In this document: positions 1 through 60,881 of the stretch, piece after piece
How the letters are laid out: each line of letters begins with the position of its first letter
How positions within the stretch are numbered: position 1 is the first letter of the stretch
Virus record (IMG/VR): IMGVR_UViG_2528311097_000001
Source: a virus
Reading direction: 5' to 3' (one strand)
Length of the DNA: 60,881 bases
Translations under genes and position numbers: made by a program
The notes under the pieces: model-generated
The model's input: only the letters and a program-made list of their open reading frames with translations
Databases searched by the model: none
What the model was told of the DNA's origin: nothing

Positions 1-774
1 ATGGAATCGGCCCGGAGTCCAGTCCGGACCGTGCTTCTGGAGGTGCCAGAAGCAATGTCACGTTCACCACCACCGACCAAAGGTATTGCGCACGACTGCC
101 CTCGACACAGTAGCGAGGACGCTCTGTCCGAACGCGAGTTCCAGCTGTTACTTGAGGGCGCGGCCTCACTCCGAGATCCGTACGCCCAACAGGCCCGATT
201 CGTCATTCTCGTCGCCGGCCGACTCGGGATGCGCGCCGGCGAGATCGCCCACATGGATCGCTCCTGGATCGACTGGCGGAACCAGATGATCGTCGTCCCA
301 CGCCATGATCCCTGCACTAAAGCTCGAGGCGAGGCTGGCCCGTGTGGGTACTGCAAGCGACTCGCCGAGCAGGCTGCCGATCACAACCCGGAACTCTCGT
401 ACGAGGCTGCACTGGCCCGTGCATGGACGCCAAAGACCGATAGCGCTGCGCGATCGATCCCGTTCGATTTCGACCCACGGACGGATCTCGTAATCGAGCG
501 GTTCTTCGAGCGCTACGAGAAGTTTCCACACTCGAAGCAGGCGGTCAACCGGCGAGTCAACAAGGCTGCCGAAGTCACCGACGAGCTCGACGAAGACTCG
601 ATCTACCCGCACTGCCTTCGGGCTACGGCGGCCACTTACCACGCCTCACGAGGTCTGAGCGCACTCCCACTTCAGTCGATGCTCGGGTGGAGTGATCTGT
701 CCACGTCTCAGAAGTACGTTCGTCGGTCGGGAGAAGCAACGGCCCGGGCACTTCGAACGGTCCACCGACAGTAA
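1..774 (+). CDS. int: Tyrosine recombinase/integrase (short haloarchaeal, SNJ2-like type)
   Basis: Catalytic set R (LGMRAGE), HxxR (HCLRAT), W (LGWS) and Y (SQKYV); Cys cluster PC...PCGYC insert; start could be ATG at 55. Confidence 0.9.
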   Translation: MESARSPVRTVLLEVPEAMSRSPPPTKGIAHDCPRHSSEDALSEREFQLLLEGAASLRDPYAQQARFVILVAGRLGMRAGEIAHMDRSWIDWRNQMIVVPRHDPCTKARGEAGPCGYCKRLAEQAADHNPELSYEAALARAWTPKTDSAARSIPFDFDPRTDLVIERFFERYEKFPHSKQAVNRRVNKAAEVTDELDEDSIYPHCLRATAATYHASRGLSALPLQSMLGWSDLSTSQKYVRRSGEATARALRTVHRQ

Positions 775-794
775 CGCTACAGCCTGTCGGATAC

Positions 795-810
795 TTTTTT
801 CTTGTACTTT
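795..810 (+). terminator. Oligo-T archaeal terminator after integrase
   Basis: TTTTTTCTTGTACTTT about 20 nt after the int stop, between convergent genes. Confidence 0.5.
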
Positions 811-858
811 ATTGCACGAGGTTGCTGTTCGGATCGGCTGTTAGCTGAGTACTCAGTA

Positions 859-2469
859 TCACTCGATAGCGATCCGGTTGTTGTCGGGAAGGCGGGAACT
901 GTCCGGTGGCCTGAACGAGAGCAACCCGATCGCCTCCGCGGACCGAAACGAGTGATGCGATTCGTATCCTGTATTCAGTTCCTCGTATTGATCCGCGTTC
1001 AGAATCCCGTTGTATCCGAGTGGGTGCGAACCAACGCCTTGACGGCGCTTGTATATCGGGAGTAAGTAATCTCCGAGTGGACTACTCGCCACACGTCGAA
1101 GCCCGTCCATCACGACCGACTCAAGCCCAGCCCCCTCATCGCCACTGGGCGCGTCTGCGCCAGTTACCACCGGGTACAACGCATCTGTGTAGTCTCGCAA
1201 TATCTGTTTATCAAATCTGTGCGTCGGAGAGACACCGCCCCACGTTGTGATGAACTCCCGATCAACTAATGGGAACCAAAAGTCATAGCCCCAGTCTGCA
1301 TACAACATCCCGGCCTTCGCCATAAATTTTCCTTGGCGCTCCTTGAACTCCCACGATGCGAATTCTCGCCGGAGATCGGCAGTGGTGGTGATCTCATCAG
1401 GGAGTTGAGATGCGATCCGTGCCTTCATCCGCGCTTCCGTCTCGGATGTGCATCGGAACAGCGTATAGTGTTCGTCAAAGATGTGGTCAACTAACTCCCC
1501 CTTGCTTGCGGCACGGTCCGTGGCCCATCTCGCCGGGACGTGTTCCGAGACGCTCGCGACGGTTTGGCCAGGGACGATGATTGCATCGTCCCCGATCCGA
1601 CCTGACTCTTTGAGGACTTTGAGCGCCGGCCAGCTACCGACGGGGGGTAGTGCATCACTGACGCCTGCGAACTCGAAGTAGTCCCGGCGTTCGTCGGAGT
1701 CGTACCACTGAGACCATTTCCCGGGGGTATATTCGACGTGCTCCCATTCCAGGCCGATGTCGTCCGCAACCTGCCGGGCAGTCTCAACCTCGGATTCGCC
1801 GGGCTGTCCATAGGTAAACGTGAATATATTGTTGTAGCCGGCTCGTTTGAGATGTAGCGCGATAAGGCGAGAATCAACCCCTCCACTCAGGGGAATGGCG
1901 ATTTGTCGCCCATTAGCATAATCAACCAAACGCCCAATTGCGTTCCCAAGAGCGGAATCGAGGCGCTCGACAGTTTCGGACTTGTCCCGCCCTGTCGATG
2001 AGGGGGCGTACTCGCAATGGGTCTCGCGATCCACGACACTCCCCGTGCCGGTAAGCAGAACGGCTTCCCCGGCCTGGATCTGAGAGACGGATGGTGTCAG
2101 CGTATCCGACCCGGTGACGTATTGACACAGTAGGAACTCGGCGACCTCCTCCCGGTCAATCTTGGGTTCGTTAACTACGTCCGGTGAATCGCGGATCGCC
2201 CCATCAGTATCGTAAAACAGCGGCAGAGTGCGGAACTGATCGACCGCCGCCCCGACCCCTTCGTTGAGTGGTGTGATGAGTGCAAAGTGGCCGGTGAGAT
2301 CCCCGACGAATGAGACGAACTGCTCCCAGGCATCGATACCGCGGAGTTCGTGGACTAATTGAGCAGTCGATAGTTGTTGGTCACCTCTAAAAGCGGTGCC
2401 CGCCGCCGCTGTGTCTCCGTCAATCGCCCATTCGTATCGTGTGAGTTCGGTTTTAATGTCTCTCGACAT
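859..2469 (-). CDS. Asparagine synthase-like (ATP pyrophosphatase/amidotransferase) protein
   Basis: PP-loop PLSGGVDSRL, preceded by Ntn-like segment (GHFALI...AVDQFRTLPLFY); lacks N-terminal catalytic Cys. Confidence 0.8.
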   Translation of the reverse strand: MSRDIKTELTRYEWAIDGDTAAAGTAFRGDQQLSTAQLVHELRGIDAWEQFVSFVGDLTGHFALITPLNEGVGAAVDQFRTLPLFYDTDGAIRDSPDVVNEPKIDREEVAEFLLCQYVTGSDTLTPSVSQIQAGEAVLLTGTGSVVDRETHCEYAPSSTGRDKSETVERLDSALGNAIGRLVDYANGRQIAIPLSGGVDSRLIALHLKRAGYNNIFTFTYGQPGESEVETARQVADDIGLEWEHVEYTPGKWSQWYDSDERRDYFEFAGVSDALPPVGSWPALKVLKESGRIGDDAIIVPGQTVASVSEHVPARWATDRAASKGELVDHIFDEHYTLFRCTSETEARMKARIASQLPDEITTTADLRREFASWEFKERQGKFMAKAGMLYADWGYDFWFPLVDREFITTWGGVSPTHRFDKQILRDYTDALYPVVTGADAPSGDEGAGLESVVMDGLRRVASSPLGDYLLPIYKRRQGVGSHPLGYNGILNADQYEELNTGYESHHSFRSAEAIGLLSFRPPDSSRLPDNNRIAIE

Positions 2470-2495
2470 GGTGTGTAAACGAACACATCACCATG

Positions 2496-2501
2496 TTATA
2501 A
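2496..2501 (-). promoter_or_regulatory. TATA box of the asparagine-synthase-like gene
   Basis: TTATAA 27-32 nt upstream of ATG 2469, the spacing expected for a leaderless haloarchaeal transcript; CATGGTG/CACCATG inverted repeat at 2467-2495. Confidence 0.55.
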
Positions 2502-2515
2502 TGGTTATCGTTCCA

Positions 2516-4300
2516 TCAGGCCTGTGCCCCCCGACAATTGCGAACGGTGAGGTTCGTCTCGTCGGTCAGTGAAATGTCAATATCCACGTCGACGGAGCCC
2601 TGTGCATCAACGTCTGAGAGGGTCATCCACGGCGAGTCGGCGCGCGACCGAACGTTTTGCCAGTTGCTCGTGAGTTGTCCCCCATCAATCCGAATGAAGT
2701 CAGCGGATTTCGTCCCTGATTCGTTGATATTGATACCGGCCGAATATGCCGACTGGCCGTTGTCCGTACATTGCGGGGCCGTGACATCCACGTAGACGTT
2801 CGAGCGAAGTTCAACACCATTCGATTCACTCCCTATTGCTCGTGGAGTCGTCAGTACAACCCGATCACATTCACGATATGTCTGGCCGTTGCCAGCATCA
2901 TTAAGCGATTCCAACCCAGTCCCTTCAACTTCTGCGCCATCGGCCAGAATTCCGCTATCGCCACCATTGCCGCTCGTGATGACGGATGTCGCTTTAAGCG
3001 TTCCATTCTCGACGAACAGGCCTCGACCCGTATTTGCCCACGACCGGACATCTGATATATCATAGGTTATGGTTCCTTGGTCCTCGATGAGGTGGAGGCC
3101 GTGGTTGCCGTTGTCGTGGGTTCGGATGTTCGAGAGATGGACTGTCGCCTCCGTCGTCGCCTCATAGCGGACGTTAACCCCGACCTGCCCGTTTCCATAC
3201 GATTCGATATTAGTCAAGTAGTATCCTTTCCCAGCCCCGTCCAACTGGTTTTGAGGACGGACGCCGTGTCGATAATGGTTTCGAGAGATGACGTTATGAG
3301 CACGAACATTGTTCGACTCGGGGATGTTGAGCCCGTAGTAGCCCCCGTTCTGGACGATGGCATTGCGGATCTCGGATCCATCCGTCTCCCCGAGGCGAAC
3401 TACTGAGAGATATGCCTGCCCTCCTGTTTGAGAGGTTCCATCCCACGTTCCCCCGTCAATGACGACGTTATCCGCCCCTTCAGTATCCAAGAGGTACTCG
3501 TCGGCCTGTGTTTCGATCAGTGCGCCATGAGAGATAATGGTCGTGTCAGACGGCGGGGTGAGTTTTGTGCCGCCGCTGGTATGCGTTCCTGGCGTTATCC
3601 GAAGGACACCACCCGCCGCCTCCGAAAGTTTTGCATGAAGGTCGTCGCCCGGCTTGGCCTGAATTGTGTTATTTAGCTCCTCTGTATCTATCGCCGAGTA
3701 GTTCTCAAGTGTGGCCGTGCCGGCTCCGTCCTTCGGCGCTTTCTGTCCGGCTACCGTATCTATTTCTGCTTGTCTGGCAACACCCGTCTCACTCTCAGGC
3801 GCGTTCTCGACAGTCGCCTCTTGAGCGCTGATCGAGCCGAACACGCTGTTGAGTTCGAAGCGCCGGTTCTCGAACGCCGACGCCGAGATCGTCGCCACAC
3901 CCGATCCGACCCAGATCTCCCAGAGCGGCGTCCCATCGAACTCGGAGAAGGCCGGCGGTGCGGGCCGAACCGCCCGCTTGCCACTATCGGCCTCCTCGAC
4001 GGCCGCCTCGGGCGTACCCGGGATGATCGACAGATCGCCGGCCGGCGTTGCGATCAACAGGTCACGTCGAGGGTTGTCCGGATCCGACGTCGACACGCCG
4101 ATCGTCTGCTCGTCGATCTCCTGGACGGTCCCGTCGACAAGGGCTGACCCGCCGCCGAACCGAAGGGTGTTCGTTGTGCCGAGATCGCCCGTCTCGATCG
4201 ACAGCCCACACCCACTGATTACGCCATAGCCGGCGAAGGCCATCGCGAGTTGGTTCTGATCGAGTGCCTGAAACCCGTCTCTGTCATCTATTGCGTACAT
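2516..4300 (-). CDS. Tail spike/fibre with right-handed beta-helix (paralog 2)
   Basis: N-terminal ~185 aa similar to 4317..6524; repeated N/G-rich beta-helix turns (NGGYYGL, NYRHGV, NGQVGV, NGNHGL); distal end of tail operon. Confidence 0.75.
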   Translation of the reverse strand: MYAIDDRDGFQALDQNQLAMAFAGYGVISGCGLSIETGDLGTTNTLRFGGGSALVDGTVQEIDEQTIGVSTSDPDNPRRDLLIATPAGDLSIIPGTPEAAVEEADSGKRAVRPAPPAFSEFDGTPLWEIWVGSGVATISASAFENRRFELNSVFGSISAQEATVENAPESETGVARQAEIDTVAGQKAPKDGAGTATLENYSAIDTEELNNTIQAKPGDDLHAKLSEAAGGVLRITPGTHTSGGTKLTPPSDTTIISHGALIETQADEYLLDTEGADNVVIDGGTWDGTSQTGGQAYLSVVRLGETDGSEIRNAIVQNGGYYGLNIPESNNVRAHNVISRNHYRHGVRPQNQLDGAGKGYYLTNIESYGNGQVGVNVRYEATTEATVHLSNIRTHDNGNHGLHLIEDQGTITYDISDVRSWANTGRGLFVENGTLKATSVITSGNGGDSGILADGAEVEGTGLESLNDAGNGQTYRECDRVVLTTPRAIGSESNGVELRSNVYVDVTAPQCTDNGQSAYSAGININESGTKSADFIRIDGGQLTSNWQNVRSRADSPWMTLSDVDAQGSVDVDIDISLTDETNLTVRNCRGAQA

Positions 4301-4316
4301 GTCTTAAAAGTCGTTG

Positions 4317-6524
4317 TCAGTTGGTCGTGACCACGCTGTACGGGTCGTGAACGGTCGTGTCCGTATGCGCTGTCACACTCGGGGCGTCGACCGGGCCCGT
4401 CCAGAGATCCGTGTAGGGCAGCCCCGTGAGGTCGATGTCAGCGTCCGAATCGACGTTCAGGAGTTTAACCGTCCCGCCAGTCGTATCCGATTCTCCGGCG
4501 ACGATCGCGTCGAGACCCGTAGCGTCGATCTCGAAGTCCGTCCCGTCGAACTCGAAGTTGCCTTCCTCGAGAATGAGCGGTCCGATCCCGGTCTGGGCGT
4601 CGGCATGGACGCGAATGTCGCACTCGTCGAACTCAACCCGCCCGCGAACCGTCGCCGAGTAATTCGCGATGAACTCGGTCCCGATCGCCTTGATTGTCGA
4701 GTTGACGCCCGAGGAAATGATGCGCCCGCGCTGGAGCTCCCAGCGCCGGTCTTCGGTCCCACCGTGGTCGTCCATCGTATCGTCCGGGCCCCGGCAGTGA
4801 ACCGACCCGCCAACCACAACCATCCGGCCGGCGACCTCGGCACCGTGAAACGAGAGGCCGTTCATCGAGACGCGAGATATCTGCGGATGGATGACCATCA
4901 GCGTATCACAGCCCGACCGGATGTCGGGCCCCCGGCGGACGCCCAGTGCTCGCGGTCGGACGAGCGCTATGTCAGTCGAGCCGTTGAAGTAGAACGGCTC
5001 GCCGCAAGACCCCGAGAGATTCATCGGCCTCTCCGCCCGAAGGTCCGCACCGACTGCGTTCATGTCGTCGCTCGTCGTCCAGACGTGCGAATCGAATCCG
5101 CGTGCGTAGACGTCCTGGATTCGTGCTCCCCGAGTCAGTCGCGTGCCGATGATGTGACGCGGCCCGCCGAGGACCTTCCCCACGCTTTCGTCGAACGTGG
5201 GCTCGTTGCGCGGGTAGACTTTGAGCCCCTGAATCTCGGGGAACTGGATCTGATTCTCGATGTGGGTCGCATACCAGTTGTCCTGGACGTCGTACCGGAG
5301 CGCCTTCGTGAGCTTGATCTCGCCCGTCGAGTCGTTGACCTCGGAGACGGTCGCAACGGTCGGCGTGTACGACCGATCCATCACCGAGCCAGCGGTATCG
5401 ATATTCCGAACGACGATCCCGTCGCCGATATCGAATAGCCCTGGGTCGTCGATATACAGCGAGTCGGTGCCTCTCGGCGCACTCGAAGAAATTCCCGCTG
5501 TACTCCCGAGTTCGCCCCGGAAATAGAAGAGGGGTCGGTAGTGATTCTGATCGTTGGGATAGGCGAGCCCGTCGTGATAGTCCGATTCGATCCGCGCGCG
5601 GCGGGCGTCGATCGAGATCGCCTGCGTGATGCGGAGCTGATCCGCGAGGTAGTAAGTCCCGCTTCCGAAGACGATCTCGTCGTGCTCGTCACAGACGTTG
5701 TTCGCGAGGTCCTCGATCGCTGCCGATGAGTCTTCGATACCAGTGGGGTCCGCGCCGTAGTCGTCGACGTGATACGATGCTCCGGTTCCATCGCCACCAC
5801 TGCCGCCACCACTACCACCGCCGGTATCGACGTTGCCCTGGATCCACCCGATCGTCGCGTACTCGTCCGTTTCGCTGGGGGGCGACGTTGCCCGGGCCGA
5901 GCTAAAGTACCCTGTCGCCGGATCGCCTTCGCTGCCGACCTGCCCACCTTCGTGACCCTGCGAGTCGTGCCCGCCGAGTTCCTGCTGGCGGACTCCGTCG
6001 GTCGGCTCCTCGGGCGGGTTCTCGATCGATAGCGACTGCGTTGAGACATCACCGAACGTCGGATTGATGTCCGTAAAGCGGCGCAGGATGTCACCGTTCG
6101 CGATCTCACTAACACCGGGGTCGACCCAGATCTCGCACAGCGGCGTCCCGTCGATCTCCTCGAACGTCGGTGGGGCCGGCCGCTTTGCCGTCTCAAGCCG
6201 GACGTACGATTCGCGAGGATGTTTCTCCTCTGGCGTGCCGTCGTTGACGATGAGCTCGTTACTCGCGTTGATCGAGAGGACGTCCCGTCGGGGATTGTCA
6301 CTCGTGTTCTCGGGGATCGAGACTGGCTCGGCGTCGTGCTCCTGGAACGACCCGGCGACGGCGGCAATGCCCTCTGACACGGCAAGGGTATCCGCTTCGC
6401 CGACAGTCCCACTGCCGACCGAAACCTCGAGGCCGGAGACCACGCCGTAGCCGGCGAAGGCCGCCGCGAGAACGCCGTAGTCGACCGCTTGGTACGCCTG
6501 ATAATCGTCTAATGTGTATGGCAT
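4317..6524 (-). CDS. Tail spike/fibre with pectate-lyase-like beta-helix (paralog 1)
   Basis: Motif YHVDDYGADPTGIEDSSAAI...IVFGSGTYYL typical of glycoside-hydrolase/pectate lyase 3 beta-helix start; Gly linker; shared N-terminal anchor domain. Confidence 0.8.
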   Translation of the reverse strand: MPYTLDDYQAYQAVDYGVLAAAFAGYGVVSGLEVSVGSGTVGEADTLAVSEGIAAVAGSFQEHDAEPVSIPENTSDNPRRDVLSINASNELIVNDGTPEEKHPRESYVRLETAKRPAPPTFEEIDGTPLCEIWVDPGVSEIANGDILRRFTDINPTFGDVSTQSLSIENPPEEPTDGVRQQELGGHDSQGHEGGQVGSEGDPATGYFSSARATSPPSETDEYATIGWIQGNVDTGGGSGGGSGGDGTGASYHVDDYGADPTGIEDSSAAIEDLANNVCDEHDEIVFGSGTYYLADQLRITQAISIDARRARIESDYHDGLAYPNDQNHYRPLFYFRGELGSTAGISSSAPRGTDSLYIDDPGLFDIGDGIVVRNIDTAGSVMDRSYTPTVATVSEVNDSTGEIKLTKALRYDVQDNWYATHIENQIQFPEIQGLKVYPRNEPTFDESVGKVLGGPRHIIGTRLTRGARIQDVYARGFDSHVWTTSDDMNAVGADLRAERPMNLSGSCGEPFYFNGSTDIALVRPRALGVRRGPDIRSGCDTLMVIHPQISRVSMNGLSFHGAEVAGRMVVVGGSVHCRGPDDTMDDHGGTEDRRWELQRGRIISSGVNSTIKAIGTEFIANYSATVRGRVEFDECDIRVHADAQTGIGPLILEEGNFEFDGTDFEIDATGLDAIVAGESDTTGGTVKLLNVDSDADIDLTGLPYTDLWTGPVDAPSVTAHTDTTVHDPYSVVTTN

Positions 6525-6542
6525 ATACGCTGATCACCTCTG

Positions 6543-7376
6543 TCAGTCCCACTCAAAGGCCGTCGTCGGCGGGATCTTCTCGGGGACGTCGATGTAGTAA
6601 TGGCCACCCGGATTACCCCGAAAGCCGATCCCGTTCGGGGGGAGGGGATTGCTCTCGTCAGCGGCCATGTAGCCGAACTGCTGGGACGCGTCGCCGGTTC
6701 GGATGATCGGGCCGTCATTCTGGAAGTCGATGTCCGTCAGATACCACTTGCCGTCGACCGTCGGGATGCTCGAGACAGTATCCAGGACGTCACTGTTGTC
6801 CGAGCGCCGGAGGACCATGTCTGCGCCCGATCCAGTGCGGTGCTCGATTCGATACGTTTCAGGGTTCGCCTGTGTCTCGTTTTGCTGACAGACGTAGACC
6901 CAGAACTGGCCACTCGACCAGTCCATATTTCGCCACCAGACGGCAAAGCGCTCACCAACCGTCGGAAGCGGGTTGAGCGAGTAGGCCGGAAACGTCCAGA
7001 ATGCCGAGGTGTTCTGGAGGTCCATCTCGAAGGCCCACCCGCCCCCGCGACCCTGACCGCTGACGGGCCGCTTGATCATCGTATCCGAATCAGAGCGCCA
7101 GTTCCCCGCAGTCCGATCCCAGGGGTCTTCGTTCGGCCAGTCGGCAAGCGGCTCACGAGCGCTTGAGGCGAGCCAGTACGTCCCGTCGACCGTCTCGATC
7201 ACGTACGGGAGGTTTGCCTCCTCACGAGGGACGGTGCGGATATAGCCTGTCTCTTGGGGCCCACCGACGACAGTCCCCTCCTCGTTGGCATCGAGATGAT
7301 CGGAGTCGTAGGCGGTCGCCTGGAGGAGGGTATAATCGCTCTCACCGCCGAACAGGAACTCGCCGATCTTCGGCAC
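6543..7376 (-). CDS. Tail-associated protein, beta-rich (possible lectin-like) domain
   Basis: Acidic, Trp/aromatic-rich 277 aa ORF with RBS, between baseplate and spike genes. Confidence 0.5.
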   Translation of the reverse strand: MPKIGEFLFGGESDYTLLQATAYDSDHLDANEEGTVVGGPQETGYIRTVPREEANLPYVIETVDGTYWLASSAREPLADWPNEDPWDRTAGNWRSDSDTMIKRPVSGQGRGGGWAFEMDLQNTSAFWTFPAYSLNPLPTVGERFAVWWRNMDWSSGQFWVYVCQQNETQANPETYRIEHRTGSGADMVLRRSDNSDVLDTVSSIPTVDGKWYLTDIDFQNDGPIIRTGDASQQFGYMAADESNPLPPNGIGFRGNPGGHYYIDVPEKIPPTTAFEWD

Positions 7377-7382
7377 CGTCGA

Positions 7383-7871
7383 TCACCCCTCGAAATCCGG
7401 GTCGTGCCGGATCGAGCCCGTGATGAGCTCACCGCCGTCCCACGACGCAACGGCGAAGTTCTCGACACGGTTGCCATCGCCGACGTCGAGGTTGCCTGTC
7501 ATCGGGAGTGAGCCGTCTCTGAGCAGGTAGTCTTCGAGCATCTCGTCGATGTCGTTCTGGCGATAGTACCGCGAGTCGTGATTGTGACTCTCGAAGGCGT
7601 TTTGGAGGTCGTTATGGGACTGTTGAAGGGTCTCGAGGTCGGACTCAAGCTGGTCGATCCGCTCAAGAGCCGCCCCCAGTGCGGCGTTCAACAGCTCGTG
7701 GTTCGTCGTTGTCGACGAGTTATGGTCATTGTCGGTACCGGCATCGGGCTCCTTGCCGGGCTCGTACGCTGCCTCTTCGGGATCGGCAGGCGCTTCGCCG
7801 AGTGAAGGCCACGGATAGCCCTCGAGATCGACTGCGCCTCCCTCGGTGGTCGTGCGTGCTCTCTCTGGCAT
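7383..7871 (-). CDS. Short tail-fibre-like protein
   Basis: Coiled coil, HNHDSRYY motif and YLLRDGSLPMTGNL tail-fibre-type repeat. Confidence 0.55.
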   Translation of the reverse strand: MPERARTTTEGGAVDLEGYPWPSLGEAPADPEEAAYEPGKEPDAGTDNDHNSSTTTNHELLNAALGAALERIDQLESDLETLQQSHNDLQNAFESHNHDSRYYRQNDIDEMLEDYLLRDGSLPMTGNLDVGDGNRVENFAVASWDGGELITGSIRHDPDFEG

Positions 7872-7910
7872 GGTTGTAGTAAGGGTCGTATCGAACGTCT
7901 GGAACGGTCG

Positions 7911-8798
7911 TCAGCGGTTATACCGCGACTTGTACGGGGCTTCGTTGTATCCGCGCGTGTGCAGCGTCGGGTCGTCGTCGCTCGCCGGCCGATGGCGGAA
8001 CGGGTCTTCGATCGTCAACTCGACTTCGACGCCGGCCGCCGCAGCGCCGAGGACGTACTCGCGCAGCTCCTCGCGCTCGACCGGAGCCTGATCCAACAGT
8101 GGGGCGTCGAAGTCCACGACCATCGTCGCAGGGACCAGATCGAACGGTTCGGAGATGCGGATCTGTTCGCGATCGGTATCCAGGAGGACGGCGAGCATCT
8201 GGCGGATCTCGTCGATCGTCCCGCCGCTTACGCGCTTGAGGAACTCCGCTTTGATCCGGATTCGGTAGGGGTCGTCGCGCTCATCTTGTCGTCGCGGCGT
8301 TAACACGAGCGCCCCGATTCGATCGAGTTGCCGGCCACGGGCGAGATCGACGTATCGCTCGGCGAGCATCTCGTTCCGCATCGAAACCATCGCCTGCGCC
8401 ATCTCGGAAAACATCCCGACGAGCGCCCCGAACTCCGTCGCCTCGTAGGTCCCGTCAGTTAGTCGTGGCGTCCGGAAGGGGGCCTTGAGATAGGACTCGA
8501 GGCGCTCGCGCTCGCTGATGGAGTCACGCGTCGGCGAGACCGTCCCGATCAGATCGGGATACTGCGCCGCAAGCGTCGCGCCGCGGGAGTTCCCGACGAC
8601 GTCCGTCTCTCCTTCGAGGGTGGCGATGGCCGTGATGCGGCCCTGCATTGACGCATGCCCTGATTCGCCGACGGCCGCAGCGCCGACTCGGGCGTCGCCT
8701 GCCACGAGGCCGATATCGAACGGGTACTCCGTCGATGGCTGGTACCCCTCGTCACCTCCGTATCGGGCCTCTCCGTACCGGTCTTCTCCTGCTCGCAT
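7911..8798 (-). CDS. Baseplate wedge protein (DUF2612/gp48-like)
   Basis: ARGRQLDRIGALV..PRRQDERDDPYRIRIKA..GGTIDEI pattern; follows baseplate J. Confidence 0.7.
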   Translation of the reverse strand: MRAGEDRYGEARYGGDEGYQPSTEYPFDIGLVAGDARVGAAAVGESGHASMQGRITAIATLEGETDVVGNSRGATLAAQYPDLIGTVSPTRDSISERERLESYLKAPFRTPRLTDGTYEATEFGALVGMFSEMAQAMVSMRNEMLAERYVDLARGRQLDRIGALVLTPRRQDERDDPYRIRIKAEFLKRVSGGTIDEIRQMLAVLLDTDREQIRISEPFDLVPATMVVDFDAPLLDQAPVEREELREYVLGAAAAGVEVELTIEDPFRHRPASDDDPTLHTRGYNEAPYKSRYNR

Positions 8799-8804
8799 AC
8801 CCGA

Positions 8805-9260
8805 TCACCCCGTCTGTGTGATCGAGCCGGCGAACGAGAGGGTCAGGAGGGCGTCGAGATCGCGATCGCGACGGGTACCGTTTTGGTCCCGTAACGGCGC
8901 CGCGCCGATGAGGTGCATCTGGGCGACATCATCGGTCAGGGCGGCGAACTCTGCAGCGACAAACCAGGCATCGCTGATTCCGGTGGTGTTCGTCAGATCG
9001 AACTCCTGCTCGGCAAATGAGAGCCGCCAGTCGCCGTTAGCGTTCGCCTCGAGCGTGACGGCCTCACCGTCGAGTGCGTAGGCCAATCGAGCGTACTCGC
9101 CGGTCTGGGGCTCGCTCGTGATTGCACTCAGGTCGTCTGCATCTGAGAGACGGTCGGCAACGTCGTCATACAACCCGATCTCGAGCGTCGTTACTGCCGA
9201 CAGGTCGCCGTAGGCCCGACGGACCATGTACTCCTTGCCGTAGTTTGAGAGTCCTATCAT
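8805..9260 (-). CDS. Small baseplate/tail-fibre attachment protein
   Basis: 151 aa acidic ORF within baseplate cluster; LEIGLY...E....EYAR pattern seen in phage tail-fibre base proteins. Confidence 0.5.
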   Translation of the reverse strand: MIGLSNYGKEYMVRRAYGDLSAVTTLEIGLYDDVADRLSDADDLSAITSEPQTGEYARLAYALDGEAVTLEANANGDWRLSFAEQEFDLTNTTGISDAWFVAAEFAALTDDVAQMHLIGAAPLRDQNGTRRDRDLDALLTLSFAGSITQTG

Positions 9261-9263
9261 GAG

Positions 9264-10646
9264 TTACACCGTCTGGATCGTGATATTATCGGGCCCTGTC
9301 ACGGCGAGTTCGGCGTCACCGATCGCCACTGAGGAGGTCCCCGTCGGAGAGGGGTCCGTTCCGATGTGGATGTAGTTGTACTCGTTCCAGCCCGGAACGG
9401 AGTCGTCGAGGATGTCCCCCAGTATCCAGTGATAGTAGACGTCCTCACCGATCTCAGTCCCCCGATAGCGCTCGCCGTTTAGCTCCCCGCCGATCCGGCT
9501 GACGATGTTCTCGACGAGCTGGTCGATCCCGTCGTACGGGAACTGGTCGGTCGTCTCTAACTCCGCGCTGACGTAGATCTGAATCTTCTCTGCAGGGTCG
9601 AACGCCAGCCCGTCGCCGTAGTCCTCGCCGGTCGCCTGCGTCGCGACGCCGCTGTACTCGCCGACTGACTGGATACCGCCAGCCCGCGTCTCGTAAATCG
9701 CCTGGATTACCTCATCACGTGCCGGCGGGGTATCCTCTTCGAGGGCGACGATCGGCCTGAACTGTCGACCCGAGTAGGTCCCGTCACCGTTGTCGACGAT
9801 CGGGAGCTCCTCCTGGACGGTGACGCTCTGGACGATCTCGCCATTACCGCCGTTTCGAATCGACGCCTCGAGTGCGTCGACCGTCGCCCGGCCGCCGAAC
9901 GCCAGGCTTGCCTCATATCGCCGGCGGAACTGCGTGTCGGTCTCGCGATCGCGACCGGATACGAAGTTGTACGGAGTGCCATCCGCGCGTTCGCCCGACC
10001 CGCCAGTCGGAAGTGGGTTCGTGACCTCACCAACGCCGAGAATCGGATCGATAATGCGCTCGATCGTCCCCGCGTCGACGTTCGTCGCAGCGCCGATCTG
10101 GTCGTCGTCGAGATCCGCCGTCTGATCGAGCGGGTCGACGGCCCGGATCGGGACCTGTCTGACTTCTGACTCGCCCTCGCGAAGCGTCACGGGCTCGGTC
10201 GTCTCGAAGATGATCTCCTCAGTCTCCTCGTCGGCGCGCGTCGCGACGCGCGTTCGGGCCTGGATCAGCCGATCGTTCGACACCGTGCCGTTGGCGGCGG
10301 TGAACGCCACCTCGCCGGTCGCCTCGCGGCGTTCGAGTCGGCGGAACCCAACGATCTCGAGAAGGTAGTCGAGTTGAGCATCCCGAGCATGCGAGTAGTA
10401 TCCCGCATAATAGAGCGCCTCCAAGGTCTCGAAATAGGTGTACGTCCACAGCACCGCCATCTCGACGTACTGCAGCTCGGCCTCGGAGACGGCGGTGATC
10501 TGCTTGCCGAAGCGGTCCTCGGCTTCCCGGACGAACACTTCCCAGATGTGATCGACCGGAGGGCGCTGGAAGCCCTGCCGCGTAACGCCGTACTCACTGA
10601 AGAGGTCGGTGATTCCGAAGCCTTCGTTGTCAGGGATCGCGCTCAC
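9264..10646 (-). CDS. Baseplate J-like wedge protein
   Basis: ARDAQLDYLLEIVGFRR...ATGEVAF; GRDRETDTQFRRR; GGRATVDALEA. Confidence 0.9.
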   Translation of the reverse strand: MSAIPDNEGFGITDLFSEYGVTRQGFQRPPVDHIWEVFVREAEDRFGKQITAVSEAELQYVEMAVLWTYTYFETLEALYYAGYYSHARDAQLDYLLEIVGFRRLERREATGEVAFTAANGTVSNDRLIQARTRVATRADEETEEIIFETTEPVTLREGESEVRQVPIRAVDPLDQTADLDDDQIGAATNVDAGTIERIIDPILGVGEVTNPLPTGGSGERADGTPYNFVSGRDRETDTQFRRRYEASLAFGGRATVDALEASIRNGGNGEIVQSVTVQEELPIVDNGDGTYSGRQFRPIVALEEDTPPARDEVIQAIYETRAGGIQSVGEYSGVATQATGEDYGDGLAFDPAEKIQIYVSAELETTDQFPYDGIDQLVENIVSRIGGELNGERYRGTEIGEDVYYHWILGDILDDSVPGWNEYNYIHIGTDPSPTGTSSVAIGDAELAVTGPDNITIQTV

Positions 10647-11167
10647 AATTGCGCTCCTCCGAGGCGTTCAGTCGATCGCTCTCGACCGCTCTGGAACCCA
10701 TCACGAGTCATCCGTCCACGGAGTTGTGTCGCGAACTCGACCGGCGTCCCGTCGGCGAGGTACACCGTGATATGGACTTCGACGTCGTCCCGATTTCCGG
10801 CGGTCCGGTCGAGCTCGATATCGCCTGGCGCGAGCCGGGCAACGCGACTGTCGGCGTCCGGCCCGATTGCCTCGATGATTGCCTCCTTGGCAAGCGCCTC
10901 GGACGTCCCGAGCAACTTCGACCTGTCGAGTCCGTACTCCGGTCGGAAGGGATCGGTCCCACTGGCTCGATGGAAATCCTCGTCGTATCGATCCTCACAC
11001 GGGGTGAGCAACGTTCGGACGAGTTGCTCGGCGACCATCTGCGGGCCACGGAGCACCCGAACGCGGTTCCGAGCGTCTCGACGGAAGTCACCCGAGACAT
11101 GGTCGAAGCCCATCGCCTCGCCGTAGCTATCGCTTGCTTCGTCGTAGCTGTTGTAGACGTCTCTCAT
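10643..11167 (-). CDS. Baseplate gp25/gp46-like (sheath initiator) protein
   Basis: Position between spike and J; ...AEQLVRTLLT...PEYGLD...EAI..DSRV pattern. Confidence 0.65.
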   Translation of the reverse strand: MRDVYNSYDEASDSYGEAMGFDHVSGDFRRDARNRVRVLRGPQMVAEQLVRTLLTPCEDRYDEDFHRASGTDPFRPEYGLDRSKLLGTSEALAKEAIIEAIGPDADSRVARLAPGDIELDRTAGNRDDVEVHITVYLADGTPVEFATQLRGRMTRDGFQSGRERSTERLGGAQL

Positions 11168-11178
11168 CGTTTGTCAGG

Positions 11179-12240
11179 TCAGGGGTAGATCGTATCGGCC
11201 GCTTCGTCCGCCGGGACCCAGATCTTGAGTTCTTGGTCTTCGGTATGCCAGAAGATGTGCATCGGAAGCCGGCGCTCGCCGATCTCGTCCTCGATCGCAT
11301 CAAGGTCGACGTAGGCCGGATTCGTCGGGTCCGTCACGGCTGGATCGGGATCCATCTCCCGGCGCTCGGGGACTAACCCACGAAGCTCGAAGAACCCGCA
11401 GTTGAGCGGGCCCTGTAGCCGCGCCGTGTCGGGATTCCGGTACTCGGTCTGGGAGGTCTCGCTCGGATCGACGATCGGCGCAACGGGCTCGTCGACGCGA
11501 TCATACGGCCGGGGGTCGTCGGGATCCGTGATCTCCGATTCGGTGTCCTCCCGGTAAGCATCGCGATCGCCGATCGATGCCCGTCCGTCGAGGGTCGCCT
11601 CGCCGCGCTCGTCGACGGCGATCGCGCCGGTCGGGTCGGTTGCGAACTCGTTGAGTGTATCGGGGAGTTGGATCGACGCCTGCTCGTCATCGACGAGGAT
11701 CTCCGATGTCTCGCCGTCCGAGCGGGCGAACTCGATCCGGACCTGTCCATCGCTCACTTCGATCTCGTGGCCCTGCGGATGGCGCACGAAGACATCGCTT
11801 TCCTCAGTGACGTTGATCTCCGCTCCTCCGGGAAATCGATACAGGTACTCGAGAGGATCGGTCCCGAGATCCTCTTCGTCGTCGAACCAGATCCCGGGGA
11901 TGAACAGGCCATCCTCGAACTCGTGATCGCGACGCTTCGAGGGCCGCTCGAGATACTCCGACGTCTCGATCTCCTCGGGCGTCGGGCGATCCGGTACGAG
12001 TAAGAGCCCCTTCTTCGGCACCTCGATCGGGTGTTCCTCGCCCCATCCATCGCCCGCCGACGTCCAGATGATCGGAACGTCCTTTGCCGACTGTTGCTCG
12101 TCATGGGCGTTGTGGACGAGGCCGCGATTCTTTCCGTCGGTGAGCTGCTCGAGGATCGCCCACTCGGCGAAGTACTTCTCCCGACGGACGCGTTCGGTCC
12201 CGCGAGCGAGGTCTTCTGCGACGTTGCTTAGGTCTACCAT
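11179..12240 (-). CDS. Baseplate central spike (Gp138/gp45-like)
   Basis: DVPIIW...EHPIEVPKKGLLLV OB-fold-like N-terminus, then beta-repeat segment; position after hub. Confidence 0.6.
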   Translation of the reverse strand: MVDLSNVAEDLARGTERVRREKYFAEWAILEQLTDGKNRGLVHNAHDEQQSAKDVPIIWTSAGDGWGEEHPIEVPKKGLLLVPDRPTPEEIETSEYLERPSKRRDHEFEDGLFIPGIWFDDEEDLGTDPLEYLYRFPGGAEINVTEESDVFVRHPQGHEIEVSDGQVRIEFARSDGETSEILVDDEQASIQLPDTLNEFATDPTGAIAVDERGEATLDGRASIGDRDAYREDTESEITDPDDPRPYDRVDEPVAPIVDPSETSQTEYRNPDTARLQGPLNCGFFELRGLVPERREMDPDPAVTDPTNPAYVDLDAIEDEIGERRLPMHIFWHTEDQELKIWVPADEAADTIYP

Positions 12241-12255
12241 GATGTACGAAAAGCC

Positions 12256-13173
12256 TCACTGCACGGGATGATACCGGGCCCCAGTCCCACCCTCCTCGAC
12301 GAGGCGATACTCGCCGTCGGTCGGGACGAGCTCGCCACTCATCGTATGACTTCCCGATTCGGTCGACGAGTCGAGCGTGTAGTGGGCCACTCGATAGGCA
12401 CCGGCGTGCTCGGTCGACTCCAGTGGGACGAGAGCATCCTTCTCGATCAACGGATCGATTAGCGCCTCGAACTCGATGTTCGACCCACCCTCGGACTTCT
12501 TCTGCGTCCCTTCGGCCTCTTCGGCCCGGATCAGGTTCCCCTGCTCGCCAGACACGAGAGCGTTGATCTCGACCGGAGCGCTCGTGGCCTTCGGAAGGAA
12601 GTGTAACGTCCCGGCGATGGCGTACCATTCGTACTCTTCATCGCCGAGTTCGCCCGCCTCCTCGACGAGGCGATCGAGGGCGTGTTTGAGCGAATGCTTC
12701 TTCGAGATCGACCAGCGCTCGTCGAGCGTTCCACCGGGGGTATCGATCTGACCGGCCGAGATGCCCGCCATCGAGGCGATGTCTCGGACGACCATCCCGA
12801 TGTCGGGCGATTCCCAGGTTCGCGTTCGGTATCGCCCCCGGATCGCTTTCTCTGACTCGTCGGGTCCAGAGATCGTGTAGGACGTATCCGCCTTCTCACT
12901 CTCCGGGCTGGCCTTCTCTTCGATCGTACCGAAGAAGACTGTCCGAACAGGCCCGTCCCGATAGCCCAGCTTGATTCGGAAGGGGTCGCCCTCGTCGATC
13001 GCCTGCCACGAGTCCCAGCTGATGTTCCAGATCGCAACGGTCGCCGACAGGCCATCGTCTTCGCTGTGGCTGACCTCGATCTCCATGCGGACGTCCTCGG
13101 GCTGACCGGCGGCCCGGACGGTCCACGCCGAGGTCGCTAGCTCTCGGACTTGCTGAAAGGCGTCGTAGCCCAC
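12256..13173 (-). CDS. Baseplate hub (gp27/gp44-like)
   Basis: IAIWNIS...FRIKLGYRDGPVRTVFFGTI pattern; position. Confidence 0.7.
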   Translation of the reverse strand: MGYDAFQQVRELATSAWTVRAAGQPEDVRMEIEVSHSEDDGLSATVAIWNISWDSWQAIDEGDPFRIKLGYRDGPVRTVFFGTIEEKASPESEKADTSYTISGPDESEKAIRGRYRTRTWESPDIGMVVRDIASMAGISAGQIDTPGGTLDERWSISKKHSLKHALDRLVEEAGELGDEEYEWYAIAGTLHFLPKATSAPVEINALVSGEQGNLIRAEEAEGTQKKSEGGSNIEFEALIDPLIEKDALVPLESTEHAGAYRVAHYTLDSSTESGSHTMSGELVPTDGEYRLVEEGGTGARYHPVQ

Positions 13174-13175
13174 CG

Positions 13176-13625
13176 TTACACCTCGACAGGTTCGTCCGCG
13201 TTCTCGTCAGTGTCGAGCTGTCGGGCAAGCCAGGCATCGAATCCGGGCGACCCACGTTCGGGAAGGGCGATCAACTCCACCTCACTCCCGAGGTTTGCGG
13301 GCGTGATCCGGCGCTCTCGTCGCGAGAAATCGACGAAGAGAAACGAGATCCGGTCGCGAAACGTGTACGGGTCGGCGTATCGGACGGGTTGGCGCTCGAC
13401 GATCGTGGCGTCATCCATCCGTCCTGCGAGCTCGACAGTCCAGATCCACGCGCCCCCATCCCCGAACGATTCGTTCCATTCGAAGAGAAGAGTGAATGGC
13501 TGGCCCGGCCATGCTGGATGGTCGCGGACCGTTCGTTTGACCGGCCGCTTATCGGAGAGTCGTCCATCCGGGAGGGGAATCGCATCCCACTCCGTAACGT
13601 CGTACGTCTCAGGTTCGTTCGGCAT
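13176..13625 (-). CDS. Baseplate plug-like protein
   Basis: FTLLFEWNE...AWIWTV motif; position between Dit-like and hub genes. Confidence 0.55.
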   Translation of the reverse strand: MPNEPETYDVTEWDAIPLPDGRLSDKRPVKRTVRDHPAWPGQPFTLLFEWNESFGDGGAWIWTVELAGRMDDATIVERQPVRYADPYTFRDRISFLFVDFSRRERRITPANLGSEVELIALPERGSPGFDAWLARQLDTDENADEPVEV

Positions 13626-13627
13626 GA

Positions 13628-14242
13628 TCAGGAGAATAGCCCCGCGACGTCGTTCGCGATACTCGTGACGGGTGAGAGAGCACCACTTCCACCGTCACCA
13701 TCAGTGCCACCCTCGCCATCGCCGCCATCGACAGTCGCCCCGTCGCTCGTCGATCGGGATTCGGATCCGACGACGTCGTCACCGGGTTGGCTTTCGGCCC
13801 CCTCAGTCGCCGGGCCGTCCTCGGTAACGGCCTCGATCGAGCCCGCGCCGACCTCGGCGACGAACACTTGCCGCCACTCGAACTCGATATCGAATTTGTT
13901 CGTGTACTTCCCTTCTCGATTCCGGCGGACGTTCTCGACGACGACCTCCGAGACGGTCCCTTCCGCCGTCGTAATCGAGATTGGGTCTTCCTCCTCGGCG
14001 ACAGCCCGCAACTGCGCGATCTCCGAGGACTCAGCCGCGGCGTAGATCGTCCCCGACTGTGGTATGAGGACGTTGCGCTGGCTGATCTCTGCGCCGTCCT
14101 CGAGGGATTTCGTTGGGGCGTCCTGCCCGCTCGATTGATCGCTCTGGATCCCGGCACGGAGCTCCATGCCGTCGATGATCATCGGCTGCCCGCTACCGTG
14201 CGGGTTCGTGACTTTCCGGACGCCGGGTTCGTCTCCTGCCAT
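13628..14242 (-). CDS. Tail tube initiator / Dit-like protein
   Basis: APTKSLEDGAEISQRNVLIP resembles the TxHPVEDGxxIxDH motif; directly after tape measure gene. Confidence 0.6.
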   Translation of the reverse strand: MAGDEPGVRKVTNPHGSGQPMIIDGMELRAGIQSDQSSGQDAPTKSLEDGAEISQRNVLIPQSGTIYAAAESSEIAQLRAVAEEEDPISITTAEGTVSEVVVENVRRNREGKYTNKFDIEFEWRQVFVAEVGAGSIEAVTEDGPATEGAESQPGDDVVGSESRSTSDGATVDGGDGEGGTDGDGGSGALSPVTSIANDVAGLFS

Positions 14243-14244
14243 AG

Positions 14245-17200
14245 TTAGTCACCGTCGCGGAACTTCCGGAAGACGCGTTTGACCTCCGTCTCGAACTCGG
14301 TCATGCGCTGGTTGAGGAGGGCTTCGCTGACCGCGTTGCCCACTTCTGCGGGCGTCCCCGCGTCACTGGCGTCGACGATCACGTCGCCGACGTTGGTCGT
14401 GATGTGGACGTCGATCGACTGCCCAGTCTGACCCGCCTGGCCCGTTGCACTCGACTGCCCTTCCGAATCTCCGGATCCAGTCCGGGGTGCCGGTACTGAA
14501 ACCGGCCCACGAGGCCCGGCAGGCCCCTGTGGTCCAGGATCGAACCCATCACTCCCACCATCTCCCGAGTCATCCGGTCCCGATCGCGACGTCTGCTGTG
14601 GTGTAACGGGGGCGGTCGTCTGCCCGCCGCCAGCGACGGCCGCCGCAGCACCCGCCCCACCACCACCCGGACCGATCGGGCCAGTGGGTGAGACGGTCGT
14701 CTCGGGGGTGACCGGTGCCGAGACCGGCCCCGGTTGATCGACCGTCGGATTGATCGTCGGGTCGTCCACTTCGGGTGTCAGTATGTCGGTCGGCATGGTG
14801 ATCGCGTCGTGAGCAGCCCCCGCCACACGCTCCATCTCACTTGCGACCTGGCCCTCGCTCGCCCGTGCGCCGAGCGCGAGGGTCTCCGGCAGCGCACGCC
14901 CTTGCTCAGTGAGATTCGACAGCGGGCCCCTGTCGGCATCGCTGGAGGGTAGGTACGAGGCCGCCGTCTCGGCGATCGACGACGCGACGGATTCGACCGC
15001 GCCCTCGCCAGCGTTGGCTCCGGAAGCGTACGTCTTGCCGAGCGCCTGCGAGTCGGCCCCCGGCTCTGCACCGCCCGCGGCGGGCTGGTCATCGCCGCCG
15101 AAGAGCCCGCCGATGATCGGGATATCCTCCTTCGAGGGGAGGTCGGGCACCTTATCGATCACGCGCTGCATCCAGGCGAGCAGTCGGCGGAACGGGTCGA
15201 TCGCCGCGTTGATTCCCTGTTTGAACGAGTCGAAACGCTGCTTTGCGGCGGCGGTCCGCTCGTTGATCCGGTCGAGTACTGGCGAAAGCGCCCACGAGGC
15301 GAAGGCCGAGCCGATATTCAGCAGGCCACGGAGGACGCCCCGCGCCACGCCCAGTCGGTAGGCCCACACCTCGAGACGGTCGTTGAGTCGGCCGATCGTC
15401 CCCTCGACGGCCCAGTCGACGAATGCGTTGCCGGCGTCGGCGACGCCCTGAATGAGCCCGCCCAGTGGGCCGAGCTTCTCCTCGAGATCGTCAGCGCCGG
15501 TCGCCGCCCGGACGAGCCAGTAAACCAGCCCCGGCGCGGTGAACAACGACAGGACGCGGATGAACGTCGCCACCCGATCGGCAGCGCCGCCGAAGCGCTC
15601 GTTGAATCGGTCGACCGCGGTGTGGATCGTCTCGATGTGACTCCGCGTCGACTCGATCGGCGAGGCTGCCCGCTTCAGGAATCCGGTGAAGTAGCCCGCG
15701 GCATCGCCGGCAGCGCGGAACGCCGCGCCGATGAGCGATATCGGGAGCGTGATCGGCAGAGCGGCGATCTTGATTAGGATCCCTCCGAGCCGGCCAAGGA
15801 CCTTGATGAACGACCACGTCGCGCCGGCAACGCCCGTGATGATATTCCACAGGCCGCCGATCGTCCCGGTCAGAATACCGACGACGGCGTCGGCCTCTTG
15901 GCCGATCCCGAGCCAGTCGAACAGGCCGGCCCGCCAGGCAGCCCACGCCGCCGTGATCCCGAGGACGATCCAGCCCAGCGGGCCGAGCGAGACGAGCAAG
16001 CCTTTCGCGGCGACGGCTGCCCCCTTCATCGCCCCGCCGGCAGCGGTGACGGCTCCGGTAAGCGTCATCTTGCTCGCCGCCGTCGCGAGTGAGCCCGCAC
16101 GCGAGGCCCACAGCGCCGACGTGAGTTGCCCCGTCGAAGCCGTCATCAGCCACTGCGCACCCGCCGCCGCCCGAGAGGCTCCCGAGAGGATGTGCTGGGC
16201 GGCCGCGTAGCCGTACGTGCTGTCCATCGCCGACATCGCCGCGAGGTTCTGCAGCTTGATCTGGACGATTGCCGCCCCGAGTGCGGCCGTCAGCGCGAGG
16301 GAAGCGCCGGTCGCGACGACCATCCCCGCCCCCATCGCCTCAAGCAACCAGGGCATCTCGCCGAGTGCGTCGGCGGCCGTCATCGCGACGTCCAAGAACG
16401 CCGAGATCCCTGGGGCCGCCCCCTGGAACATCTCGTAGGCGAGCGCCGACGCACTACCTCGTAAGTACGTGATCTGCCCCTGGACGTTGTCCATCGCCGC
16501 CTCGGCGAGGTCGGCCGATGTCGTTGCCTCGTCGATCGACGCGGCGAGATCCTTGAAGCTGCCCTCTGCGTTGGCGAGTTGTGGGGCCAGTTGCTCCGCC
16601 GCCCCGGAGTCGATCGCGAGCCCCGCCTCGAGCATGAACGCCGCCTCCTCTTGCGAACTCGCTTGCTCACTGATCTGCTGGAGGACGTCCTCGGTACTGC
16701 CGGGTCGGAGTTCGAAGCCGACCTGTGCCTGGCGCGTCGCCAGTGCTTCGTCGTCGAGTCCCTGCAGGCGCTCGATCGCCCCGCCGGCCTGTGAGTAGGC
16801 CGTCTCCTGGAGCGTCTCGTTGAGCGACTCGGACTGGGCGATCAGCGAGCCCATCGCCCGAGCGCCTCGGGCGTTGAAGATCTGATTCAGGAGTTGGGAT
16901 CGCTCGTGGGCGGAGAGATCGGCCATCTGCTCGTCGAGCATCGTCGCAACCTCGCCGATCGAGCGCATGTTCCCCTCTTCGTCGAAGAAATCGTCGGTCG
17001 TCAGACCAAGCTCCGAGAGCGCTTCCTCGGCTTTCCCGGCGGGGTTGACGAGCGAACGGAGCATGGCGTCCATCGACGTCCCTGCCGTGCTCGCGTCGAG
17101 GCCAGCGTCCGAGAGCGTCCCGACCGCAGCGGAGAGGTCCGTGACCGAGAGGCCGACCTGATTCGCGGACGTCGCCGCATAGCGCATCGCATCGCCGAGC

Positions 17201-17790
17201 CCCGAGACGTCGGCCGCCGTACTCGAGGCGACCGAGGCGAGCGTGTCGGCGACCGCCGAGACCTGATCGGCTTCAAGACCGAACGCGTTCATCGCGTTCG
17301 TCGCGATCGAGGCCGCCTGCCCCATCTGGAGGCCACCGGCGACCGCCAGTTGCGAGACGCTCTCGACGGCGGCAAGAGCCTCTTCGGCTTCGAGACCGCG
17401 ACGGGTGAGCTGCTCGAAGGAGTTCGCGATCTCCGTCATCGTCAGCGGCATCTCCGCGCCGAGCGTCGAGGACATGTCCCGCATCGCGTTCATCTCCTCG
17501 GTCGTCGCCCCGGCCAGCACCTCGACCCGGCTAAAGGTCGCCTCGACGGGGCCGCCCGCCCGGACGATCCCGGCGAGGCCCGCAACGAGTGCCGTCGTCC
17601 CGGCCGCCGCAGCGAGGAACGCCCCCTCGAGAGCACGGGCCTTCCCGTCGACGGCATCCATCTCGGCTTCCGTCTGGTCGAGCTCGCCGCGAGCGGCACC
17701 CATCGCCGTCGTGAAAGACTGCGTGTCGCCCTGCAGGACGATCGAGAGCCCGCCGACGGGCTGTGCGCCCCCTCCTGGTGCTCCGCTCAT
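14245..17790 (-). CDS. Tail tape measure protein (TP901-like)
   Basis: 1181 aa Ala/Gly-rich helical protein; LGDAMRYAA..A...GLS..DLSAAVGTLSDAGLDAS.AGT motif; central hydrophobic segments. Confidence 0.95.
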   Translation of the reverse strand: MSGAPGGGAQPVGGLSIVLQGDTQSFTTAMGAARGELDQTEAEMDAVDGKARALEGAFLAAAAGTTALVAGLAGIVRAGGPVEATFSRVEVLAGATTEEMNAMRDMSSTLGAEMPLTMTEIANSFEQLTRRGLEAEEALAAVESVSQLAVAGGLQMGQAASIATNAMNAFGLEADQVSAVADTLASVASSTAADVSGLGDAMRYAATSANQVGLSVTDLSAAVGTLSDAGLDASTAGTSMDAMLRSLVNPAGKAEEALSELGLTTDDFFDEEGNMRSIGEVATMLDEQMADLSAHERSQLLNQIFNARGARAMGSLIAQSESLNETLQETAYSQAGGAIERLQGLDDEALATRQAQVGFELRPGSTEDVLQQISEQASSQEEAAFMLEAGLAIDSGAAEQLAPQLANAEGSFKDLAASIDEATTSADLAEAAMDNVQGQITYLRGSASALAYEMFQGAAPGISAFLDVAMTAADALGEMPWLLEAMGAGMVVATGASLALTAALGAAIVQIKLQNLAAMSAMDSTYGYAAAQHILSGASRAAAGAQWLMTASTGQLTSALWASRAGSLATAASKMTLTGAVTAAGGAMKGAAVAAKGLLVSLGPLGWIVLGITAAWAAWRAGLFDWLGIGQEADAVVGILTGTIGGLWNIITGVAGATWSFIKVLGRLGGILIKIAALPITLPISLIGAAFRAAGDAAGYFTGFLKRAASPIESTRSHIETIHTAVDRFNERFGGAADRVATFIRVLSLFTAPGLVYWLVRAATGADDLEEKLGPLGGLIQGVADAGNAFVDWAVEGTIGRLNDRLEVWAYRLGVARGVLRGLLNIGSAFASWALSPVLDRINERTAAAKQRFDSFKQGINAAIDPFRRLLAWMQRVIDKVPDLPSKEDIPIIGGLFGGDDQPAAGGAEPGADSQALGKTYASGANAGEGAVESVASSIAETAASYLPSSDADRGPLSNLTEQGRALPETLALGARASEGQVASEMERVAGAAHDAITMPTDILTPEVDDPTINPTVDQPGPVSAPVTPETTVSPTGPIGPGGGGAGAAAAVAGGGQTTAPVTPQQTSRSGPDDSGDGGSDGFDPGPQGPAGPRGPVSVPAPRTGSGDSEGQSSATGQAGQTGQSIDVHITTNVGDVIVDASDAGTPAEVGNAVSEALLNQRMTEFETEVKRVFRKFRDGD

Positions 17791-17855
17791 GAGTTGATGA
17801 AAACAGTCTACAGCTGTCGCTCGCGCTCAGCAAGCGCCGAAAACTACCGTCCGTC

Positions 17856-18035
17856 CTATACGTCGTCGACCGGCCGCCGGAAGATCATCGCGATCGTCGA
17901 GCCCTGCCAGGTACAGCGCTCATCGAGCACCCACCCCTCAGCCGCGAGTTCGTTGATTCGGTCCTCGAGATCGCCATTCCGAACGTCGGCGATATCGGGG
18001 TTAAACTGTTTATATTCGAACTGTTGCGTTGCCAT
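17856..18035 (-). CDS. 59-aa DUF4177-like protein (not in ORF track)
   Basis: Manual translation MATQQFEYKQFNPDIADVRNGDLEDRINELAAEGWVLDERCTWQGSTIAMIFRRPVDDV; matches EYK...N.L..EGW.L....IF.RP pattern. Confidence 0.65.
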   Translation of the reverse strand: MATQQFEYKQFNPDIADVRNGDLEDRINELAAEGWVLDERCTWQGSTIAMIFRRPVDDV

Positions 18036-18083
18036 ACGAGCGACCTCGGCGACCGGAGAGATGAATGCTTTGGCCTGACCGGC

Positions 18084-18527
18084 TCAGGCGAGCCCATCCT
18101 CGACGACGTCAATATCGACGTAGTCCGAGAGACGAACCCAGGCGGCGACGTGATCGAACAAGAGCGACCGCTCGCGTTCGGTGAGGGCGTTCGCCCACCG
18201 GTCGTACGTCAGCTCCGGCTCGTCAACGACGGCCGAACAGAGTCGGTACCGATCGTCCTCGATGACGGCTAAGAGGATCTGGTTCATCGTCTCCTCGGAA
18301 TCGGGCTCGGCGAACACGAAGCGCTTTGGCTCGCCGCCATCAATCGGATGGATTCGGAACTCCGTCCGGGCCGGCTCGCCGATCCACGACTCGGCGATCA
18401 CCTCGTAGTCACTGTCCTCTTCGACTTCGCTGAAGAGTTCGGTGTCAACCTGCTCGCCGGGGCCGAGGTCTTCGCGATCCTCGCCGTCGCCGTCGTACTC
18501 GTAGTCCGGTGTCGTTTGCTCGCTCAT
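18084..18527 (-). CDS. Tail assembly chaperone-like protein (second copy)
   Basis: ATG 18527 overlaps upstream stop (ATGA); acidic 147 aa; C-terminal RWANALTERERSLLFDHVAAWV resembles end of 18855..20099. Confidence 0.6.
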   Translation of the reverse strand: MSEQTTPDYEYDGDGEDREDLGPGEQVDTELFSEVEEDSDYEVIAESWIGEPARTEFRIHPIDGGEPKRFVFAEPDSEETMNQILLAVIEDDRYRLCSAVVDEPELTYDRWANALTERERSLLFDHVAAWVRLSDYVDIDVVEDGLA

Positions 18528-18874
18528 GTGTTGTTTTGTTGTTCTTTCGCCCGCTCGAGGAACAACTCGAGTTCGCGGTCGTCCGCCCGCCCCTTCGCGA
18601 CGTCCTCTTTGATCTGCTCGGGCAAGAGGCCCCACTCCTCGTCGGTGAGGTGATCGGGCTTCTCGCCGTACTTCGCCCGCTCTTCGGCCCGCTCGCGTTC
18701 CTCCTCACGCCATTCGTTCAGGCTGTTCATGTTGATGAGGTAGAAATCCACGCGATCGCGTGACCAGCGGAGGACGTCCTCGTAGGTGTAGTTATTCCAC
18801 TCTTGCTCCGCGATGATGAGCCGACGGCGCCCGGTCGGCGAATCGGCATACTCCTTAGCGGCGCCTCTGTCGAA
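18524..18874 (-). CDS. Tail assembly chaperone T segment, reached by +1 frameshift
   Basis: +1 frame open from TTC at 18874 (FDRGAAKEYADSPTGRRRLIIAEQEWNNYTYEDVLRWSRDRVDFYL...) with no ATG before 18730. Confidence 0.7.
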   Translation of the reverse strand, partial: FDRGAAKEYADSPTGRRRLIIAEQEWNNYTYEDVLRWSRDRVDFYLINMNSLNEWREEERERAEERAKYGEKPDHLTDEEWGLLPEQIKEDVAKGRADDRELELFLERAKEQQNNT

Positions 18875-20099
18875 ATTTGGCGTCGCCGTGGACGAACTGG
18901 CCCATGCGCTGGCCGATCATCATGCGATCGTACCAGCTCATGGCATCCCAGATCGGGGTGGCGTTCGGGTGGCTCGCCAGCCCCTTCGACCCGTCCTCGT
19001 CGGCGATCACGAGGTTGCCCCGGTCGGGATGCTCGACTTGGTAGACGGCTTGGTGTGGGTGACCGTCGATCTCGAGGAGGTCGTCAGCGAGTTCGCGGGC
19101 GAAGCGCCGCGCCTGGGCCTCTTGCTTGCCACTATCGAGATCCTGGAAGTTCTCAAGCAACCCGAGCTTGTCCTCGTACTGCTGCTTGTCCTCAGGCTCC
19201 CAGACGTCGAACGGGACGCCCTTGTAGCCGAATTTGAGGACATCGCGTTCGCCGACCTTCGACGCATCGCTGATAACCTCCTCTTCTTCCCAGGGGAACT
19301 CACCGTCGTCGTTCAGGAGGTCGGTGCTCTCGAGTGTCGGCTCCGACTCCAGGCTCGACTCGTCAGCGTCCGTCATCGGCTCGTGTGCGCCCGTGCTCGA
19401 CTGGTGTGACGCCGTGGCACTCTCCGAGGGGGCAGGGTTAGACTCGGCCGTCTCGTCCGTTACGGGCTGGTTCTCGCCCCGAATCGCCTCGGGAAGGACG
19501 GCCTCCATCTCCGCTTCGGAGATCTCGTCGTTCCGGTAGGCGTCGCGCACTTGCTCGACGGTCGGGGTGCGATCAGAGCGCCCGGTCACGACTCTGAGGA
19601 CGGTGTTGAGGTTGACCTCCTCGTGGTCGGTTTCGAGTTCGTGATGAGTGCGAGGCTGGCCCTCTGCGCCGTCCGCAGTAGTGTCGTCCTCCCCTTCGTG
19701 CCGAGCCTCGAGCTCCTCTTGCAGGTGGGTGAGTGTGTTGATCGCCTCTTCGCGAGCCTCCTTGGATATCTCGGGATGGTCGAGGTCATCGAGTGTGATA
19801 TCCATCGGATGCTTCCCGCGGAGATGATCGGGGATTCCGATCGAATCCTCGACAGCCCCATCCGACTCGGCGTGCATCTCTCGGAGGCGAGCGACTGCCG
19901 AGTCGTCGTTCTCGGTCGATGACGCTGGGCTGGATGCTCCACTCGTGTCCGGGATGGGGTCCTGATCCTGACGCTGATTCTGATCTCTGTCCCCGATCTC
20001 GGTCTCGATCCCGCTGAACGGCTGTTCGTCGCTCGACTGTGAGCGAGACTGTTCGTCTTGGTGATCGTCGCGATCGCGAGGGTGCGTATCGTCTGGCAT
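18855..20099 (-). CDS. Tail assembly chaperone G with long acidic N-terminal extension
   Basis: Lies between tube and tape measure genes; ends AAA TTT CGA CAG AGG CGC CGC TAA. Confidence 0.7.
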   Translation of the reverse strand: MPDDTHPRDRDDHQDEQSRSQSSDEQPFSGIETEIGDRDQNQRQDQDPIPDTSGASSPASSTENDDSAVARLREMHAESDGAVEDSIGIPDHLRGKHPMDITLDDLDHPEISKEAREEAINTLTHLQEELEARHEGEDDTTADGAEGQPRTHHELETDHEEVNLNTVLRVVTGRSDRTPTVEQVRDAYRNDEISEAEMEAVLPEAIRGENQPVTDETAESNPAPSESATASHQSSTGAHEPMTDADESSLESEPTLESTDLLNDDGEFPWEEEEVISDASKVGERDVLKFGYKGVPFDVWEPEDKQQYEDKLGLLENFQDLDSGKQEAQARRFARELADDLLEIDGHPHQAVYQVEHPDRGNLVIADEDGSKGLASHPNATPIWDAMSWYDRMMIGQRMGQFVHGDAKFRQRRR

Positions 20100-20191
20100 G
20101 ATGGGTGTCGTGCATCCGAAATGCGGTGTGGATGCGGTACGAAAAAGTGTGCGCTCTCGGGCCGGCAGGTCGTCGCCTGAGGCGGGACGCC

Positions 20192-20593
20192 TCAGATCAC
20201 GAAGTCGCCTTCCCAGTCGCCGGTGTAGAGATACCCGGTGTCGAGCTCGTCCTGGGAGACGTTCGTGAAGCGAACGCCCGTTACTGCATGCCTGCCCTTC
20301 GTGTCATCGTCGGGGAGTGTGTAGGCCACACTCCCGATCTTGCGGGCGAGAATCGCCTCATACATCGCCGAGACGCTCGGCGACGTTGGATAGAGGCTGA
20401 ACGACCCGCTGGGGTCGACCGGGCGATCGTAGTGGACGGTGTCGCCCTCAATAGCTCGCTCGCGCTCGCTCGGGTCCTCGATCTCGAAATCGAAGCCCGA
20501 AAAACGAATGAGCGGGACGCCAAGGACGTTCCCGGTTGCTTCTTCGACGGCGACGCGAGTGGACTGTCCGCTCGGGGTTTGTTTGATTGACAT
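20192..20593 (-). CDS. Tail tube protein
   Basis: 133 aa beta-rich protein directly after sheath (SGSFSLYPTS...Y...W). Confidence 0.8.
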   Translation of the reverse strand: MSIKQTPSGQSTRVAVEEATGNVLGVPLIRFSGFDFEIEDPSERERAIEGDTVHYDRPVDPSGSFSLYPTSPSVSAMYEAILARKIGSVAYTLPDDDTKGRHAVTGVRFTNVSQDELDTGYLYTGDWEGDFVI

Positions 20594-20612
20594 TGGTGAA
20601 TCCTCCAGTCAG

Positions 20613-21986
20613 TTACAGCGTGGCCCGGATCGTCCCGCTCATGCGGTGGACGGGCTCGTTCAGGTTGATCAGCAGCTCGATGTTCTCCCAGATTCGATTG
20701 GCCCGCTCTTCGCGAGCCGTGTCTTCGGGCTCGGGGACGTTGTGTCCGACCGAGGTGAACATCGCGTTACGCCCACCGATGGCGTCGGCGAACTCCTCTT
20801 CGATGGCCTGCTCGATATCGGTCTTCGTGTACTGATCGAACGACCGATCGTCGGATCGGAGCAAGTCCTGCAGTGCGAGCTTCGCACGGTTCTTCGCGTA
20901 GGCGACGCGTCGCGTCCGGTCGAGGTAGCGATAGTCGTCTTCGATCCCGGCCGTCGTGAGCGAGTTCGTCGCGTACACACCGCCGTCGTCCTCGAGGACG
21001 TTCGACGGGCCGCTTCCCTCGTCACCACCTTCGAAGGTGCCCGAGAGACCCACATCGCCGATCAGGCGAGTGTACCGCGTGTTGTTCGGCACGCTCGCAG
21101 CGATCGACTTGTAGATGATGTTGTAGTCGACATCGTTCGTCGAGTAGAGCCCCGCGATCCGACCGCCGAGGCCATCGGTCGGCGATTCGTTCGCCATCGG
21201 TAGGACCCACTTCGAGGGGGCGTAGCCACCGACCTCATGGGCGAGCGCGAGCCCCTCCTCGGGCCGGTCGAACGTCTGGCCGTTGACGTACGGCTGCACT
21301 CGCATGACCTCCTCGGCGTCCATCCACGGGCCGAGTTCGTCCATGTCCCCGATCGAGTGATAGCCATACCGGTGGTTCGCGAGATCGATGATGTCGACCG
21401 TGACGCTCTCGAGTTCGTCGAACGCGTCACGCCACGGGAGTGTCGAGTAGGTGATCTCGATTCCAGTGCCGGTTCCGGACGTCTCGGTGTCGGTGGTCAG
21501 TTCGCCGGTATCACGGTTGAGCGCGGCCAGTGGTGGGGCGTCGACGGACTCCTCGCGACGCTCCTCGGCCTCCGTGATGTCCGGCGGGGCACTAATCACG
21601 TCGACGACCTCGGCATCAGTATCGTCGATAGTGACGGTGACGTCCTCGAGGCCGGTGATCGGCGTGTTCTCGACCTGAGCGGTGTCGGTCGCTTCGGCAG
21701 CGCCGAACGTCTCGGTGTGCTCGCTGGCCTCGAGGACCATCGCACGGAGCATCTCCGTGCCTTCGCCGAAGACCTCCATCGCGGCAGTGTGGACGTCGCT
21801 ATCCTCGCCGAAGTCATCGGCGACCGCGCTGGCGTCGGTGTAGTGTGACAGGCTGTTGAAGCCTGCCGTCGGTTCCTCTGCAGTCGGCGCACTGCCGATC
21901 AGTGCGACCTCCTGCAGGGTATCTCGCGGACTCGCCGCGAACTCTTCCTCAACGGTGAATGAAACTGCGTTATCGATGCGTGGCAT
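20613..21986 (-). CDS. Tail sheath protein
   Basis: Y.DASAVADDFGEDSDVH.AA N-terminus; C-terminal YLDRTRR...ERANRIW.NI...L.EPVH.. Confidence 0.85.
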   Translation of the reverse strand: MPRIDNAVSFTVEEEFAASPRDTLQEVALIGSAPTAEEPTAGFNSLSHYTDASAVADDFGEDSDVHTAAMEVFGEGTEMLRAMVLEASEHTETFGAAEATDTAQVENTPITGLEDVTVTIDDTDAEVVDVISAPPDITEAEERREESVDAPPLAALNRDTGELTTDTETSGTGTGIEITYSTLPWRDAFDELESVTVDIIDLANHRYGYHSIGDMDELGPWMDAEEVMRVQPYVNGQTFDRPEEGLALAHEVGGYAPSKWVLPMANESPTDGLGGRIAGLYSTNDVDYNIIYKSIAASVPNNTRYTRLIGDVGLSGTFEGGDEGSGPSNVLEDDGGVYATNSLTTAGIEDDYRYLDRTRRVAYAKNRAKLALQDLLRSDDRSFDQYTKTDIEQAIEEEFADAIGGRNAMFTSVGHNVPEPEDTAREERANRIWENIELLINLNEPVHRMSGTIRATL

Positions 21987-22057
21987 CTGTCAGTTGTGTC
22001 TCCTGTCTGTGATCGTGCCGCAGCTCGCGGCGATGATGGTTCTCTGCATTGGACTGC

Positions 22058-22783
22058 TCACTTCGTGTCGTACGGTTCGATCTCCTCGCCGTCGATGGCC
22101 GGCGTCGGATGGACACCCGCCTCACTCACGAGGTAGCGATACTCGGTCCACTCGTCGGCATATGCCAGTTCGACCGCGGCGTCGTACTGTGCGCCCGCGG
22201 CGTCGACCTGGTCGGTGACGTCCTTGGGCCCCCGCCCCGGGATCGGACGAACCGTTATCTCCGGGTCGATCTCGTCGGCGTACTGTGCGGGGAGCGACGG
22301 GTCGTCGGGATCGAGCGGAGCACCATCTGAGTCGAAGTGATCAAGCGGACGCGATGGCCAGCGCTCGATCAGGAACGATTTGACCGCATCCGCCAGTGCT
22401 GATGCCCGATCGTTGGGAGTGTACTGCTCGCCCGCGATCGTCGCGTTCCCCCGGGCAGTCACGATCAGGTTGAGGACGTCGTAGACGTCGTATCCCTTCG
22501 TGACCGCACCGTGAGCGTGCCCCTCCTCGACGCCCTCGGGATCGAACACTTCGCGTGAGCGCTCCCGATCGATCGTCTGCTCTTCTTCGAGAACGCCGGT
22601 CGGATCGAGAGACATCGTGACCGACTCGTACGGCGGCTCGGGCCGGTCGAAGCTCTGATAGTGCCATCGGAGCTGGGGCTGGATTGCCGTCTGCGAGATC
22701 CCCTCGTCAGGGTGATCGATATCGACCCAGTAGACCTCCGGTAGCGACCTCCGGATCGTCTCGCGTGTTGGCTGGTCGAGCAT
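22058..22783 (-). CDS. Tail terminator-like protein
   Basis: Position before sheath; start set at MLDQ (ATG 22783) to avoid overlap with upstream gene. Confidence 0.55.
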   Translation of the reverse strand: MLDQPTRETIRRSLPEVYWVDIDHPDEGISQTAIQPQLRWHYQSFDRPEPPYESVTMSLDPTGVLEEEQTIDRERSREVFDPEGVEEGHAHGAVTKGYDVYDVLNLIVTARGNATIAGEQYTPNDRASALADAVKSFLIERWPSRPLDHFDSDGAPLDPDDPSLPAQYADEIDPEITVRPIPGRGPKDVTDQVDAAGAQYDAAVELAYADEWTEYRYLVSEAGVHPTPAIDGEEIEPYDTK

Positions 22784-22793
22784 GCTATCAGGT

Positions 22794-23240
22794 CTATCGG
22801 ACGGGGTAGCCGCCACTCTCTTCGTCGCTACTGTCGCCCCGCTCGTCGGCCGTCAGTGCGTACCACGCGATCCGATCGCCGTCGAAGTCCGTCACTTCCG
22901 GCGTGCCGACGCGATAGAGACCCGGCGATTCGTCACGGGCGTCGTCGAACGCCAGCCGGTCGCCCCGAGTGATTCCTCGCTCGAGCATCGCACACAGTGC
23001 ATACTCGACGTCCTCGTCGGGCCCCTCGACGGCCCGGTCGAACGGCGAGACCTCCGGCGAGACGATGAGTAGTTCCATCTCGACGGGATCGCCGAACTCG
23101 TAGTCGGTCGAGCCATCGGTATCGCTATCGACGGCCTCGCCCGGACGCCAGACGACCGGCCGAGTAAAATCGGGATCGTCGATGACGCCGGCCAGTGAGT
23201 CATTCCACGGGCCAGCGTCGGTGGAGGCGTGCCAGGACAT
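22794..23240 (-). CDS. Head closure/stopper-like protein
   Basis: 148 aa, ITRGDRL..D....YRV pattern; neck position. Confidence 0.55.
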   Translation of the reverse strand: MSWHASTDAGPWNDSLAGVIDDPDFTRPVVWRPGEAVDSDTDGSTDYEFGDPVEMELLIVSPEVSPFDRAVEGPDEDVEYALCAMLERGITRGDRLAFDDARDESPGLYRVGTPEVTDFDGDRIAWYALTADERGDSSDEESGGYPVR

Positions 23241-23243
23241 GAT

Positions 23244-23684
23244 CTACCGGATCGCCATGCCGAACTTCAGCGCCAGGATCGCCTTCGCGATGCGCTTCGT
23301 GAGGACTGACCGCAGATGTCCGGCCCGGAGGTGTGTCTTCGCCGGACCCAGGACCTTCCGCGGTGGGATGTCTTCGGTCCCCCATTCGTGTATCTGGATC
23401 TTCGGATCGGCGATGCCCAACGTGACAGCGTTAGGCCCCGACCGACTCACGAACCCGCTCTGTCGCATGCTGCCGCTCTCGCGAAGGATCCGACTGTGCC
23501 CCTTCTTCCGAATCGTCGACTCGGCCAGCGGCGTCCATGACCGCCCGAGAGCGTCTTTGTCCTGGTCCCAGTTGCGTTCGATCCGTTCGAGTTCCGATCG
23601 GGCGGCCTCCAGTAGCCCCGTCGAGAAGGCCGCGACGATCGCCGTCTCGGCCTCTCGGAGGTTGTCGGATCGGTTGACTGGCAT
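23244..23684 (-). CDS. Virion morphogenesis (Mu gpG/tail completion-like) protein
   Basis: SWTPLAESTIRKKGHSRILRESGSMRQS...IHEWGTEDIPPR.VLG. Confidence 0.8.
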   Translation of the reverse strand: MPVNRSDNLREAETAIVAAFSTGLLEAARSELERIERNWDQDKDALGRSWTPLAESTIRKKGHSRILRESGSMRQSGFVSRSGPNAVTLGIADPKIQIHEWGTEDIPPRKVLGPAKTHLRAGHLRSVLTKRIAKAILALKFGMAIR

Positions 23685-23690
23685 GGGCGA

Positions 23691-24296
23691 TTAGCCGTCC
23701 GGGTCGTACTCGGGGTGGTGCGGGTCGCGCCGGGAGAGTCGGGCCGGATTGTTCTCCGACTCCAGACTCAGTTTGACCTGCATCCCACGGGTATCATCAC
23801 CGCCGTTGGGATCGGTCCGGTAGGGCACGTCGTACGTTCCCTTATCCGGGTAGAACTCGCCGGCGACCCCCATCGCTGTCGGGACGAAGATCCGGAGCGT
23901 TTCAGGTGCGCCGCTGGCGTACGGATCGGGGAGGTCGACTCCCTCGAGCCCTGCTTCAGTCGCGCCTGCGCCTTGTCCGGCTCGTTGCATGGCCGGCGAC
24001 GCGCTCGAACTGTTGACGTCAGCCGGCGTGAGGTCGGGCTCTTCGGTCGCGAGATCCGGGCCCGAGGTGAGGACGTCGAGTTCCTCGTCGAGCGCGTCGA
24101 GTGCCGTGCTCCGGGGGTCATCGCGGCGCATCTCGACGCGCCGGAAGGTCCGCAACTGCTCGGCGGTGTACTCGCCAGTGTCGATCGCCTCGCGGAGGTC
24201 GTCGACGGTGTGGTCTGTTTCGGTGAGGCGATCGCGCAGTGCCTCGCCGGCCTGTTCGTGCGTGCCGCTCAGTGGATGGTCGTCTGTTAGTGGCAT
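23691..24296 (-). CDS. Hypothetical virion protein with small helical domain
   Basis: Start MPLTDD; TVDDLREAI...EQLRTFRRVE...R helical motif also in 24721..25320. Confidence 0.55.
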   Translation of the reverse strand: MPLTDDHPLSGTHEQAGEALRDRLTETDHTVDDLREAIDTGEYTAEQLRTFRRVEMRRDDPRSTALDALDEELDVLTSGPDLATEEPDLTPADVNSSSASPAMQRAGQGAGATEAGLEGVDLPDPYASGAPETLRIFVPTAMGVAGEFYPDKGTYDVPYRTDPNGGDDTRGMQVKLSLESENNPARLSRRDPHHPEYDPDG

Positions 24297-24313
24297 GTAT
24301 GATCCATGTGGTC

Positions 24314-24709
24314 TCAAAACCGGCGGGGCGTCCTGCACGTCCGACGATCGCCAACAGAATGAAGCGAGGGGGTGTTATCTCCCGTAATCTCGTCGAGGAT
24401 TTCATCTCGCCGATTTGAAAGCCGGTCGATGAACTCCCCGACATCCCAGCTCTTGTCGACATCTGCAGCGCCCTTCGCGTCGAGGAATGCCTGTTTGTCC
24501 GAAGTGATGACGCGCCATGCCGCCTCAATGGCGATCGCCTCATCAACATCCGCAGCATCGGCTGATTCAACGCTCCGCTTTTCGACGAATCGAACCGCTC
24601 GCGACAGGTGGTACTCGATCAGGCCCGCGTCGAGATTCTGCTCAGTATCGCCGAGTTCGTAATGGACGGCACTTACACGATCGGTGCCATCACCGCCGTT
24701 CGAAGACAT
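24314..24709 (-). CDS. Head-tail adaptor (gp6/gp15-like)
   Basis: 131 aa helical protein two genes after capsid (IEYHLSRAVRFVE...AIAIEAAW). Confidence 0.6.
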   Translation of the reverse strand: MSSNGGDGTDRVSAVHYELGDTEQNLDAGLIEYHLSRAVRFVEKRSVESADAADVDEAIAIEAAWRVITSDKQAFLDAKGAADVDKSWDVGEFIDRLSNRRDEILDEITGDNTPSLHSVGDRRTCRTPRRF

Positions 24710-24720
24710 AGTCAGTCGGA

Positions 24721-25320
24721 CTACTCAGCGAGATAGTCGCCGATCGCGTTTTTCACGCCGTCGCGGTCATCCCCGCCGGCCTCAGTTTCCCGAAGGGTTT
24801 CGAGCTGCTCGTCGGTGAGGTCAGCTACTTCGAGATCGGATTTGATCTCCGGAATCGTTTGGTCGAGAAACTCTTCGGGTGAGTCGAAACTCTTCTCTGA
24901 ACCGGAATCCTCGGGGTTGGTTCCATCGTCGGCATCGGTGCTAGTCTCGGTGTCGGTAGTCCCGGACTCACTTTCCGGATCTTCGTCTCCGTCGGTGGGG
25001 AGGAGGTTGTCGGCGAACGCCCGAGCGATCCCCGCTTCGAAGTGCTCGATGTCGCCGGGTTGGGCGTCGCCAATCGGAGTTCGGTGGACACGATACTCCC
25101 CCGCCTCGACGGGACCGGGCTGATCGGCAAGAGTCGACGGACCGCCATTGCCACCAACGACCTGCGAGCGGAACTCGTCATCGGGCAGGTCTTCGTCCGC
25201 AGGGTGCAGATTATCCTCGAACGCACTTGCCACGTCCGGCGAGAGTTCGATTGTTTCGCCAGGTTGGGTACCGGCGATGGGCTCGTTCAGGACCTGATAT
25301 TCCTGCGTATCATCTGCCAT
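24721..25320 (-). CDS. Capsid-adjacent protein with two ~37-aa repeats
   Basis: YQVLNEPIAGTQPGETIELSPDVASAFEDNL vs YRVHRTPIGDAQPGDIEHFEAGIARAFADNL. Confidence 0.65.
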   Translation of the reverse strand: MADDTQEYQVLNEPIAGTQPGETIELSPDVASAFEDNLHPADEDLPDDEFRSQVVGGNGGPSTLADQPGPVEAGEYRVHRTPIGDAQPGDIEHFEAGIARAFADNLLPTDGDEDPESESGTTDTETSTDADDGTNPEDSGSEKSFDSPEEFLDQTIPEIKSDLEVADLTDEQLETLRETEAGGDDRDGVKNAIGDYLAE

Positions 25321-25326
25321 GCGCTA

Positions 25327-26397
25327 TCAGGCCTCCGAATCAGTACCGGCACCAGCGAAGTGAACGATGCCGGTGTTGCCGTCCTGGTTGTGCTTGATCC
25401 TGGGCGCGAGCAGGTGGTAGAGTTTGAACTGGTTCACGACGCCACCATGGCTATCCCACGAGAGGTTGAGTGGGCCGTCGGGAAGACGCGCCATGTCGAT
25501 GACCTGCGGACTGGGCTTGAACAGGACCGCCTCGCCGTCGGGCATCCGCGGAACGTGGACGATTCGGTCAAGATCCGAGATTTCCTCGAGACGATCCCGG
25601 GTCGAGGTGTCGTTGATTGCGGTGGTCTCGTAATCGCGGTTGAAGTACGTGTCCTGCTTCGTCGCAGTGAGCAGCCACATGCCCGACCCCTCAGCGTAGT
25701 ACTTCCGGTCTTTCAGCTGACCGATGCCTTCGAGGACGTCGTTCTTCGCCGTCGGACCATCGTCCCACGTCCCGGACGTGGGCTGCTGAAGCCGCCCTTC
25801 GACGTTCAGCATACCAGGGCAGCCAAGCGTGTAGCCCTGCTGGGTCGTCAACTGGATGCGCGACCCGTAGAGCATCGTGTCTTCGAGGAGCTCGGACGCG
25901 CTCTCGCCCGCACCTTCGGCGTACTGTGCCTCGATGTCCGTGCCGTAGGCGATCGCCTTCTCGATCTGGGCCTGTGGGATGCGGTAGTCCTTGATCGTGT
26001 AGGGCACGGCAATCCCTTCACGACCCTGTGCGAGTGCGCCCTCTTCGCTGCGAGTCATGAGATCCGAAGAGTGCTCGGCCTCATTCATCCGCCCACGGAT
26101 CCCCCACGAGGTTTCGGTCTCCCACCACTGGAGGTCGTGGGTCAGCTCCGCCTCCTCGAACAACTGCACGAGGACGAGGTTGTCGTACATCGGGGCCATG
26201 ACCGTATCGTCGATCGAGTCGAGGATGGCCGGCGGGAGCGACGATGCATTGACGCGAAGTTCGTCGCGTTCTTCGGCCGAGTTGGCGTTGAGCTGGTCTC
26301 GAACGCTGCCGCCCATCTGCCCCTTGGCGGTCTGATTGAGTCCCTGTCCATCGAGTCCTGTCTGCCCGTCATTCATGTAGTAGTCCTGAGTGCTCAT
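25327..26397 (-). CDS. Major capsid protein (HK97 fold, Linocin-M18/DUF2184-like)
   Basis: PYTIKDYRIP...AQYAEGAGESASELLEDTMLYG; size 356 aa; position after scaffold and cement genes. Confidence 0.85.
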   Translation of the reverse strand: MSTQDYYMNDGQTGLDGQGLNQTAKGQMGGSVRDQLNANSAEERDELRVNASSLPPAILDSIDDTVMAPMYDNLVLVQLFEEAELTHDLQWWETETSWGIRGRMNEAEHSSDLMTRSEEGALAQGREGIAVPYTIKDYRIPQAQIEKAIAYGTDIEAQYAEGAGESASELLEDTMLYGSRIQLTTQQGYTLGCPGMLNVEGRLQQPTSGTWDDGPTAKNDVLEGIGQLKDRKYYAEGSGMWLLTATKQDTYFNRDYETTAINDTSTRDRLEEISDLDRIVHVPRMPDGEAVLFKPSPQVIDMARLPDGPLNLSWDSHGGVVNQFKLYHLLAPRIKHNQDGNTGIVHFAGAGTDSEA

Positions 26398-26922
26398 TTA
26401 CATCATCACCTCCAGACGGATTCGGTTGGGGCCGTCTGACTCCCCACTCGTGTCAACGCCTTCGAGGGCGCGAACGATCGCGTTCTCTGCAGTCTCGCCA
26501 CCGCCGCTGTCGATCGAACGGAACGTCCCGTCACCGTTCGAAACGAGGAGATCGTCCTCTTCAACCGTGTTGCCGTCGGCGAGAAGGCCCCACACACGGT
26601 GGAGCTTATCGAACCCGGCGAACAGCGCGGTATCACCCGCAAAGTGAGTTGCGTTGTTGACCGTCGAGAGTTCGTTCGCGAAGATATCGGTATCGTCGGC
26701 GAGCATTCCCCAGTCGCGCTTTTCGACGGCGAACATCGGCGATGCCGGGCCGCCGTCTTCGGAGTGGTTCTGGAGCTCGTCGCCGTTTCGCTCGACAAGT
26801 GCCCCTGGCCGAATGTCTTCGGCCGCGGGAAGGTCGTCGACTTCGATTTCGTCCATGCCGCGGAGGATGGCGGTGTGGGGGCTGTACGTCTCTGCGTTCG
26901 GATTCGGAGATTTGAATGGCAT
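26398..26922 (-). CDS. Capsid stabilising/cement protein
   Basis: IRPGALVE...; VEEDDLLVSNGDGT beta-tulip-like pattern; between protease and MCP. Confidence 0.65.
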   Translation of the reverse strand: MPFKSPNPNAETYSPHTAILRGMDEIEVDDLPAAEDIRPGALVERNGDELQNHSEDGGPASPMFAVEKRDWGMLADDTDIFANELSTVNNATHFAGDTALFAGFDKLHRVWGLLADGNTVEEDDLLVSNGDGTFRSIDSGGGETAENAIVRALEGVDTSGESDGPNRIRLEVMM

Positions 26923-26966
26923 CTACGTGTACCTGTGTTGAGTATCGCAGTCAGTCGCGAATCGAC

Positions 26967-29285
26967 TCAGTCGCTCGATTCCGCCTTCTGGTTGGCGGCG
27001 TATTCGGCAAAACTCCCGCCAGTACTCGTCGTTCCCTCGTCCTCGTCGGCGTTGCCGTCGATATCGGAGGGGAACGGTTCGTTGAGCCCGCCCCAGTCCG
27101 CAGCGCTGGTGGCTTCCTGAAGTGCGTTCGCCGTCGTCTCGAGTACTTCAGTGTCCATCTCGTCGAGTTGCTCGTCGGAGTAGCGATTCGAGTTCGCCTG
27201 AATGACGTCCGTCGCCTGCTTGCGACGGCGCTGCTCGTTCGCGTCGCGGTTGGCGTTCAGCTCGTCGATGACCTCCTGCTGGGCATTGACCGTCTGGCGG
27301 AGATCGGAGAGCTCGTCCTGGAACGCGTCAGGCAGGGCGTCGATGTCTGAGTTGACGTCAACGTCGTCGGTGTCGGTACCCCCATCGCCGCCCTCTTCAG
27401 AGGCTTCCGCAGCGTTCTCGACGAGAGTGTTGAGGCTCTCGAGTTGGTTGCTATCCATCCGACGGAGTTGCTCGGAGCTAAACTCCGTCGCATTTGCGAT
27501 GCGCTCGTAGTCGTCGTCAGTAATATCGTCTCCCATTGTTGTGCTGCTCGTGTTCGTATTCGCTGAGTTGATTGCCTTCGTCTCCCGGCCGTTCGCGCTG
27601 CAGTGACACTCCTCATGCGTTCCCGTGTTGCAATCACAGGCAGTGTCACCACCCCCTCGACTGCTATTGAGGCCCGCCCGCTGGAGTAGCGACCCCACCG
27701 AGTGAAGGATGCCGGCTGCCTCATTGGCGTCCACATCGGCCGTGCTGTCACCGTCCTCGAAGTCGTGGCCGAACTCATCGACAAGTAACTGCCGAGCTAC
27801 CTCGCGGGCGGACTCGCGTTGCTCATCGGGGATGGTCCACCGAGAGCCAGTCGTCCCGAGGACGTCCTCGAGAAGCTCCTCATGAAGAACGCCGTCGGGG
27901 CTGACCACCGCGCCCATCAGAAGGTTGTCCTCAGTCTCGGCGTCGGGATTGCCCAGTAGTGACTTCCGGGCAATCCACCCCCGAGCTCCGTCCGGCACTT
28001 CGCTCAGTGCGGAGTAAGGATCGCCCTGATAGTCCGCATCGGTCGCGTCAGCCCATGCCTCAAGGTACTCATCGAGGCCCCACCACAACTCCCAGGATTC
28101 GAGGCCTTCGGCGTCCGCTGCTGCAACGGACATCGTCTCGTCGTACTCCGGGGTGCGCGCCTCGGAGAGGATATTCCCCTGTATTGACGTACTCGATCGA
28201 TTGCCGTTAGTAGTCACACCGTTCGAATCGATTTGCTCCGATGGGAACTCCTCGATGACAGTGAGGTTCTCCTCGAGGACCGTTTCCTCTTCGTCGGTGT
28301 TTTCCCACTCGACGCTATCGTCATCATCGTCTGTCGGGACTTGCTCGTAAACGGCGACGAGGACAGACTCATCGTCATCGTCGAGTTCGTCGGCTACGAT
28401 ACCATACCGCGTCTCGTCTGTGTTCTCCGCCTCCCAGCGGACGCGGTCGTCTTCGGATTGATTTAGCTCCATATCATAATCTCCCTCCTCGCTGGATTGG
28501 GGCGTAGATGGCCGATCACGTCCGCCCTCTGGTGGGCGCATGTTGACGAACACGCGATCGGCCGATCGGCCCGGTTGTCCGTTGACGCAGTAGCCCGCGC
28601 CGGGAACACCTTCTGGCCCGGCCGATGGTGGTGTATGCCCCGACACGCCGATCGTATTCGTGACCGGCGTCTCGGATTCGTCGACCGTCGCCAGTGCGTT
28701 CTCGACGATGCCGTCAGATGCATCAACACCACACCCATCTGAGCACGAGCACTTTCCGGGGCCCAGATCATCAGGCAACAGCGCGACGTGATCCGGACGG
28801 AGGTTGACTTTCACTTCATCGCGGTACGATTCACCATCGACGCCCTCGTAGACGCCTGGTGTGCCGGGGTCGCCCCGATATGCCGACGACACTTCGAGCT
28901 CGTCGCCATCTTCGAGGATCTCGATAATGCGCTCGCCGTACACCCCGAGTGTCTCAGTTTGCTCGACATCGACCCACAGATCACCGTTCAGTTCGCGCTC
29001 GTCGGTGTCATACGAGGCGTAGTACAACGAACCTGTGACGGCGTTGTCGATGACTTCCGGGAGGCGGGCGGTGATGTAGTTGCCGTGGACATCGACCGGG
29101 TGGCCGATCGGCAATGGAACGTGGTTCCACCCCGGAACGCTCTCAGCGAACGCCTCATCAGGGACGTATCCCCCGTTGAGGCTCATCGGTCGGGCGACCG
29201 TTACGTTCGCGACGAGGTACTCACGTCCGTTTCGTTCTTCTTCACGGACGGTCTCAACGTCGATGCTATTGGTACAGAGTTGCAT
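26967..29285 (-). CDS. DUF2213 prohead protease fused to scaffold
   Basis: YLVANVTVAR...WNHVPLPIGHP...ELEVSSAY...NLRPDHVALL; acidic coiled-coil C-terminus. Confidence 0.8.
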   Translation of the reverse strand: MQLCTNSIDVETVREEERNGREYLVANVTVARPMSLNGGYVPDEAFAESVPGWNHVPLPIGHPVDVHGNYITARLPEVIDNAVTGSLYYASYDTDERELNGDLWVDVEQTETLGVYGERIIEILEDGDELEVSSAYRGDPGTPGVYEGVDGESYRDEVKVNLRPDHVALLPDDLGPGKCSCSDGCGVDASDGIVENALATVDESETPVTNTIGVSGHTPPSAGPEGVPGAGYCVNGQPGRSADRVFVNMRPPEGGRDRPSTPQSSEEGDYDMELNQSEDDRVRWEAENTDETRYGIVADELDDDDESVLVAVYEQVPTDDDDDSVEWENTDEEETVLEENLTVIEEFPSEQIDSNGVTTNGNRSSTSIQGNILSEARTPEYDETMSVAAADAEGLESWELWWGLDEYLEAWADATDADYQGDPYSALSEVPDGARGWIARKSLLGNPDAETEDNLLMGAVVSPDGVLHEELLEDVLGTTGSRWTIPDEQRESAREVARQLLVDEFGHDFEDGDSTADVDANEAAGILHSVGSLLQRAGLNSSRGGGDTACDCNTGTHEECHCSANGRETKAINSANTNTSSTTMGDDITDDDYERIANATEFSSEQLRRMDSNQLESLNTLVENAAEASEEGGDGGTDTDDVDVNSDIDALPDAFQDELSDLRQTVNAQQEVIDELNANRDANEQRRRKQATDVIQANSNRYSDEQLDEMDTEVLETTANALQEATSAADWGGLNEPFPSDIDGNADEDEGTTSTGGSFAEYAANQKAESSD

Positions 29286-29297
29286 TGCTGAATTGAT

Positions 29298-30290
29298 CTA
29301 ACCTGTCAAAACCACTCTACATCTACACCGAGGGTGTAAGGGTGGGTTCGGGCCCACGCCCGTCCGGATCTCAGTTAGCGTCCACGATGTCCCCTCGTAT
29401 GGCGAACACCTGCCACAAACTCTGAGGTCTCCGGCGGTCGTGTACTCGTATTCAGGATCGTCGTCCTCGATGTCGTACTCGATCGAAACGCCGACTTCTT
29501 CGACGCCGACTTCGGCTCCACGCTCGATGACAGCCGTATTGACTGACTCGACGATCCGAGTATGAGCCGACGTCTCCGTACTGGTTTGGCCGACAGCGTT
29601 GACTCGGCCGACGACCTGATTCGTGAGCTCGCGGATTGTGATCCCGCCAGCAGCCGCAAGCGAGAGATCCTCCGAGAGGGTGCGCTGGGCCTGCGTATGC
29701 GTCTCATTGACTGCCCGATTTACGTCACCATAAATCTGAGTGCGCTCTTGTTTTAGCGCATCCTGATGGCGATCGCGCCCAACCAGGTCGCTCGGGTTTT
29801 CATCCCCGTCATCGCCAGTATTCGGATCGGGAAGTGACGACTGACGCAGATCGTGATTCGCGAGCGAGAGGCCACGAGCGTACGCCGCAGCGACCATCGC
29901 TGCAGTGTAATGGCCCCCCTCTTTGACACGCTCTTCATCAAGCGGCTCGAGAACGTGCTCGTCAAGGACGGCACGGAACCACTCGGAGAATCGTGAGAGT
30001 CGGTCGGCGTTCGACTCAGTACCGAAGTCATCGATTACGTCCGGGCGAAGTGTGCCGGGCGCGACCGACCGCTCGGGGCCATGATCGATGTCGCGGAGCC
30101 GGAGGGCATCGTTGCGTTCGAGTGTCTCGCGAAGGATCCCTCGGACAGTCGCCCATCGGTTGTTGAACGTACCAGTGGCGTTCTTTCGGGCTGTCTTCGT
30201 CCCCGTCGGGTCCTCGCTTCGAGCGTCCTGGTTCGGATGAAGCGTTGAGCCCGCTTCGAAGACGTCCGACTGAGACGTGGTACTACTCAT
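29298..30290 (-). CDS. Head morphogenesis protein (SPP1 gp7 / Mu gpF family)
   Basis: TAGDLRVCGRCSPYEG...PPLHPRCRC. Confidence 0.9.
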   Translation of the reverse strand: MSSTTSQSDVFEAGSTLHPNQDARSEDPTGTKTARKNATGTFNNRWATVRGILRETLERNDALRLRDIDHGPERSVAPGTLRPDVIDDFGTESNADRLSRFSEWFRAVLDEHVLEPLDEERVKEGGHYTAAMVAAAYARGLSLANHDLRQSSLPDPNTGDDGDENPSDLVGRDRHQDALKQERTQIYGDVNRAVNETHTQAQRTLSEDLSLAAAGGITIRELTNQVVGRVNAVGQTSTETSAHTRIVESVNTAVIERGAEVGVEEVGVSIEYDIEDDDPEYEYTTAGDLRVCGRCSPYEGTSWTLTEIRTGVGPNPPLHPRCRCRVVLTG

Positions 30291-30311
30291 CAGGGATGGG
30301 ATGTGACGACG

Positions 30312-30716
30312 TTAGGCGAACCGGCCTTGGTACGGACTCCGCGGGCCATTCTCTGACTCTTCGTTTGGCTTGAGTGGTTCGGGCCAGTTCGCTGTGTAGC
30401 CGCTGAACTGATCGGAATGGATGACCGTATTGCCAGTCTCACCACATCGACGCCGAACGACCTCGTGTCGAATCCACCCCTCAGACTCACCGACCGTCGA
30501 GAAGATGAGACGTTCTCGATAGAACGGACACCCCTTTGCCCCACCCCGTGCTTCCGCTTCGAAGGGGTAGGTGGCGTCGATCGTGTGGTACGCCTCGACT
30601 TCGAAGTCGCCGTCATTCCATGTGGTGGTCGTAAGTGTTGTCGGGCCACTGAGTCGGATTGATGCGAGATCCTCGAGAATGGCAACGGCGGCGTCGCGGT
30701 CATAATCGTAGTTCAT
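30312..30716 (-). CDS. Hypothetical protein
   Basis: 134 aa ORF with RBS (GGCGAGGTG) inserted between portal and gpF. Confidence 0.5.
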   Translation of the reverse strand: MNYDYDRDAAVAILEDLASIRLSGPTTLTTTTWNDGDFEVEAYHTIDATYPFEAEARGGAKGCPFYRERLIFSTVGESEGWIRHEVVRRRCGETGNTVIHSDQFSGYTANWPEPLKPNEESENGPRSPYQGRFA

Positions 30717-30792
30717 GCGGGCACCTCGCCGTTACTGTTTTTTACCGATTCGGGCAGCCCGTCGTAGCTTACCGATCGTGGGTCGTCGCCGC

Positions 30793-30900
30793 TCATCCGT
30801 CGCTCTCTTGTTCGTCTTCGTCGTCCTCATCGCTGTCAGGACGGAGTTCTTCCGGAGTCTGTGCGCGCTCGTCATCGGTCGCGGGCGTGATATCAGTCAT
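30793..30900 (-). CDS. 35-aa very acidic peptide
   Basis: MTDITPATDDERAQTPEELRPDSDEDDEDEQESDG; ATG overlaps portal end. Confidence 0.3.
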   Translation of the reverse strand: MTDITPATDDERAQTPEELRPDSDEDDEDEQESDG

Positions 30901-32596
30901 CAGTCTGACCCTCGTTGGTTGATTGAATCGCATCGAATGCCGCCTGCACTTCTGGGTCGTCCTCGTCGATGTTGTAGGCCATGTCGCGATCGAAGCGCCC
31001 AGACCCACGCTCACCGTCCGCATCCGGCGGAGACAGCCCAACGGCCCGATAGGCCGCCTCTTCGTCAGCCCCCATCGCTACCGTATCGTGGATGTTCTTC
31101 AGGGCCTGTGAGAGGGTGTGCGTCATTTCCGCTTTCTCGAGGTCCGTCAGTTCGAACAACGAGCGCCAGTTGACGAGATACCCACTCGGACCACCCTCGG
31201 GTTCGGCGACCGCGCCGTATGCGATATAGTCGTCGATCGTTGGGATGACAAAGCGCTTTGCCGCGACTTGCTCTTGGCGCTCGGACATACGCGAGAGCCA
31301 GTTTGATTCATCCTGCGAACTCGCGAGCTCGCCGCGTTCGGACCCTTTCATGATCCGCTGGGGCTGTTGTGAGACACCCGCAAGCGTGTCGTAGAGTGAG
31401 TCGAGCAGCGGAGACGGATCGACCGACTCGCCGGAGATCTCTTTGATGTCGAGGTTCTCGCCGTACGCGGTCGTTCGCATCCCGTCGGTCATCTCGCGCA
31501 TCTGCTCGTCGAACTGCTCGATTACCTCTTCGCGATCGGACCCGAGCGATCCCTCTTCCGATCCCATACCGATGAATTTCCGGTCGACGTTCCCGTAGTG
31601 AGCCTCGGCGGAACTCCCACGCACCTTCTCGAAGTCGATCAGGGCGTGGAGGATCGGTTCGAGACACCCCTCGCCCAGATACTCCGAACGGTCAGGCCGC
31701 TCGATGATATGTTGGAGCCGGGAGTAATGGACGATTCGCTTGTCCTCATCAATCGAGCCATCAGGTTTCGACGTCTCGAACGTGATCTCATAGAGAATCG
31801 GCTTGTCGGGGCGCTCGATACCATCCCGAGCTGGCTCACCCTTATCGAAGTCACCCGCGACTGCCCAATTCGTCACGTCTGACTGGCTGAAAACGTTACA
31901 GTAGGCGATATCGTCCGGCCCGTTGATGTTGTTGGCGTTAACGGGTTGACTCATTTTCCGCCCGTCGCGATAGCCTGTGAAAAGCAGGCCATACTGCACA
32001 GGACGCTGAGCTCGATCAGCCCATGACCAGTACGTGTTCAACCCAGCGCGCTCGGCATTGGGATCGCGATCCTCGGTCGAACCGTCGAGCAGCTGTTGAA
32101 CGTCTTGTTCGAACTGGGTAGGATCGTCGCCGTCGGCCCGCCCCGTATCGCGGATGATCGGCGGGCGCTTCCATGTCGCCCGGACGGGGGCCTCGGTGAT
32201 GATTCGTGCTTCGGGCTGTACGCGTGCCCGGAGTTCGTAATCTTCGGCGGACTGGTTGCGTGGGTCGGGATACCCGAACACGTCCCAGTAGTCCCGTCGG
32301 CCACGATGAGATCGGCCCACCCCCAGCGCACCCCGAATCCCGAACTGGGCCATCTGCTGCCGGCGAGCACGCCGTGCTCCTCGGACGGACTGATTCGCCA
32401 TGTACTGCCCGAGAGCGGATGCCGTCGTATCGTCTAACTCCGGCGCGTCAGTCCCGTTCCGCGCGGCTGCAAGCGTGGCAACGGCTCGTCCCTGCTCGGC
32501 GAGCTGCGAGCGCTGATCAAGGATATCGACATCGGCATCACCGCTCCGACGATGTGCGCCGGGAGCCGAACGTTCGTTATCAGTGCTGTCACTCAT
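30893..32596 (-). CDS. Portal protein (DUF1073-type)
   Basis: Directly after TerL; RIITEAPVRATW, VHYSRL.H, GCLEPI, LAGVSQQPQRIMKGSERGELASSQDESNW. Confidence 0.9.
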   Translation of the reverse strand: MSDSTDNERSAPGAHRRSGDADVDILDQRSQLAEQGRAVATLAAARNGTDAPELDDTTASALGQYMANQSVRGARRARRQQMAQFGIRGALGVGRSHRGRRDYWDVFGYPDPRNQSAEDYELRARVQPEARIITEAPVRATWKRPPIIRDTGRADGDDPTQFEQDVQQLLDGSTEDRDPNAERAGLNTYWSWADRAQRPVQYGLLFTGYRDGRKMSQPVNANNINGPDDIAYCNVFSQSDVTNWAVAGDFDKGEPARDGIERPDKPILYEITFETSKPDGSIDEDKRIVHYSRLQHIIERPDRSEYLGEGCLEPILHALIDFEKVRGSSAEAHYGNVDRKFIGMGSEEGSLGSDREEVIEQFDEQMREMTDGMRTTAYGENLDIKEISGESVDPSPLLDSLYDTLAGVSQQPQRIMKGSERGELASSQDESNWLSRMSERQEQVAAKRFVIPTIDDYIAYGAVAEPEGGPSGYLVNWRSLFELTDLEKAEMTHTLSQALKNIHDTVAMGADEEAAYRAVGLSPPDADGERGSGRFDRDMAYNIDEDDPEVQAAFDAIQSTNEGQTDD

Positions 32597-32599
32597 GGA

Positions 32600-34213
32600 T
32601 TAAAACCCGATGCTGTAGACCCGCGTTTCCTTTTTCTGCCCGCCTTCGTCGTCGCTGAAGTTTCTGAGGCCGATCTCCGCAGCGTCTAACATGTCATCAT
32701 GGTCAGCAGATGGGAACGCAACGAACTCGTCCTCGAAGCCATCCCAGATCGGGAGTTGCTTGCCCCGCTTGCGAAGTGGGTCGACGATCTTCACATCGCC
32801 CGACTCGAACATCGGCGACATGCTGATGATCCGGTCTTCTTTGTTACCCGAGCTATGACTCGTTTCAAGCGGGAGACCGTGTTTTTCGCGGCCCTGTTGG
32901 GTGAACCAACTCTGAGCCTGATTGCTCTCGACGAGGCATTTTACAACCCGATTATAGTCCGAGAGATGACCGTCGACCCACTCAAGCGCTTGTGTGAGCG
33001 TCATGCCTCGCTTGCGAGCCATATCCTCAAGGTAGATCGCTTCTGTCGAGATGTCCTGGGCGTAGATCGACAGCGCGAAGTAGTCCGTGTTATTTGACGC
33101 CGCCTTCTCCGGGTCCTTCTCCGTTGCGAGGTCGAGCCCAGCATACCGGACGTAATCGGACTGGCGGCCGGGGAGGGCCGCCGTCCAGTGGAGCATGTCC
33201 GACGAGAGGACGGCGCCCGTCAGTGCGCTCGCGTCGTTCTGCATCTCCCGCTTCCACACCAGCCGGCTCTCGTCACGCCCGAACCCAGTGTGGAGGTCCA
33301 AGAGCAGCTCGTCGAGCGGCCAGCGCTCAGGCCACAGGACGGGGCACTGTCGGTGTGGGTCGGCCTCGATGATCGTTTCGTTCGGACCGCGAGCGCCAAT
33401 TTCCGACGCGTTGTAGCGACGACGCTGTCCCGTCTCATCGTCGATCGTGATGAGATCGTACTCCCCGTTCTCGACGATAGACCAGTCTTCGATCGCCTGC
33501 TCGACGGTCGTGTTCCACCCGCCGGCGTCGATCAGGTTCTGGTAGATGTCCTTCGAGTGCTTGCGCGTCCCCAACGTGAGGAACACCGTCTCGTCGCTTG
33601 CCCGGAGACGGAGGTGTGCAAGGAAGTCCTCCTCGATCGTCTTGCGGCGATGGGCCGTCCGTTGGGCCGCCTGGTCGACGATGTCGTCGAAGATGATGTA
33701 GTCGTAGCGCCCACCCGTAACGCCCGTATCGAACCCAGCGGCGCGGATCGTCGGCTCGGCATGGTCAGCATCGCGCTCGAGTGTGAGACGAGTCTTGTTG
33801 GATTCAATGATGTTGTGGCCGTACTTCGGGGCAAGCGCCTCGAGATATCCCTTACACTTCTGGAGCTTGCCCTTCGCTTCCTCCGTGTTCAACATCATGA
33901 TCAGGATCCGAACGTTCGGATCCTGTAACGCCTTCCAGACTGGAGTGACGCCCGATCCCGACTCCGATTTGGCGTGTCCACGCGGCTCGATCCGGGCGAG
34001 TGTCTTCGGCGCGTCGGGGTGATTGTCCGAAAAGGCTCGATGGATCGCCCCGTAGATTTCCCGAACGTGCGGCGGGGGGCTCTGCTCGTGGCCGAATACC
34101 TCCGACTCGCGAATGGCCAGCGTCAGTGGGTGGGCAAGGGGCTTGTTCCGGACGAGGTGCTCGAGAATCTCGCGATCGGACTCCCCGAGCGGGGACTGTG
34201 CTGTCGTACTCAT
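32600..34213 (-). CDS. terL: Terminase large subunit
   Basis: Walker A PRGHAKS, Walker B YIIFDD, nuclease AGLDLA and FPSADHDDMLDA. Confidence 0.95.
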   Translation of the reverse strand: MSTTAQSPLGESDREILEHLVRNKPLAHPLTLAIRESEVFGHEQSPPPHVREIYGAIHRAFSDNHPDAPKTLARIEPRGHAKSESGSGVTPVWKALQDPNVRILIMMLNTEEAKGKLQKCKGYLEALAPKYGHNIIESNKTRLTLERDADHAEPTIRAAGFDTGVTGGRYDYIIFDDIVDQAAQRTAHRRKTIEEDFLAHLRLRASDETVFLTLGTRKHSKDIYQNLIDAGGWNTTVEQAIEDWSIVENGEYDLITIDDETGQRRRYNASEIGARGPNETIIEADPHRQCPVLWPERWPLDELLLDLHTGFGRDESRLVWKREMQNDASALTGAVLSSDMLHWTAALPGRQSDYVRYAGLDLATEKDPEKAASNNTDYFALSIYAQDISTEAIYLEDMARKRGMTLTQALEWVDGHLSDYNRVVKCLVESNQAQSWFTQQGREKHGLPLETSHSSGNKEDRIISMSPMFESGDVKIVDPLRKRGKQLPIWDGFEDEFVAFPSADHDDMLDAAEIGLRNFSDDEGGQKKETRVYSIGF

Positions 34214-34410
34214 CAGGGGGTGGAAAATCGCGGGTGGTAGAGATCGGTACCGTGCTCCATGAACTCAGAACAGCGATCGCAGACAACCGCCTCGATCTCC
34301 CAACCGATGACGATGGTTGAGGCACCGCACTGACAACGGTACTGAATATGCGGGAACCGTTCGAACGGGCCAGGATCGTAGTCCGTCACCGTGTGGGTTT
34401 CTTCGGACAT
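34213..34410 (-). CDS. Zinc-ribbon microprotein
   Basis: RCQCG...VCDRC; TGATG coupling to terL. Confidence 0.55.
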   Translation of the reverse strand: MSEETHTVTDYDPGPFERFPHIQYRCQCGASTIVIGWEIEAVVCDRCSEFMEHGTDLYHPRFSTP

Positions 34411-34417
34411 GATAGTA

Positions 34418-35068
34418 CTACCAGCCAATCTCAGGAGAGTCCTGGTCTTCGGAGTCTGAGCCATCCTCCCCCGAGCGAGAGGTGTCTTCGACCGCCTCGA
34501 CCGCGATCTCGTCAGGCCCGCCGGTAATGCTGTCGAGGGCGGAGTGCTCCCGCTCGCCAAGCTCGTAGTCGTGATCGTGTTGATGCTGGTGGGCGTGTCG
34601 GTGGTTGTGCTCCATCTCCTCGCCAGGGAAGATCTGCGCTTTGTCGCACAGTTGCCGGTACTCGCGCAGGAAGCGCTCGTCGCCCGATCGGCGGAACTGT
34701 TCGAGAGCGACGCCAGCCATCATCCGAGCGTGTTTCTGCGATCCCTTGGGCGTTGAGAGGATTTCCTCGACGATCTCAACGCGACTGGCCTCCTCGTCAG
34801 TAAGGTAGTTCTCAAGGAACCCCTCGCGATACGCTCCGTGGGTTACGGCCCGGTCATTGCCTTCTGGCGCACCATCCCCCCCTCGATTCCCAACGGCGTT
34901 CTGGTTGCCTTCATGACTCGACCCGTCGGGAGACGTCCCGCGGTGTTTGCGGCACTTGCCCGAATCGAAGTCCGTCCCCCACCCTGCGGCGCGTCCGCAT
35001 GGGTCGCCACGGGAGTTTGTCCCGCCGTGATCGCCGCATTCGTCGGCGTAATTTCGATTGTCCTCCAT
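34418..35068 (-). CDS. terS: Terminase small subunit-like protein
   Basis: CG.HGG...C...GKCRKHRG...GAPEGNDRAVTHGAY motif upstream of terL. Confidence 0.7.
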   Translation of the reverse strand: MEDNRNYADECGDHGGTNSRGDPCGRAAGWGTDFDSGKCRKHRGTSPDGSSHEGNQNAVGNRGGDGAPEGNDRAVTHGAYREGFLENYLTDEEASRVEIVEEILSTPKGSQKHARMMAGVALEQFRRSGDERFLREYRQLCDKAQIFPGEEMEHNHRHAHQHQHDHDYELGEREHSALDSITGGPDEIAVEAVEDTSRSGEDGSDSEDQDSPEIGW

Positions 35069-35090
35069 GAGGTGTGTCTGTTTCGTGGAT

Positions 35091-35102
35091 TATGAAAATT
35101 CG
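35091..35102 (-). promoter_or_regulatory. BRE/TATA promoter of virion (late) operon
   Basis: CGAA-TTTTCATA ending 23 nt before terS ATG. Confidence 0.5.
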
Positions 35103-35135
35103 TATACAGGAGTTCGTACGCGGGTATCCCACGGT

Positions 35136-35573
35136 TCAACGCAGGTTAGTACAAGAGTCGCTGCGGCCGCCTCCAGAGCGATAGTAGTGCGTCCTGTCCG
35201 CGATCTCCTGCACCGGGTACGTCACTGAGTGTTCACCAGACGGTCCGTCGAATCGGTCCGGGTCGTCATGCGGGACGAATTGAGCCTTGACAACTTCCCC
35301 AGGATACGGGCCCTCAACCGACCGCCATCCCGGAACTGTAAGAAATGCGTGCCCGGAACGCCACGCCGCCTTTAGCTCCCGTTCGAGTCGCTCGAGAAAC
35401 TTGATCCGCCCCTGAAGTGAAAACGGTGGTATCTGTTCGTCATCCGACACGGGCGTTCCCGGGTCGACGAGATAGTCTTTGGGAAACCCGTGGACTGAAA
35501 CCAGATCCAGTCGTGGGTAGTCATGCTCCAACTTTGATTCTGCGGCCGCCTCGGTATCACTGGTCTGAGTCAT
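35136..35573 (-). CDS. Hypothetical protein
   Basis: 145 aa ORF in run of coupled genes. Confidence 0.45.
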   Translation of the reverse strand: MTQTSDTEAAAESKLEHDYPRLDLVSVHGFPKDYLVDPGTPVSDDEQIPPFSLQGRIKFLERLERELKAAWRSGHAFLTVPGWRSVEGPYPGEVVKAQFVPHDDPDRFDGPSGEHSVTYPVQEIADRTHYYRSGGGRSDSCTNLR

Positions 35574-35591
35574 GGTTCGAAAGTATCAGGG

Positions 35592-35882
35592 TCAAGTATC
35601 CGGACTGTCTATCTCTGGCGTCGGCGGATCGGTATCGAACGGGATCGGGGCCTTTAGTTTCGGGCTGAGTCCGCGCCGGTTGCCATGCTCGCCGCCTTGA
35701 TGACAGTCCGAGCACAGCCCCATCGTGTTATCCGGATCGGGGTTGCGCTTGTTTCGGTCTCGGTGGTGGACCTCGATCGCGTCGACGGCCTCTCGAGGGC
35801 GACCACAGCCCGGGCACTGATACTCGCTGCCGTTTCGGTTCTCCCAGAAGACGTCCCGGGAGGTCTTGCGTGGGTCGACCAT
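35592..35882 (-). CDS. HNH endonuclease
   Basis: CPGCG...IEVHHRDRNKRNPDPDNTMGLCSDCH; TGATG-coupled start. Confidence 0.85.
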   Translation of the reverse strand: MVDPRKTSRDVFWENRNGSEYQCPGCGRPREAVDAIEVHHRDRNKRNPDPDNTMGLCSDCHQGGEHGNRRGLSPKLKAPIPFDTDPPTPEIDSPDT

Positions 35883-36070
35883 CAACCCATGAGCAGCTCG
35901 TAGGTGCACTCACCGCAGAGCGTGATGGTCGTGCTCTCACTGTAGCCCATCTCGGCGAGTCGGCCACCGATCTCGGTCGTTCGGAAGAACTGTGGCGAGA
36001 ACTGCCCGAGGAGGCCCGGTGCGGGCGTGCATTTGTCGTCGCACTTGTTGCAGGTTGCTGTGTAGCCCAT
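35882..36070 (-). CDS. Zinc-finger microprotein
   Basis: CNKCDDKC...LCGEC. Confidence 0.6.
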   Translation of the reverse strand: MGYTATCNKCDDKCTPAPGLLGQFSPQFFRTTEIGGRLAEMGYSESTTITLCGECTYELLMG

Positions 36071-36078
36071 CTGATTAG

Positions 36079-36210
36079 TTAGATGTAGTTCGGTGTTTCG
36101 GTGGAGTTAGCGACTGGGACTTCGCCGAGGAACCACGCGAAGCCGTGGACTACGAACGCCCAAACGACCATGACGATGGCGTATGCCACGATGAGATCCG
36201 GGTCAGCCAT
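36079..36210 (-). CDS. 43-aa single-pass membrane peptide
   Basis: MADPDLIVAYAIVMVVWAFVVHGFAWFLG hydrophobic stretch. Confidence 0.45.
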   Translation of the reverse strand: MADPDLIVAYAIVMVVWAFVVHGFAWFLGEVPVANSTETPNYI

Positions 36211-36430
36211 TAGAAGGGGACTCGCCGTATTCAACTCCGTGGCCGGCAGTCCCGTCAAGACCGTAGCGATTGTACGACCGGATCTCCCGCCCGGGTGCGA
36301 ACTCCCGGTAGTCTTCCCGGCAGTCGTCATTGCAAAAGTACAGCGGGCCTCGATGCCGCCGGTCGTTGCTCTGAGCGATTCTGACGGCCCACTTCTTGCG
36401 GATATGCACTCCGCACTGTTCGCAGATCAT
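36203..36430 (-). CDS. TRASH/YHS-like zinc-finger protein
   Basis: CEQCG...YFCNDDC. Confidence 0.6.
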   Translation of the reverse strand: MICEQCGVHIRKKWAVRIAQSNDRRHRGPLYFCNDDCREDYREFAPGREIRSYNRYGLDGTAGHGVEYGESPSNG

Positions 36431-36714
36431 CAGTATCGAAGCTCGTCGATGCCCTTGAGGACCTTTTTGGCTGACTTGTCCGAGGTCTGGGCGACGATGT
36501 CGGGGATATCATCCGTCGTCAAGACGGTCTCCGGTAGACCGTTACACTCCGTTACATCGGTACCAGTTTCAGTTGCTTCGTCGGACTGGTGCTCCTCGAG
36601 GCGGTCACAGGCACGGTGGAGTAGCTCGGTGGCCGACTCGTCTTCACGGCGGTCGAGTAGGTTCTCGAAGCGTTCGGCTGCCTCTCCGGCGACGGAGTAG
36701 TGTTGTCGGCTCAT
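36430..36714 (-). CDS. Ribbon-helix-helix-like DNA-binding protein
   Basis: HYSV...AAERFENL...ESATELLHRACDRLE. Confidence 0.45.
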   Translation of the reverse strand: MSRQHYSVAGEAAERFENLLDRREDESATELLHRACDRLEEHQSDEATETGTDVTECNGLPETVLTTDDIPDIVAQTSDKSAKKVLKGIDELRY

Positions 36715-36753
36715 GGTGTAACGGTGGTGTTACGGTACAGCGGAAATGCGGTG

Positions 36754-37008
36754 TCACCGAGCGTCGGGAAGGGACGTCGCAACGCCAGGGAGGGCAGCGA
36801 TCCACGTCCCTTCATCCCCGCCGATGCCGTTCGGGTCGAAGATCGTGACGCCGTCTTCGCTCGTCATCTTGTGATAGAGCTTGAGCGAGCGATGGCGAGG
36901 TGGGTAATCGCGAGGACCGTACGTACCTCTCGACGCGCCCCAGTCATCGCGCTCGTCGTACTGGCTCATCGGGTATTGATTCGTGTACTGAAAGAGCCGA
37001 TGAGCCAT
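36754..37008 (-). CDS. Small haloarchaeal hypothetical protein
   Basis: TSEDGVTIFDP...TWIAA..GVATSL; start uncertain. Confidence 0.45.
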   Translation of the reverse strand: MAHRLFQYTNQYPMSQYDERDDWGASRGTYGPRDYPPRHRSLKLYHKMTSEDGVTIFDPNGIGGDEGTWIAALPGVATSLPDAR

Positions 37009-37238
37009 ACTCCCAATGGGGAGTCTATGGGGCCCATCGGCGATGGTCGAGCCAGCATCGTGGATTCACCACGCGACCAGATGCCAATCGACGTGCCCTT
37101 CACAGCCAGACGAGTTCGGCCACAACCGGGTTGGATTGTGGATTTGTCGATTCGGCGATCTTGCTGGCCGAGAGAACGCCGGACGTAACACGGATCACAC
37201 ACCCACGGACGATCCGTGGTGGATCATCTCCGGGAGGG

Positions 37239-37334
37239 TCAGGACTCTTGCATCGACTGGCAGGACTCGCAAAAGGGGCCCTCGTCGCGCTCGAGGTCGC
37301 GATCGCACTCCGCGCAGTGTTTGAGTGAGCTCAT
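37239..37334 (-). CDS. 31-aa CxxC-CxxC microprotein (not in track)
   Basis: MSSLKHCAECDRDLERDEGPFCESCQSMQES; ATGA coupling. Confidence 0.5.
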   Translation of the reverse strand: MSSLKHCAECDRDLERDEGPFCESCQSMQES

Positions 37335-37528
37335 GATCGGTGGCCACCGTCGATGGTTGTCGCGTCTCGGATCGAGGCATCGATCAGCTCGTCACGCATC
37401 CGGCGAAGGTCGACGGGTGAGACGAGTGGTCTCAGTGCCTCGAGATCCCGAAGAGATTGCTCGACCGATCGTTTGAACAGGTCGGCATCGAACGTGATCG
37501 TGACCTCCTGCGAGTAGGTGTGAGTCAT
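37331..37528 (-). CDS. Hypothetical protein
   Basis: 65 aa, ATGA-coupled at both ends. Confidence 0.5.
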   Translation of the reverse strand: MTHTYSQEVTITFDADLFKRSVEQSLRDLEALRPLVSPVDLRRMRDELIDASIRDATTIDGGHRS

Positions 37529-37722
37529 TCGAGGATGTCCTTCGGCGAGACGGCGATCGTCGTGCCGTTCTCGCGTTCGAGTGTTACACGCTCAGGAGCC
37601 CGCAGTGAGGCGAGCCCATAGTCGACGTCGGTAACGCGACCGGTGACATGGCGACCGCCGAGGTCGGCCGTAACGGTCCGGTGGAGGTACTCAGCGAGAC
37701 TACTGTTCGTGTTCGTGCTCAT
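37525..37722 (-). CDS. Small beta-barrel-like hypothetical protein
   Basis: MSTNTNSSLAEYLHRTVTADLGGRHVTGRVTDV...; true start inside track ORF 37525..37980. Confidence 0.5.
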   Translation of the reverse strand: MSTNTNSSLAEYLHRTVTADLGGRHVTGRVTDVDYGLASLRAPERVTLERENGTTIAVSPKDILE

Positions 37723-38476
37723 GGTCGGAATCGGGATCGGAATCGAACTGGAGGGCTTCGGCCATCGCGTTGATGAACCGGTGTTGATCAGGAGTATGGT
37801 TCTGCGGGTCGGTCTTCTGGGCGCGGACCTCGTCCAGGAGGACGTCCGGATCGTGTGGTGGGGCCTCGCCCTCCTCGCAGAGGACGTCGAGCACGTCCGA
37901 GAGACGCAGTGCGTACCCCGCCACCATCTCCTCGACGCCCTGGATCGGGCGCACAGTCGTCGTGTGATGGCCGACGCCACAGACGCAGTTGAGGGTATTC
38001 GTCGGCTCTTTGGCCGTCTGATAGTTCGTATCGGGGTGTGGATCGCTCAGAGAGAGCCGATCGCCCGGCCCGCGTTCGGTATGTTTCGTCGGCACGAGCA
38101 TCGGGTCGAGATGCTCTCGGTTGCCGTCCTCGCGGAAGTAGGCGTACGGGTCGGCTGGGGACTTCGTCCGGACCGGGTAGCGCCGGTTGGGGAGATTGAC
38201 GTACCAGACCGCCGTCCGGACTTTACTCGAGCCGATCTCCCGACCTTGCTCGACGTACTCGCCGATCTGGTGGAACGAGTTCGCACAGAACCGGGGATCG
38301 TGTTTGATGTCGTTCATGATCCCGGCTGCGTCAGCCCGTCGTCGACAGGCCGGCATGCAGTACGGTTCTGAGTCCGTCTCGTCGACGGGATCGGAGTCCT
38401 CGCAGTGGCGGTATCGGCACGTGTCGTATTCCGTTATCGAGGCGATATCGCCGAGGCTGCTGGTGCTTGATGACAT
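37700..38476 (-). CDS. Cys-rich hypothetical protein
   Basis: CRYRHC, YCMPAC, RFCANS, NCVCG; the track extension to 38749 looks non-coding. Confidence 0.55.
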   Translation of the reverse strand: MSSSTSSLGDIASITEYDTCRYRHCEDSDPVDETDSEPYCMPACRRRADAAGIMNDIKHDPRFCANSFHQIGEYVEQGREIGSSKVRTAVWYVNLPNRRYPVRTKSPADPYAYFREDGNREHLDPMLVPTKHTERGPGDRLSLSDPHPDTNYQTAKEPTNTLNCVCGVGHHTTTVRPIQGVEEMVAGYALRLSDVLDVLCEEGEAPPHDPDVLLDEVRAQKTDPQNHTPDQHRFINAMAEALQFDSDPDSDHEHEHEQ

Positions 38477-38823
38477 GGATGTGGAATATGAGGCCCCGAG
38501 CCCGCCGAGAAAAGCGACGGACCCGGGGCTATACCTGACGCGCACGGTAGCGCGCCCGTCGAAGGTCATCCGTCCCGTCGTCGCATGGCGGCTCGGGGAC
38601 GGACTCTGGCCGTGAGGCCGGGATGGCGAACGTTTGGGGATGGGGTTGCGTGGTCTGGAAGGCCGCCAGGGGAAGCAGGCCAGGATTTCACGAGCCACCG
38701 GGGATGATGGCTCTACTGTGGGCGTGGGGCGGCAACAGTAATAGGTCACCCCAGTTGTAACACATATTGCGGCCGGATTCGACGGACGGATACTGAATCG
38801 AGAAGCGTGTGTTTATCGAGAGG

Positions 38824-38970
38824 TTACGAAGAGGTATGTCCGCAGCTAGTACACTCGTACTCCGCGCCGACGTTTCGGGTAACGGTTTCGCCGGTCACGT
38901 AGTCCTTCTCTCGCTTTCTGATCATTTGCTTCTTCATACGCCCGCCACATAGGTTGCAGGTTCCTCGCAT
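38824..38970 (-). CDS. 48-aa basic zinc-ribbon protein (not in track)
   Basis: MRGTCNLCGGRMKKQMIRKREKDYVTGETVTRNVGAEYECTSCGHTSS; divergent from repressor. Confidence 0.6.
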   Translation of the reverse strand: MRGTCNLCGGRMKKQMIRKREKDYVTGETVTRNVGAEYECTSCGHTSS

Positions 38971-38985
38971 TGTCTGACCCCACTA

Positions 38986-39029
38986 TTGCCAACGTTGGCA
39001 AAGTACTTGTTTCTTGCCCACATTGGCAA
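38986..39029. promoter_or_regulatory. Pair of palindromic operators
   Basis: TTGCCAACGTTGGCAA (38986-39001, perfect 16-bp palindrome) and TTGCCCACATTGGCAA (39014-39029). Confidence 0.75.
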
Positions 39030-39061
39030 CTACTAAGATGGGATGGAGTCGACTGCCCAGC

Positions 39062-39268
39062 ATGTCCGATATTAAAGAGCGGTTGTTAGATGTGATGGTC
39101 GTCTGTGAACCCTACTCAACGCGCGAACTAGCCCAAGAGGTCGGCGAGCCACGACGGACGGTCCTCTACAACCTCGAGCAGCTCGCCGACGATGGGGAAA
39201 TAAATCGGAAGCAAAGTTCAAAGCGGGATGTGTCCTGGTGGATCGGGGTTGAGGCGGGACAAGGATGA
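39062..39268 (+). CDS. Winged-helix repressor-like protein
   Basis: YSTRELAQEVGEPRRTVLYNLEQLADDGEINRK HTH; start at ATG 39062. Confidence 0.8.
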   Translation: MSDIKERLLDVMVVCEPYSTRELAQEVGEPRRTVLYNLEQLADDGEINRKQSSKRDVSWWIGVEAGQG

Positions 39269-39879
39269 ACCGTCGACAGTACCTCAAGACAGGCGGTGCA
39301 ACGGGCCTCGCCCTCGGGACGGCGGGCTGTCTCGGGTGGCTTCCGTGGCGCGATGATAGTGATCAGAAGCAAGTCCAAGAGGGCGCGCCCAGTGAAGGAA
39401 GTGACGAGCCCACGGAGAACGATACCTCTCCAGAGACAGACGAGCAGTCTGCAACCGGCGAGAAAGAGGAGGATAAGCGGACAGAGGCCGAAAACGAATC
39501 CGAGGGCGAACGGAATCCCCTCCCAGACGAGAATGATACTGAGATCGATCGAGAACAGTACAATGAGAGTGAAGAACGCGACGTAACGGAACTCGACGAA
39601 TCATCCGTCTCCGTCGTAACTGATGCAACAGTTGACGATAGCGGGAGTGTAACTGTCCAGATTAAGGTGACAAATACGACCGACGCGACGATTGATGGCG
39701 TCGATCTCGAAGTCATATATCTCGATAGTGCGGGTAAGGAGATCGGGTTGGACTTGAAAGTCGTTCAGGGGCTCGGGCCGAGAGGAACAGAGTCCGTCGA
39801 AGCTCGTGCAAGCCCAGTCGATCTGCGTGGAGATATCGCAGAAGTGAGCGTAACCCCGACGCCACAGAACTACTCGTAA
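39265..39879 (+). CDS. Tat-exported lipoprotein with FxLYD-like Ig domain
   Basis: MNRRQYL...TAGC lipobox, acidic linker, VTNTT...VIYLDSAG domain; ATGA-coupled to repressor. Confidence 0.75.
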   Translation: MNRRQYLKTGGATGLALGTAGCLGWLPWRDDSDQKQVQEGAPSEGSDEPTENDTSPETDEQSATGEKEEDKRTEAENESEGERNPLPDENDTEIDREQYNESEERDVTELDESSVSVVTDATVDDSGSVTVQIKVTNTTDATIDGVDLEVIYLDSAGKEIGLDLKVVQGLGPRGTESVEARASPVDLRGDIAEVSVTPTPQNYS

Positions 39880-39881
39880 CC

Positions 39882-41090
39882 CTATGGGATCTGTTGGACG
39901 GCCTCGAACGGGTTCGCCCACTGGTTGCCCGATGAATAGATGTTGACGAACCCATGTTCGTCGCGCGTATAGCGCGATGGGACACCACTCTGTTCGATTC
40001 CTGCACCAATTCCGGGGTGCGAACACCGGTTGTCCTCGAAGTAAAAGCCGTCGAGTGGGACGCCGCGAATCCGAGCGTGGGGAGTTCCACCGCCCTGATT
40101 GTGGTTGATGAAGGGGAGATCTGGAACTCGCTTGGCGAGGATATCACTCCCGCGGACGAGCATCGTCCCCCCTGCTCGTTGCTCCCAGTTCGAATCGGAC
40201 GGGTCCGACGACCCACTCTCGTTTTCCCCAACACGGTGCATATCAAGTGGATGCGAGCTGGTCCACGGCCCGATCGTCGACTCAAGAACGTAGTAGTTCG
40301 CGTCGGCATGGCCCGACCCACACATTGCGTGACGAGCGGCATCAAGGTATGATTTATAAACAGTCACATCGCCGTGACGAATGTCGACACAGTAGCCGTA
40401 TGATGTCATCATTGTGTTGTGGACGTGACTGTACGCGACAATTGCGTTCGAAACCGCCCCCTCACCCCCGACAGCAATCCCTTGTACTGAGAAGGCCCAC
40501 ACTTCGGAGTTGTCCACACGGCAGTTGTCGCCCTGGATGTGAATACCGCGGGCGAACCGTGCCTCGCGCCATCGCTCGCGCTCAGCTTCGCTCCCTGGAG
40601 CGAACGGGAAGTACCCTGGTATCGCCTGATGCTCTGTAACACTCGTATGCGGTCCACGGATCTCGACGCCCGTGATGCGTGCATTATCCTCCATCCGGAT
40701 GAGGCCAGTTCCATTCGAGCCGCCAGCCCATGCAGGCGACGAGGTGCCTTCATCTTCTGTGAGGATCGTCGCTCCACCAGTAGACGATGACCGACCCGAG
40801 GCGATCGTAACGTCCGTGACGGTAAGGGTCGTACCGGAAAAGTCGTAGAGGTTCTCCGACGGGAGCCAAACGACCCGCCCGTCGTTTTGCGAGGCGTGGT
40901 GCTTGAGTTGCTCGACAGTATCGGCCTGCACGTCCGCGTCCCCGGGCTGGATGTCTTGAAGGGCGGGGACGCCACCACTCGGCAGCCGACCCGCACCAGG
41001 ACCGTTATACTCAACAGTACAACCCGCCACGCCCACCACCGCCGCTCCGGCAAGCCCGGTGAGGAATTGGCGCCGGGTGGTCGGGTTCAT
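39882..41090 (-). CDS. Tat-exported lipoprotein with right-handed beta-helix
   Basis: TRRQFL...VAGC lipobox; DNCRVDNSEV...QGI, YGYCV beta-helix rungs. Confidence 0.75.
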   Translation of the reverse strand: MNPTTRRQFLTGLAGAAVVGVAGCTVEYNGPGAGRLPSGGVPALQDIQPGDADVQADTVEQLKHHASQNDGRVVWLPSENLYDFSGTTLTVTDVTIASGRSSSTGGATILTEDEGTSSPAWAGGSNGTGLIRMEDNARITGVEIRGPHTSVTEHQAIPGYFPFAPGSEAERERWREARFARGIHIQGDNCRVDNSEVWAFSVQGIAVGGEGAVSNAIVAYSHVHNTMMTSYGYCVDIRHGDVTVYKSYLDAARHAMCGSGHADANYYVLESTIGPWTSSHPLDMHRVGENESGSSDPSDSNWEQRAGGTMLVRGSDILAKRVPDLPFINHNQGGGTPHARIRGVPLDGFYFEDNRCSHPGIGAGIEQSGVPSRYTRDEHGFVNIYSSGNQWANPFEAVQQIP

Positions 41091-41177
41091 TTCTCAGTCA
41101 AGAGAACGGTAGTATAGGCAATAATACTTACGAACCGTCCAGATAATTCGTCAAGTCCACAGGGTGGAAGGACGGGG

Positions 41178-44024
41178 TTACTCGAGCCGGGATTCTAGAT
41201 CGGCGAACTTATCCCCGATAGACCCACCCGAGCCGGAGGCTGTTGTCTCATCGTCCGGTGCATCCTCAGCAGCACTATCCGCGGTGTCGTCTCCATCCTC
41301 AACCAGGGACGTAGGCGTGTACCGCAGAGGTTCCTCACTCGCCGACAGGAGATCCTCAGTATCCGCCAGATCGCCAAGGTCGTCGAAGGGGACGGCCTCG
41401 CCGTGATGGATGAGCGAAAGGTCCGCTGCCCGTGTCGTCCCTTCAGGAACGATTACGACGGCCCAGTGTTCCCGTGAGAGAGATGGCTCGGGCACGAGTT
41501 CGGTCGGTGCCCCAACCGCGACGTACTCCTCGCGTTCGGGATCGCCTTCTTCAAAGTCGGATTCGCGAGCGGGATACTTCCCAATGGCACCCGATGAGTC
41601 GATGTCTTCGCGTGTTTTGAACGACGCTATCGACGTCCCGTCAGTGTCCTCGAGCACCCAGTGATATCCGTCGTCCGGGTCGGGATCGTACCACCACACC
41701 GCGTTTCCGCCCTTGACGCGGAGCATGGGCTCGCCGTCGACTGTGACTGTTCCGAGATTGTACGAGCGCCGACGCCCGTTCTCGTCGACCTCGCGGCAGT
41801 ACATCGGATCGGTGAGCGTATCGTAGACCTTCCATGCTTTCTCGGGACGGGCGGCGTAGAGACATCGTTCGCCGTCCTCGATGGCGTCGTGGAGGTGGCG
41901 AAGGGTCTGTCCGGGGCTGGACTCGCCGGTCGAGTCTTCGAGCTCCACGCGGACGTTCTTGCCTCCTGAGAGGGCAGCGAGTTCGGGGTTCTCCTCCATG
42001 AACCGTTCGCGGGCCTGGCGTGAATCTTCCGGGGTGACGATGTCCCACGAAACGGCATCCTTGAAGGCCCGCTCGATCGACGCGAACCCGTCGCTGGATC
42101 GGCCGATGGTCTGTTGCTCGATCTCGGTGTCGAAGCCTGCGTCAGTGAGGGCGTCGTAGAGTTCCTTGATCGCTTTGCGGTGGTCGCCCTTGCCGTCAAC
42201 GGGCGAACCGCTGATCTTCTTGAAGAGAGTGATGCCACGGGACGTCGTCTTGAGTTTGACCTCACCGTCGCGCTTCTCTCGCTCAACGAGGTCGTCGCCG
42301 ACCATGTCGAGGACACCCCACACCTGGGACTCGTGGCCGAGGTCTTCGCGATCGACGCCCAGATTATCGATGAGGCGGTGTTGGATTAGATCGGCAGAGA
42401 CAAAGCCGTCATCATCACCGTGCTCGATCGCGACGTCATGGACTGTCTTACAGGTCTGGCGTTCGACACGGTCAAGGTCGATGTCAGCGACGGCCATCGA
42501 CTTTCGGTTCCCGCTATCGTCGAGGATCGCACCGGCCCCGTCGAGCTGCCCGTCGCCGCGATTGAGGAGTAGCTCGTCCATGAGTTGCTGGTCGGACTTT
42601 GGCTCATGTCCGTCTCGGCGGACGATCCGCTCGATATGGTGGTCGGCTTCGGTTTGAGTGATCGTTGGCGGGAATGGCGGGAGTGCGTAGACACGGTATG
42701 GGTCCGGCGGCCCGACCGAAGTCTTCATCCAGACATGATATTCCTCTTCGTCGCGGAGTGTTTCCCACTTGAGTCCAAGATTTTTCCCGACGACCTTGCA
42801 GGCGTCGGCTGAGCCGACGGAGAAGGACATCTTCGTATCGCACTGGCTGAAGAGTGCTCCGACGATCTCAGGCGGGAGTTGATCGGGATACTGGCAACAG
42901 AGGAATAAACAGAGCCGCGAGGTCCGCGCCTTCGAGAGCATCGTCGGGAGTGAGGACCCCTCATGAGCCAGCAGATCAGCTTCGTCCATAAGGAGATGGA
43001 AGTTATCCGGGCCGCTCCCTCGCGAGCTCTTATCACCATCCCGGTCGCGTGCGGCGGCCCACGTCCGGCGGAGGATGGCCGTCCCAACCATCTCTTTGAT
43101 ACCCTCGTCCTCTTTGTTCATCCGCACGATGAGGATCTTGCCCTCGTCAATCACCTCTTGAAGGTTGATCGTATTGCCCCGGTGGGCGAACACGCGCCTC
43201 GCGATGGGGTTCTCAACCCAGTTTTTGAAGCGCCTGCGGATCGCGTCCAGGTCGTCATCATCGTACTCGGCGAGCTTATCGGCGAACAGCGCGAGGAAGA
43301 TGTGGCCCGATGCGTTGACCATGTCCCTGTAGCGCTCGCGGTTCTCCTGATCCGCGAGGATGAAGTACAGGTCGATCATCGTGAACTCGGCGTCGTGGCG
43401 AGCGGCGAATCGGATGATGTTCTCCGCGATCGCGTCCATCAGCGGCCCCCAGTAATTACTCGCGCCGAGCATCTGCACCAGGTCGTTAAGGATATTCTCG
43501 ACGATTAGTTCAAATTCGGGGTGGTCCGGGGAAACGCCAGGGTCGAGGAAGTTGAACCCGGTCTGGGCAGACCGAGTGCCGGCGGGCTCAAGCCATACGA
43601 CGTCGCCTTTCCGGTGGTCGGGGAGGATGGAGTAGAACCGTTTTGCACCGTCGCCTTTGGGTTCGATATAAATCATGCCGTCGCCGGACTCGGCGATCGT
43701 CCGGCCGGCATTCATCATGAGGTTCGACTTCCCATAGCCCGTGCTCCCGAAGAGGACAGTGTGCTGGCGAAGGTCCGTCTGGTCGATTGAGGCGTGGCCA
43801 CCGCGACGCGTTCCGACGCCGACTGCGATGGGGCTCTCGGCGTCAGCTCGCGGCGACCGCATCATCTGACGGGCGAGATACCCGGCAAAGACCTGCTCGT
43901 TGCTGTGTTCGTCGGTTCCATGTGACCGGAGCGTCTCATTCCCTTCGACGGCCTCGGTCGACTCCTCTTCCCAGATGTAGAGGCCGTCATCAGGGCTCAA
44001 GGGTTGTGTTGGGGCAGCCGCCAC
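41178..44024 (-). CDS. virD4: VirD4/TraD-like coupling ATPase with C-terminal wHTH and nuclease-like domains
   Basis: HTVLFGSTGYGKS Walker A (43725-43748), IYIEPKGD, FNFLD, LLMDEAD Walker B, SKARTSRL..QYPDQL. Confidence 0.85.
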   Translation of the reverse strand: MAAAPTQPLSPDDGLYIWEEESTEAVEGNETLRSHGTDEHSNEQVFAGYLARQMMRSPRADAESPIAVGVGTRRGGHASIDQTDLRQHTVLFGSTGYGKSNLMMNAGRTIAESGDGMIYIEPKGDGAKRFYSILPDHRKGDVVWLEPAGTRSAQTGFNFLDPGVSPDHPEFELIVENILNDLVQMLGASNYWGPLMDAIAENIIRFAARHDAEFTMIDLYFILADQENRERYRDMVNASGHIFLALFADKLAEYDDDDLDAIRRRFKNWVENPIARRVFAHRGNTINLQEVIDEGKILIVRMNKEDEGIKEMVGTAILRRTWAAARDRDGDKSSRGSGPDNFHLLMDEADLLAHEGSSLPTMLSKARTSRLCLFLCCQYPDQLPPEIVGALFSQCDTKMSFSVGSADACKVVGKNLGLKWETLRDEEEYHVWMKTSVGPPDPYRVYALPPFPPTITQTEADHHIERIVRRDGHEPKSDQQLMDELLLNRGDGQLDGAGAILDDSGNRKSMAVADIDLDRVERQTCKTVHDVAIEHGDDDGFVSADLIQHRLIDNLGVDREDLGHESQVWGVLDMVGDDLVEREKRDGEVKLKTTSRGITLFKKISGSPVDGKGDHRKAIKELYDALTDAGFDTEIEQQTIGRSSDGFASIERAFKDAVSWDIVTPEDSRQARERFMEENPELAALSGGKNVRVELEDSTGESSPGQTLRHLHDAIEDGERCLYAARPEKAWKVYDTLTDPMYCREVDENGRRRSYNLGTVTVDGEPMLRVKGGNAVWWYDPDPDDGYHWVLEDTDGTSIASFKTREDIDSSGAIGKYPARESDFEEGDPEREEYVAVGAPTELVPEPSLSREHWAVVIVPEGTTRAADLSLIHHGEAVPFDDLGDLADTEDLLSASEEPLRYTPTSLVEDGDDTADSAAEDAPDDETTASGSGGSIGDKFADLESRLE

Positions 44025-45121
44025 TAGTCCGCCACCTCTGGTTCAGAATCGCCGAGGTCGAGATTGGAATGGAACGTGTGGCTTTCCCGCGGGACGCCAG
44101 GGCCCGACTCGCGAGTCGCCCACTTCACGTCGGGGACCTCAATTGACCCGTTCGGAAGGTGGAAGAGCCCTTCCCATTCTTGGATCGTGAATGCGTTCGA
44201 CGTTCCGTGGAGGAAGCGGCCGACGGGCGAGCGTTTCCGAACGCGCCGCCGGACGAGATCTTCAGCCTCGTTTATATTGCCAGTGTGCTTGAAGTATGTC
44301 GGTCGAAGTTTCTGCTTGTTGGCGTAGTCGTATTTTGAGAAGGACTTAGCGGCCTTTTCAAGAGCGGTTTGGACATCCGATTTATCAGGGCCGATCGCCA
44401 TGAGACGGATACTGGTTCGAAACGTCTCATCGGAGACCTGCTTTTGCATATCTTTCGCGAGGTCTTCGTTGAGGTCAGACTTCACGACCTTTGTCGTCTC
44501 TTGGCGCAAGCCGATTGAAAGCGTGCCCTGTCGGGTCGAATCGGCGATTCGATCACCGTCGCCGCCGATCCGTCCGCGCTTGTACCACTTGCTCGAGATG
44601 GGTTTGCCACAGCCCTGAACAATCAGTCGGACATCATTCTCGTTGACGAACTTCGGGAGTGTCGACGAATACGGGTCGCCATCCAATGGATCACCGGTCG
44701 AGTCGCGGAAAGATATCGGGTGGATGGCGTCGAGTTGTGGTTCGACGCGGCAGGTAAACACCCACTCGCCGACCTTGGCATCGGGGAGTGGGTCTTGGTA
44801 CGTCTCCATCCGGCTGTTGGCGTACTTAGAGTTGATCAACGACTGGATGTCGCTAAGGTCCTCGTCGGCAGCAGTGATCTGGGCAGTCAATTGATCTCGG
44901 AACCACCATTCGAAACTGAAGGTCCCGCCTTTTCGACCAGTGCCGACAGTGTTATAGATATCTTCAAGGAAGTCTGCGCCGCCGCTCATACCAGCAGTAT
45001 CGACATAGGGCCGCACCTCTAAGCGGTTCGGATGTTCGATTTCGTGATAGAGCCGATCGATGCGATCCTCGAGAAGTTTCGTCGGTTTACCACCCCAAGA
45101 GACCCAGGAAAGGATGCTCAT
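44024..45121 (-). CDS. Conjugation-module protein coupled to VirD4-like gene
   Basis: 365 aa; TAG/GTG 1-nt overlap with virD4; FSFEWW, HPI, FRTSIRLMA. Confidence 0.55.
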   Translation of the reverse strand: MSILSWVSWGGKPTKLLEDRIDRLYHEIEHPNRLEVRPYVDTAGMSGGADFLEDIYNTVGTGRKGGTFSFEWWFRDQLTAQITAADEDLSDIQSLINSKYANSRMETYQDPLPDAKVGEWVFTCRVEPQLDAIHPISFRDSTGDPLDGDPYSSTLPKFVNENDVRLIVQGCGKPISSKWYKRGRIGGDGDRIADSTRQGTLSIGLRQETTKVVKSDLNEDLAKDMQKQVSDETFRTSIRLMAIGPDKSDVQTALEKAAKSFSKYDYANKQKLRPTYFKHTGNINEAEDLVRRRVRKRSPVGRFLHGTSNAFTIQEWEGLFHLPNGSIEVPDVKWATRESGPGVPRESHTFHSNLDLGDSEPEVAD

Positions 45122-46140
45122 TCGTCGCCACCCCTGCTGTGCTGGAGTAGTTCCCAGTTAGGCCCGAGGTCGTACCACTTGCGTGCGAAGAGGTAGGCCG
45201 GGATGGAGATGATTGGTAGAAGTGCACCCACTGTAACGCCCACTACGAGCGATGCGATACCTGTAGCGACGCTCATTCGAAGGACGAACAGTTCGCGGTC
45301 GTAGCGGGGGACCCAGTCGACTCGGGAGCAGCACCGATCAGCACGAACGGCAGTCTCGAGGTTTGTAAACCCAATAATGCCGCTTGCGATGTACATCGAG
45401 AGCCCCAGCGCAAACTGCCCGCTGGTCGATGCGAGTGGCACCGTCAGAGCCCCACCAACGAGCCCTGCGCTGGCGATCGCGAGAACGGACCACGGGCCAT
45501 CCGAGAAATTAAATTCCTGAACAGTCGTCCCACGATGATCATTTTTCTCGCGTTCGTGGAGGTGAAGCCAGTAGCTCCCCACGAGTAAGATCGTGCCTGC
45601 GAGGACAATAGCGGAGATATTAGCAGTGTCGAGGTAGTTCAGGGTCGGAACAAGTCCAGATGTGAATGCAGTCATGATCGTGGTGAGGGCAGTAGCAGCG
45701 AAGAGGAGGACGATACCAGCGGCAGCTCGTCGAGCGAATAGTGTCTTAACAGGTCCACGGCTGACCCAGTGAATCACCTCATCAAGACGGGTGTTGATCT
45801 GTTGGTCACGGCGATTCTGTCGAACGCGCATCTCCCACTCTTCGGTCCCGTGACAGTCGAGGCAGACGAGGGCATGGCTCTCGTCAGAGAAATCAACCTC
45901 ATCGAGGTCGACGATGATCCAATCGCCGAGAGAAGTACCGTCGACAACCGTCCCGCAGCACTCGCAAGTCGAGCTGGCATTCCCGATCGTTCGGAGGATG
46001 ACGCTTAGGTCATAGTCGTGTGGCGGCGTCGCTGTGGGGCTATCCCCGTCCGTCTCACCAGCACCATCCGAACTATTTTGAGTTGTCACGTTGGAATTTG
46101 TTCCAGTAGACATATTATTAAGCATTATCACCACCTCCAT
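45118..46140 (-). CDS. Polytopic membrane protein with N-terminal Cys4 site
   Basis: CECCG...VCLDCH followed by about six hydrophobic helices. Confidence 0.6.
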   Translation of the reverse strand: MEVVIMLNNMSTGTNSNVTTQNSSDGAGETDGDSPTATPPHDYDLSVILRTIGNASSTCECCGTVVDGTSLGDWIIVDLDEVDFSDESHALVCLDCHGTEEWEMRVRQNRRDQQINTRLDEVIHWVSRGPVKTLFARRAAAGIVLLFAATALTTIMTAFTSGLVPTLNYLDTANISAIVLAGTILLVGSYWLHLHEREKNDHRGTTVQEFNFSDGPWSVLAIASAGLVGGALTVPLASTSGQFALGLSMYIASGIIGFTNLETAVRADRCCSRVDWVPRYDRELFVLRMSVATGIASLVVGVTVGALLPIISIPAYLFARKWYDLGPNWELLQHSRGGDE

Positions 46141-48070
46141 TGTCAGACGGATCCTTGCCGAGTTTGAGCAGTTCCTCCGCTAACGGTTTGATCTTTACCG
46201 GGTACGTCCCGTGGTCGTCGATATCAGCTAAACAGTGTGAATATCCCCGCTTTGGCGTCCCTTTGTTCATCTTCCGGGCGAAGGCGCACTCGTTCTCAGT
46301 GAGGCCCAGCTTCTCGCCATACTCGTCGAAGTGGATGCCCGGTTCTTTGTGAATAAACTTGTGTGACGTAAGGTTCGCAAGCGTCTCGGCCTTCGGATGG
46401 ATAAAGAAGTCCTGAGCCTGCTGGGTGATCATATGCAACGAGATGTCGAAGTGTCGGGAGTGGCGGACAATCTTTTCGAGCCACTCGAGACTGTTTGGCG
46501 TCTCAAACAGCCGGTGGATCTCGTCGATGGCAATGACCATGCGTTTGTCCGACGCCTTAGCGCGCTGGTAGATCACGTTGAATGGAGCCTGGAGTCGGAG
46601 GGCCTTCTCCCGATCTGAACCGCCCTGTTGCACGTCGATTAGCGTGGACTTGCCTGAGAGGTCAATGTTCGAGCGGCGCCCCAGATTGGCAAAGTTTCCA
46701 CCCTCGAACGAGTCCATCGCCATGTGAAGGTCCGCAGCAGCGTCTTCCCATTTCTCGGAATCGCGAACGTTCGATGCGCGATCGTCACTCGAGAAGTTGT
46801 ACTCGCCATCTGGCGTTCGGGCGAAGAATCCCTCGGCATCGTCGGCGATCATGCCAAGCGTCTCGCGGAGATCGAGCGGTGCTGGACTCGGATTTGAGTG
46901 GGTCTTCGGATCTTCGTTGATCTCCATCCGGTAGGCGGTCTTGCGGATCCCTTTCTGCAGAACCGTCCACTCGTCTCGTGTGAGACCGCCGTCAGAGCCG
47001 CCGGCCTGCGAGAAGAACGTCTCAAACCACCCCAGCGTCGTCGATGCCCAATGGTTGAACGGGTTGAGTCCCTCTTCCTCAACAACGTGAATGGGCGTTG
47101 GCTGGATCTCCATCGGGTTGACAGCGTTCTCACCACCGAGAGGGAGGCGCTTTGCTCCAGTTTCATGGGCGAGTTTGTCGAGGCCGTTGACCGGGTCAAT
47201 CATCACGAGGATGGTGTCGGGATCCATCGCAAGCCGTCGAAGCAACATCATCATCGTCCCAAAAGACTTGCCTGACCCGAGGTCGCCGATAGTGAGTGCG
47301 TTGTAGCCCCCCTCACGATTCCAGCGGTCGAAGGCGAACGGCTCGTCAGTAACCGCGTGGTACCCGATCAAGACACCATCGGGCTCGTAAAGCGTACTCG
47401 CAGAAAACGGGAACATCGCACCAACGGCATCCCCAAGCATCTTTCCCGACGCACCACCGAGCATGTCCTTCGCGATCGGGGACGTGCTTGTTAGTGCGTC
47501 GTCGCTCTGGTAGTCGATCGTTCGGATCGATATATCGTTCTTGTTGAGCTCGTCAGTGATCGAGCGTGCCTCGTTAGTGACGACATCTCTCGACTTGCCT
47601 CGAATGCGAATGTAAACGCCGACATCCCAGAGTTTCTGTGACCCCGTCTTGAGTTCATCGCGGATGAACTGGTGCTCTGCGATCTGCTGTTTTGTGAGGC
47701 CGATATCCGGATCCTCTTGTTTCTGCTGCTGGCGGAGTTTGACTTTGAGCTTCTGAATCGACCGGTCGATCTTCTGGACCATCTGCTGACTGTCAGCCGG
47801 ATTGAAGTGAATGACGGGTTCGACAGCCGTGTTGGGGTGCGTATTGATCAGGTCAATGATTCCCGGTTCGATCTTCGAGGGCATCGACGTGATACAGAGG
47901 TGCTTGATCCAGTCTTCGCCAGACCGGCACCCGCCTAGTTCGTAGGCGACCGACGACGGGCCGACAGCACGCGCTTGGTGTTCTCGGGCCTCATCGACGG
48001 ACCCAGTGTCCGCACTCGTGTCGAACTTGTCCGATACTTTTTCCTTCAGGTGTGCGATTTTTCCACTCAT
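46118..48070 (-). CDS. virB4: VirB4-like T4SS ATPase
   Basis: FPFS...GVLIG...PFAFDRW, NALTIGDLGSGKS (47264-47287), IDP, AVNPME, VIAIDEIH, RHSRHF...TQQ. Confidence 0.9.
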   Translation of the reverse strand: MSGKIAHLKEKVSDKFDTSADTGSVDEAREHQARAVGPSSVAYELGGCRSGEDWIKHLCITSMPSKIEPGIIDLINTHPNTAVEPVIHFNPADSQQMVQKIDRSIQKLKVKLRQQQKQEDPDIGLTKQQIAEHQFIRDELKTGSQKLWDVGVYIRIRGKSRDVVTNEARSITDELNKNDISIRTIDYQSDDALTSTSPIAKDMLGGASGKMLGDAVGAMFPFSASTLYEPDGVLIGYHAVTDEPFAFDRWNREGGYNALTIGDLGSGKSFGTMMMLLRRLAMDPDTILVMIDPVNGLDKLAHETGAKRLPLGGENAVNPMEIQPTPIHVVEEEGLNPFNHWASTTLGWFETFFSQAGGSDGGLTRDEWTVLQKGIRKTAYRMEINEDPKTHSNPSPAPLDLRETLGMIADDAEGFFARTPDGEYNFSSDDRASNVRDSEKWEDAAADLHMAMDSFEGGNFANLGRRSNIDLSGKSTLIDVQQGGSDREKALRLQAPFNVIYQRAKASDKRMVIAIDEIHRLFETPNSLEWLEKIVRHSRHFDISLHMITQQAQDFFIHPKAETLANLTSHKFIHKEPGIHFDEYGEKLGLTENECAFARKMNKGTPKRGYSHCLADIDDHGTYPVKIKPLAEELLKLGKDPSDNGGGDNA

Positions 48071-48071
48071 A

Positions 48072-49511
48072 TTAACTCATTGCCTCTTTTGTCTCCGCAT
48101 CTGCATCCGCGGCCTCCGTTGCTGTGTCCGACTGCTCCATCTCCTCGACAAGGGCCGCAGCAGCCTCTTCTATCGAATCATACTCTTTGCCAAGACTCGC
48201 CTCATCGGGCGCGGTCGATCCAGGCGATTCATCCGAGAGTTCCGGTTCGGAAGCAGTACCGAGATCTTCGTCGACGTTGTCTTCCGGGACGTCTTCAATG
48301 GTGCCAGCAGACCGCTGTAGATCGGAGATGATCTGCTGATCGAGTTCGTCATCGGCCAACTGGTCGGGCGAACGCATGTCGCCCTGCGTTTCCGTATATT
48401 CGCGAGACATCGTGACCAGCGGGAGTGAACGGTCGTCCCGTTCTTCAGTTACGACGCGCTCGCCGGTCCACGACTCCTCGAGGACGCTAATCAAGTCGTC
48501 CATTGAGAGTTGGTCCGCATCGCAACCAGTGATGCCCGCGAGATTTTTCTTGAGAGAGTTCCGTCGACCATTCATGACCTGCTCTTGTCGATAGCGAATC
48601 TCTGGGACAGTGAGATCCCTCGAGGCCAGCAATGAAGCGATTGTGGAGCCGACCAGAGGAAACTCGTCCAGACGGCCGAGGACCCGGTGGCCCTGCATTT
48701 GGACCTCCTCCATCGTGACCGGAGCAAGCATCTGGAAGCCGCGAATGCTGGCGTTCTTCGACTCCATCTGATTTGAGAGGTTGTCCTTGTACATCGAAAC
48801 GTTCTGCTGGAGATTCGGGTTACTCCGGACATCCGTGTCCCCCAGTCGATCGCCGAATTTTCGCTTAACACCCTCAGTATCGATTTTAACCGAGCCGTTT
48901 CGGAGTTCTCCCGAGTGGCTGAGGGAATTGACGATGTCCCCGAGCTCGTCGGCGGCAGTCTCCCAGTCGGCCTGTGTGGCAAGCGAGAGTTCGGCAGGAT
49001 CAATACTCACACCACCAACCAGAGCGCCATCGAATCGCCACACAGCATCGGATTGTGGTGCAAACCCATCGACACGGGTGAGATCCTCCAAGGCACGACG
49101 ATCGCCGTTAGTCGAGATACTGTCCTTCGTGATCCGTCCCGAGTCGCCCCTGTGTGCCGACCGGTAATCAGACCCGAATTTGAACCCCTTCTTGCACTTC
49201 AACCATTTGTAGAAGGACATCCCCGGTGGCGATACGTAGATGCCGACGACGACGGTTCCGATGAGGAGTGTCGACATACCGAGGGCGAGGAGTGCCCAGT
49301 TGCGGCCGTCGGGGACGACGTTGCCGACGATGAGGAACGTCATCAGCGACCCGAACAAAAGAAGGATGTCCGAGAACGCGATGTCTGTATCGGTAAAGTC
49401 CATTACCCCCATCGTCCCGAGCGAGTCGAGATTCCGACGGGTGGCGTTCTTCTTCCCGTGGAGCGATTCAACCAAATCTTCGATTTGTGTTTGTTCCGAG
49501 TTGCTTGCCAT
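48072..49511 (-). CDS. VirB3/PrgI-like membrane protein with large cytoplasmic domain
   Basis: Two N-terminal TM helices, directly upstream of VirB4; start MASNSEQ (49511). Confidence 0.6.
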   Translation of the reverse strand: MASNSEQTQIEDLVESLHGKKNATRRNLDSLGTMGVMDFTDTDIAFSDILLLFGSLMTFLIVGNVVPDGRNWALLALGMSTLLIGTVVVGIYVSPPGMSFYKWLKCKKGFKFGSDYRSAHRGDSGRITKDSISTNGDRRALEDLTRVDGFAPQSDAVWRFDGALVGGVSIDPAELSLATQADWETAADELGDIVNSLSHSGELRNGSVKIDTEGVKRKFGDRLGDTDVRSNPNLQQNVSMYKDNLSNQMESKNASIRGFQMLAPVTMEEVQMQGHRVLGRLDEFPLVGSTIASLLASRDLTVPEIRYRQEQVMNGRRNSLKKNLAGITGCDADQLSMDDLISVLEESWTGERVVTEERDDRSLPLVTMSREYTETQGDMRSPDQLADDELDQQIISDLQRSAGTIEDVPEDNVDEDLGTASEPELSDESPGSTAPDEASLGKEYDSIEEAAAALVEEMEQSDTATEAADADAETKEAMS

Positions 49512-49512
49512 A

Positions 49513-51471
49513 TTAGATCCCTCGTGCGTTATCAACAGTCGACCGACTCTCTGCATTCTGTTCAGCTTCCGAAAGGCCGAGGCCATGATTATCTGACTCT
49601 GCGACTTCCGAGACATCGTAGAACTGCTGGTCGTTCTCTCCACGAACGAACAAGTCGCGTTCGCCGTAGGCATCGTCCACTCGCTTGAACGTCTCTCCAG
49701 TAACCATCTCCGACGATCGGGGGACATTGAGCATCTTCTGGAACTCGATGTCGGTTCCCGGACCGCTGCCGGTGAAGTACCCTGCACGATACTTCTGGTC
49801 GCCGGGCAGATCGTCCGGAGAAGTGACCGTCGTAATCGACGGATCATCCACAGAGACACGTCCCTCGGGAGAGTCCCGCACAGTAGCACCAGACGAGGTC
49901 CCCGACGAGGAGTGGCTTGCACTCGCGCTAGCGGACGGCCCTGACGACGGGCTAGGTCCAGATCCACCAGGAAGAGCTGTCCCCGACGGATTCGTTCCAG
50001 TAGATGCTCCCGCAGACGTGGGTGCGCTTGCGCCCGTGTCAGCGGATGCGAGGTCAGAGCCACCCGTAGAGAGTCCCGACGAGGACGAACCAGAACCGAG
50101 CGCCCCGCCCGTCCCCGAGCCGCCACTGCCGAGTGCGTGCCCATTGACTGCGTTGCTGATACCGCCAGCAGCTGCCGACGTGCCAGACCCAGCAGCCCCA
50201 CCAGCGGCGGCACCAGCTCCAGCAGCGCTACCACCGCCGAGTCGGCCAAGCGCACTCGAGATCGCGCCAAGGCCGACCGATCCGGCGATGATGGCACCGG
50301 CACCAGCACCGACCCGCTTGAACCAGAACAAGTATATCGACGAGATGAACGCCAAGAGCCAGATCACGATGATTGCGACTGCGCTCACAGGGACAGCGCC
50401 CCACTCTGCAGGCCCCGGCAGGAGGTTCTCGATCGCACCGAGAACCGAGTATCCCACTGAGAGGACGACAACCGCGGGTAATGGGAAAAACGCCGCGGAG
50501 GGGAATAACTCGAGGACGCCTTCGAACGCTTCGGCGACACCCTTCATGATCCACACCTTCGGCACGCTCATGGCGATCAGTATCGGCATGGCTGGGAAGA
50601 TGACATAGAGAAACAGCCAGGTCACGAAGAACGTGAATGCCATCGCGAGGGCGAACGCGCCACCGAACGCATAGAATAGGAGGATGCTGATTCCGGCCGC
50701 GGCATTGTTCGCAGCGATCGAGGATGTATCGGGAGCAATCGTGCTCGGATCAAGTGGAACGGCGTTCATCGCGAACGACGCTGCAAAGAGGATGATCGTT
50801 CCGAGCGCCCACGAAAACGGGATGAGAAGCAGCTTGATCCATGCCTCTTGCTGGGCGATCTTGATCTGCTGGTAGGTCGGCGTCGGCGGCCATACCATCC
50901 CCAGGATATACAGAACGAGGGTCATGATGAGCCAGATCGCCGCCCCTGCGACTAAACTGACGCCGTACCAATACTCGTACAGGATAGACATCAGGTCTCC
51001 ATCGGGTTCGCCACTGACGGCGACCGAGCCATCCTGCATCGGATAGACCGTACTCGACTGGAGTGCCTCGGCCATCGAGACGAGGAGGTCAGTCCCGAAC
51101 GTGAACCACGGCTCGAAGAAACTGATGAGGAGCCCGACGGGATCGATCGATATCGGGAAGATTCCACTGTCATCATTCTCCTCTGGTCGGTAGGTGTCCG
51201 AACCGCCGCCCGTCGCGTTTTCAGACTCGCTTTCTGAATCATTCACAGCATCCCCGCCCTGTGGAGTAGGGTTCGATGGGACCGAGTCGACGCGATCAGA
51301 GGCCGAACTATTACCACTCGCGTTTGGGCTCTCGACGCCCGTCGTCTCATTGGATTGGGCCACGACAGGCCCAGCCCCAACCATAACTACAGCCCCGACA
51401 CTCATCGAGATGAGAAGAACAACCAGCAGGGCAGAGAGTGTCGCGTTGGTCTGTCGGGGACGGGTTATCAT
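49513..51471 (-). CDS. VirB6/TrbL-like polytopic membrane protein
   Basis: Signal peptide (VVAQS), about 8 hydrophobic helices, long Gly/Ser/Ala-rich tail typical of TrbL. Confidence 0.7.
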   Translation of the reverse strand: MITRPRQTNATLSALLVVLLISMSVGAVVMVGAGPVVAQSNETTGVESPNASGNSSASDRVDSVPSNPTPQGGDAVNDSESESENATGGGSDTYRPEENDDSGIFPISIDPVGLLISFFEPWFTFGTDLLVSMAEALQSSTVYPMQDGSVAVSGEPDGDLMSILYEYWYGVSLVAGAAIWLIMTLVLYILGMVWPPTPTYQQIKIAQQEAWIKLLLIPFSWALGTIILFAASFAMNAVPLDPSTIAPDTSSIAANNAAAGISILLFYAFGGAFALAMAFTFFVTWLFLYVIFPAMPILIAMSVPKVWIMKGVAEAFEGVLELFPSAAFFPLPAVVVLSVGYSVLGAIENLLPGPAEWGAVPVSAVAIIVIWLLAFISSIYLFWFKRVGAGAGAIIAGSVGLGAISSALGRLGGGSAAGAGAAAGGAAGSGTSAAAGGISNAVNGHALGSGGSGTGGALGSGSSSSGLSTGGSDLASADTGASAPTSAGASTGTNPSGTALPGGSGPSPSSGPSASASASHSSSGTSSGATVRDSPEGRVSVDDPSITTVTSPDDLPGDQKYRAGYFTGSGPGTDIEFQKMLNVPRSSEMVTGETFKRVDDAYGERDLFVRGENDQQFYDVSEVAESDNHGLGLSEAEQNAESRSTVDNARGI

Positions 51472-51491
51472 AGAAAGGGTCACTGGACGGA

Positions 51492-52010
51492 TTAGAGAAT
51501 GCCGAGCCCACCAGTAACGCACTCGGCAAATGTGAAGCCGAACACGTCGCCGAAGACCATCTGGATTAAGGTCGGGGCGAGGAGTGCAACGCCGAGTCCC
51601 ATGAACCCACGCTTGGCCCAGTTGATGTCGCCCTCGAGCTTACCCGGTGTTTTGTGTATCGCGTAGGACATGCCGGCAACGATCAAGACGCCAAGGCAGA
51701 CGACGAAGCCGATACGTTGGAGCATCGGAAGGCCATTGGCTGCTGCCTGCTGTGTGATCGTGGAACAACCTTCGCCACCAACATCCTGTGACTGAGCCAA
51801 GACAGTCCCGACGGAGAACATGTACGCAGTGATCCCGATTAAGGCGTAGATCGCCATGTCGGCCGCCATGGAGCGTGTCTCGTGAAGGGCATACTTCAGC
51901 CGACTCGATTCTTCGCGATCAAGTGGGTTCGTTCGTGAGCGTGCGATTCGGCCCGCCAGGCCGGACATCGCAGGTTCGTCGTCATCGGTACAGGACGTAT
52001 CTGAGTCCAT
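51492..52010 (-). CDS. VirB2/TrbC-like pilin
   Basis: Hydrophobic leader ending VLA-QSQ, then two TM helices around a basic loop; first gene of the operon. Confidence 0.6.
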   Translation of the reverse strand: MDSDTSCTDDDEPAMSGLAGRIARSRTNPLDREESSRLKYALHETRSMAADMAIYALIGITAYMFSVGTVLAQSQDVGGEGCSTITQQAAANGLPMLQRIGFVVCLGVLIVAGMSYAIHKTPGKLEGDINWAKRGFMGLGVALLAPTLIQMVFGDVFGFTFAECVTGGLGIL

Positions 52011-52032
52011 AGTAGTACACTATCCTCATGTG

Positions 52033-52040
52033 CAATTAAA
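52033..52040 (-). promoter_or_regulatory. TATA box of the T4SS-like operon
   Basis: TTTAATTG 23-30 nt upstream of ATG 52010. Confidence 0.5.
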
Positions 52041-52157
52041 CTTACGTATCGTCCAGTAAATTCGTAAAGTCGTACCGAGCAAGCGAATCGAATGGAGGGA
52101 GTGACCAACCAGTACAACTATAATTGATGCCTCTCGAAATTATCACCACTACACTAC

Positions 52158-52523
52158 ATGTCATCCCGATTGACCCCTGTCGACAACCAGATTCTTACTG
52201 TTCTCAGCCTTGAATGTGCACGCACCCAGGGCTACCTTGCCGACCGGACTGGCCGATCGAGACAACAGATCCACACTCGTCTTCAGATCCTCTCCGAGGG
52301 GAGGGCGCTCCGACGCGTTCATTCATCCACAGCCACCTACGAGCTTATTACAGACCCGCGGGGTGGCGCTGACCAGCCCCTCGTGGAGCTGCAACTCATC
52401 AATCCTGACGGGGACGATCTCGGGACTGAAGAAGTACAGCTTGATTCTGCGGGCGTTCCGGTCGTACATCGCTACCAGTGGTATGACGAGGACGGCGATG
52501 GCGAGCAGCCCGCCGGCGATTGA
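52158..52523 (+). CDS. Winged-helix regulator divergent from the tra operon
   Basis: RTQGYLADRTGRSRQQIHTRLQIL...RRVH..TATYELITDPR. Confidence 0.75.
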   Translation: MSSRLTPVDNQILTVLSLECARTQGYLADRTGRSRQQIHTRLQILSEGRALRRVHSSTATYELITDPRGGADQPLVELQLINPDGDDLGTEEVQLDSAGVPVVHRYQWYDEDGDGEQPAGD

Positions 52524-52911
52524 GGCCGCACCGCACTCCGCTTCCCTGCTCTTCTCACAGCTTCTGGATCGCCCTGTGTCGACACTCGTTGAGGTGTTGA
52601 TTAACTCTGCTCGAGGAGATGTTGATGGTCTTTATTTGATGAAATGTTGAGATTCTATATGACCCGCTGATCTGTTCTGTTGTGATGTGTTCTGAGTGAT
52701 GAAGTGTTCACCAGGATCTGCATGATGAGATGATAGTGTCCTGGAGCCCCTGGGGTATCGGGTGAGCTTTATCGTGTTCTGTGTCCAGTACCGCTTTCGC
52801 ACTGCGCGTCACCCCTGCGGGGTTCCTTACTTCGTCGGAGTTTGAGGCTGTACAGCTATTCTTTTGATGGCTGTAGGGAAGATTAAAGAGAAGAGGAACG
52901 TATCATGACAC

Positions 52912-53469
52912 ATGGCAATAGCAGTGGACTCCACCGTCGAGATGGATACCACCCTCCATCACAATGCTGTCAACGTCCTCCTCGCGATCTACGATGCGGA
53001 AGACGAGACAGCTAACACAAGCCAGATAGGGGCCGTTACGGGGCTCTCAAGTGCCAATATTTCCGGCGGACACGCTCAGACACTTGAACGGGAAGGATTG
53101 ATTGAACGAGCTGGATCTGTCGAGAGTAGCGCGCCGAGGGATACGAACGTCTATACCGTAACACACCGTGGTCGGAAGGAAGCAAAGCGTCTTTTAAATG
53201 AAACCGATGCCGAGGTTCCGATGTCGGATGGGGAGAAGTTGGCCCTGTTGAATCTGCTCAAAGACCATGCCGGTGGCATCGAACAAGCCCCCAGGAGTAG
53301 AGGGCAGGATGCGGTAAGCCGAGAAGAGCTCAAGGAACTCCGTCAAGAGGTAGCCGAAGTTAAATCGATGCTGGAGAGTCACGAAGAGCGGCTGAATGAC
53401 CATGACGATGGTTTCGAAAACGCATGGAATACATTAGAGAAGGTCGTAGATAGAGTAGTGGAAGACTAA
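52912..53469 (+). CDS. wHTH protein with C-terminal coiled coil
   Basis: ANTSQIGAVTGLS...LEREGLIER...VYTVTHRG; heptad tail; start may be 52942. Confidence 0.7.
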   Translation: MAIAVDSTVEMDTTLHHNAVNVLLAIYDAEDETANTSQIGAVTGLSSANISGGHAQTLEREGLIERAGSVESSAPRDTNVYTVTHRGRKEAKRLLNETDAEVPMSDGEKLALLNLLKDHAGGIEQAPRSRGQDAVSREELKELRQEVAEVKSMLESHEERLNDHDDGFENAWNTLEKVVDRVVED

Positions 53470-53813
53470 TCCTCGATCCCAAGCACTTCGCGTACAGTCT
53501 TCTCGGAGAAGGCTGCCTCCAAGACGGCAGGGTAGAAGTCTGCGTTCTTCTGTAGCTTCTCGCCGTGCTCACGGCGATACTCGAGGTTAAGTTCTTGGAA
53601 TTGGAGATCAAGCGTATCTACTTCCTCCTCGGACAGGTACATCGTCAGGGCCGTCTTGTCCTTCGTAGACGGCCTACCAGTAGAGTTTGTAGATGATGTT
53701 TTGCTCGTTTTGGATGTTTTGTTTGTTTGTTCTTCAGTAGACGCTTCGTCCGAATTGTTCTGAAAGCGGGCGTTGAGTGAATCCTTTCGGGAGTCCTTTG
53801 GGTCATCGCTCAT
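53466..53813 (-). CDS. ParA partner (putative centromere-binding protein)
   Basis: ATGA-coupled downstream of parA; disordered N-terminus with KTSKTSKT, then TMYL..E....LD RHH-like segment. Confidence 0.65.
   Translation of the reverse strand: MSDDPKDSRKDSLNARFQNNSDEASTEEQTNKTSKTSKTSSTNSTGRPSTKDKTALTMYLSEEEVDTLDLQFQELNLEYRREHGEKLQKNADFYPAVLEAAFSEKTVREVLGIED
53707..53721. repeat. Intragenic inverted copy of par-promoter repeat
   Basis: GTTTTGGATGTTTTG is the exact reverse complement of CAAAACATCCAAAAC at 54618-54632. Confidence 0.7.
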
Positions 53814-54565
53814 CGGACCACCTCAGCCATTTCGAGGAACACGTCTCCCATATCACACTCCTCCTCATGGTGGAATATGGACGTTCCGTTCGACCAGGCC
53901 CGTTTGAGTGCGACGCGTTTTCGGATCTCGTAGACTGGCACGGCCGGCTCGAACGTCTCTCGGAACCACGTCATCATCTCGTCTGACTCGCCGTCGTTCT
54001 CGACACGGTTCGCCGCGATCGCGTCGACGGCGATCGTCTCGTCGAAGTTCTCCTCGATAGTATCGACCTGGTCGAACAGTATCTCGACGGCACGGGTCGA
54101 CGTTGATTCGGCCAGCCCTGGGACGACGATGCTATCGCACGCCAATAGTGCCGAGTCCGTGAGGATCCCCAGCCACGGTGGGCAGTCGATGATAATGTAA
54201 TCCGGGTCAGCGTCGAGCTGCTCGAGCGCCATGTCGAGGCGTTCTCGATTTCGCATCTCGGTGATGAGCTCCGGTTCGGCGTTGAACATCTCGATGTTCG
54301 ACGGAGCCAAGCGTAGTTCGTCATGGTCGACCAGAATGTCGTTGATTGTTGACTGGTCCGAGAGGAGTGTGTCGTATAGAGACGGGCCGGAGGCATCGTC
54401 ATATTCGCCCGTGAATCCGAGTCCCTCAGTTGCGTTCCCCTGGGGGTCGAGGTCGACAAACAGTACGTCCTCGCCAACCTGGTTGAGTGCTCCCGCGAGA
54501 TTGATCGCGACGGTGGTCTTTCCGACGCCGCCCTTCTGGTTTGTGATGGCTATCTTTTTCGCCAT
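53810..54565 (-). CDS. parA: ParA/Soj partition ATPase
   Basis: NQKGGVGKTT deviant Walker A, VDLDPQGN, YIIIDCPP. Confidence 0.95.
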   Translation of the reverse strand: MAKKIAITNQKGGVGKTTVAINLAGALNQVGEDVLFVDLDPQGNATEGLGFTGEYDDASGPSLYDTLLSDQSTINDILVDHDELRLAPSNIEMFNAEPELITEMRNRERLDMALEQLDADPDYIIIDCPPWLGILTDSALLACDSIVVPGLAESTSTRAVEILFDQVDTIEENFDETIAVDAIAANRVENDGESDEMMTWFRETFEPAVPVYEIRKRVALKRAWSNGTSIFHHEEECDMGDVFLEMAEVVR

Positions 54566-54569
54566 GTCT

Positions 54570-54641
54570 GTATTGTCTATCCAAAACGTCAAATAAGTAC
54601 CGTCAGACAAGTCTATCCAAAACATCCAAAACAGACAATAC
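54570..54641. repeat. Direct and inverted repeats upstream of parA (parS/operator candidate)
   Basis: GTCTATCCAAAAC at 54575 and 54611, ATCCAAAAC at 54624; GTATTGTCT (54570) / AGACAATAC (54633) inverted pair. Confidence 0.7.
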
Positions 54642-54662
54642 GGAGTAAACTATATCGAGGGT

Positions 54663-55232
54663 ATGGACTCAGACTGCGCGCTGTACGTCATTGAACTCGA
54701 ACCGAAGAAGGACTCGAATGTGATGTGGTACGTTGGGATCTCGAAGCATCCTGAAAAACGATATAGAGAACACTGTGTAGAGTACGGGTCGAAGTGTACA
54801 CACCGGAATACCTGCGTCGAGATGCATGTCCTTCTCTGGGGAAAGAGACGGCTGATGAGATCCCTTGAAGATCGTCTTACGCTAGCACTCTGGGATCAGT
54901 ATGGGCCGGGGACAACACAAGGCGGGAATTACACTGGAGAGAAGCTTGGTGATGGTACTCTCCCAGACGATGTGGATACAAGCCTCCCGCCCCCACTGGC
55001 GTCGGCTTTGGAAGAAACAGGTGACGAACGGTTAGCGAAACTCAGTGAGAGGCGTCGAGTCTACATGACCATAGAAGCAGAAGTGCCATTCAGTTCAGTG
55101 GAGGAAGCGGGTGAATGGGCCGATCGAGAACTGCCCGAAGGTGCAAAGATCAGACTATCCACGTCCGACTACGAACTTGGTACCTACTATGCTGAAGATT
55201 CGAAGGCGGTTGAGAAGATAGAATCTGAGTAG
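54663..55232 (+). CDS. GIY-YIG-family nuclease
   Basis: LYVIEL...WYVGIS.HPEKRYREH...GSKCT; later E..LT and GGNY. Confidence 0.8.
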   Translation: MDSDCALYVIELEPKKDSNVMWYVGISKHPEKRYREHCVEYGSKCTHRNTCVEMHVLLWGKRRLMRSLEDRLTLALWDQYGPGTTQGGNYTGEKLGDGTLPDDVDTSLPPPLASALEETGDERLAKLSERRRVYMTIEAEVPFSSVEEAGEWADRELPEGAKIRLSTSDYELGTYYAEDSKAVEKIESE

Positions 55233-55316
55233 TCATGCGATAGTGTGAAACCTTGTGCAACATCGGCAGGTCGTGAAAGGGGAGTGTTGCACAAGGGATG
55301 GCGACGAACGCAGCCC

Positions 55317-55553
55317 TTACTTGCTCGTCTGATACAGCTTCTGACGAGCGTCGGCCATGTTCGGTCGGACGGTGACAGTCTCCTCGCCGTCGATGAGGCG
55401 CTCGAGTGCGTATCGGACTGTCCGCGGGGGGAGGCGGGTGATCTCGCTGATGTCGCCTTGCGTCAGCTCGCCGTGATCGTCCAGAGCGTAATAGACCAGC
55501 TTGCACGACGGGGGGCAGTCCTTGATCTCGCGGGGGAGAGTCGTCTCACTCAT
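55317..55553 (-). CDS. Winged-helix regulator
   Basis: PPSCKLVYYALDDHGELTQGDISEITRLPPRTVRYALERL...DARQKLY. Confidence 0.8.
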   Translation of the reverse strand: MSETTLPREIKDCPPSCKLVYYALDDHGELTQGDISEITRLPPRTVRYALERLIDGEETVTVRPNMADARQKLYQTSK

Positions 55554-55782
55554 CGCCACACTCCGCTTCCGGTGGGAGGGGGTCGCTTGTCGCCTCGCCA
55601 CAGTTCGTGCAGTACCACTTGTCCGCCCCGGGCGTCCGCCCGATCTGGGACCGATTGGGCGTGAGGCAGACCGACTCGCAATACGGACACCGACGCATCT
55701 CTTCGTGAGGGGTTGACGAGCGAGCGTAGAGCGCCTCCTGGAGATCGAATCCCTCGGGGACGATATCGGACGAGCCGCTCAT
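55546..55782 (-). CDS. Zinc-finger microprotein
   Basis: RCPYCES...WYCTNCG. Confidence 0.65.
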   Translation of the reverse strand: MSGSSDIVPEGFDLQEALYARSSTPHEEMRRCPYCESVCLTPNRSQIGRTPGADKWYCTNCGEATSDPLPPEAECGDE

Positions 55783-55922
55783 CGGTCGATCACACTCCAG
55801 TCGATATGGTCTTCGTCATACCCATACCACTCGGCGTGATTCGCCGCAATCTGGCGAGCGATCTCCTCGTCGCGCAGTTTGATATTGTAGTTGTAGCAAT
55901 CGCAGTCGCCGCGATGGATCAC
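55779..55922 (-). CDS. 47-aa hypothetical protein (not in track)
   Basis: MIHRGDCDCYNYNIKLRDEEIARQIAANHAEWYGYDEDHIDWSVIDR; GTGA/ATGA coupling. Confidence 0.5.
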   Translation of the reverse strand: MIHRGDCDCYNYNIKLRDEEIARQIAANHAEWYGYDEDHIDWSVIDR

Positions 55923-56023
55923 GAGTGATCACCCCCCTGGGCACTCCCGCACCACTTACAGAACGGGACGACGACGGAGATCTCCCGATCGCACGACTGA
56001 CAGGGACGCTGGTAGCCGTGCAT
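55919..56023 (-). CDS. 34-aa double zinc ribbon (not in track)
   Basis: MHGYQRPCQSCDREISVVVPFCKWCGSAQGGDHS. Confidence 0.55.
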   Translation of the reverse strand: MHGYQRPCQSCDREISVVVPFCKWCGSAQGGDHS

Positions 56024-56229
56024 CAGTGCTCACTCCCATCGAACTCGCCGAGTTGAGGGTGCTCATGTTCGTGCTCGTCGAGGTCGCCCTCGTAAAACGC
56101 GATCACCTCATCGTAGTCCTCGGGTTGGCGACCCACGATCCGCTCGAAGTCGTTTTTGTGCTTCCGGGCGTGTGCCGGTGCGCCGAGACCTCGGCTCACC
56201 TCTTGGCCACAGATCTGGCAGAAGGGCAT
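56023..56229 (-). CDS. C2H2-type zinc-finger microprotein
   Basis: MPFCQICG...AHARKH; TAATG coupling. Confidence 0.6.
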   Translation of the reverse strand: MPFCQICGQEVSRGLGAPAHARKHKNDFERIVGRQPEDYDEVIAFYEGDLDEHEHEHPQLGEFDGSEH

Positions 56230-56366
56230 TATGCAAACCTCCGGTAGTAGCTCGGCGTGCAGCTCGAGCAGACGAACTCGGGACTCCATCCGGCGGTCGA
56301 GCCGTCGTGATCAATGTCGGCCGTCCAGAGGGCGTCCATTTCGCCATCGCACGAGAGGCAGTCCAT
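56229..56366 (-). CDS. 45-aa CxxC-CxxC microprotein (not in track)
   Basis: MDCLSCDGEMDALWTADIDHDGSTAGWSPEFVCSSCTPSYYRRFA. Confidence 0.55.
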   Translation of the reverse strand: MDCLSCDGEMDALWTADIDHDGSTAGWSPEFVCSSCTPSYYRRFA

Positions 56367-56740
56367 CAGTCATCCGCCTCCTGGACGTCGGCACCACCGT
56401 CCGTCATTATCGCGTTCTCGACGTTAAACGTATCTTCGACGCGGCGGCACTCGTTGTGTTCGTCAGACTCCCCGTGCAGTACCTCGGTGAACTCCTTTGA
56501 GTAACGAGCAGAGGACGTGAGATTGTAGAGAGTCTCACTCTCCGGCCAGAAGATTACCATCGCGAAGTCCTCGTGCATGTCCCCCCGTTCAATCCAGCCG
56601 TAGACCGAGACGGATTGTTCACCGTTCCACTCACCGACGGTGAATCGGTCCCACGAGACGAAACGGCAGGCTCGGAGTTTGCGCGCGATCCATCGCCGGT
56701 TTTCGATTCGGTCAGCCCCGTCTGAGGAAGTATCGCTCAC
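56366..56740 (-). CDS. Hypothetical protein
   Basis: 124 aa, coupled at both ends; starts MSDTSSDG and ends ...MTDGG... Confidence 0.6.
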   Translation of the reverse strand: MSDTSSDGADRIENRRWIARKLRACRFVSWDRFTVGEWNGEQSVSVYGWIERGDMHEDFAMVIFWPESETLYNLTSSARYSKEFTEVLHGESDEHNECRRVEDTFNVENAIMTDGGADVQEADD

Positions 56741-56949
56741 GCCGGCTCACCTCCCGGAAGACACCAGTCATCGTGATTGGGGCCGTCACGCCCCGGGTCG
56801 ACGCAATCCGGTCGACGAGAACAACGTTCTGTCGCTCCTGTATCACCGCGTCCGCGTTCGTGACCGTATTCGATCCCTGACGGGCCAATAGTTATCTGAC
56901 GGCCACATACCGGACAGCGTTCAGTACCGTCTGAGGAGGTATCGCTCAT
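56709..56949. repeat. 32-bp direct repeat covering the starts of two adjacent genes
   Basis: 56709-56740 and 56918-56949, 27/32 identical, both encode MSDTSSDG.(D/E)R. Confidence 0.8.
56737..56949 (-). CDS. CPxCG zinc-finger microprotein
   Basis: RCPVCG...EYGH...ERC...DC. Confidence 0.6.
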   Translation of the reverse strand: MSDTSSDGTERCPVCGRQITIGPSGIEYGHERGRGDTGATERCSRRPDCVDPGRDGPNHDDWCLPGGEPA

Positions 56950-57182
56950 CGCGAGTCCCCCATGAGATCGGCCAGCAGTTCCTCGTAACCGAGTTCGTCA
57001 GTCGTACAGCCACACTCGCCGCGGCCATGGTGTGGGATGTTCGACTTCGAGATCGAGAAGCACATCGCGAGCTCGCGATTCGTCCACTCGCCATACAGCA
57101 GGCGGATCGCCGCGCATTCCCGGGGCGAGAGGTCAGTCGACGGGCCCGGCGAGTGGACGTCGATGATCGGGTCGGTGCTCAT
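56946..57182 (-). CDS. Small HTH protein
   Basis: LSPRECAAIRLLYGEWTNRELAMCFSIS...H..G.CGC. Confidence 0.6.
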   Translation of the reverse strand: MSTDPIIDVHSPGPSTDLSPRECAAIRLLYGEWTNRELAMCFSISKSNIPHHGRGECGCTTDELGYEELLADLMGDSR

Positions 57183-60100
57183 GCCGCCACCTCCTGGATC
57201 GCGACCTGATCGGACTGCCTCCCGAAGCGAACCGTCCTCGTCTCGGGCTCGAGGCCCCGATGGGAGAGGCGCCCGGCCAGATCGATCCAGCGCTCGTAGA
57301 CAGCGAACTGACCCAGTGCGCCGGCCCAGTCCTCACTGAAGAACGCCGCGCCGACCGGATGCTCGGAATCGTGAGCCGCCTCGCCAGAGATCGCCTCGGC
57401 GAGGTCGTAGAGGACGTCGACCGGATCGGCGCCCGTCTCCGTTGCGATCCCCGGGACGATGTCTGAGCCGCGCTCATCGCTCGTCGGGAAGGGGAGCGCA
57501 AAGCGAATCCCGGCCTCATCTGAGTCGGCCAGCCCGAGTGCCTCGAGACGCGGGAGGTGGGTGCGGACCGACCGAGACGAGACGTCCGCCCGGCCGGCGA
57601 GTTCACTCTGTGTGAGGGGTGATTCAACGGTCAGCAGCGCTTTCGTGAGTTTCTGAACTGTGGGTTGCATGGTTGGAAGGAGTCGGTCTGAGGGGAGCTG
57701 GGCGAGTGCCCGGCGCACCTCGTCGAGTCGGATATCTCGAGGGCGGTCCTCGGACTGCAGGGCGTAATCGATCGCCGCCGCGGCGTCGAGTGGCGAGCCG
57801 GCGAGAGCGTCGAACAGCGCGATCGACTCGCGAGTCGCTGAGAGGTTCTTCTGCGCGAGCCGATCGCGAGCAGTGAGTGCCATCGCCGGCCGGCCGACGT
57901 CGGTCGTGATCGACACGGGAACGTCGAACTCGGGGGCGTCCTCGTGGAGTCGACTATCGGCCCCGTCCGCCCCGCGGCGGATCTCTGCCCGGAGGTCGTC
58001 GGCCAGTCGCGAGATAGACGACCCGACGATAACGAACGAGCCGATCATGTCCCCGGACGGGTCATCGGCCGGGATCGACGGCTCCATCGCAGCTGCTCGT
58101 TTGTCTTCGTCGGCCTCGAACAGCTGCCGATAGGCAGCGAAGTGACCGTGCCGGCTCGCGATCTGAGCCCCGTGAACGACGTTCTTCGCGAGGTCGGCCC
58201 GGTCGTCGGCATCGAACCGGCGCGTGAACTCGGGGACGCGAACCTCCCGGACGAGCTCGACGTCGGCGAGATCGCACAGATGGGCGACCGTGCCGATGAT
58301 CCCGTGAGAGAACCGAGTGATCCGAGAGCGGAACTCCTCGGGAGTACACGAGTAGTCGCCATTATGCCACTGCCGAGTCATGTCGAGAAGCTCATCTTCA
58401 GCGGCCATCAGCGCCTCCGCGTACCGCTCGGCAGTCGTATCTCGATCCGACAGCCAGCCGAGACAACGAGCATCCCGAAGGATCCGCGGGTCGTCCGTTG
58501 CGAGCCCACCGAGATCGCCGACGTCACCGTCGAGGCGATCGGGAGTGAGAACATCCCGGAACACACGGCGGTCGGTTAACGCTCGTGCAACACACACCGT
58601 GTACTGCATAGGGTTGCGGTACTCAGCGCCGGCCACCAGTCGGTCGTCGCCATCGTAGCTCAGGTACGGCTGGCGTAGCTCGTCACTCGGTTCAACTGGG
58701 TGGTCAACCAAGCTCACAGCGCCTTCGGTGGCACTTGCAGCAACCGCGGCCCCTCGCCACCGGGGCATATACTCCACAGTCACGGCGGCGCCGTGGCGGC
58801 GGCGGTCGGCCGGGCCGGTCGCGGCGGTGGTGGGGGTGTCCTCCCCTCCCCCATCTCGCTGCGTGCTTACACGGCAATAGATGGAGGACTTTCCGGAGTC
58901 GCTAACGCAACTATCGAGTGTTGCCTGCCGACCGATTTCAGCGTCGAGACGGTCCACAAACGCCGATCCTGCTTTGAGGAGTTCGACGTGCGGTCCATCG
59001 GCAGTCTCGAACGTCGCGACGAGATCGAGGTCGCTGAGTCGACCAACGCACTGTCGTATTCGCGAGGACGAAACGCCGGCACTACTCTCGATCGCGTGCT
59101 TCGGGAGGGTTTCGCTGGCCTCCCCGCTGAGTTGCCGGAGGATCGCCACCTCTCGCGAGTCGTGACTGAGTTCCAGGCCGGCCTGTTCGACTGTCGCATC
59201 GGTGGACTGCCCAGGACGGCCTGTACTGCAGATCTCGCTAACGCCGGGCAGGTCCTGGCGGTGCTTCCTCGCGAGCTTCCGACGGACGCCCATGGTCGTC
59301 ACGACGCGGACGTCACACCCTCGTGCGAGTGCGGCAATGATCGACAGGACGCCCCGGCGCTGATCGGCAACCCGGTCGAAGAACTCCCGATCGAGTCGAA
59401 CGGCGACGGTCGGCGTTCGACCACTCCCGGCGAGCAACTCGAGCGCATGCCCGATCTCCTCGGTCGGGGATGTCCCCTGGCCGAGCGTCTGGAGGTCGTC
59501 GACGAGTTGCCAGAGCGCGACCCGGTCGCCCTTCCCGATCCGGACTGCGAGCTCGGGATACGTATCGGGGAGATCGCGACCGACTAACTCCTCGCGATAC
59601 TCGTTGGGTGACTTTCCGGTTGCGCTAACGCGGACCGACTCGATGATCGCCTCGATGAACGATCCCGTCTCGGTGAGTTCCGACCAGAGGTCGGTCGGCG
59701 AGCGATCGCCCACCTCCACGTCGACGATGGCAGACAGGGGGGCCTGATCGGTGAACGTCAGCGACCCGTCGCCGGTGATCGGCTCGCCCGCCTCGAACTC
59801 CTGGAGTTGCTCCTCGACCTTCGCCTCGTAGCGTCGATCACAGTCCTCGAACGCCCCCTCGTACAGCGAGGCGTAGAGGCTGTCCCACTCGTCGAGTGCA
59901 CCCTCCGTCTCGCCGCTGGTCGAGTGGCGCTCGTTGAACGCTTCGAGACGCTGCTCTGCGATCTCGGCGTAGGGGTCCTCGAGGCCGAGTTCTTCGACGT
60001 CGCCCTCGGCTCGGAGGTAGCTGTGCTCGTCGGGGTCGTATTCAATCGAGTTATATGACTTGTTGGCGTCCTCGACGTTGGCCTTTCCACGCACCTCTCG

Positions 60101-60271
60101 AGCTTCTTCGGCTGTTTGGGTGGACTGAAGTACCCGAAGCGCACTCGTTTTGTGAACAGAACCACACGACCGACACTCAACTCGGTCTTTGAAACGAATA
60201 TCCTCAACTATCCAATAGCTATTACAATGAGTACAGCCAACAACCGAGAAGGGCGCACTGTCGCCCCTCAT
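57179..60271 (-). CDS. Large haloarchaeal plasmid-type replication protein (RepH-like) with N-terminal zinc ribbon
   Basis: VVGCTHCNSYWIV...VECRSCG N-terminus; two wHTH segments; 1030 aa size matches RepH class; family call from memory of motifs only. Confidence 0.6.
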   Translation of the reverse strand: MRGDSAPFSVVGCTHCNSYWIVEDIRFKDRVECRSCGSVHKTSALRVLQSTQTAEEAREVRGKANVEDANKSYNSIEYDPDEHSYLRAEGDVEELGLEDPYAEIAEQRLEAFNERHSTSGETEGALDEWDSLYASLYEGAFEDCDRRYEAKVEEQLQEFEAGEPITGDGSLTFTDQAPLSAIVDVEVGDRSPTDLWSELTETGSFIEAIIESVRVSATGKSPNEYREELVGRDLPDTYPELAVRIGKGDRVALWQLVDDLQTLGQGTSPTEEIGHALELLAGSGRTPTVAVRLDREFFDRVADQRRGVLSIIAALARGCDVRVVTTMGVRRKLARKHRQDLPGVSEICSTGRPGQSTDATVEQAGLELSHDSREVAILRQLSGEASETLPKHAIESSAGVSSSRIRQCVGRLSDLDLVATFETADGPHVELLKAGSAFVDRLDAEIGRQATLDSCVSDSGKSSIYCRVSTQRDGGGEDTPTTAATGPADRRRHGAAVTVEYMPRWRGAAVAASATEGAVSLVDHPVEPSDELRQPYLSYDGDDRLVAGAEYRNPMQYTVCVARALTDRRVFRDVLTPDRLDGDVGDLGGLATDDPRILRDARCLGWLSDRDTTAERYAEALMAAEDELLDMTRQWHNGDYSCTPEEFRSRITRFSHGIIGTVAHLCDLADVELVREVRVPEFTRRFDADDRADLAKNVVHGAQIASRHGHFAAYRQLFEADEDKRAAAMEPSIPADDPSGDMIGSFVIVGSSISRLADDLRAEIRRGADGADSRLHEDAPEFDVPVSITTDVGRPAMALTARDRLAQKNLSATRESIALFDALAGSPLDAAAAIDYALQSEDRPRDIRLDEVRRALAQLPSDRLLPTMQPTVQKLTKALLTVESPLTQSELAGRADVSSRSVRTHLPRLEALGLADSDEAGIRFALPFPTSDERGSDIVPGIATETGADPVDVLYDLAEAISGEAAHDSEHPVGAAFFSEDWAGALGQFAVYERWIDLAGRLSHRGLEPETRTVRFGRQSDQVAIQEVAA

Positions 60272-60540
60272 TTGTCATCCTCCTGCGAAGCAACGATTTG
60301 CTTCCTCTCGCACCAAAAGTGTACTTCGATCTGGGAAAAGCGACACCAGTCATTTCGAGTGCTACTCTTCGCCTCTTCAATGGTTTCGCGCGTCTGGTGA
60401 ACCGAATCTATTTGATATGCAAACTGTTCACCTGATTCAACATCGACCAGTCGGTATAGGAGAACGTATACGAATTCCCCCTTGATTTCTGATGCTCGGC
60501 GAAAACCGCGGGGATACTTATCGTCACGACTTGCCGTCAT
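60268..60540 (-). CDS. Hypothetical protein
   Basis: 90 aa, coupled overlaps at both ends, more AT-rich codons. Confidence 0.5.
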   Translation of the reverse strand: MTASRDDKYPRGFRRASEIKGEFVYVLLYRLVDVESGEQFAYQIDSVHQTRETIEEAKSSTRNDWCRFSQIEVHFWCERKQIVASQEDDK

Positions 60541-60881
60541 GCTGCCCCCTCGCCTTCATCGGCAGCTTTCGGTGCGGGGAGATCGACGCCCTCGATCGCC
60601 TCGAAGACGAGGATCTGACTCTTGGGGAACCACGCCTCGTCATCCTCTCGACCGAGGAGGATCGCGTCATCCGTCTCTCGGATGATAGATCCGGCGACGA
60701 CTTCGCCACCTCCAGTCGACGGGTAGTCCTTCTGCCCGACGAGCCAGTCGGGGGCGTAGGCAACGAGTTCGCGACCGGCGTTGAGCTCGACGACGACCGC
60801 GTCGGCCCGCACAACGTTGAGGAACGGATCGCCGATGAGGTCGCCGTAGGAGCTAACCTCGACCGTATCGAGATCACCCAT
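60537..60881 (-). CDS. Hypothetical protein, first gene of replication operon
   Basis: Acidic 114 aa; IIRETDDAIL...EAWFPKSQI. Confidence 0.6.
   Translation of the reverse strand: MGDLDTVEVSSYGDLIGDPFLNVVRADAVVVELNAGRELVAYAPDWLVGQKDYPSTGGGEVVAGSIIRETDDAILLGREDDEAWFPKSQILVFEAIEGVDLPAPKAADEGEGAA

Follow-up and report, generated by a model that had tools for sequence, protein, structure and literature searches.

Prophages and conjugation systems are known to travel together in bacteria. The phage-ICE tandems and nests (PMC13651849) and the Hodor megaplasmids (PMC12934698) each bring a prophage and a T4SS into one transferable unit, so that conjugation spreads a prophage, but the two elements are separable, each having its own integrase or replicon, and the authors state that they are not hybrids. 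Phage-plasmids typically are devoid of conjugation machinery (PMC12934698). In archaea, pNOB8, pT33-3 and the thaumarchaeal ICEs possess a core of VirB4 and VirD4 without an HUH or other classical relaxase (PMC12857230, PMC6563490), and archaeal conjugation is still without an identified relaxase (PMC12857230). We found no demonstration of haloarchaeal T4SS conjugation in the literature.

The DNA analysed here (the window; 60,881 nt, IMGVR_UViG_2528311097_000001) is the central part of a 76,967-bp provirus in the chromosome of a Halalkalicoccus, a salt-loving archaeon, the provirus starting 16 kb to the left of the window. In contrast to the phage-ICE tandems and the Hodor megaplasmids, it has an archaeal host and is built on one viral backbone, bounded by a single att pair, with a cassette that has no integrase. 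Unlike pNOB8, pT33-3 and the thaumarchaeal ICEs, which are without virion genes, its VirD4 carries a fused nuclease-fold domain. From its gene content and relatives we propose, with about even confidence, an integrative temperate virus that took up the conjugation cassette of a plasmid and probably moves both as virions and by mating. The features are listed in Table 1.

Table 1. Features of the provirus in window coordinates (minus values and positions above 60881 lie outside the window).
Feature	Position	Strand	Evidence or remark
attL	-15941 (extrapolated)		3' end of secY; 17-bp exact direct repeat
Integrase of provirus	-15886 to -14483	+	Phage_integrase Pfam; secY-targeting
Second tyrosine recombinase, phiCh1 Int1-like (tail-fibre invertase or resolvase type)	1-774	+	phrog_216
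Contractile-tail module: tail spikes, baseplate, hub, tape measure (14245-17790), sheath (20613-21986), neck	2516-25320	-	PHROG matches
Head and packaging module	25327-35068	-	
MCP	25327-26397	-	Weak: phrog_264, encapsulin model, Hardycor1 MCP
Probable protease/scaffold	26967-29285	-	
Head morphogenesis gene	within 25327-35068	-	
Portal	30893-32596	-	
TerL	32600-34213	-	
TerS	34418-35068	-	
Small winged-helix protein, putative viral repressor, at cassette left edge	39062-39268	+	HTH Pfam, weak
FxLYD-domain Tat lipoprotein, cassette accessory	39265-39879	+	NF038353 above cut-off
Tat-signal lipoprotein, cassette accessory	39882-41090	-	Shares 40-bp promoter repeat with pilin operon
Promoter/operator repeat, copy 1	41118-41157	-	33/40 bp imperfect direct repeat with copy 2
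VirD4/TrwB-like coupling ATPase	41178-44024	-	TrwB_AAD_bind above cut-off
DUF8128-family accessory protein	44024-45121	-	Orthologue annotation
4-TM membrane protein, fast-evolving	45118-46140	-	
VirB4 ATPase	46118-48070	-	VirB4-like conjugal ATPase models, E 5e-41 and 8e-40
TraC-like (PF26593) protein in VirB3/PrgI position	48072-49511	-	2 TM; likely start ATG 49511
VirB6/TrbL-like polytopic membrane protein	49513-51468	-	8 hydrophobic segments
VirB2-like pilin	51492-52010	-	T4SS_pilin E 4e-5, TrbC/VirB2 E 1e-3, both under cut-off
Promoter repeat, copy 2, with operon BRE/TATA	52032-52071	-	
Small HTH regulator of cassette, divergent from pilin	52158-52523	+	59-60% to plasmid orthologues
41-bp non-coding block, oriT or operator candidate	52798-52838		Nearly invariant in six modules
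Winged-helix regulator, cassette right edge	52912-53469	+	
ParA and small partner, viral backbone	53466-54625	-	
RepH-type replication protein, viral backbone	57179-60271	-	
attR	61026		17-bp exact direct repeat

Provirus and viral backbone

The att repeat is present in two copies only, genome-wide, and no inner copy was detected within the provirus at up to 4 mismatches. The secY site is unoccupied in 8 congeners. The integrase, attL and attR, together with the empty site in relatives, are those of a temperate tailed virus, and the element is one att-bounded, complete-looking Caudoviricetes provirus. In this assembly it is integrated in C1, not extrachromosomal, unlike a typical phage-plasmid. 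A tRNA att site was considered and rejected: the window contains no tRNA, and the tRNA-Pro at 72.6 kb is present once, without a duplicate. Also rejected was the recombinase at the left end of the window as integration enzyme. It is Int1-like, with 43% identity to phiCh1 int1 and 60% to its HCTV-5 counterpart, and its place next to the tail fibres matches that of its counterparts in phiCh1 and ChaoS9.

The virion module, including TerS, TerL, portal, head morphogenesis, HK97-type MCP, neck, sheath, tape measure and baseplate, has every frame open, and no broken virion gene was seen in it. This bears out the earlier note on this DNA, which had described an intact-looking myovirus virion module. 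TerL and portal are recognised by phrog_38 and phrog_146, so that a tailed-virus head is indicated, with a weak match for the MCP. The closest TerL (52%) is found in the 84.9-kb phage-plasmid of Actinarchaeum halophilum (NZ_CP071309), with which the tail module is collinear at mostly 30-51% identity. That replicon differs in being extrachromosomal, in having Orc1 and no RepH match, and in its head module; it carries neither VirB4 nor pilin, only one lone, distant TrwB-like gene. The Vertoviridae phiCh1, phiH1 and ChaoS9 likewise possess a contractile tail, RepH, ParA and two recombinases, the Int1-type one after the tail fibres. Their genomes are, however, 55-58 kb against 77 kb with secY integration here, they are without VirB4, they show no DNA match to the provirus head region (blastn, 26967-34213), and the best matches of its TerL and MCP are other viruses. 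Judged by sequence, the orthologous head and packaging genes and genome-level similarity that would make it a member of the Vertoviridae are not found.

By homology, RepH, ParA, PCNA and the integrase, on the two arms of the provirus, are related to viral genes, and its syntenic viruses are without the cassette. The plasmid-type initiator and partition genes belong here: RepH is homologous to RepH of ChaoS9, phiH1 and phiCh1 and of the viral contigs L041 and G190:C30, and ParA is 56% identical to that of a T4SS-free Halomarina myovirus versus 37% to the host plasmid. The order RepH-ParA-TerS-TerL without T4SS is found in G190:C30 (ParA 56%, TerS 70%) and in L041, while in contig G190:C7 a homologous integrase adjoins PCNA, PadR and a head gene.

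Conjugation cassette and its plasmid relatives

The seven genes for pilin, VirB6, TraC-like protein, VirB4, membrane protein, DUF8128 protein and VirD4 are aligned in this order on the minus strand, all intact. Of the six junctions, the extremes are a 23-nt overlap and a 23-nt gap, and four stay within 4 nt. A TATA-like box (52035-52040) at -30 to -25 of the pilin ATG is kept in four plasmid copies. The reading frames, junctions and conserved box thus agree with the coupled operon with its own TATA that had been described. The proposed identities of VirB4, VirD4 and the pilin-like and VirB6-like proteins hold as well. The protein in the VirB3 position is at most VirB3/PrgI-like and takes its PF26593 TraC-like name from the annotation of its orthologues. 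VirB4 has intact Walker A/B motifs, the VirD4 profile matches DotL and TrwB structures, a 32% homologue of the VirB6-like protein in locus L005 passes TrbL_3, and the DUF8128 protein is 76-83% identical in amino acids to its relatives. VirB4 with mating-pair genes and the coupling protein VirD4, two of the marks of an ICE, are both present.

The plasmid-derived cassette is wider than the operon (41178-52040), extending from 39265 to 53469 (about 14 kb), and neither an integrase nor an att of its own was found in it. With one att pair and viral genes on both arms, the T4SS is not a separately inserted ICE, as the earlier note had argued. Its report of no second integrase or flanking repeat is true of the cassette, to which none belongs, but the provirus as a whole has two tyrosine recombinases, and a 33/40-bp promoter repeat flanks the seven genes. 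The genome has just these two copies of the repeat when up to 9 mismatches over 33 nt are allowed. The repeat was rejected as an att or cassette boundary because cassette genes lie beyond it and both copies are promoters.

Halalkalicoccus plasmid modules (NZ_CP144463, NZ_CP144464, H. salilacus and H. ordinarius) have all seven genes in identical order, along with the promoter core, the HTH regulators, the lipoprotein and FxLYD genes and the 41-bp block. The operons are collinear at 74-78% nucleotide identity, and in a quick tree VirB4 is nested in the Halalkalicoccus plasmid clade (SH-aLRT 97 and 100). Homologues of the Tat-signal lipoprotein lie beside every related T4SS (32-35% identity), and those of the FxLYD gene adjoin plasmid T4SS. 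In contrast to the plasmids, the provirus module lies inside a virus, and its 41-bp block and right-edge winged-helix (HTH) regulator are shifted upstream of the operon, the regulator following virD4 in the plasmids. With this relocation of the HTH gene and duplication of the promoter, the rewiring is lineage-specific. Identities of 34% (lipoprotein) and 25% (FxLYD) to the plasmid versions, versus 94% and 67-78% among plasmids, also indicate a separate lineage.

Candidate relaxase and transfer origin

VirD4 continues into two further domains, a winged helix at about aa 513-603 and a PD-(D/E)xK fold at about aa 612-884, the latter with residues H615, D645, E694 and E696. The structure model of the C-terminal part has a pLDDT of 90-92, and its best-scoring matches are nearly all folds of restriction endonucleases (PaqCI, Z 9.1, rmsd 3.5, 125 aa). 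Foldseek against PDB gave nothing significant. The catalytic-type residues are conserved in 65 relatives, and 92 distinct relatives of the domain were counted. No relaxase Pfam matched VirD4, and PF13814 (Replic_Relax) gave no match, some of the small ORFs of the element being scanned as well; Replic_Relax appeared as an Atlas lead only (0.83). On the modelled fold the winged-helix and PD-(D/E)xK domain is a relaxase candidate, and the 41-bp block, by its conservation, an oriT candidate. We advance only tentatively the larger claim of a single archaeal genome that doubles as infectious tailed virus and self-transmissible conjugative element, in which the PD-(D/E)xK nickase of VirD4 would be the missing archaeal relaxase and the 41-bp block would serve as oriT.

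Proposed capture and use of the cassette

In the proposed scheme, a temperate myovirus (secY integrase, RepH/ParA replicon and virion module) would have acquired the 14-kb cassette through non-site-specific recombination with the Halalkalicoccus plasmid pool and then kept it intact. The integrase would cut out the provirus at the 17-bp att as a 77-kb circle, and the circle could enter the lytic course and be packaged into virions. Alternatively to lysis, it would express the pilin-VirB6-TraC-like-VirB4-VirD4 operon from its own, conserved TATA promoter. The winged-helix/PD-(D/E)xK tail of VirD4, conserved and with the modelled fold, would then bind and nick the transfer origin, most likely the 41-bp block, and the VirD4 ATPase would pump DNA through the pore. 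In the recipient, the circle would be held by RepH/ParA or integrated at secY. The element would act as a phage and an ICE with the integration functions in common. In favour of this reading, the seven frames and the ATPase motifs are intact, and GC3 of the provirus operon (0.69) is nearer that of viral head and rep genes (0.70-0.72) than that of plasmid copies (0.77-0.80). Its dS to plasmid copies is about 1-1.5 with dN/dS of 0.05-0.3, compared with dS of 0.1-1.1 among plasmid and metagenome copies (TraC-like row of G249 left out of identity and dS comparisons), though the purifying selection may have acted in an unsampled plasmid before capture.

The arrangement was found once. Of the hybrid kind of virus implied by the earlier note, this is the only candidate: the note had called for a co-occurrence search, and with VirB4 and TerL or baseplate in haloarchaeal genomes and viral contigs that search gave no second case. 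T4SS genes were within 10 kb of TerL in 0 of 39 related viral loci, and no VirB4 was within 300 kb of a related TerL or baseplate in those haloarchaeal genomes of the 401-genome sample having such genes. Neither IMG/VR (single query plus alignment, a pattern-based search of limited reach) nor the elements at homologous integrases gave a second virus with this T4SS, and VirB4 among GenBank phages gave only 18-24% matches, to gut contigs and one Enterococcus record. Locus L040, viral-looking by Pfam, was rejected, since the 10 kb examined showed neither head nor packaging genes. Since no second virus carrying this T4SS was found, the provirus is a singleton.

The alternative that survives best, though unlikely, is a virus turning into an ICE: the 14-kb gain would exceed head capacity, leaving conjugation as the only horizontal route, and virion genes would be intact because they have not yet decayed. 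Several related viral genomes or contigs are 50-58 kb, the element without its cassette would be about 63 kb, and P1-like phage-plasmids that became mobilisable plasmids provide a precedent (PMC10879196). Against this stand the unbroken virion genes and the 85-kb size of the closest tail and TerL relative, though its head module differs. Furthermore, a long T4SS branch and GC3 shift would predict virion decay if capture was old.

It is distinctly unlikely that the cassette came only recently, by recombination of an unsampled plasmid with the resident provirus, and is a selectively neutral passenger of which the virus makes no use. The singleton state would fit, as would the T4SS being a common haloarchaeal plasmid module, with VirB4 homologues in 244/401 haloarchaeal genomes and further VirB4/VirD4 loci on C3 and C4 of the host. 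Yet host and databases hold no close donor, the best VirB4 being 90% identical in amino acids with dS above 1, and the cassette is complete with promoter, regulators and conserved non-coding block, set between viral operons with no gene broken.

An oriT inside an integrated element mobilises the flanking chromosome, as established for Hfr and ICEs, and two surface lipoproteins accompany the operon. The T4SS could mobilise the host chromosome Hfr-style from the integrated state, or serve exclusion or protein export to the benefit of the lysogen, but the nuclease-fold coupling protein and conserved cis block point to DNA transfer of the element itself and no effector genes were seen, making this improbable. 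Nested or tandem elements, an ICE with a 39-kb virus inserted via the Int1-like recombinase or an ICE inserted into a virus, are very improbable despite two tyrosine recombinases and the known bacterial Phage::ICE and ICE::Phage (PMC13651849), since no repeat above 13 bp bounds virion module or cassette, the cassette has no integrase, the recombinase is Int1-like at the tail-fibre end, and both arms have viral homologues.

If the fusion of virus and conjugation cassette in one dual-route element is true, it would offer, in a culturable haloarchaeon, a means of asking whether a virus can leave by mating and thereby evade receptor limits, and the locus would be a snapshot of a virus on its way to becoming an ICE. 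With the VirD4-wHTH-nuclease fusion and the conserved 41-bp block there is a concrete candidate enzyme and substrate for an archaeal relaxase which, if true, would serve many haloarchaeal T4SS loci, as the number of domain relatives suggests.

Boundaries and viral backbone of the provirus

The window corresponds to C1:1001576-1062456 of the host Halalkalicoccus genome, which is complete (a chromosome of 2,809,118 bp and six plasmids). The window, from which the earlier note was made, contains only part of the element: a 17-bp exact repeat, ATGCGCCAGATGTTCGG, present in only two copies genome-wide, lies outside the window on both sides, and the element is 76,967 bp in length. No integrase follows secY in any of the eight congeneric genomes compared; in most of these, secY ends with the sequence present here beyond attR, and in four, genes sited here at 61.3-64.4 kb follow secY within about 0.5 kb. 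Integrase homologues (41-49%) in four genomes (G311, G335, G400 and G289; loci L109-L115 and L121-L134) are located 7-34 kb from secY, suggesting an element family that targets the secY/spc region.

Features of the provirus (window positions; negative values and those above 60881 lie outside the window; L001, left-arm region)
Feature	Position	Remark
attL	-15941	within last codons of secY
Tyrosine integrase	starts 55 bp from start of attL	467 aa
exact 16-bp copy of block 5' half	-14127..-14112	L001 about 5873-5888
Lipoprotein-family gene, left arm	-2218..-1307	L001:17782-18693
Recombinase	1-774	phiCh1 Int1-like; 43% identity to phiCh1 Int1
Asparagine-synthase-like gene	859-2469	lower GC
Tail-spike gene, part	3179-3463	79% identical to host gene at C1:545594-545878
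Cassette	39265-53469	
FxLYD gene	39265	
Lipoprotein gene	39882-41090	
T4SS operon	41178-52040	minus strand
Third operon gene, start	49511	most likely start
HTH	52158 and 52912	
41-bp block	52798-52838	non-coding
attR	61026	

The virion module includes head and packaging genes (TerS, TerL, portal, head morphogenesis, probable protease/scaffold and HK97-type capsid protein) and tail genes (neck, sheath, tape measure, hub, wedge and spikes), none of which was seen to have a broken frame, in agreement with the intact-looking myovirus module noticed earlier. The Int1-like recombinase lies behind the tail-fibre genes, a placement shared with phiCh1 and ChaoS9. Between it and the tail spikes lies the asparagine-synthase-like gene, and the match of the tail-spike part to a host chromosomal gene suggests host-virus exchange of a domain.

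RepH proteins homologous to that of the provirus occur in ChaoS9, phiH1 and phiCh1. A Halomarina myovirus contig encodes ParA (56%), RepH, TerS (70%), TerL, head morphogenesis, neck and sheath in the order and strand found here, and neither VirB4 nor VirD4. This 98-kb contig (G190:C30, L116-L120), with its tail genes split into two separated blocks, could represent either a permuted provirus or a double one. On a JGI viral contig, 7 kb separate TerL from RepH upstream of it, and homologues of the small early genes occupy this interval; in the provirus the distance is 23 kb. In another genome, PCNA and PadR come after the secY-integrase homologue, and a head gene 30 kb on; left-arm genes match related viral contigs too. 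Since both the RepH/ParA arm and the integrase/left arm have viral relatives, both were assigned to the viral backbone and the T4SS to an insertion. The provirus is best taken as one virus and not as two elements.

Organization and history of the conjugation cassette

The seven tightly coupled minus-strand ORFs are present as first described, and the operon's own TATA corresponds to a TATA-like box spanning -30..-25 relative to the pilin ATG, which is conserved among four plasmid copies. The proposed identities of pilin, VirB4 and VirD4 have direct profile support, and for the VirB6-like gene the support comes from topology and from a homologue passing TrbL_3; the third gene, proposed as VirB3/PrgI-like, is TraC-like (PF26593) in orthologues, and the sixth is DUF8128. 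Three more VirB4 loci, all distant (22-30%), are found on the host plasmids, at C3:340-346 kb, C3:25 kb and C4:21-26 kb; two of them are accompanied by a VirD4 homologue.

Operons on two Halalkalicoccus FCH27 plasmids, and contigs of H. salilacus and H. ordinarius, match the 41.4-52.1 kb region collinearly at 74-78% identity. The plasmid modules include homologues of the FxLYD, lipoprotein and HTH genes, and the cassette therefore extends beyond the operon. In a quick tree, VirB4 falls within the Halalkalicoccus clade (support 100), together with the 261-kb FCH27 plasmid copy and two metagenome copies (support 97). With dS of 1.0-1.5 to the plasmid copies (dN/dS 0.05-0.3), the cassette is not a recent capture from any sampled donor. 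In the provirus every T4SS ORF and Walker motif is intact, whereas two genes are split in the 261-kb plasmid copy: TraC-like and virD4, frameshifted (L003:18432-19999 and 24075-26956) by either decay or sequencing error.

In the provirus the T4SS has a GC3 of 0.69. The plasmid copies range over 0.77-0.80 and the viral modules over 0.70-0.77, and the chromosome stands at 0.82. The HTH gene, located after virD4 in relatives with context, is upstream here; the lineage of the lipoprotein and FxLYD genes differs from that of the plasmid ones; and the pilin and lipoprotein promoters have in common a 33/40-bp repeat, found nowhere else in the genome, whereas plasmid copies share just the BRE-TATA core. 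Residence in the virus, with rewiring there, would account for these signs; alternatively, they could have arisen in an unsampled plasmid.

Also homologous to the lipoprotein family is the left-arm gene, which adjoins small membrane proteins (a possible lysis cluster). Three other paralogues, at about 34%, are encoded by the host chromosome, and the Actinarchaeum virus has a homologue following its tail genes. The family may act on cell-wall glycan, for lysis in the virus and for pore assembly in the T4SS.

Candidate relaxase and oriT

The VirD4 C-terminus has 92 distinct relatives, mostly within 900-1400-aa proteins, with near-invariant G-H, D and E-x-E positions kept here as H615, D645, E694 and E696. 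In structure comparison of predicted models (pLDDT 90-92), residues about 513-603 match winged helices and the remainder matches restriction-endonuclease folds throughout the top ranks, the best being PaqCI (Z 9.1, rmsd 3.5, 125 aa), followed by AF1548, a P. abyssi repair endonuclease, Hjc, Can2 and Nt.BspD6I. For Replic_Relax, VirD4 gave no Pfam match and an Atlas lead (0.83) only. The 41-bp block, relocated together with the HTH gene, is nearly invariant in six modules with synonymous sites close to saturation. The modelled domain is a candidate relaxase, although a common fold is no proof of function, and the block is a candidate oriT or HTH operator. No relaxase has been identified for archaeal conjugative plasmids and ICEs (PMC12857230, PMC6563490), and both are therefore worth testing. 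The 16-bp left-arm copy, which coincides with a small gene's stop codon 1.8 kb from attL, may be chance or a second half-site.

A single case and its possible workings

Of 401 haloarchaeal genomes, 244 have VirB4 homologues, 18 a related TerL and 12 a related baseplate. The co-occurrence of VirB4/VirD4 with virion genes, for which the earlier note proposed a screen, is present here, and no second case was found: VirB4 lies within 300 kb of related TerL/baseplate genes in no other genome of the 401, T4SS genes within 10 kb in 0/39 TerL-related loci, and pattern-based VirB4 searches of IMG/VR found no other virus with this T4SS. The combination is a singleton within the searched set. The closest virus is an 85-kb Actinarchaeum phage-plasmid, whose T4SS content comes down to one isolated and distant TrwB-like gene. 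This gene (L045:38653-40029; TrwB/VirD4-like, Pfam E 5e-24) is adjacent to orc1/cdc6 and a TFIIB-like gene. VirB4 is absent, and the element may be a mobilisable phage-plasmid. A 359-kb Halomicrococcus plasmid carries among metabolic genes a tail/baseplate-like cluster without evident head genes (L043:11779-24154), possibly a tailocin or contractile injection system.

The sequences are best read as an integrative temperate myovirus with a captured plasmid conjugation cassette, kept intact. Its most likely working, at about an even chance, is transfer by both virion and conjugation. The virus may instead be turning into an ICE, which we consider unlikely; in P1-like phage-plasmids, mob/oriT was acquired mostly once they were no longer phages (PMC10879196). 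That the cassette is a passenger ranks next and is also improbable. A different use of the T4SS is decidedly improbable. Nested elements are most improbable of all: bacterial phage-ICE tandems or nests are two elements, each with its own integrase (PMC13651849), and here no degenerate att was found near the T4SS and no repeats >13 bp bounding the virion module or cassette, both arms being viral, in agreement with the earlier note, which saw no mark of a separately inserted ICE.

Phage-plasmids are typically without conjugation machinery, and Hodor megaplasmids carry prophages as cargo (PMC12934698). In a non-exhaustive literature search, neither this provirus nor any archaeal virus carrying a T4SS was found described. 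This single case, known from its genome, is apparently the first phage-conjugation chimera in archaea, and the relaxase and oriT candidates are part of its interest.

Follow-up and report, generated by a model that had tools for sequence, protein, structure and literature searches.

A haloarchaeal coupling-protein-like ATPase with a fused winged helix and a predicted Hjc-like nuclease fold: a candidate DNA-processing module within the pump

The window, meaning the whole stretch of DNA analysed here (60,881 nucleotides; IMG/VR virus record IMGVR_UViG_2528311097_000001), contains an operon that begins with a T4SS-pilin-like gene and includes a VirB4-like ATPase and a coupling-protein-like ATPase of 948 residues. 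The element carrying the latter is a haloarchaeal mobile element. The genes concerned are:

41178..44024, minus strand: coupling-protein-like ATPase gene (stop-free open reading frame), 948 residues, with a candidate C-terminal DNA-processing module
44024..45121, minus strand: 365-residue protein, between VirB4 and the coupling protein
46118..48070, minus strand: VirB4-like ATPase of the coupling-protein operon
51492..52010, minus strand: T4SS-pilin-like protein at the operon head (PF18895)

Genomic neighborhood analysis shows a recurrent arrangement. A VirB4 match adjoins the coupling-protein gene in 11/12 related loci examined, and the 365-residue protein, which has no Pfam family, occupies the same position in 7/12. 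Against PF18895 the pilin-like protein scores 23.9 bits, short of the 26.6-bit cut-off. Genes of this type are set in plasmids and integrated elements, with ParA and replication genes nearby. Seven relaxase family profiles, HUH included, have no match in the window, in agreement with an earlier note on this DNA, which had seen no HUH or other recognisable relaxase there. PF08751, PF01076, PF02486 and PF07514 match nowhere in the genome, and PF03432 matches only on contigs C3 and C5, with no match on the contig that holds the window. Only short TGATG-type repeats (52637-52784) and weak inverted repeats occur at 52.0-52.9 kb, and no oriT is claimed there; the 52.5-52.9 kb region, which the earlier note had proposed as a nicking target, thus offers just short repeats.

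The 948-residue protein is divided as follows:

42615..43862, minus strand: VirD4/TraD/TrwB-like P-loop ATPase domain (residues ~55-470)
43725-43748, minus strand: Walker A, GSTGYGKS (residues 93-100)
42975-42995, minus strand: Walker B, LLMDEAD (residues 344-350)
42213..42479, minus strand: winged helix-turn-helix domain (residues 516-604; model and VIA-align)
41802..42200, minus strand: predicted restriction-endonuclease-fold (Hjc-like) domain (residues 609-741; models and fold searches)
41967..42074, minus strand: helical insertion of ~36 residues (~651-686) between strands 2 and 3
41370..41792, minus strand: beta-rich third domain (residues 745-885) with invariant Y755 and W777
41181..41369, minus strand: C-terminal tail (residues 886-948), acidic and poorly conserved

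The domain order runs from the ATPase through the winged helix and the Hjc-like nuclease fold to the beta-rich domain, the last being conserved in just part of the family. The N-terminal part matches TrwB_AAD_bind (23.3 bits against a Pfam cut-off of 20.5) and DotL in the PDB (E 4e-4), and the ATPase matches TraG-D_C at 17.8 bits, below the cut-off of 22. No transmembrane segment is found in the protein, the top 19-residue hydropathy mean being 0.95. Judged by its sequence, the protein is a soluble VirD4/TraD-like P-loop ATPase of the FtsK/HerA type. In the database copy the start lies 8 codons later, giving 940 residues.

The earlier note had singled out positions 41870-42460, which correspond to residues 522-719, and read them as a winged helix followed by a PD-(D/E)xK-like domain. 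The strings that it quoted are all present, both for the winged helix (VHDVAI, 528-533; VWGVLD, 568-573; LVERE, 579-583; LKTTSRG, 590-597) and for the nuclease-like segment (HRKAIKELYDALTDAGFDTEIEQQ, 615-638; SSDGFA, 643-648; VRVELEDST, 691-699; TLRHL, 707-711). An AlphaFold2 model of residues 505-885, built on a 45-sequence alignment, has a mean pLDDT of 90.4 and a pTM of 0.88. In VIA-align comparisons, the winged helix superposes on RosR (6ez1; Z 8.5, 76 residues, 2.4 Å), TubR (Z 8.5) and MarR (Z 8.2). In the DSSP assignments of two models, the secondary structure of residues 609-741 runs alpha-beta-beta-beta-alpha-beta, as in the restriction-endonuclease fold, and the VIA top-50 lists obtained with a domain-only model consist almost entirely of PD-(D/E)xK nucleases. 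The best match is the Holliday-junction resolvase Hjc 1gef (Z 8.1, 85 residues, 3.0 Å), and the further matches include AF1548 (Z 7.8), Hjc 2wj0 (Z 7.3), NucS (Z 7.0), VRR_NUC (Z 6.8), BsaWI (Z 6.5) and PaqCI (Z 6.0), a Z of 7-8 lying in the range that the tool calls 'middling'. Foldseek searches of the PDB return E-values that are not significant with either model, a BFVD fold search gives nothing significant, and comparison of the nuclease-domain sequence with Pfam and with PDB sequences yields nothing meaningful. The proposed layout is thus borne out in the models; as to the fold check that the earlier note had suggested, the nuclease fold emerges from AlphaFold2 and VIA and does not reach significance in Foldseek. 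Taken together, residues 609-741 are predicted to adopt a restriction-endonuclease-like fold. Other coupling-protein groups have compact versions of the domain, which lack the 36-residue helical insertion.

Within this fold, three short segments form the candidate active site:

42177..42182, minus strand: H615-R616 (helix 1), where the Hjc pattern has Glu-Arg
42090..42092, minus strand: D645, immediately ahead of strand 2 ('PD' position)
41928..41945, minus strand: E694-L-E696-D-S698-T699, in and after strand 3, with ExE replacing (D/E)xK

Sequence analysis of the aligned homologues reveals a signature H..Q..D..ExE(S/T)T, in rows aligned at 25-35% identity. H615 is kept in 95/97 homologues, D645 in 99/99, E694 in 111/111 and T699 in 109/111, and the Q in 87/99 rows. 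The aspartate of SDG and both glutamates of ELE, which the earlier note had picked out as catalytic candidates, correspond to D645, E694 and E696 and are indeed invariant or nearly so. Conservation of the winged helix/nuclease module extends to 92 cluster representatives, far beyond chance, and every architectural group retains the signature, a point in favour of a working active site and against a relic. The canonical lysine, two residues past the strand-3 acid, is absent, its position being taken by glutamate (E696) in 109/111 homologues. An ExE variant of (D/E)xK is known from BamHI, so the replacement does not exclude activity; a site that is inactive or altered would fit it too.

This substitution bears directly on an alternative that we regard as unlikely, though as the strongest of the competitors, in which the module only loads the pump. 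The winged helix and a dead nuclease fold would recognise a sequence or a structure in the DNA and position the hexameric motor on it, much as FtsK does with its winged-helix gamma domain or Streptomyces TraB with the domain that recognises clt, and any cutting needed would fall to another enzyme. Besides the lost lysine, this would account for the lack of a sequence link to any active nuclease family and for two proteins (P0024 and P0030) that join the winged helix-nuclease-beta module to a distinct HNH nuclease, where the module could be for targeting only and the HNH domain for cleavage. However, the H, D, E, E and T positions are near-absolutely conserved in ~110 sequences of all architectures, which is unusual for a degenerate site. 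Furthermore, coupling proteins of 650-750 residues keep the nuclease domain and have no winged helix, which makes the nuclease fold the constant element rather than the part that reads DNA.

The distribution of the domain adds a second line of evidence. The nuclease profile matches 180/401 Halobacteria genomes and is also matched in 104/109 of the genomes that hold the coupling ATPase; on these profile matches, the fusion is typical of haloarchaeal VirB4 clusters, with a nuclease domain near-universal in their coupling ATPases. A rarer cluster type in the same genomes, confined to 4 genera, instead encodes a separate MobA/VirD2-like relaxase (PF03432) and a short coupling protein. The short coupling protein comes after the relaxase in 14/14 of these loci, 9/14 have a VirB4 match, and none of the 14 has a nuclease-profile match (E <= 0.01). 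Conversely, no relaxase is found beside the fused forms, and none of the 29 PF03432 places across the 401 genomes has, among the matches listed, a coupling-protein-nuclease gene within 80 kb. The fused nuclease and the HUH relaxase modules are therefore mutually exclusive, a complementarity that may reflect two separately inherited lineages. That the nuclease domain is near-universal and missing exactly where a separate relaxase gene sits favours a role in DNA processing. In PLSDB, each of the 27 plasmids that carry a homologue is typed 'non-mobilizable', that is, as having no known relaxase.

The same gene context weighs against the idea that the nuclease acts on DNA other than the outgoing copy of the element, whether by processing incoming DNA in import of the Ced/Ted type or by degrading DNA that competes or re-enters, in exclusion or defence. 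Nuclease-ATPase fusions are common in defence systems, and to that extent the idea has precedent. Archaeal VirB4/VirD4-like systems can also import DNA (PMC9905601); the VirD4-like CedD of Sulfolobales acts in this direction (PMC11823120), so transfer might run in either direction, a point against the reading preferred below. However, the genes reside on plasmids and integrated elements near ParA and replication genes, not in conserved chromosomal repair loci, and the mutual exclusion with relaxase modules that occupy the same place in the operon better fits export processing. We consider this explanation improbable.

Slightly less probable still is a structure-specific resolvase, which would cut four-way junctions or branched intermediates and so supply a monomeric, unbranched genome to the pump or, for this element, to viral packaging. 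Its appeal is that the best structural matches are Holliday-junction resolvases, and that the sole segment aligned by hhalign between the nuclease profile and haloarchaeal Hjc, the 11-residue catalytic strand, pairs IEAExST with IEAKSS. However, the host has its own Hjc, and a structure-specific enzyme needs no sequence-reading winged helix in front of it. Membership of the Hjc family (PF01870) is rejected, there being no Pfam match and an hhalign probability of 1.3% against haloarchaeal Hjc.

The earlier note had also likened the protein to the Replic_Relax type, a comparison that holds for the two-domain layout and fails for sequence membership. At E <= 1, PF13814 matches neither the protein nor 27 homologues of the domain, and a six-frame search of the window region gives no match to it either. 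Membership of Replic_Relax/MOBC is rejected, the hhalign comparison with the MOBC relaxase of pTEF1 reaching a probability of 1.9%, which is not significant. Consequently, a true, very divergent MOBC relaxase fused to its coupling protein is highly improbable: it would share the logic of a winged helix plus PD-(D/E)xK fold, and the pTEF1 relaxase, which matches Replic_Relax and a winged-helix model, is encoded two genes from its coupling protein, but PF13814 finds nothing in the window and the segment aligned by hhalign is not the catalytic one. The reading in the earlier note is partly supported: its layout, its candidate residues and the lack of a recognisable relaxase in the window hold, and nicking or cutting by the protein is a proposal.

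The best reading, to which we give about an even chance, is that the pump contains a DNA-processing module of its own, hydrolytic and relaxase-like. The 948-residue protein would be the substrate-feeding coupling ATPase of an archaeal VirB4-type DNA-transfer apparatus. Its winged helix would bind the DNA of the element, and the Hjc-like domain would assemble a metal site from H615, D645, E694 and E696, at which a phosphodiester bond would be hydrolysed to give a nick or a cut. The free DNA end would be threaded into the adjoining hexameric motor, which would pump it towards a VirB4/VirB6-like channel. In this way, hydrolysis would do the job of a relaxase, with no covalent bond between protein and DNA, in a manner comparable to viral terminases, which hold pump and nuclease in one chain. 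The analysis itself establishes the order of the domains, their predicted folds, the conserved signature, the gene context and the exclusivity with HUH relaxase modules; catalysis, a nick as opposed to a double-strand cut, the target site and the coupling to export are the steps that we infer. A wider proposal is more tentative, and we think it somewhat more likely to be wrong than right: most haloarchaeal conjugation-like systems would have no relaxase, a new kind of Hjc-like H-D-ExE nuclease within the coupling ATPase would open the DNA and feed the ATPase's own motor, and the rare clusters that pair a minimal MobA-type relaxase with a short coupling protein would represent the other solution, bacterial in style, on that VirB4 chassis.

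That archaea conjugate is established by experiment, pNOB8 and pT33-3 being two examples. According to reviews as late as the end of 2025, no relaxase is known for archaeal conjugative elements (PMC9905601, PMC12857230). Full-text searches did not find the fusion described, and an earlier mention is possible. The 948-residue protein thus represents a testable candidate for the missing archaeal conjugation relaxase, with four residues to mutate, and between roughly a quarter and nearly half of the sampled Halobacteria genomes contain the candidate enzyme. The clusters that carry a MobA-type relaxase on the same VirB4 chassis provide a natural control. If the reading is true, typing tools miss a relaxase-independent route of plasmid mobility, as in the 27 plasmids above, and a pump-nuclease fusion analogous to the viral terminase would answer the archaeal 'missing relaxase'.

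Among the closest known systems are the MOBC relaxases (such as TraX of pAD1 and its pTEF1 homologue), in which a winged helix likewise precedes a restriction-endonuclease-fold nuclease. These enzymes are presumed to be hydrolytic rather than to use HUH or tyrosine chemistry, and they act with a coupling protein, whereas in the 948-residue protein module and ATPase share one chain; the proximity of the two genes on Enterococcus pTEF1 suggests a natural precursor of such a fusion. Unlike the MOBC relaxases, the 948-residue protein has ExE rather than ExK, an extra beta-rich domain and no detectable sequence relation. With Hjc it shares the order of motifs (a G..(E/H)R helix, G-F, PD and IEA(K/E)S), but the helix-1 glutamate is replaced by histidine and the lysine by glutamate, its subgroup carries the 36-residue helical insertion, and the domain is embedded in an ATPase. 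Similarity of the P-loop ATPase and adjacency to a VirB4 gene are common to TrwB, VirD4, TraD and DotL; in contrast to these bacterial coupling proteins, the haloarchaeal protein has no N-terminal membrane anchor, and a 480-residue C-terminal extension, the candidate DNA-processing part, stands in place of a relaxase-docking tail.

More distant parallels join a DNA translocase physically to a nuclease. The large terminase is an ATPase fused to an RNase H-fold nuclease, a translocase joined to an end-making nuclease as in HerA-NurA. HerA-NurA has been discussed for archaeal transfer (PMC9905601). Both differ from the present protein in nuclease fold and ATPase branch, and their tasks are packaging or end resection rather than the transfer of DNA between cells.

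Finally, Streptomyces TraB is an FtsK-like pump whose C-terminal winged helix reads a plasmid site and which achieves relaxase-free transfer. Unlike the system of the 948-residue protein, it lacks a nuclease domain, and it transports double-stranded DNA with no VirB4 apparatus involved.

The 948-aa VirD4-like protein encoded at 41178-44024 (minus strand) is classed here as a coupling protein that incorporates a nuclease-fold domain from a new family within the PD-(D/E)xK superfamily. No description of such a coupling ATPase-nuclease fusion was found in the searchable literature, beyond whose reach part of the relevant papers lies. Approximately residues 55-470 form a P-loop ATPase of the coupling-protein type, with intact Walker A and Walker B motifs, a TrwB_AAD_bind match of 23.3 bits (cut-off 20.5), weaker matches to TraG-D_C and TraD, and DotL as the sole PDB sequence match of this half. 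The strings and coordinates quoted in the earlier note are exact in the translated ORF, 41870-42460 corresponding to residues 522-719.

Residues 500-870, used as the query of an exhaustive HMMER search, matched 92 cluster representatives, and these matches are almost always C-terminal in proteins of 900-1300 aa; 44 of the 92 supplied the alignment for an AlphaFold2 model of residues 505-885 (pLDDT 90.4, pTM 0.88), which comprises three domains. Residues 516-604 form a winged helix (Z 8.5 to RosR, 76 aa at 2.4 Å; further matches to TubR, MarR and ORC/Cdc6) and residues 745-885 a beta-rich domain. Between them, residues 609-741 run in the order helix, three strands, helix, strand, helix, with D645 directly ahead of strand 2 and E694/E696 within strand 3. 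Modelled alone from the 27-sequence alignment A4 (pLDDT 81.8), this nuclease domain retrieved almost exclusively restriction-endonuclease folds from 48,161 PDB representatives, the single Z values lying in the tool's 'middling' range: Hjc (1gef, 7.7, and up to 8.1 over 85 aa at 3.0 Å on re-comparison with Foldseek's top 1000 chains) and AF1548 (7.6) scored best, alongside VRR_NUC, tRNA-splicing endonuclease, BsaWI, Can2, TnsA, PaqCI, XisH, NucS, Vsr, FAN1 and NgoMIV. None of the Foldseek E-values for this model was significant; the fold is assigned from three features: how uniform the hit list is, the order of the secondary-structure elements and where the conserved acidic residues fall. The winged-helix plus PD-(D/E)xK layout that the earlier note had read from the sequence is supported by the confident 505-885 model, the RosR-type winged-helix matches and the restriction-endonuclease folds retrieved with the domain modelled alone, and the nuclease fold and active-site signature are very probably real.

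The residues proposed there as catalytic (the D of SDG and the E's of ELE) are D645, E694 and E696, which together with Y755 and W777 are the C-terminal region's only fully conserved columns in a 45-sequence alignment. When the available homologues were aligned to the domain HMM (121 rows), conservation among the aligned rows was 95/97 for H615, 87/99 for Q638, 99/99 for D645, 111/111 for E694, 109/111 for E696, 103/111 for S/T698 and 109/111 for T699, and the signature is kept in every architectural group. An ExE active site has a precedent in BamHI. Retention of the signature among sequences at 25-35% identity favours a functional metal site, and we lean towards a catalytically active domain. 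Falling short of proof of catalysis, it leaves some room for a non-catalytic loader, a reading against which the same argument for a metal site counts and which is unlikely.

Among 401 Halobacteria genomes, 44 were matched by the C-terminal module as a single-sequence query, 109 by the ATPase domain and 180 by the nuclease-domain profile A4, which also matched 104 of the 109 ATPase-matching genomes. The nuclease domain lies C-terminal to the ATPase in all 12 related loci fetched, 11 of which contain a VirB4 match and 7 a homologue of the window's 365-aa protein. The other sampled genomes of the phylum gave a single match, to a protein of 802 aa or more from a different class that likewise has TraG-D_C (L069:892-3300, minus strand, genome G540). 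Several architectures were found:

650-750-aa coupling proteins: compact nuclease domain straight after the ATPase, without a winged helix
900-1400-aa forms: resembling the 948-aa protein
1350-1565-aa HerA/DUF87-type ATPases: adjoining VirB4-like genes, with a Pox_D5-like end
2000-3400-aa giants: with a DnaG-type primase domain in addition

The third type, exemplified by a 1407-aa protein with a compact nuclease domain and a Pox_D5-like C-terminus encoded immediately behind a VirB4-like gene (L047:3317-7540, plus strand, G059 contig C1), explains many genomes in which the nuclease profile has a match but the window's ATPase does not. A representative giant is a single 3293-aa ORF (L051:3364-13245, minus strand, G132 contig C6) with a coupling ATPase at 697-1036, the nuclease domain at 1257-1369 and a DnaG-type primase core at 2315-2425; frames of 2000-3400 aa like it were seen in no fewer than seven further genomes. 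What stays constant is the pump with its nuclease fold; the winged helix and third domain are additions. The wHTH-nuclease-beta module, H-D-ExE nuclease included, also occurs in stand-alone metagenome proteins of 460-490 aa, where it is fused to an N-terminal HNH nuclease:

L033:668-2143: P0024, adjoining a homologue (45% identity) of the beta-helix lipoprotein that the window encodes at 39882-41090
L034:308-1696: P0030

Processing of incoming or competing DNA, as a rival role for the fused nuclease, is quite improbable.

The window has a G+C content of 57-68% and an acidic proteome, its nearest relatives being Halalkalicoccus, and sits within a 2.8-Mb contig. Alongside a tailed-virus module (terminase, portal, MuF, capsid, tape measure) it carries a minus-strand operon that encodes the 948-aa protein, a VirB4-like ATPase and a T4SS-pilin-like protein. 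Two further features lie in the window:

35595-35909, minus strand: 105-aa HNH endonuclease near the terminase gene (PF01844, 26.6 bits), 30% identical to the HNH end of P0030
52637-52784: cluster of short direct repeats in the more A+T-rich spacer that precedes the transfer operon (TGATGAAATGTT type x3, TGATCTGTTCTG type x2, GTGTTCTG x2)

An HNH gene near the terminase gene is the arrangement of many cos-type tailed viruses. The repeats could be the binding array of one winged-helix protein. Besides the regular host hjc gene (G000 C1, 398868-399143), the genome contains a second, partial Hjc-family match 13.5 kb left of the window (G000 C1, 987895-988053, minus strand; 36 bits, model positions 40-92, in a 134-aa frame), possibly part of the same integrated element.

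The same genome provides a natural control. The window lacks a recognisable relaxase, as the earlier note had observed: relaxase matches in the genome are confined to PF03432 (MobA/VirD2-like), above cut-off on contigs C3 and C5, and the other relaxase families searched gave none. The matching proteins (174 aa, 37.6 bits) have N-terminal tyrosines and a His-rich motif, and lie in compact mobilisation modules of bacterial style:

L073:4015-6484 (C3, 29-31.5 kb): NikA-like gene, 174-aa PF03432 relaxase, short coupling protein
L086 (C5): copy identical to L073
L074 (C3, 169-171 kb): diverged copy

Upstream of the module, L073 and L086 each have a VirB4 match; within L074 there is none. The NikA-like gene precedes the relaxase in the genus' five loci, and the coupling protein that follows (370-440 aa) scores strongly on bacterial profiles (TrwB_AAD_bind, 126 bits). 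PF03432 relaxases occur in 18 of the 401 Halobacteria genomes, in four genera; a short coupling protein follows in 14/14 loci examined, VirB4 is matched upstream in 9 of them, and a NikA-like match adjoins the relaxase in 8. Across these 14 loci the nuclease profile matched no ORF at E <= 0.01, and PF03432 was found within 80 kb of the listed coupling-protein-nuclease genes at 0 of 29 places. The VirB4 chassis so carries one of two alternatives, a nuclease-fused coupling protein or a plain one accompanied by a separate HUH-type relaxase, the pattern predicted if relaxase and fused nuclease are functionally equivalent. The two cluster types may be separately inherited lineages, in which case the counts are non-independent. 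The NikA-like/PF03432 modules are hard to square with statements that archaea lack homologues of relaxases.

All 27 haloarchaeal plasmids with a homologue in PLSDB (13 in Haladaptatus) are labelled non-mobilizable by MOB-suite despite carrying VirB4/VirD4-like genes, and, according to the literature, no relaxase has so far been identified in archaeal conjugative elements (PMC9905601, PMC12857230). A relaxase-like role for the fused module is, in our estimate, an even call. In such a role, the winged helix would dock the soluble ATPase on the element's DNA, and the H-D-ExE site would hydrolyse a single strand, or both strands should domains pair in the hexamer. The DNA end would then enter the motor pore and be pumped to the VirB4/VirB6-like channel and pilus, transfer proceeding without a covalent pilot protein.

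Bacterial VirD4 has a transmembrane segment, whereas none was found in the 948-aa haloarchaeal protein. The nuclease domain has neither a Pfam nor a PDB-sequence match and, judged by sequence, belongs to no described family. Its pattern G..HR..L..G(F/L)..(P)TQ.G..PD(G/A) ... IEAExST recalls G..ER..L..GF..R..SG..PD ... IEAKSS of Hjc, with the helix-1 Glu replaced by His and the strand-3 Lys by Glu. Against Hjc, hhalign gave 1.3%, aligning the catalytic strand alone. Junction resolution, which this likeness and the fold matches bring to mind, has a slim chance. The Replic_Relax-type layout that the earlier note cites finds no counterpart in sequence (no PF13814 match in the window; hhalign 1.9% to the MOBC relaxase of the Enterococcus plasmid pTEF1), and true MOBC membership, for all the shared fold layout, is very remote. 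For a relaxase-like role, pTEF1 is informative in its gene order: its wHTH/PD-(D/E)xK-type MOBC relaxase gene lies two genes away from the coupling-protein gene, so that in bacteria the PD-(D/E)xK fold is already used as a relaxase beside a coupling protein.
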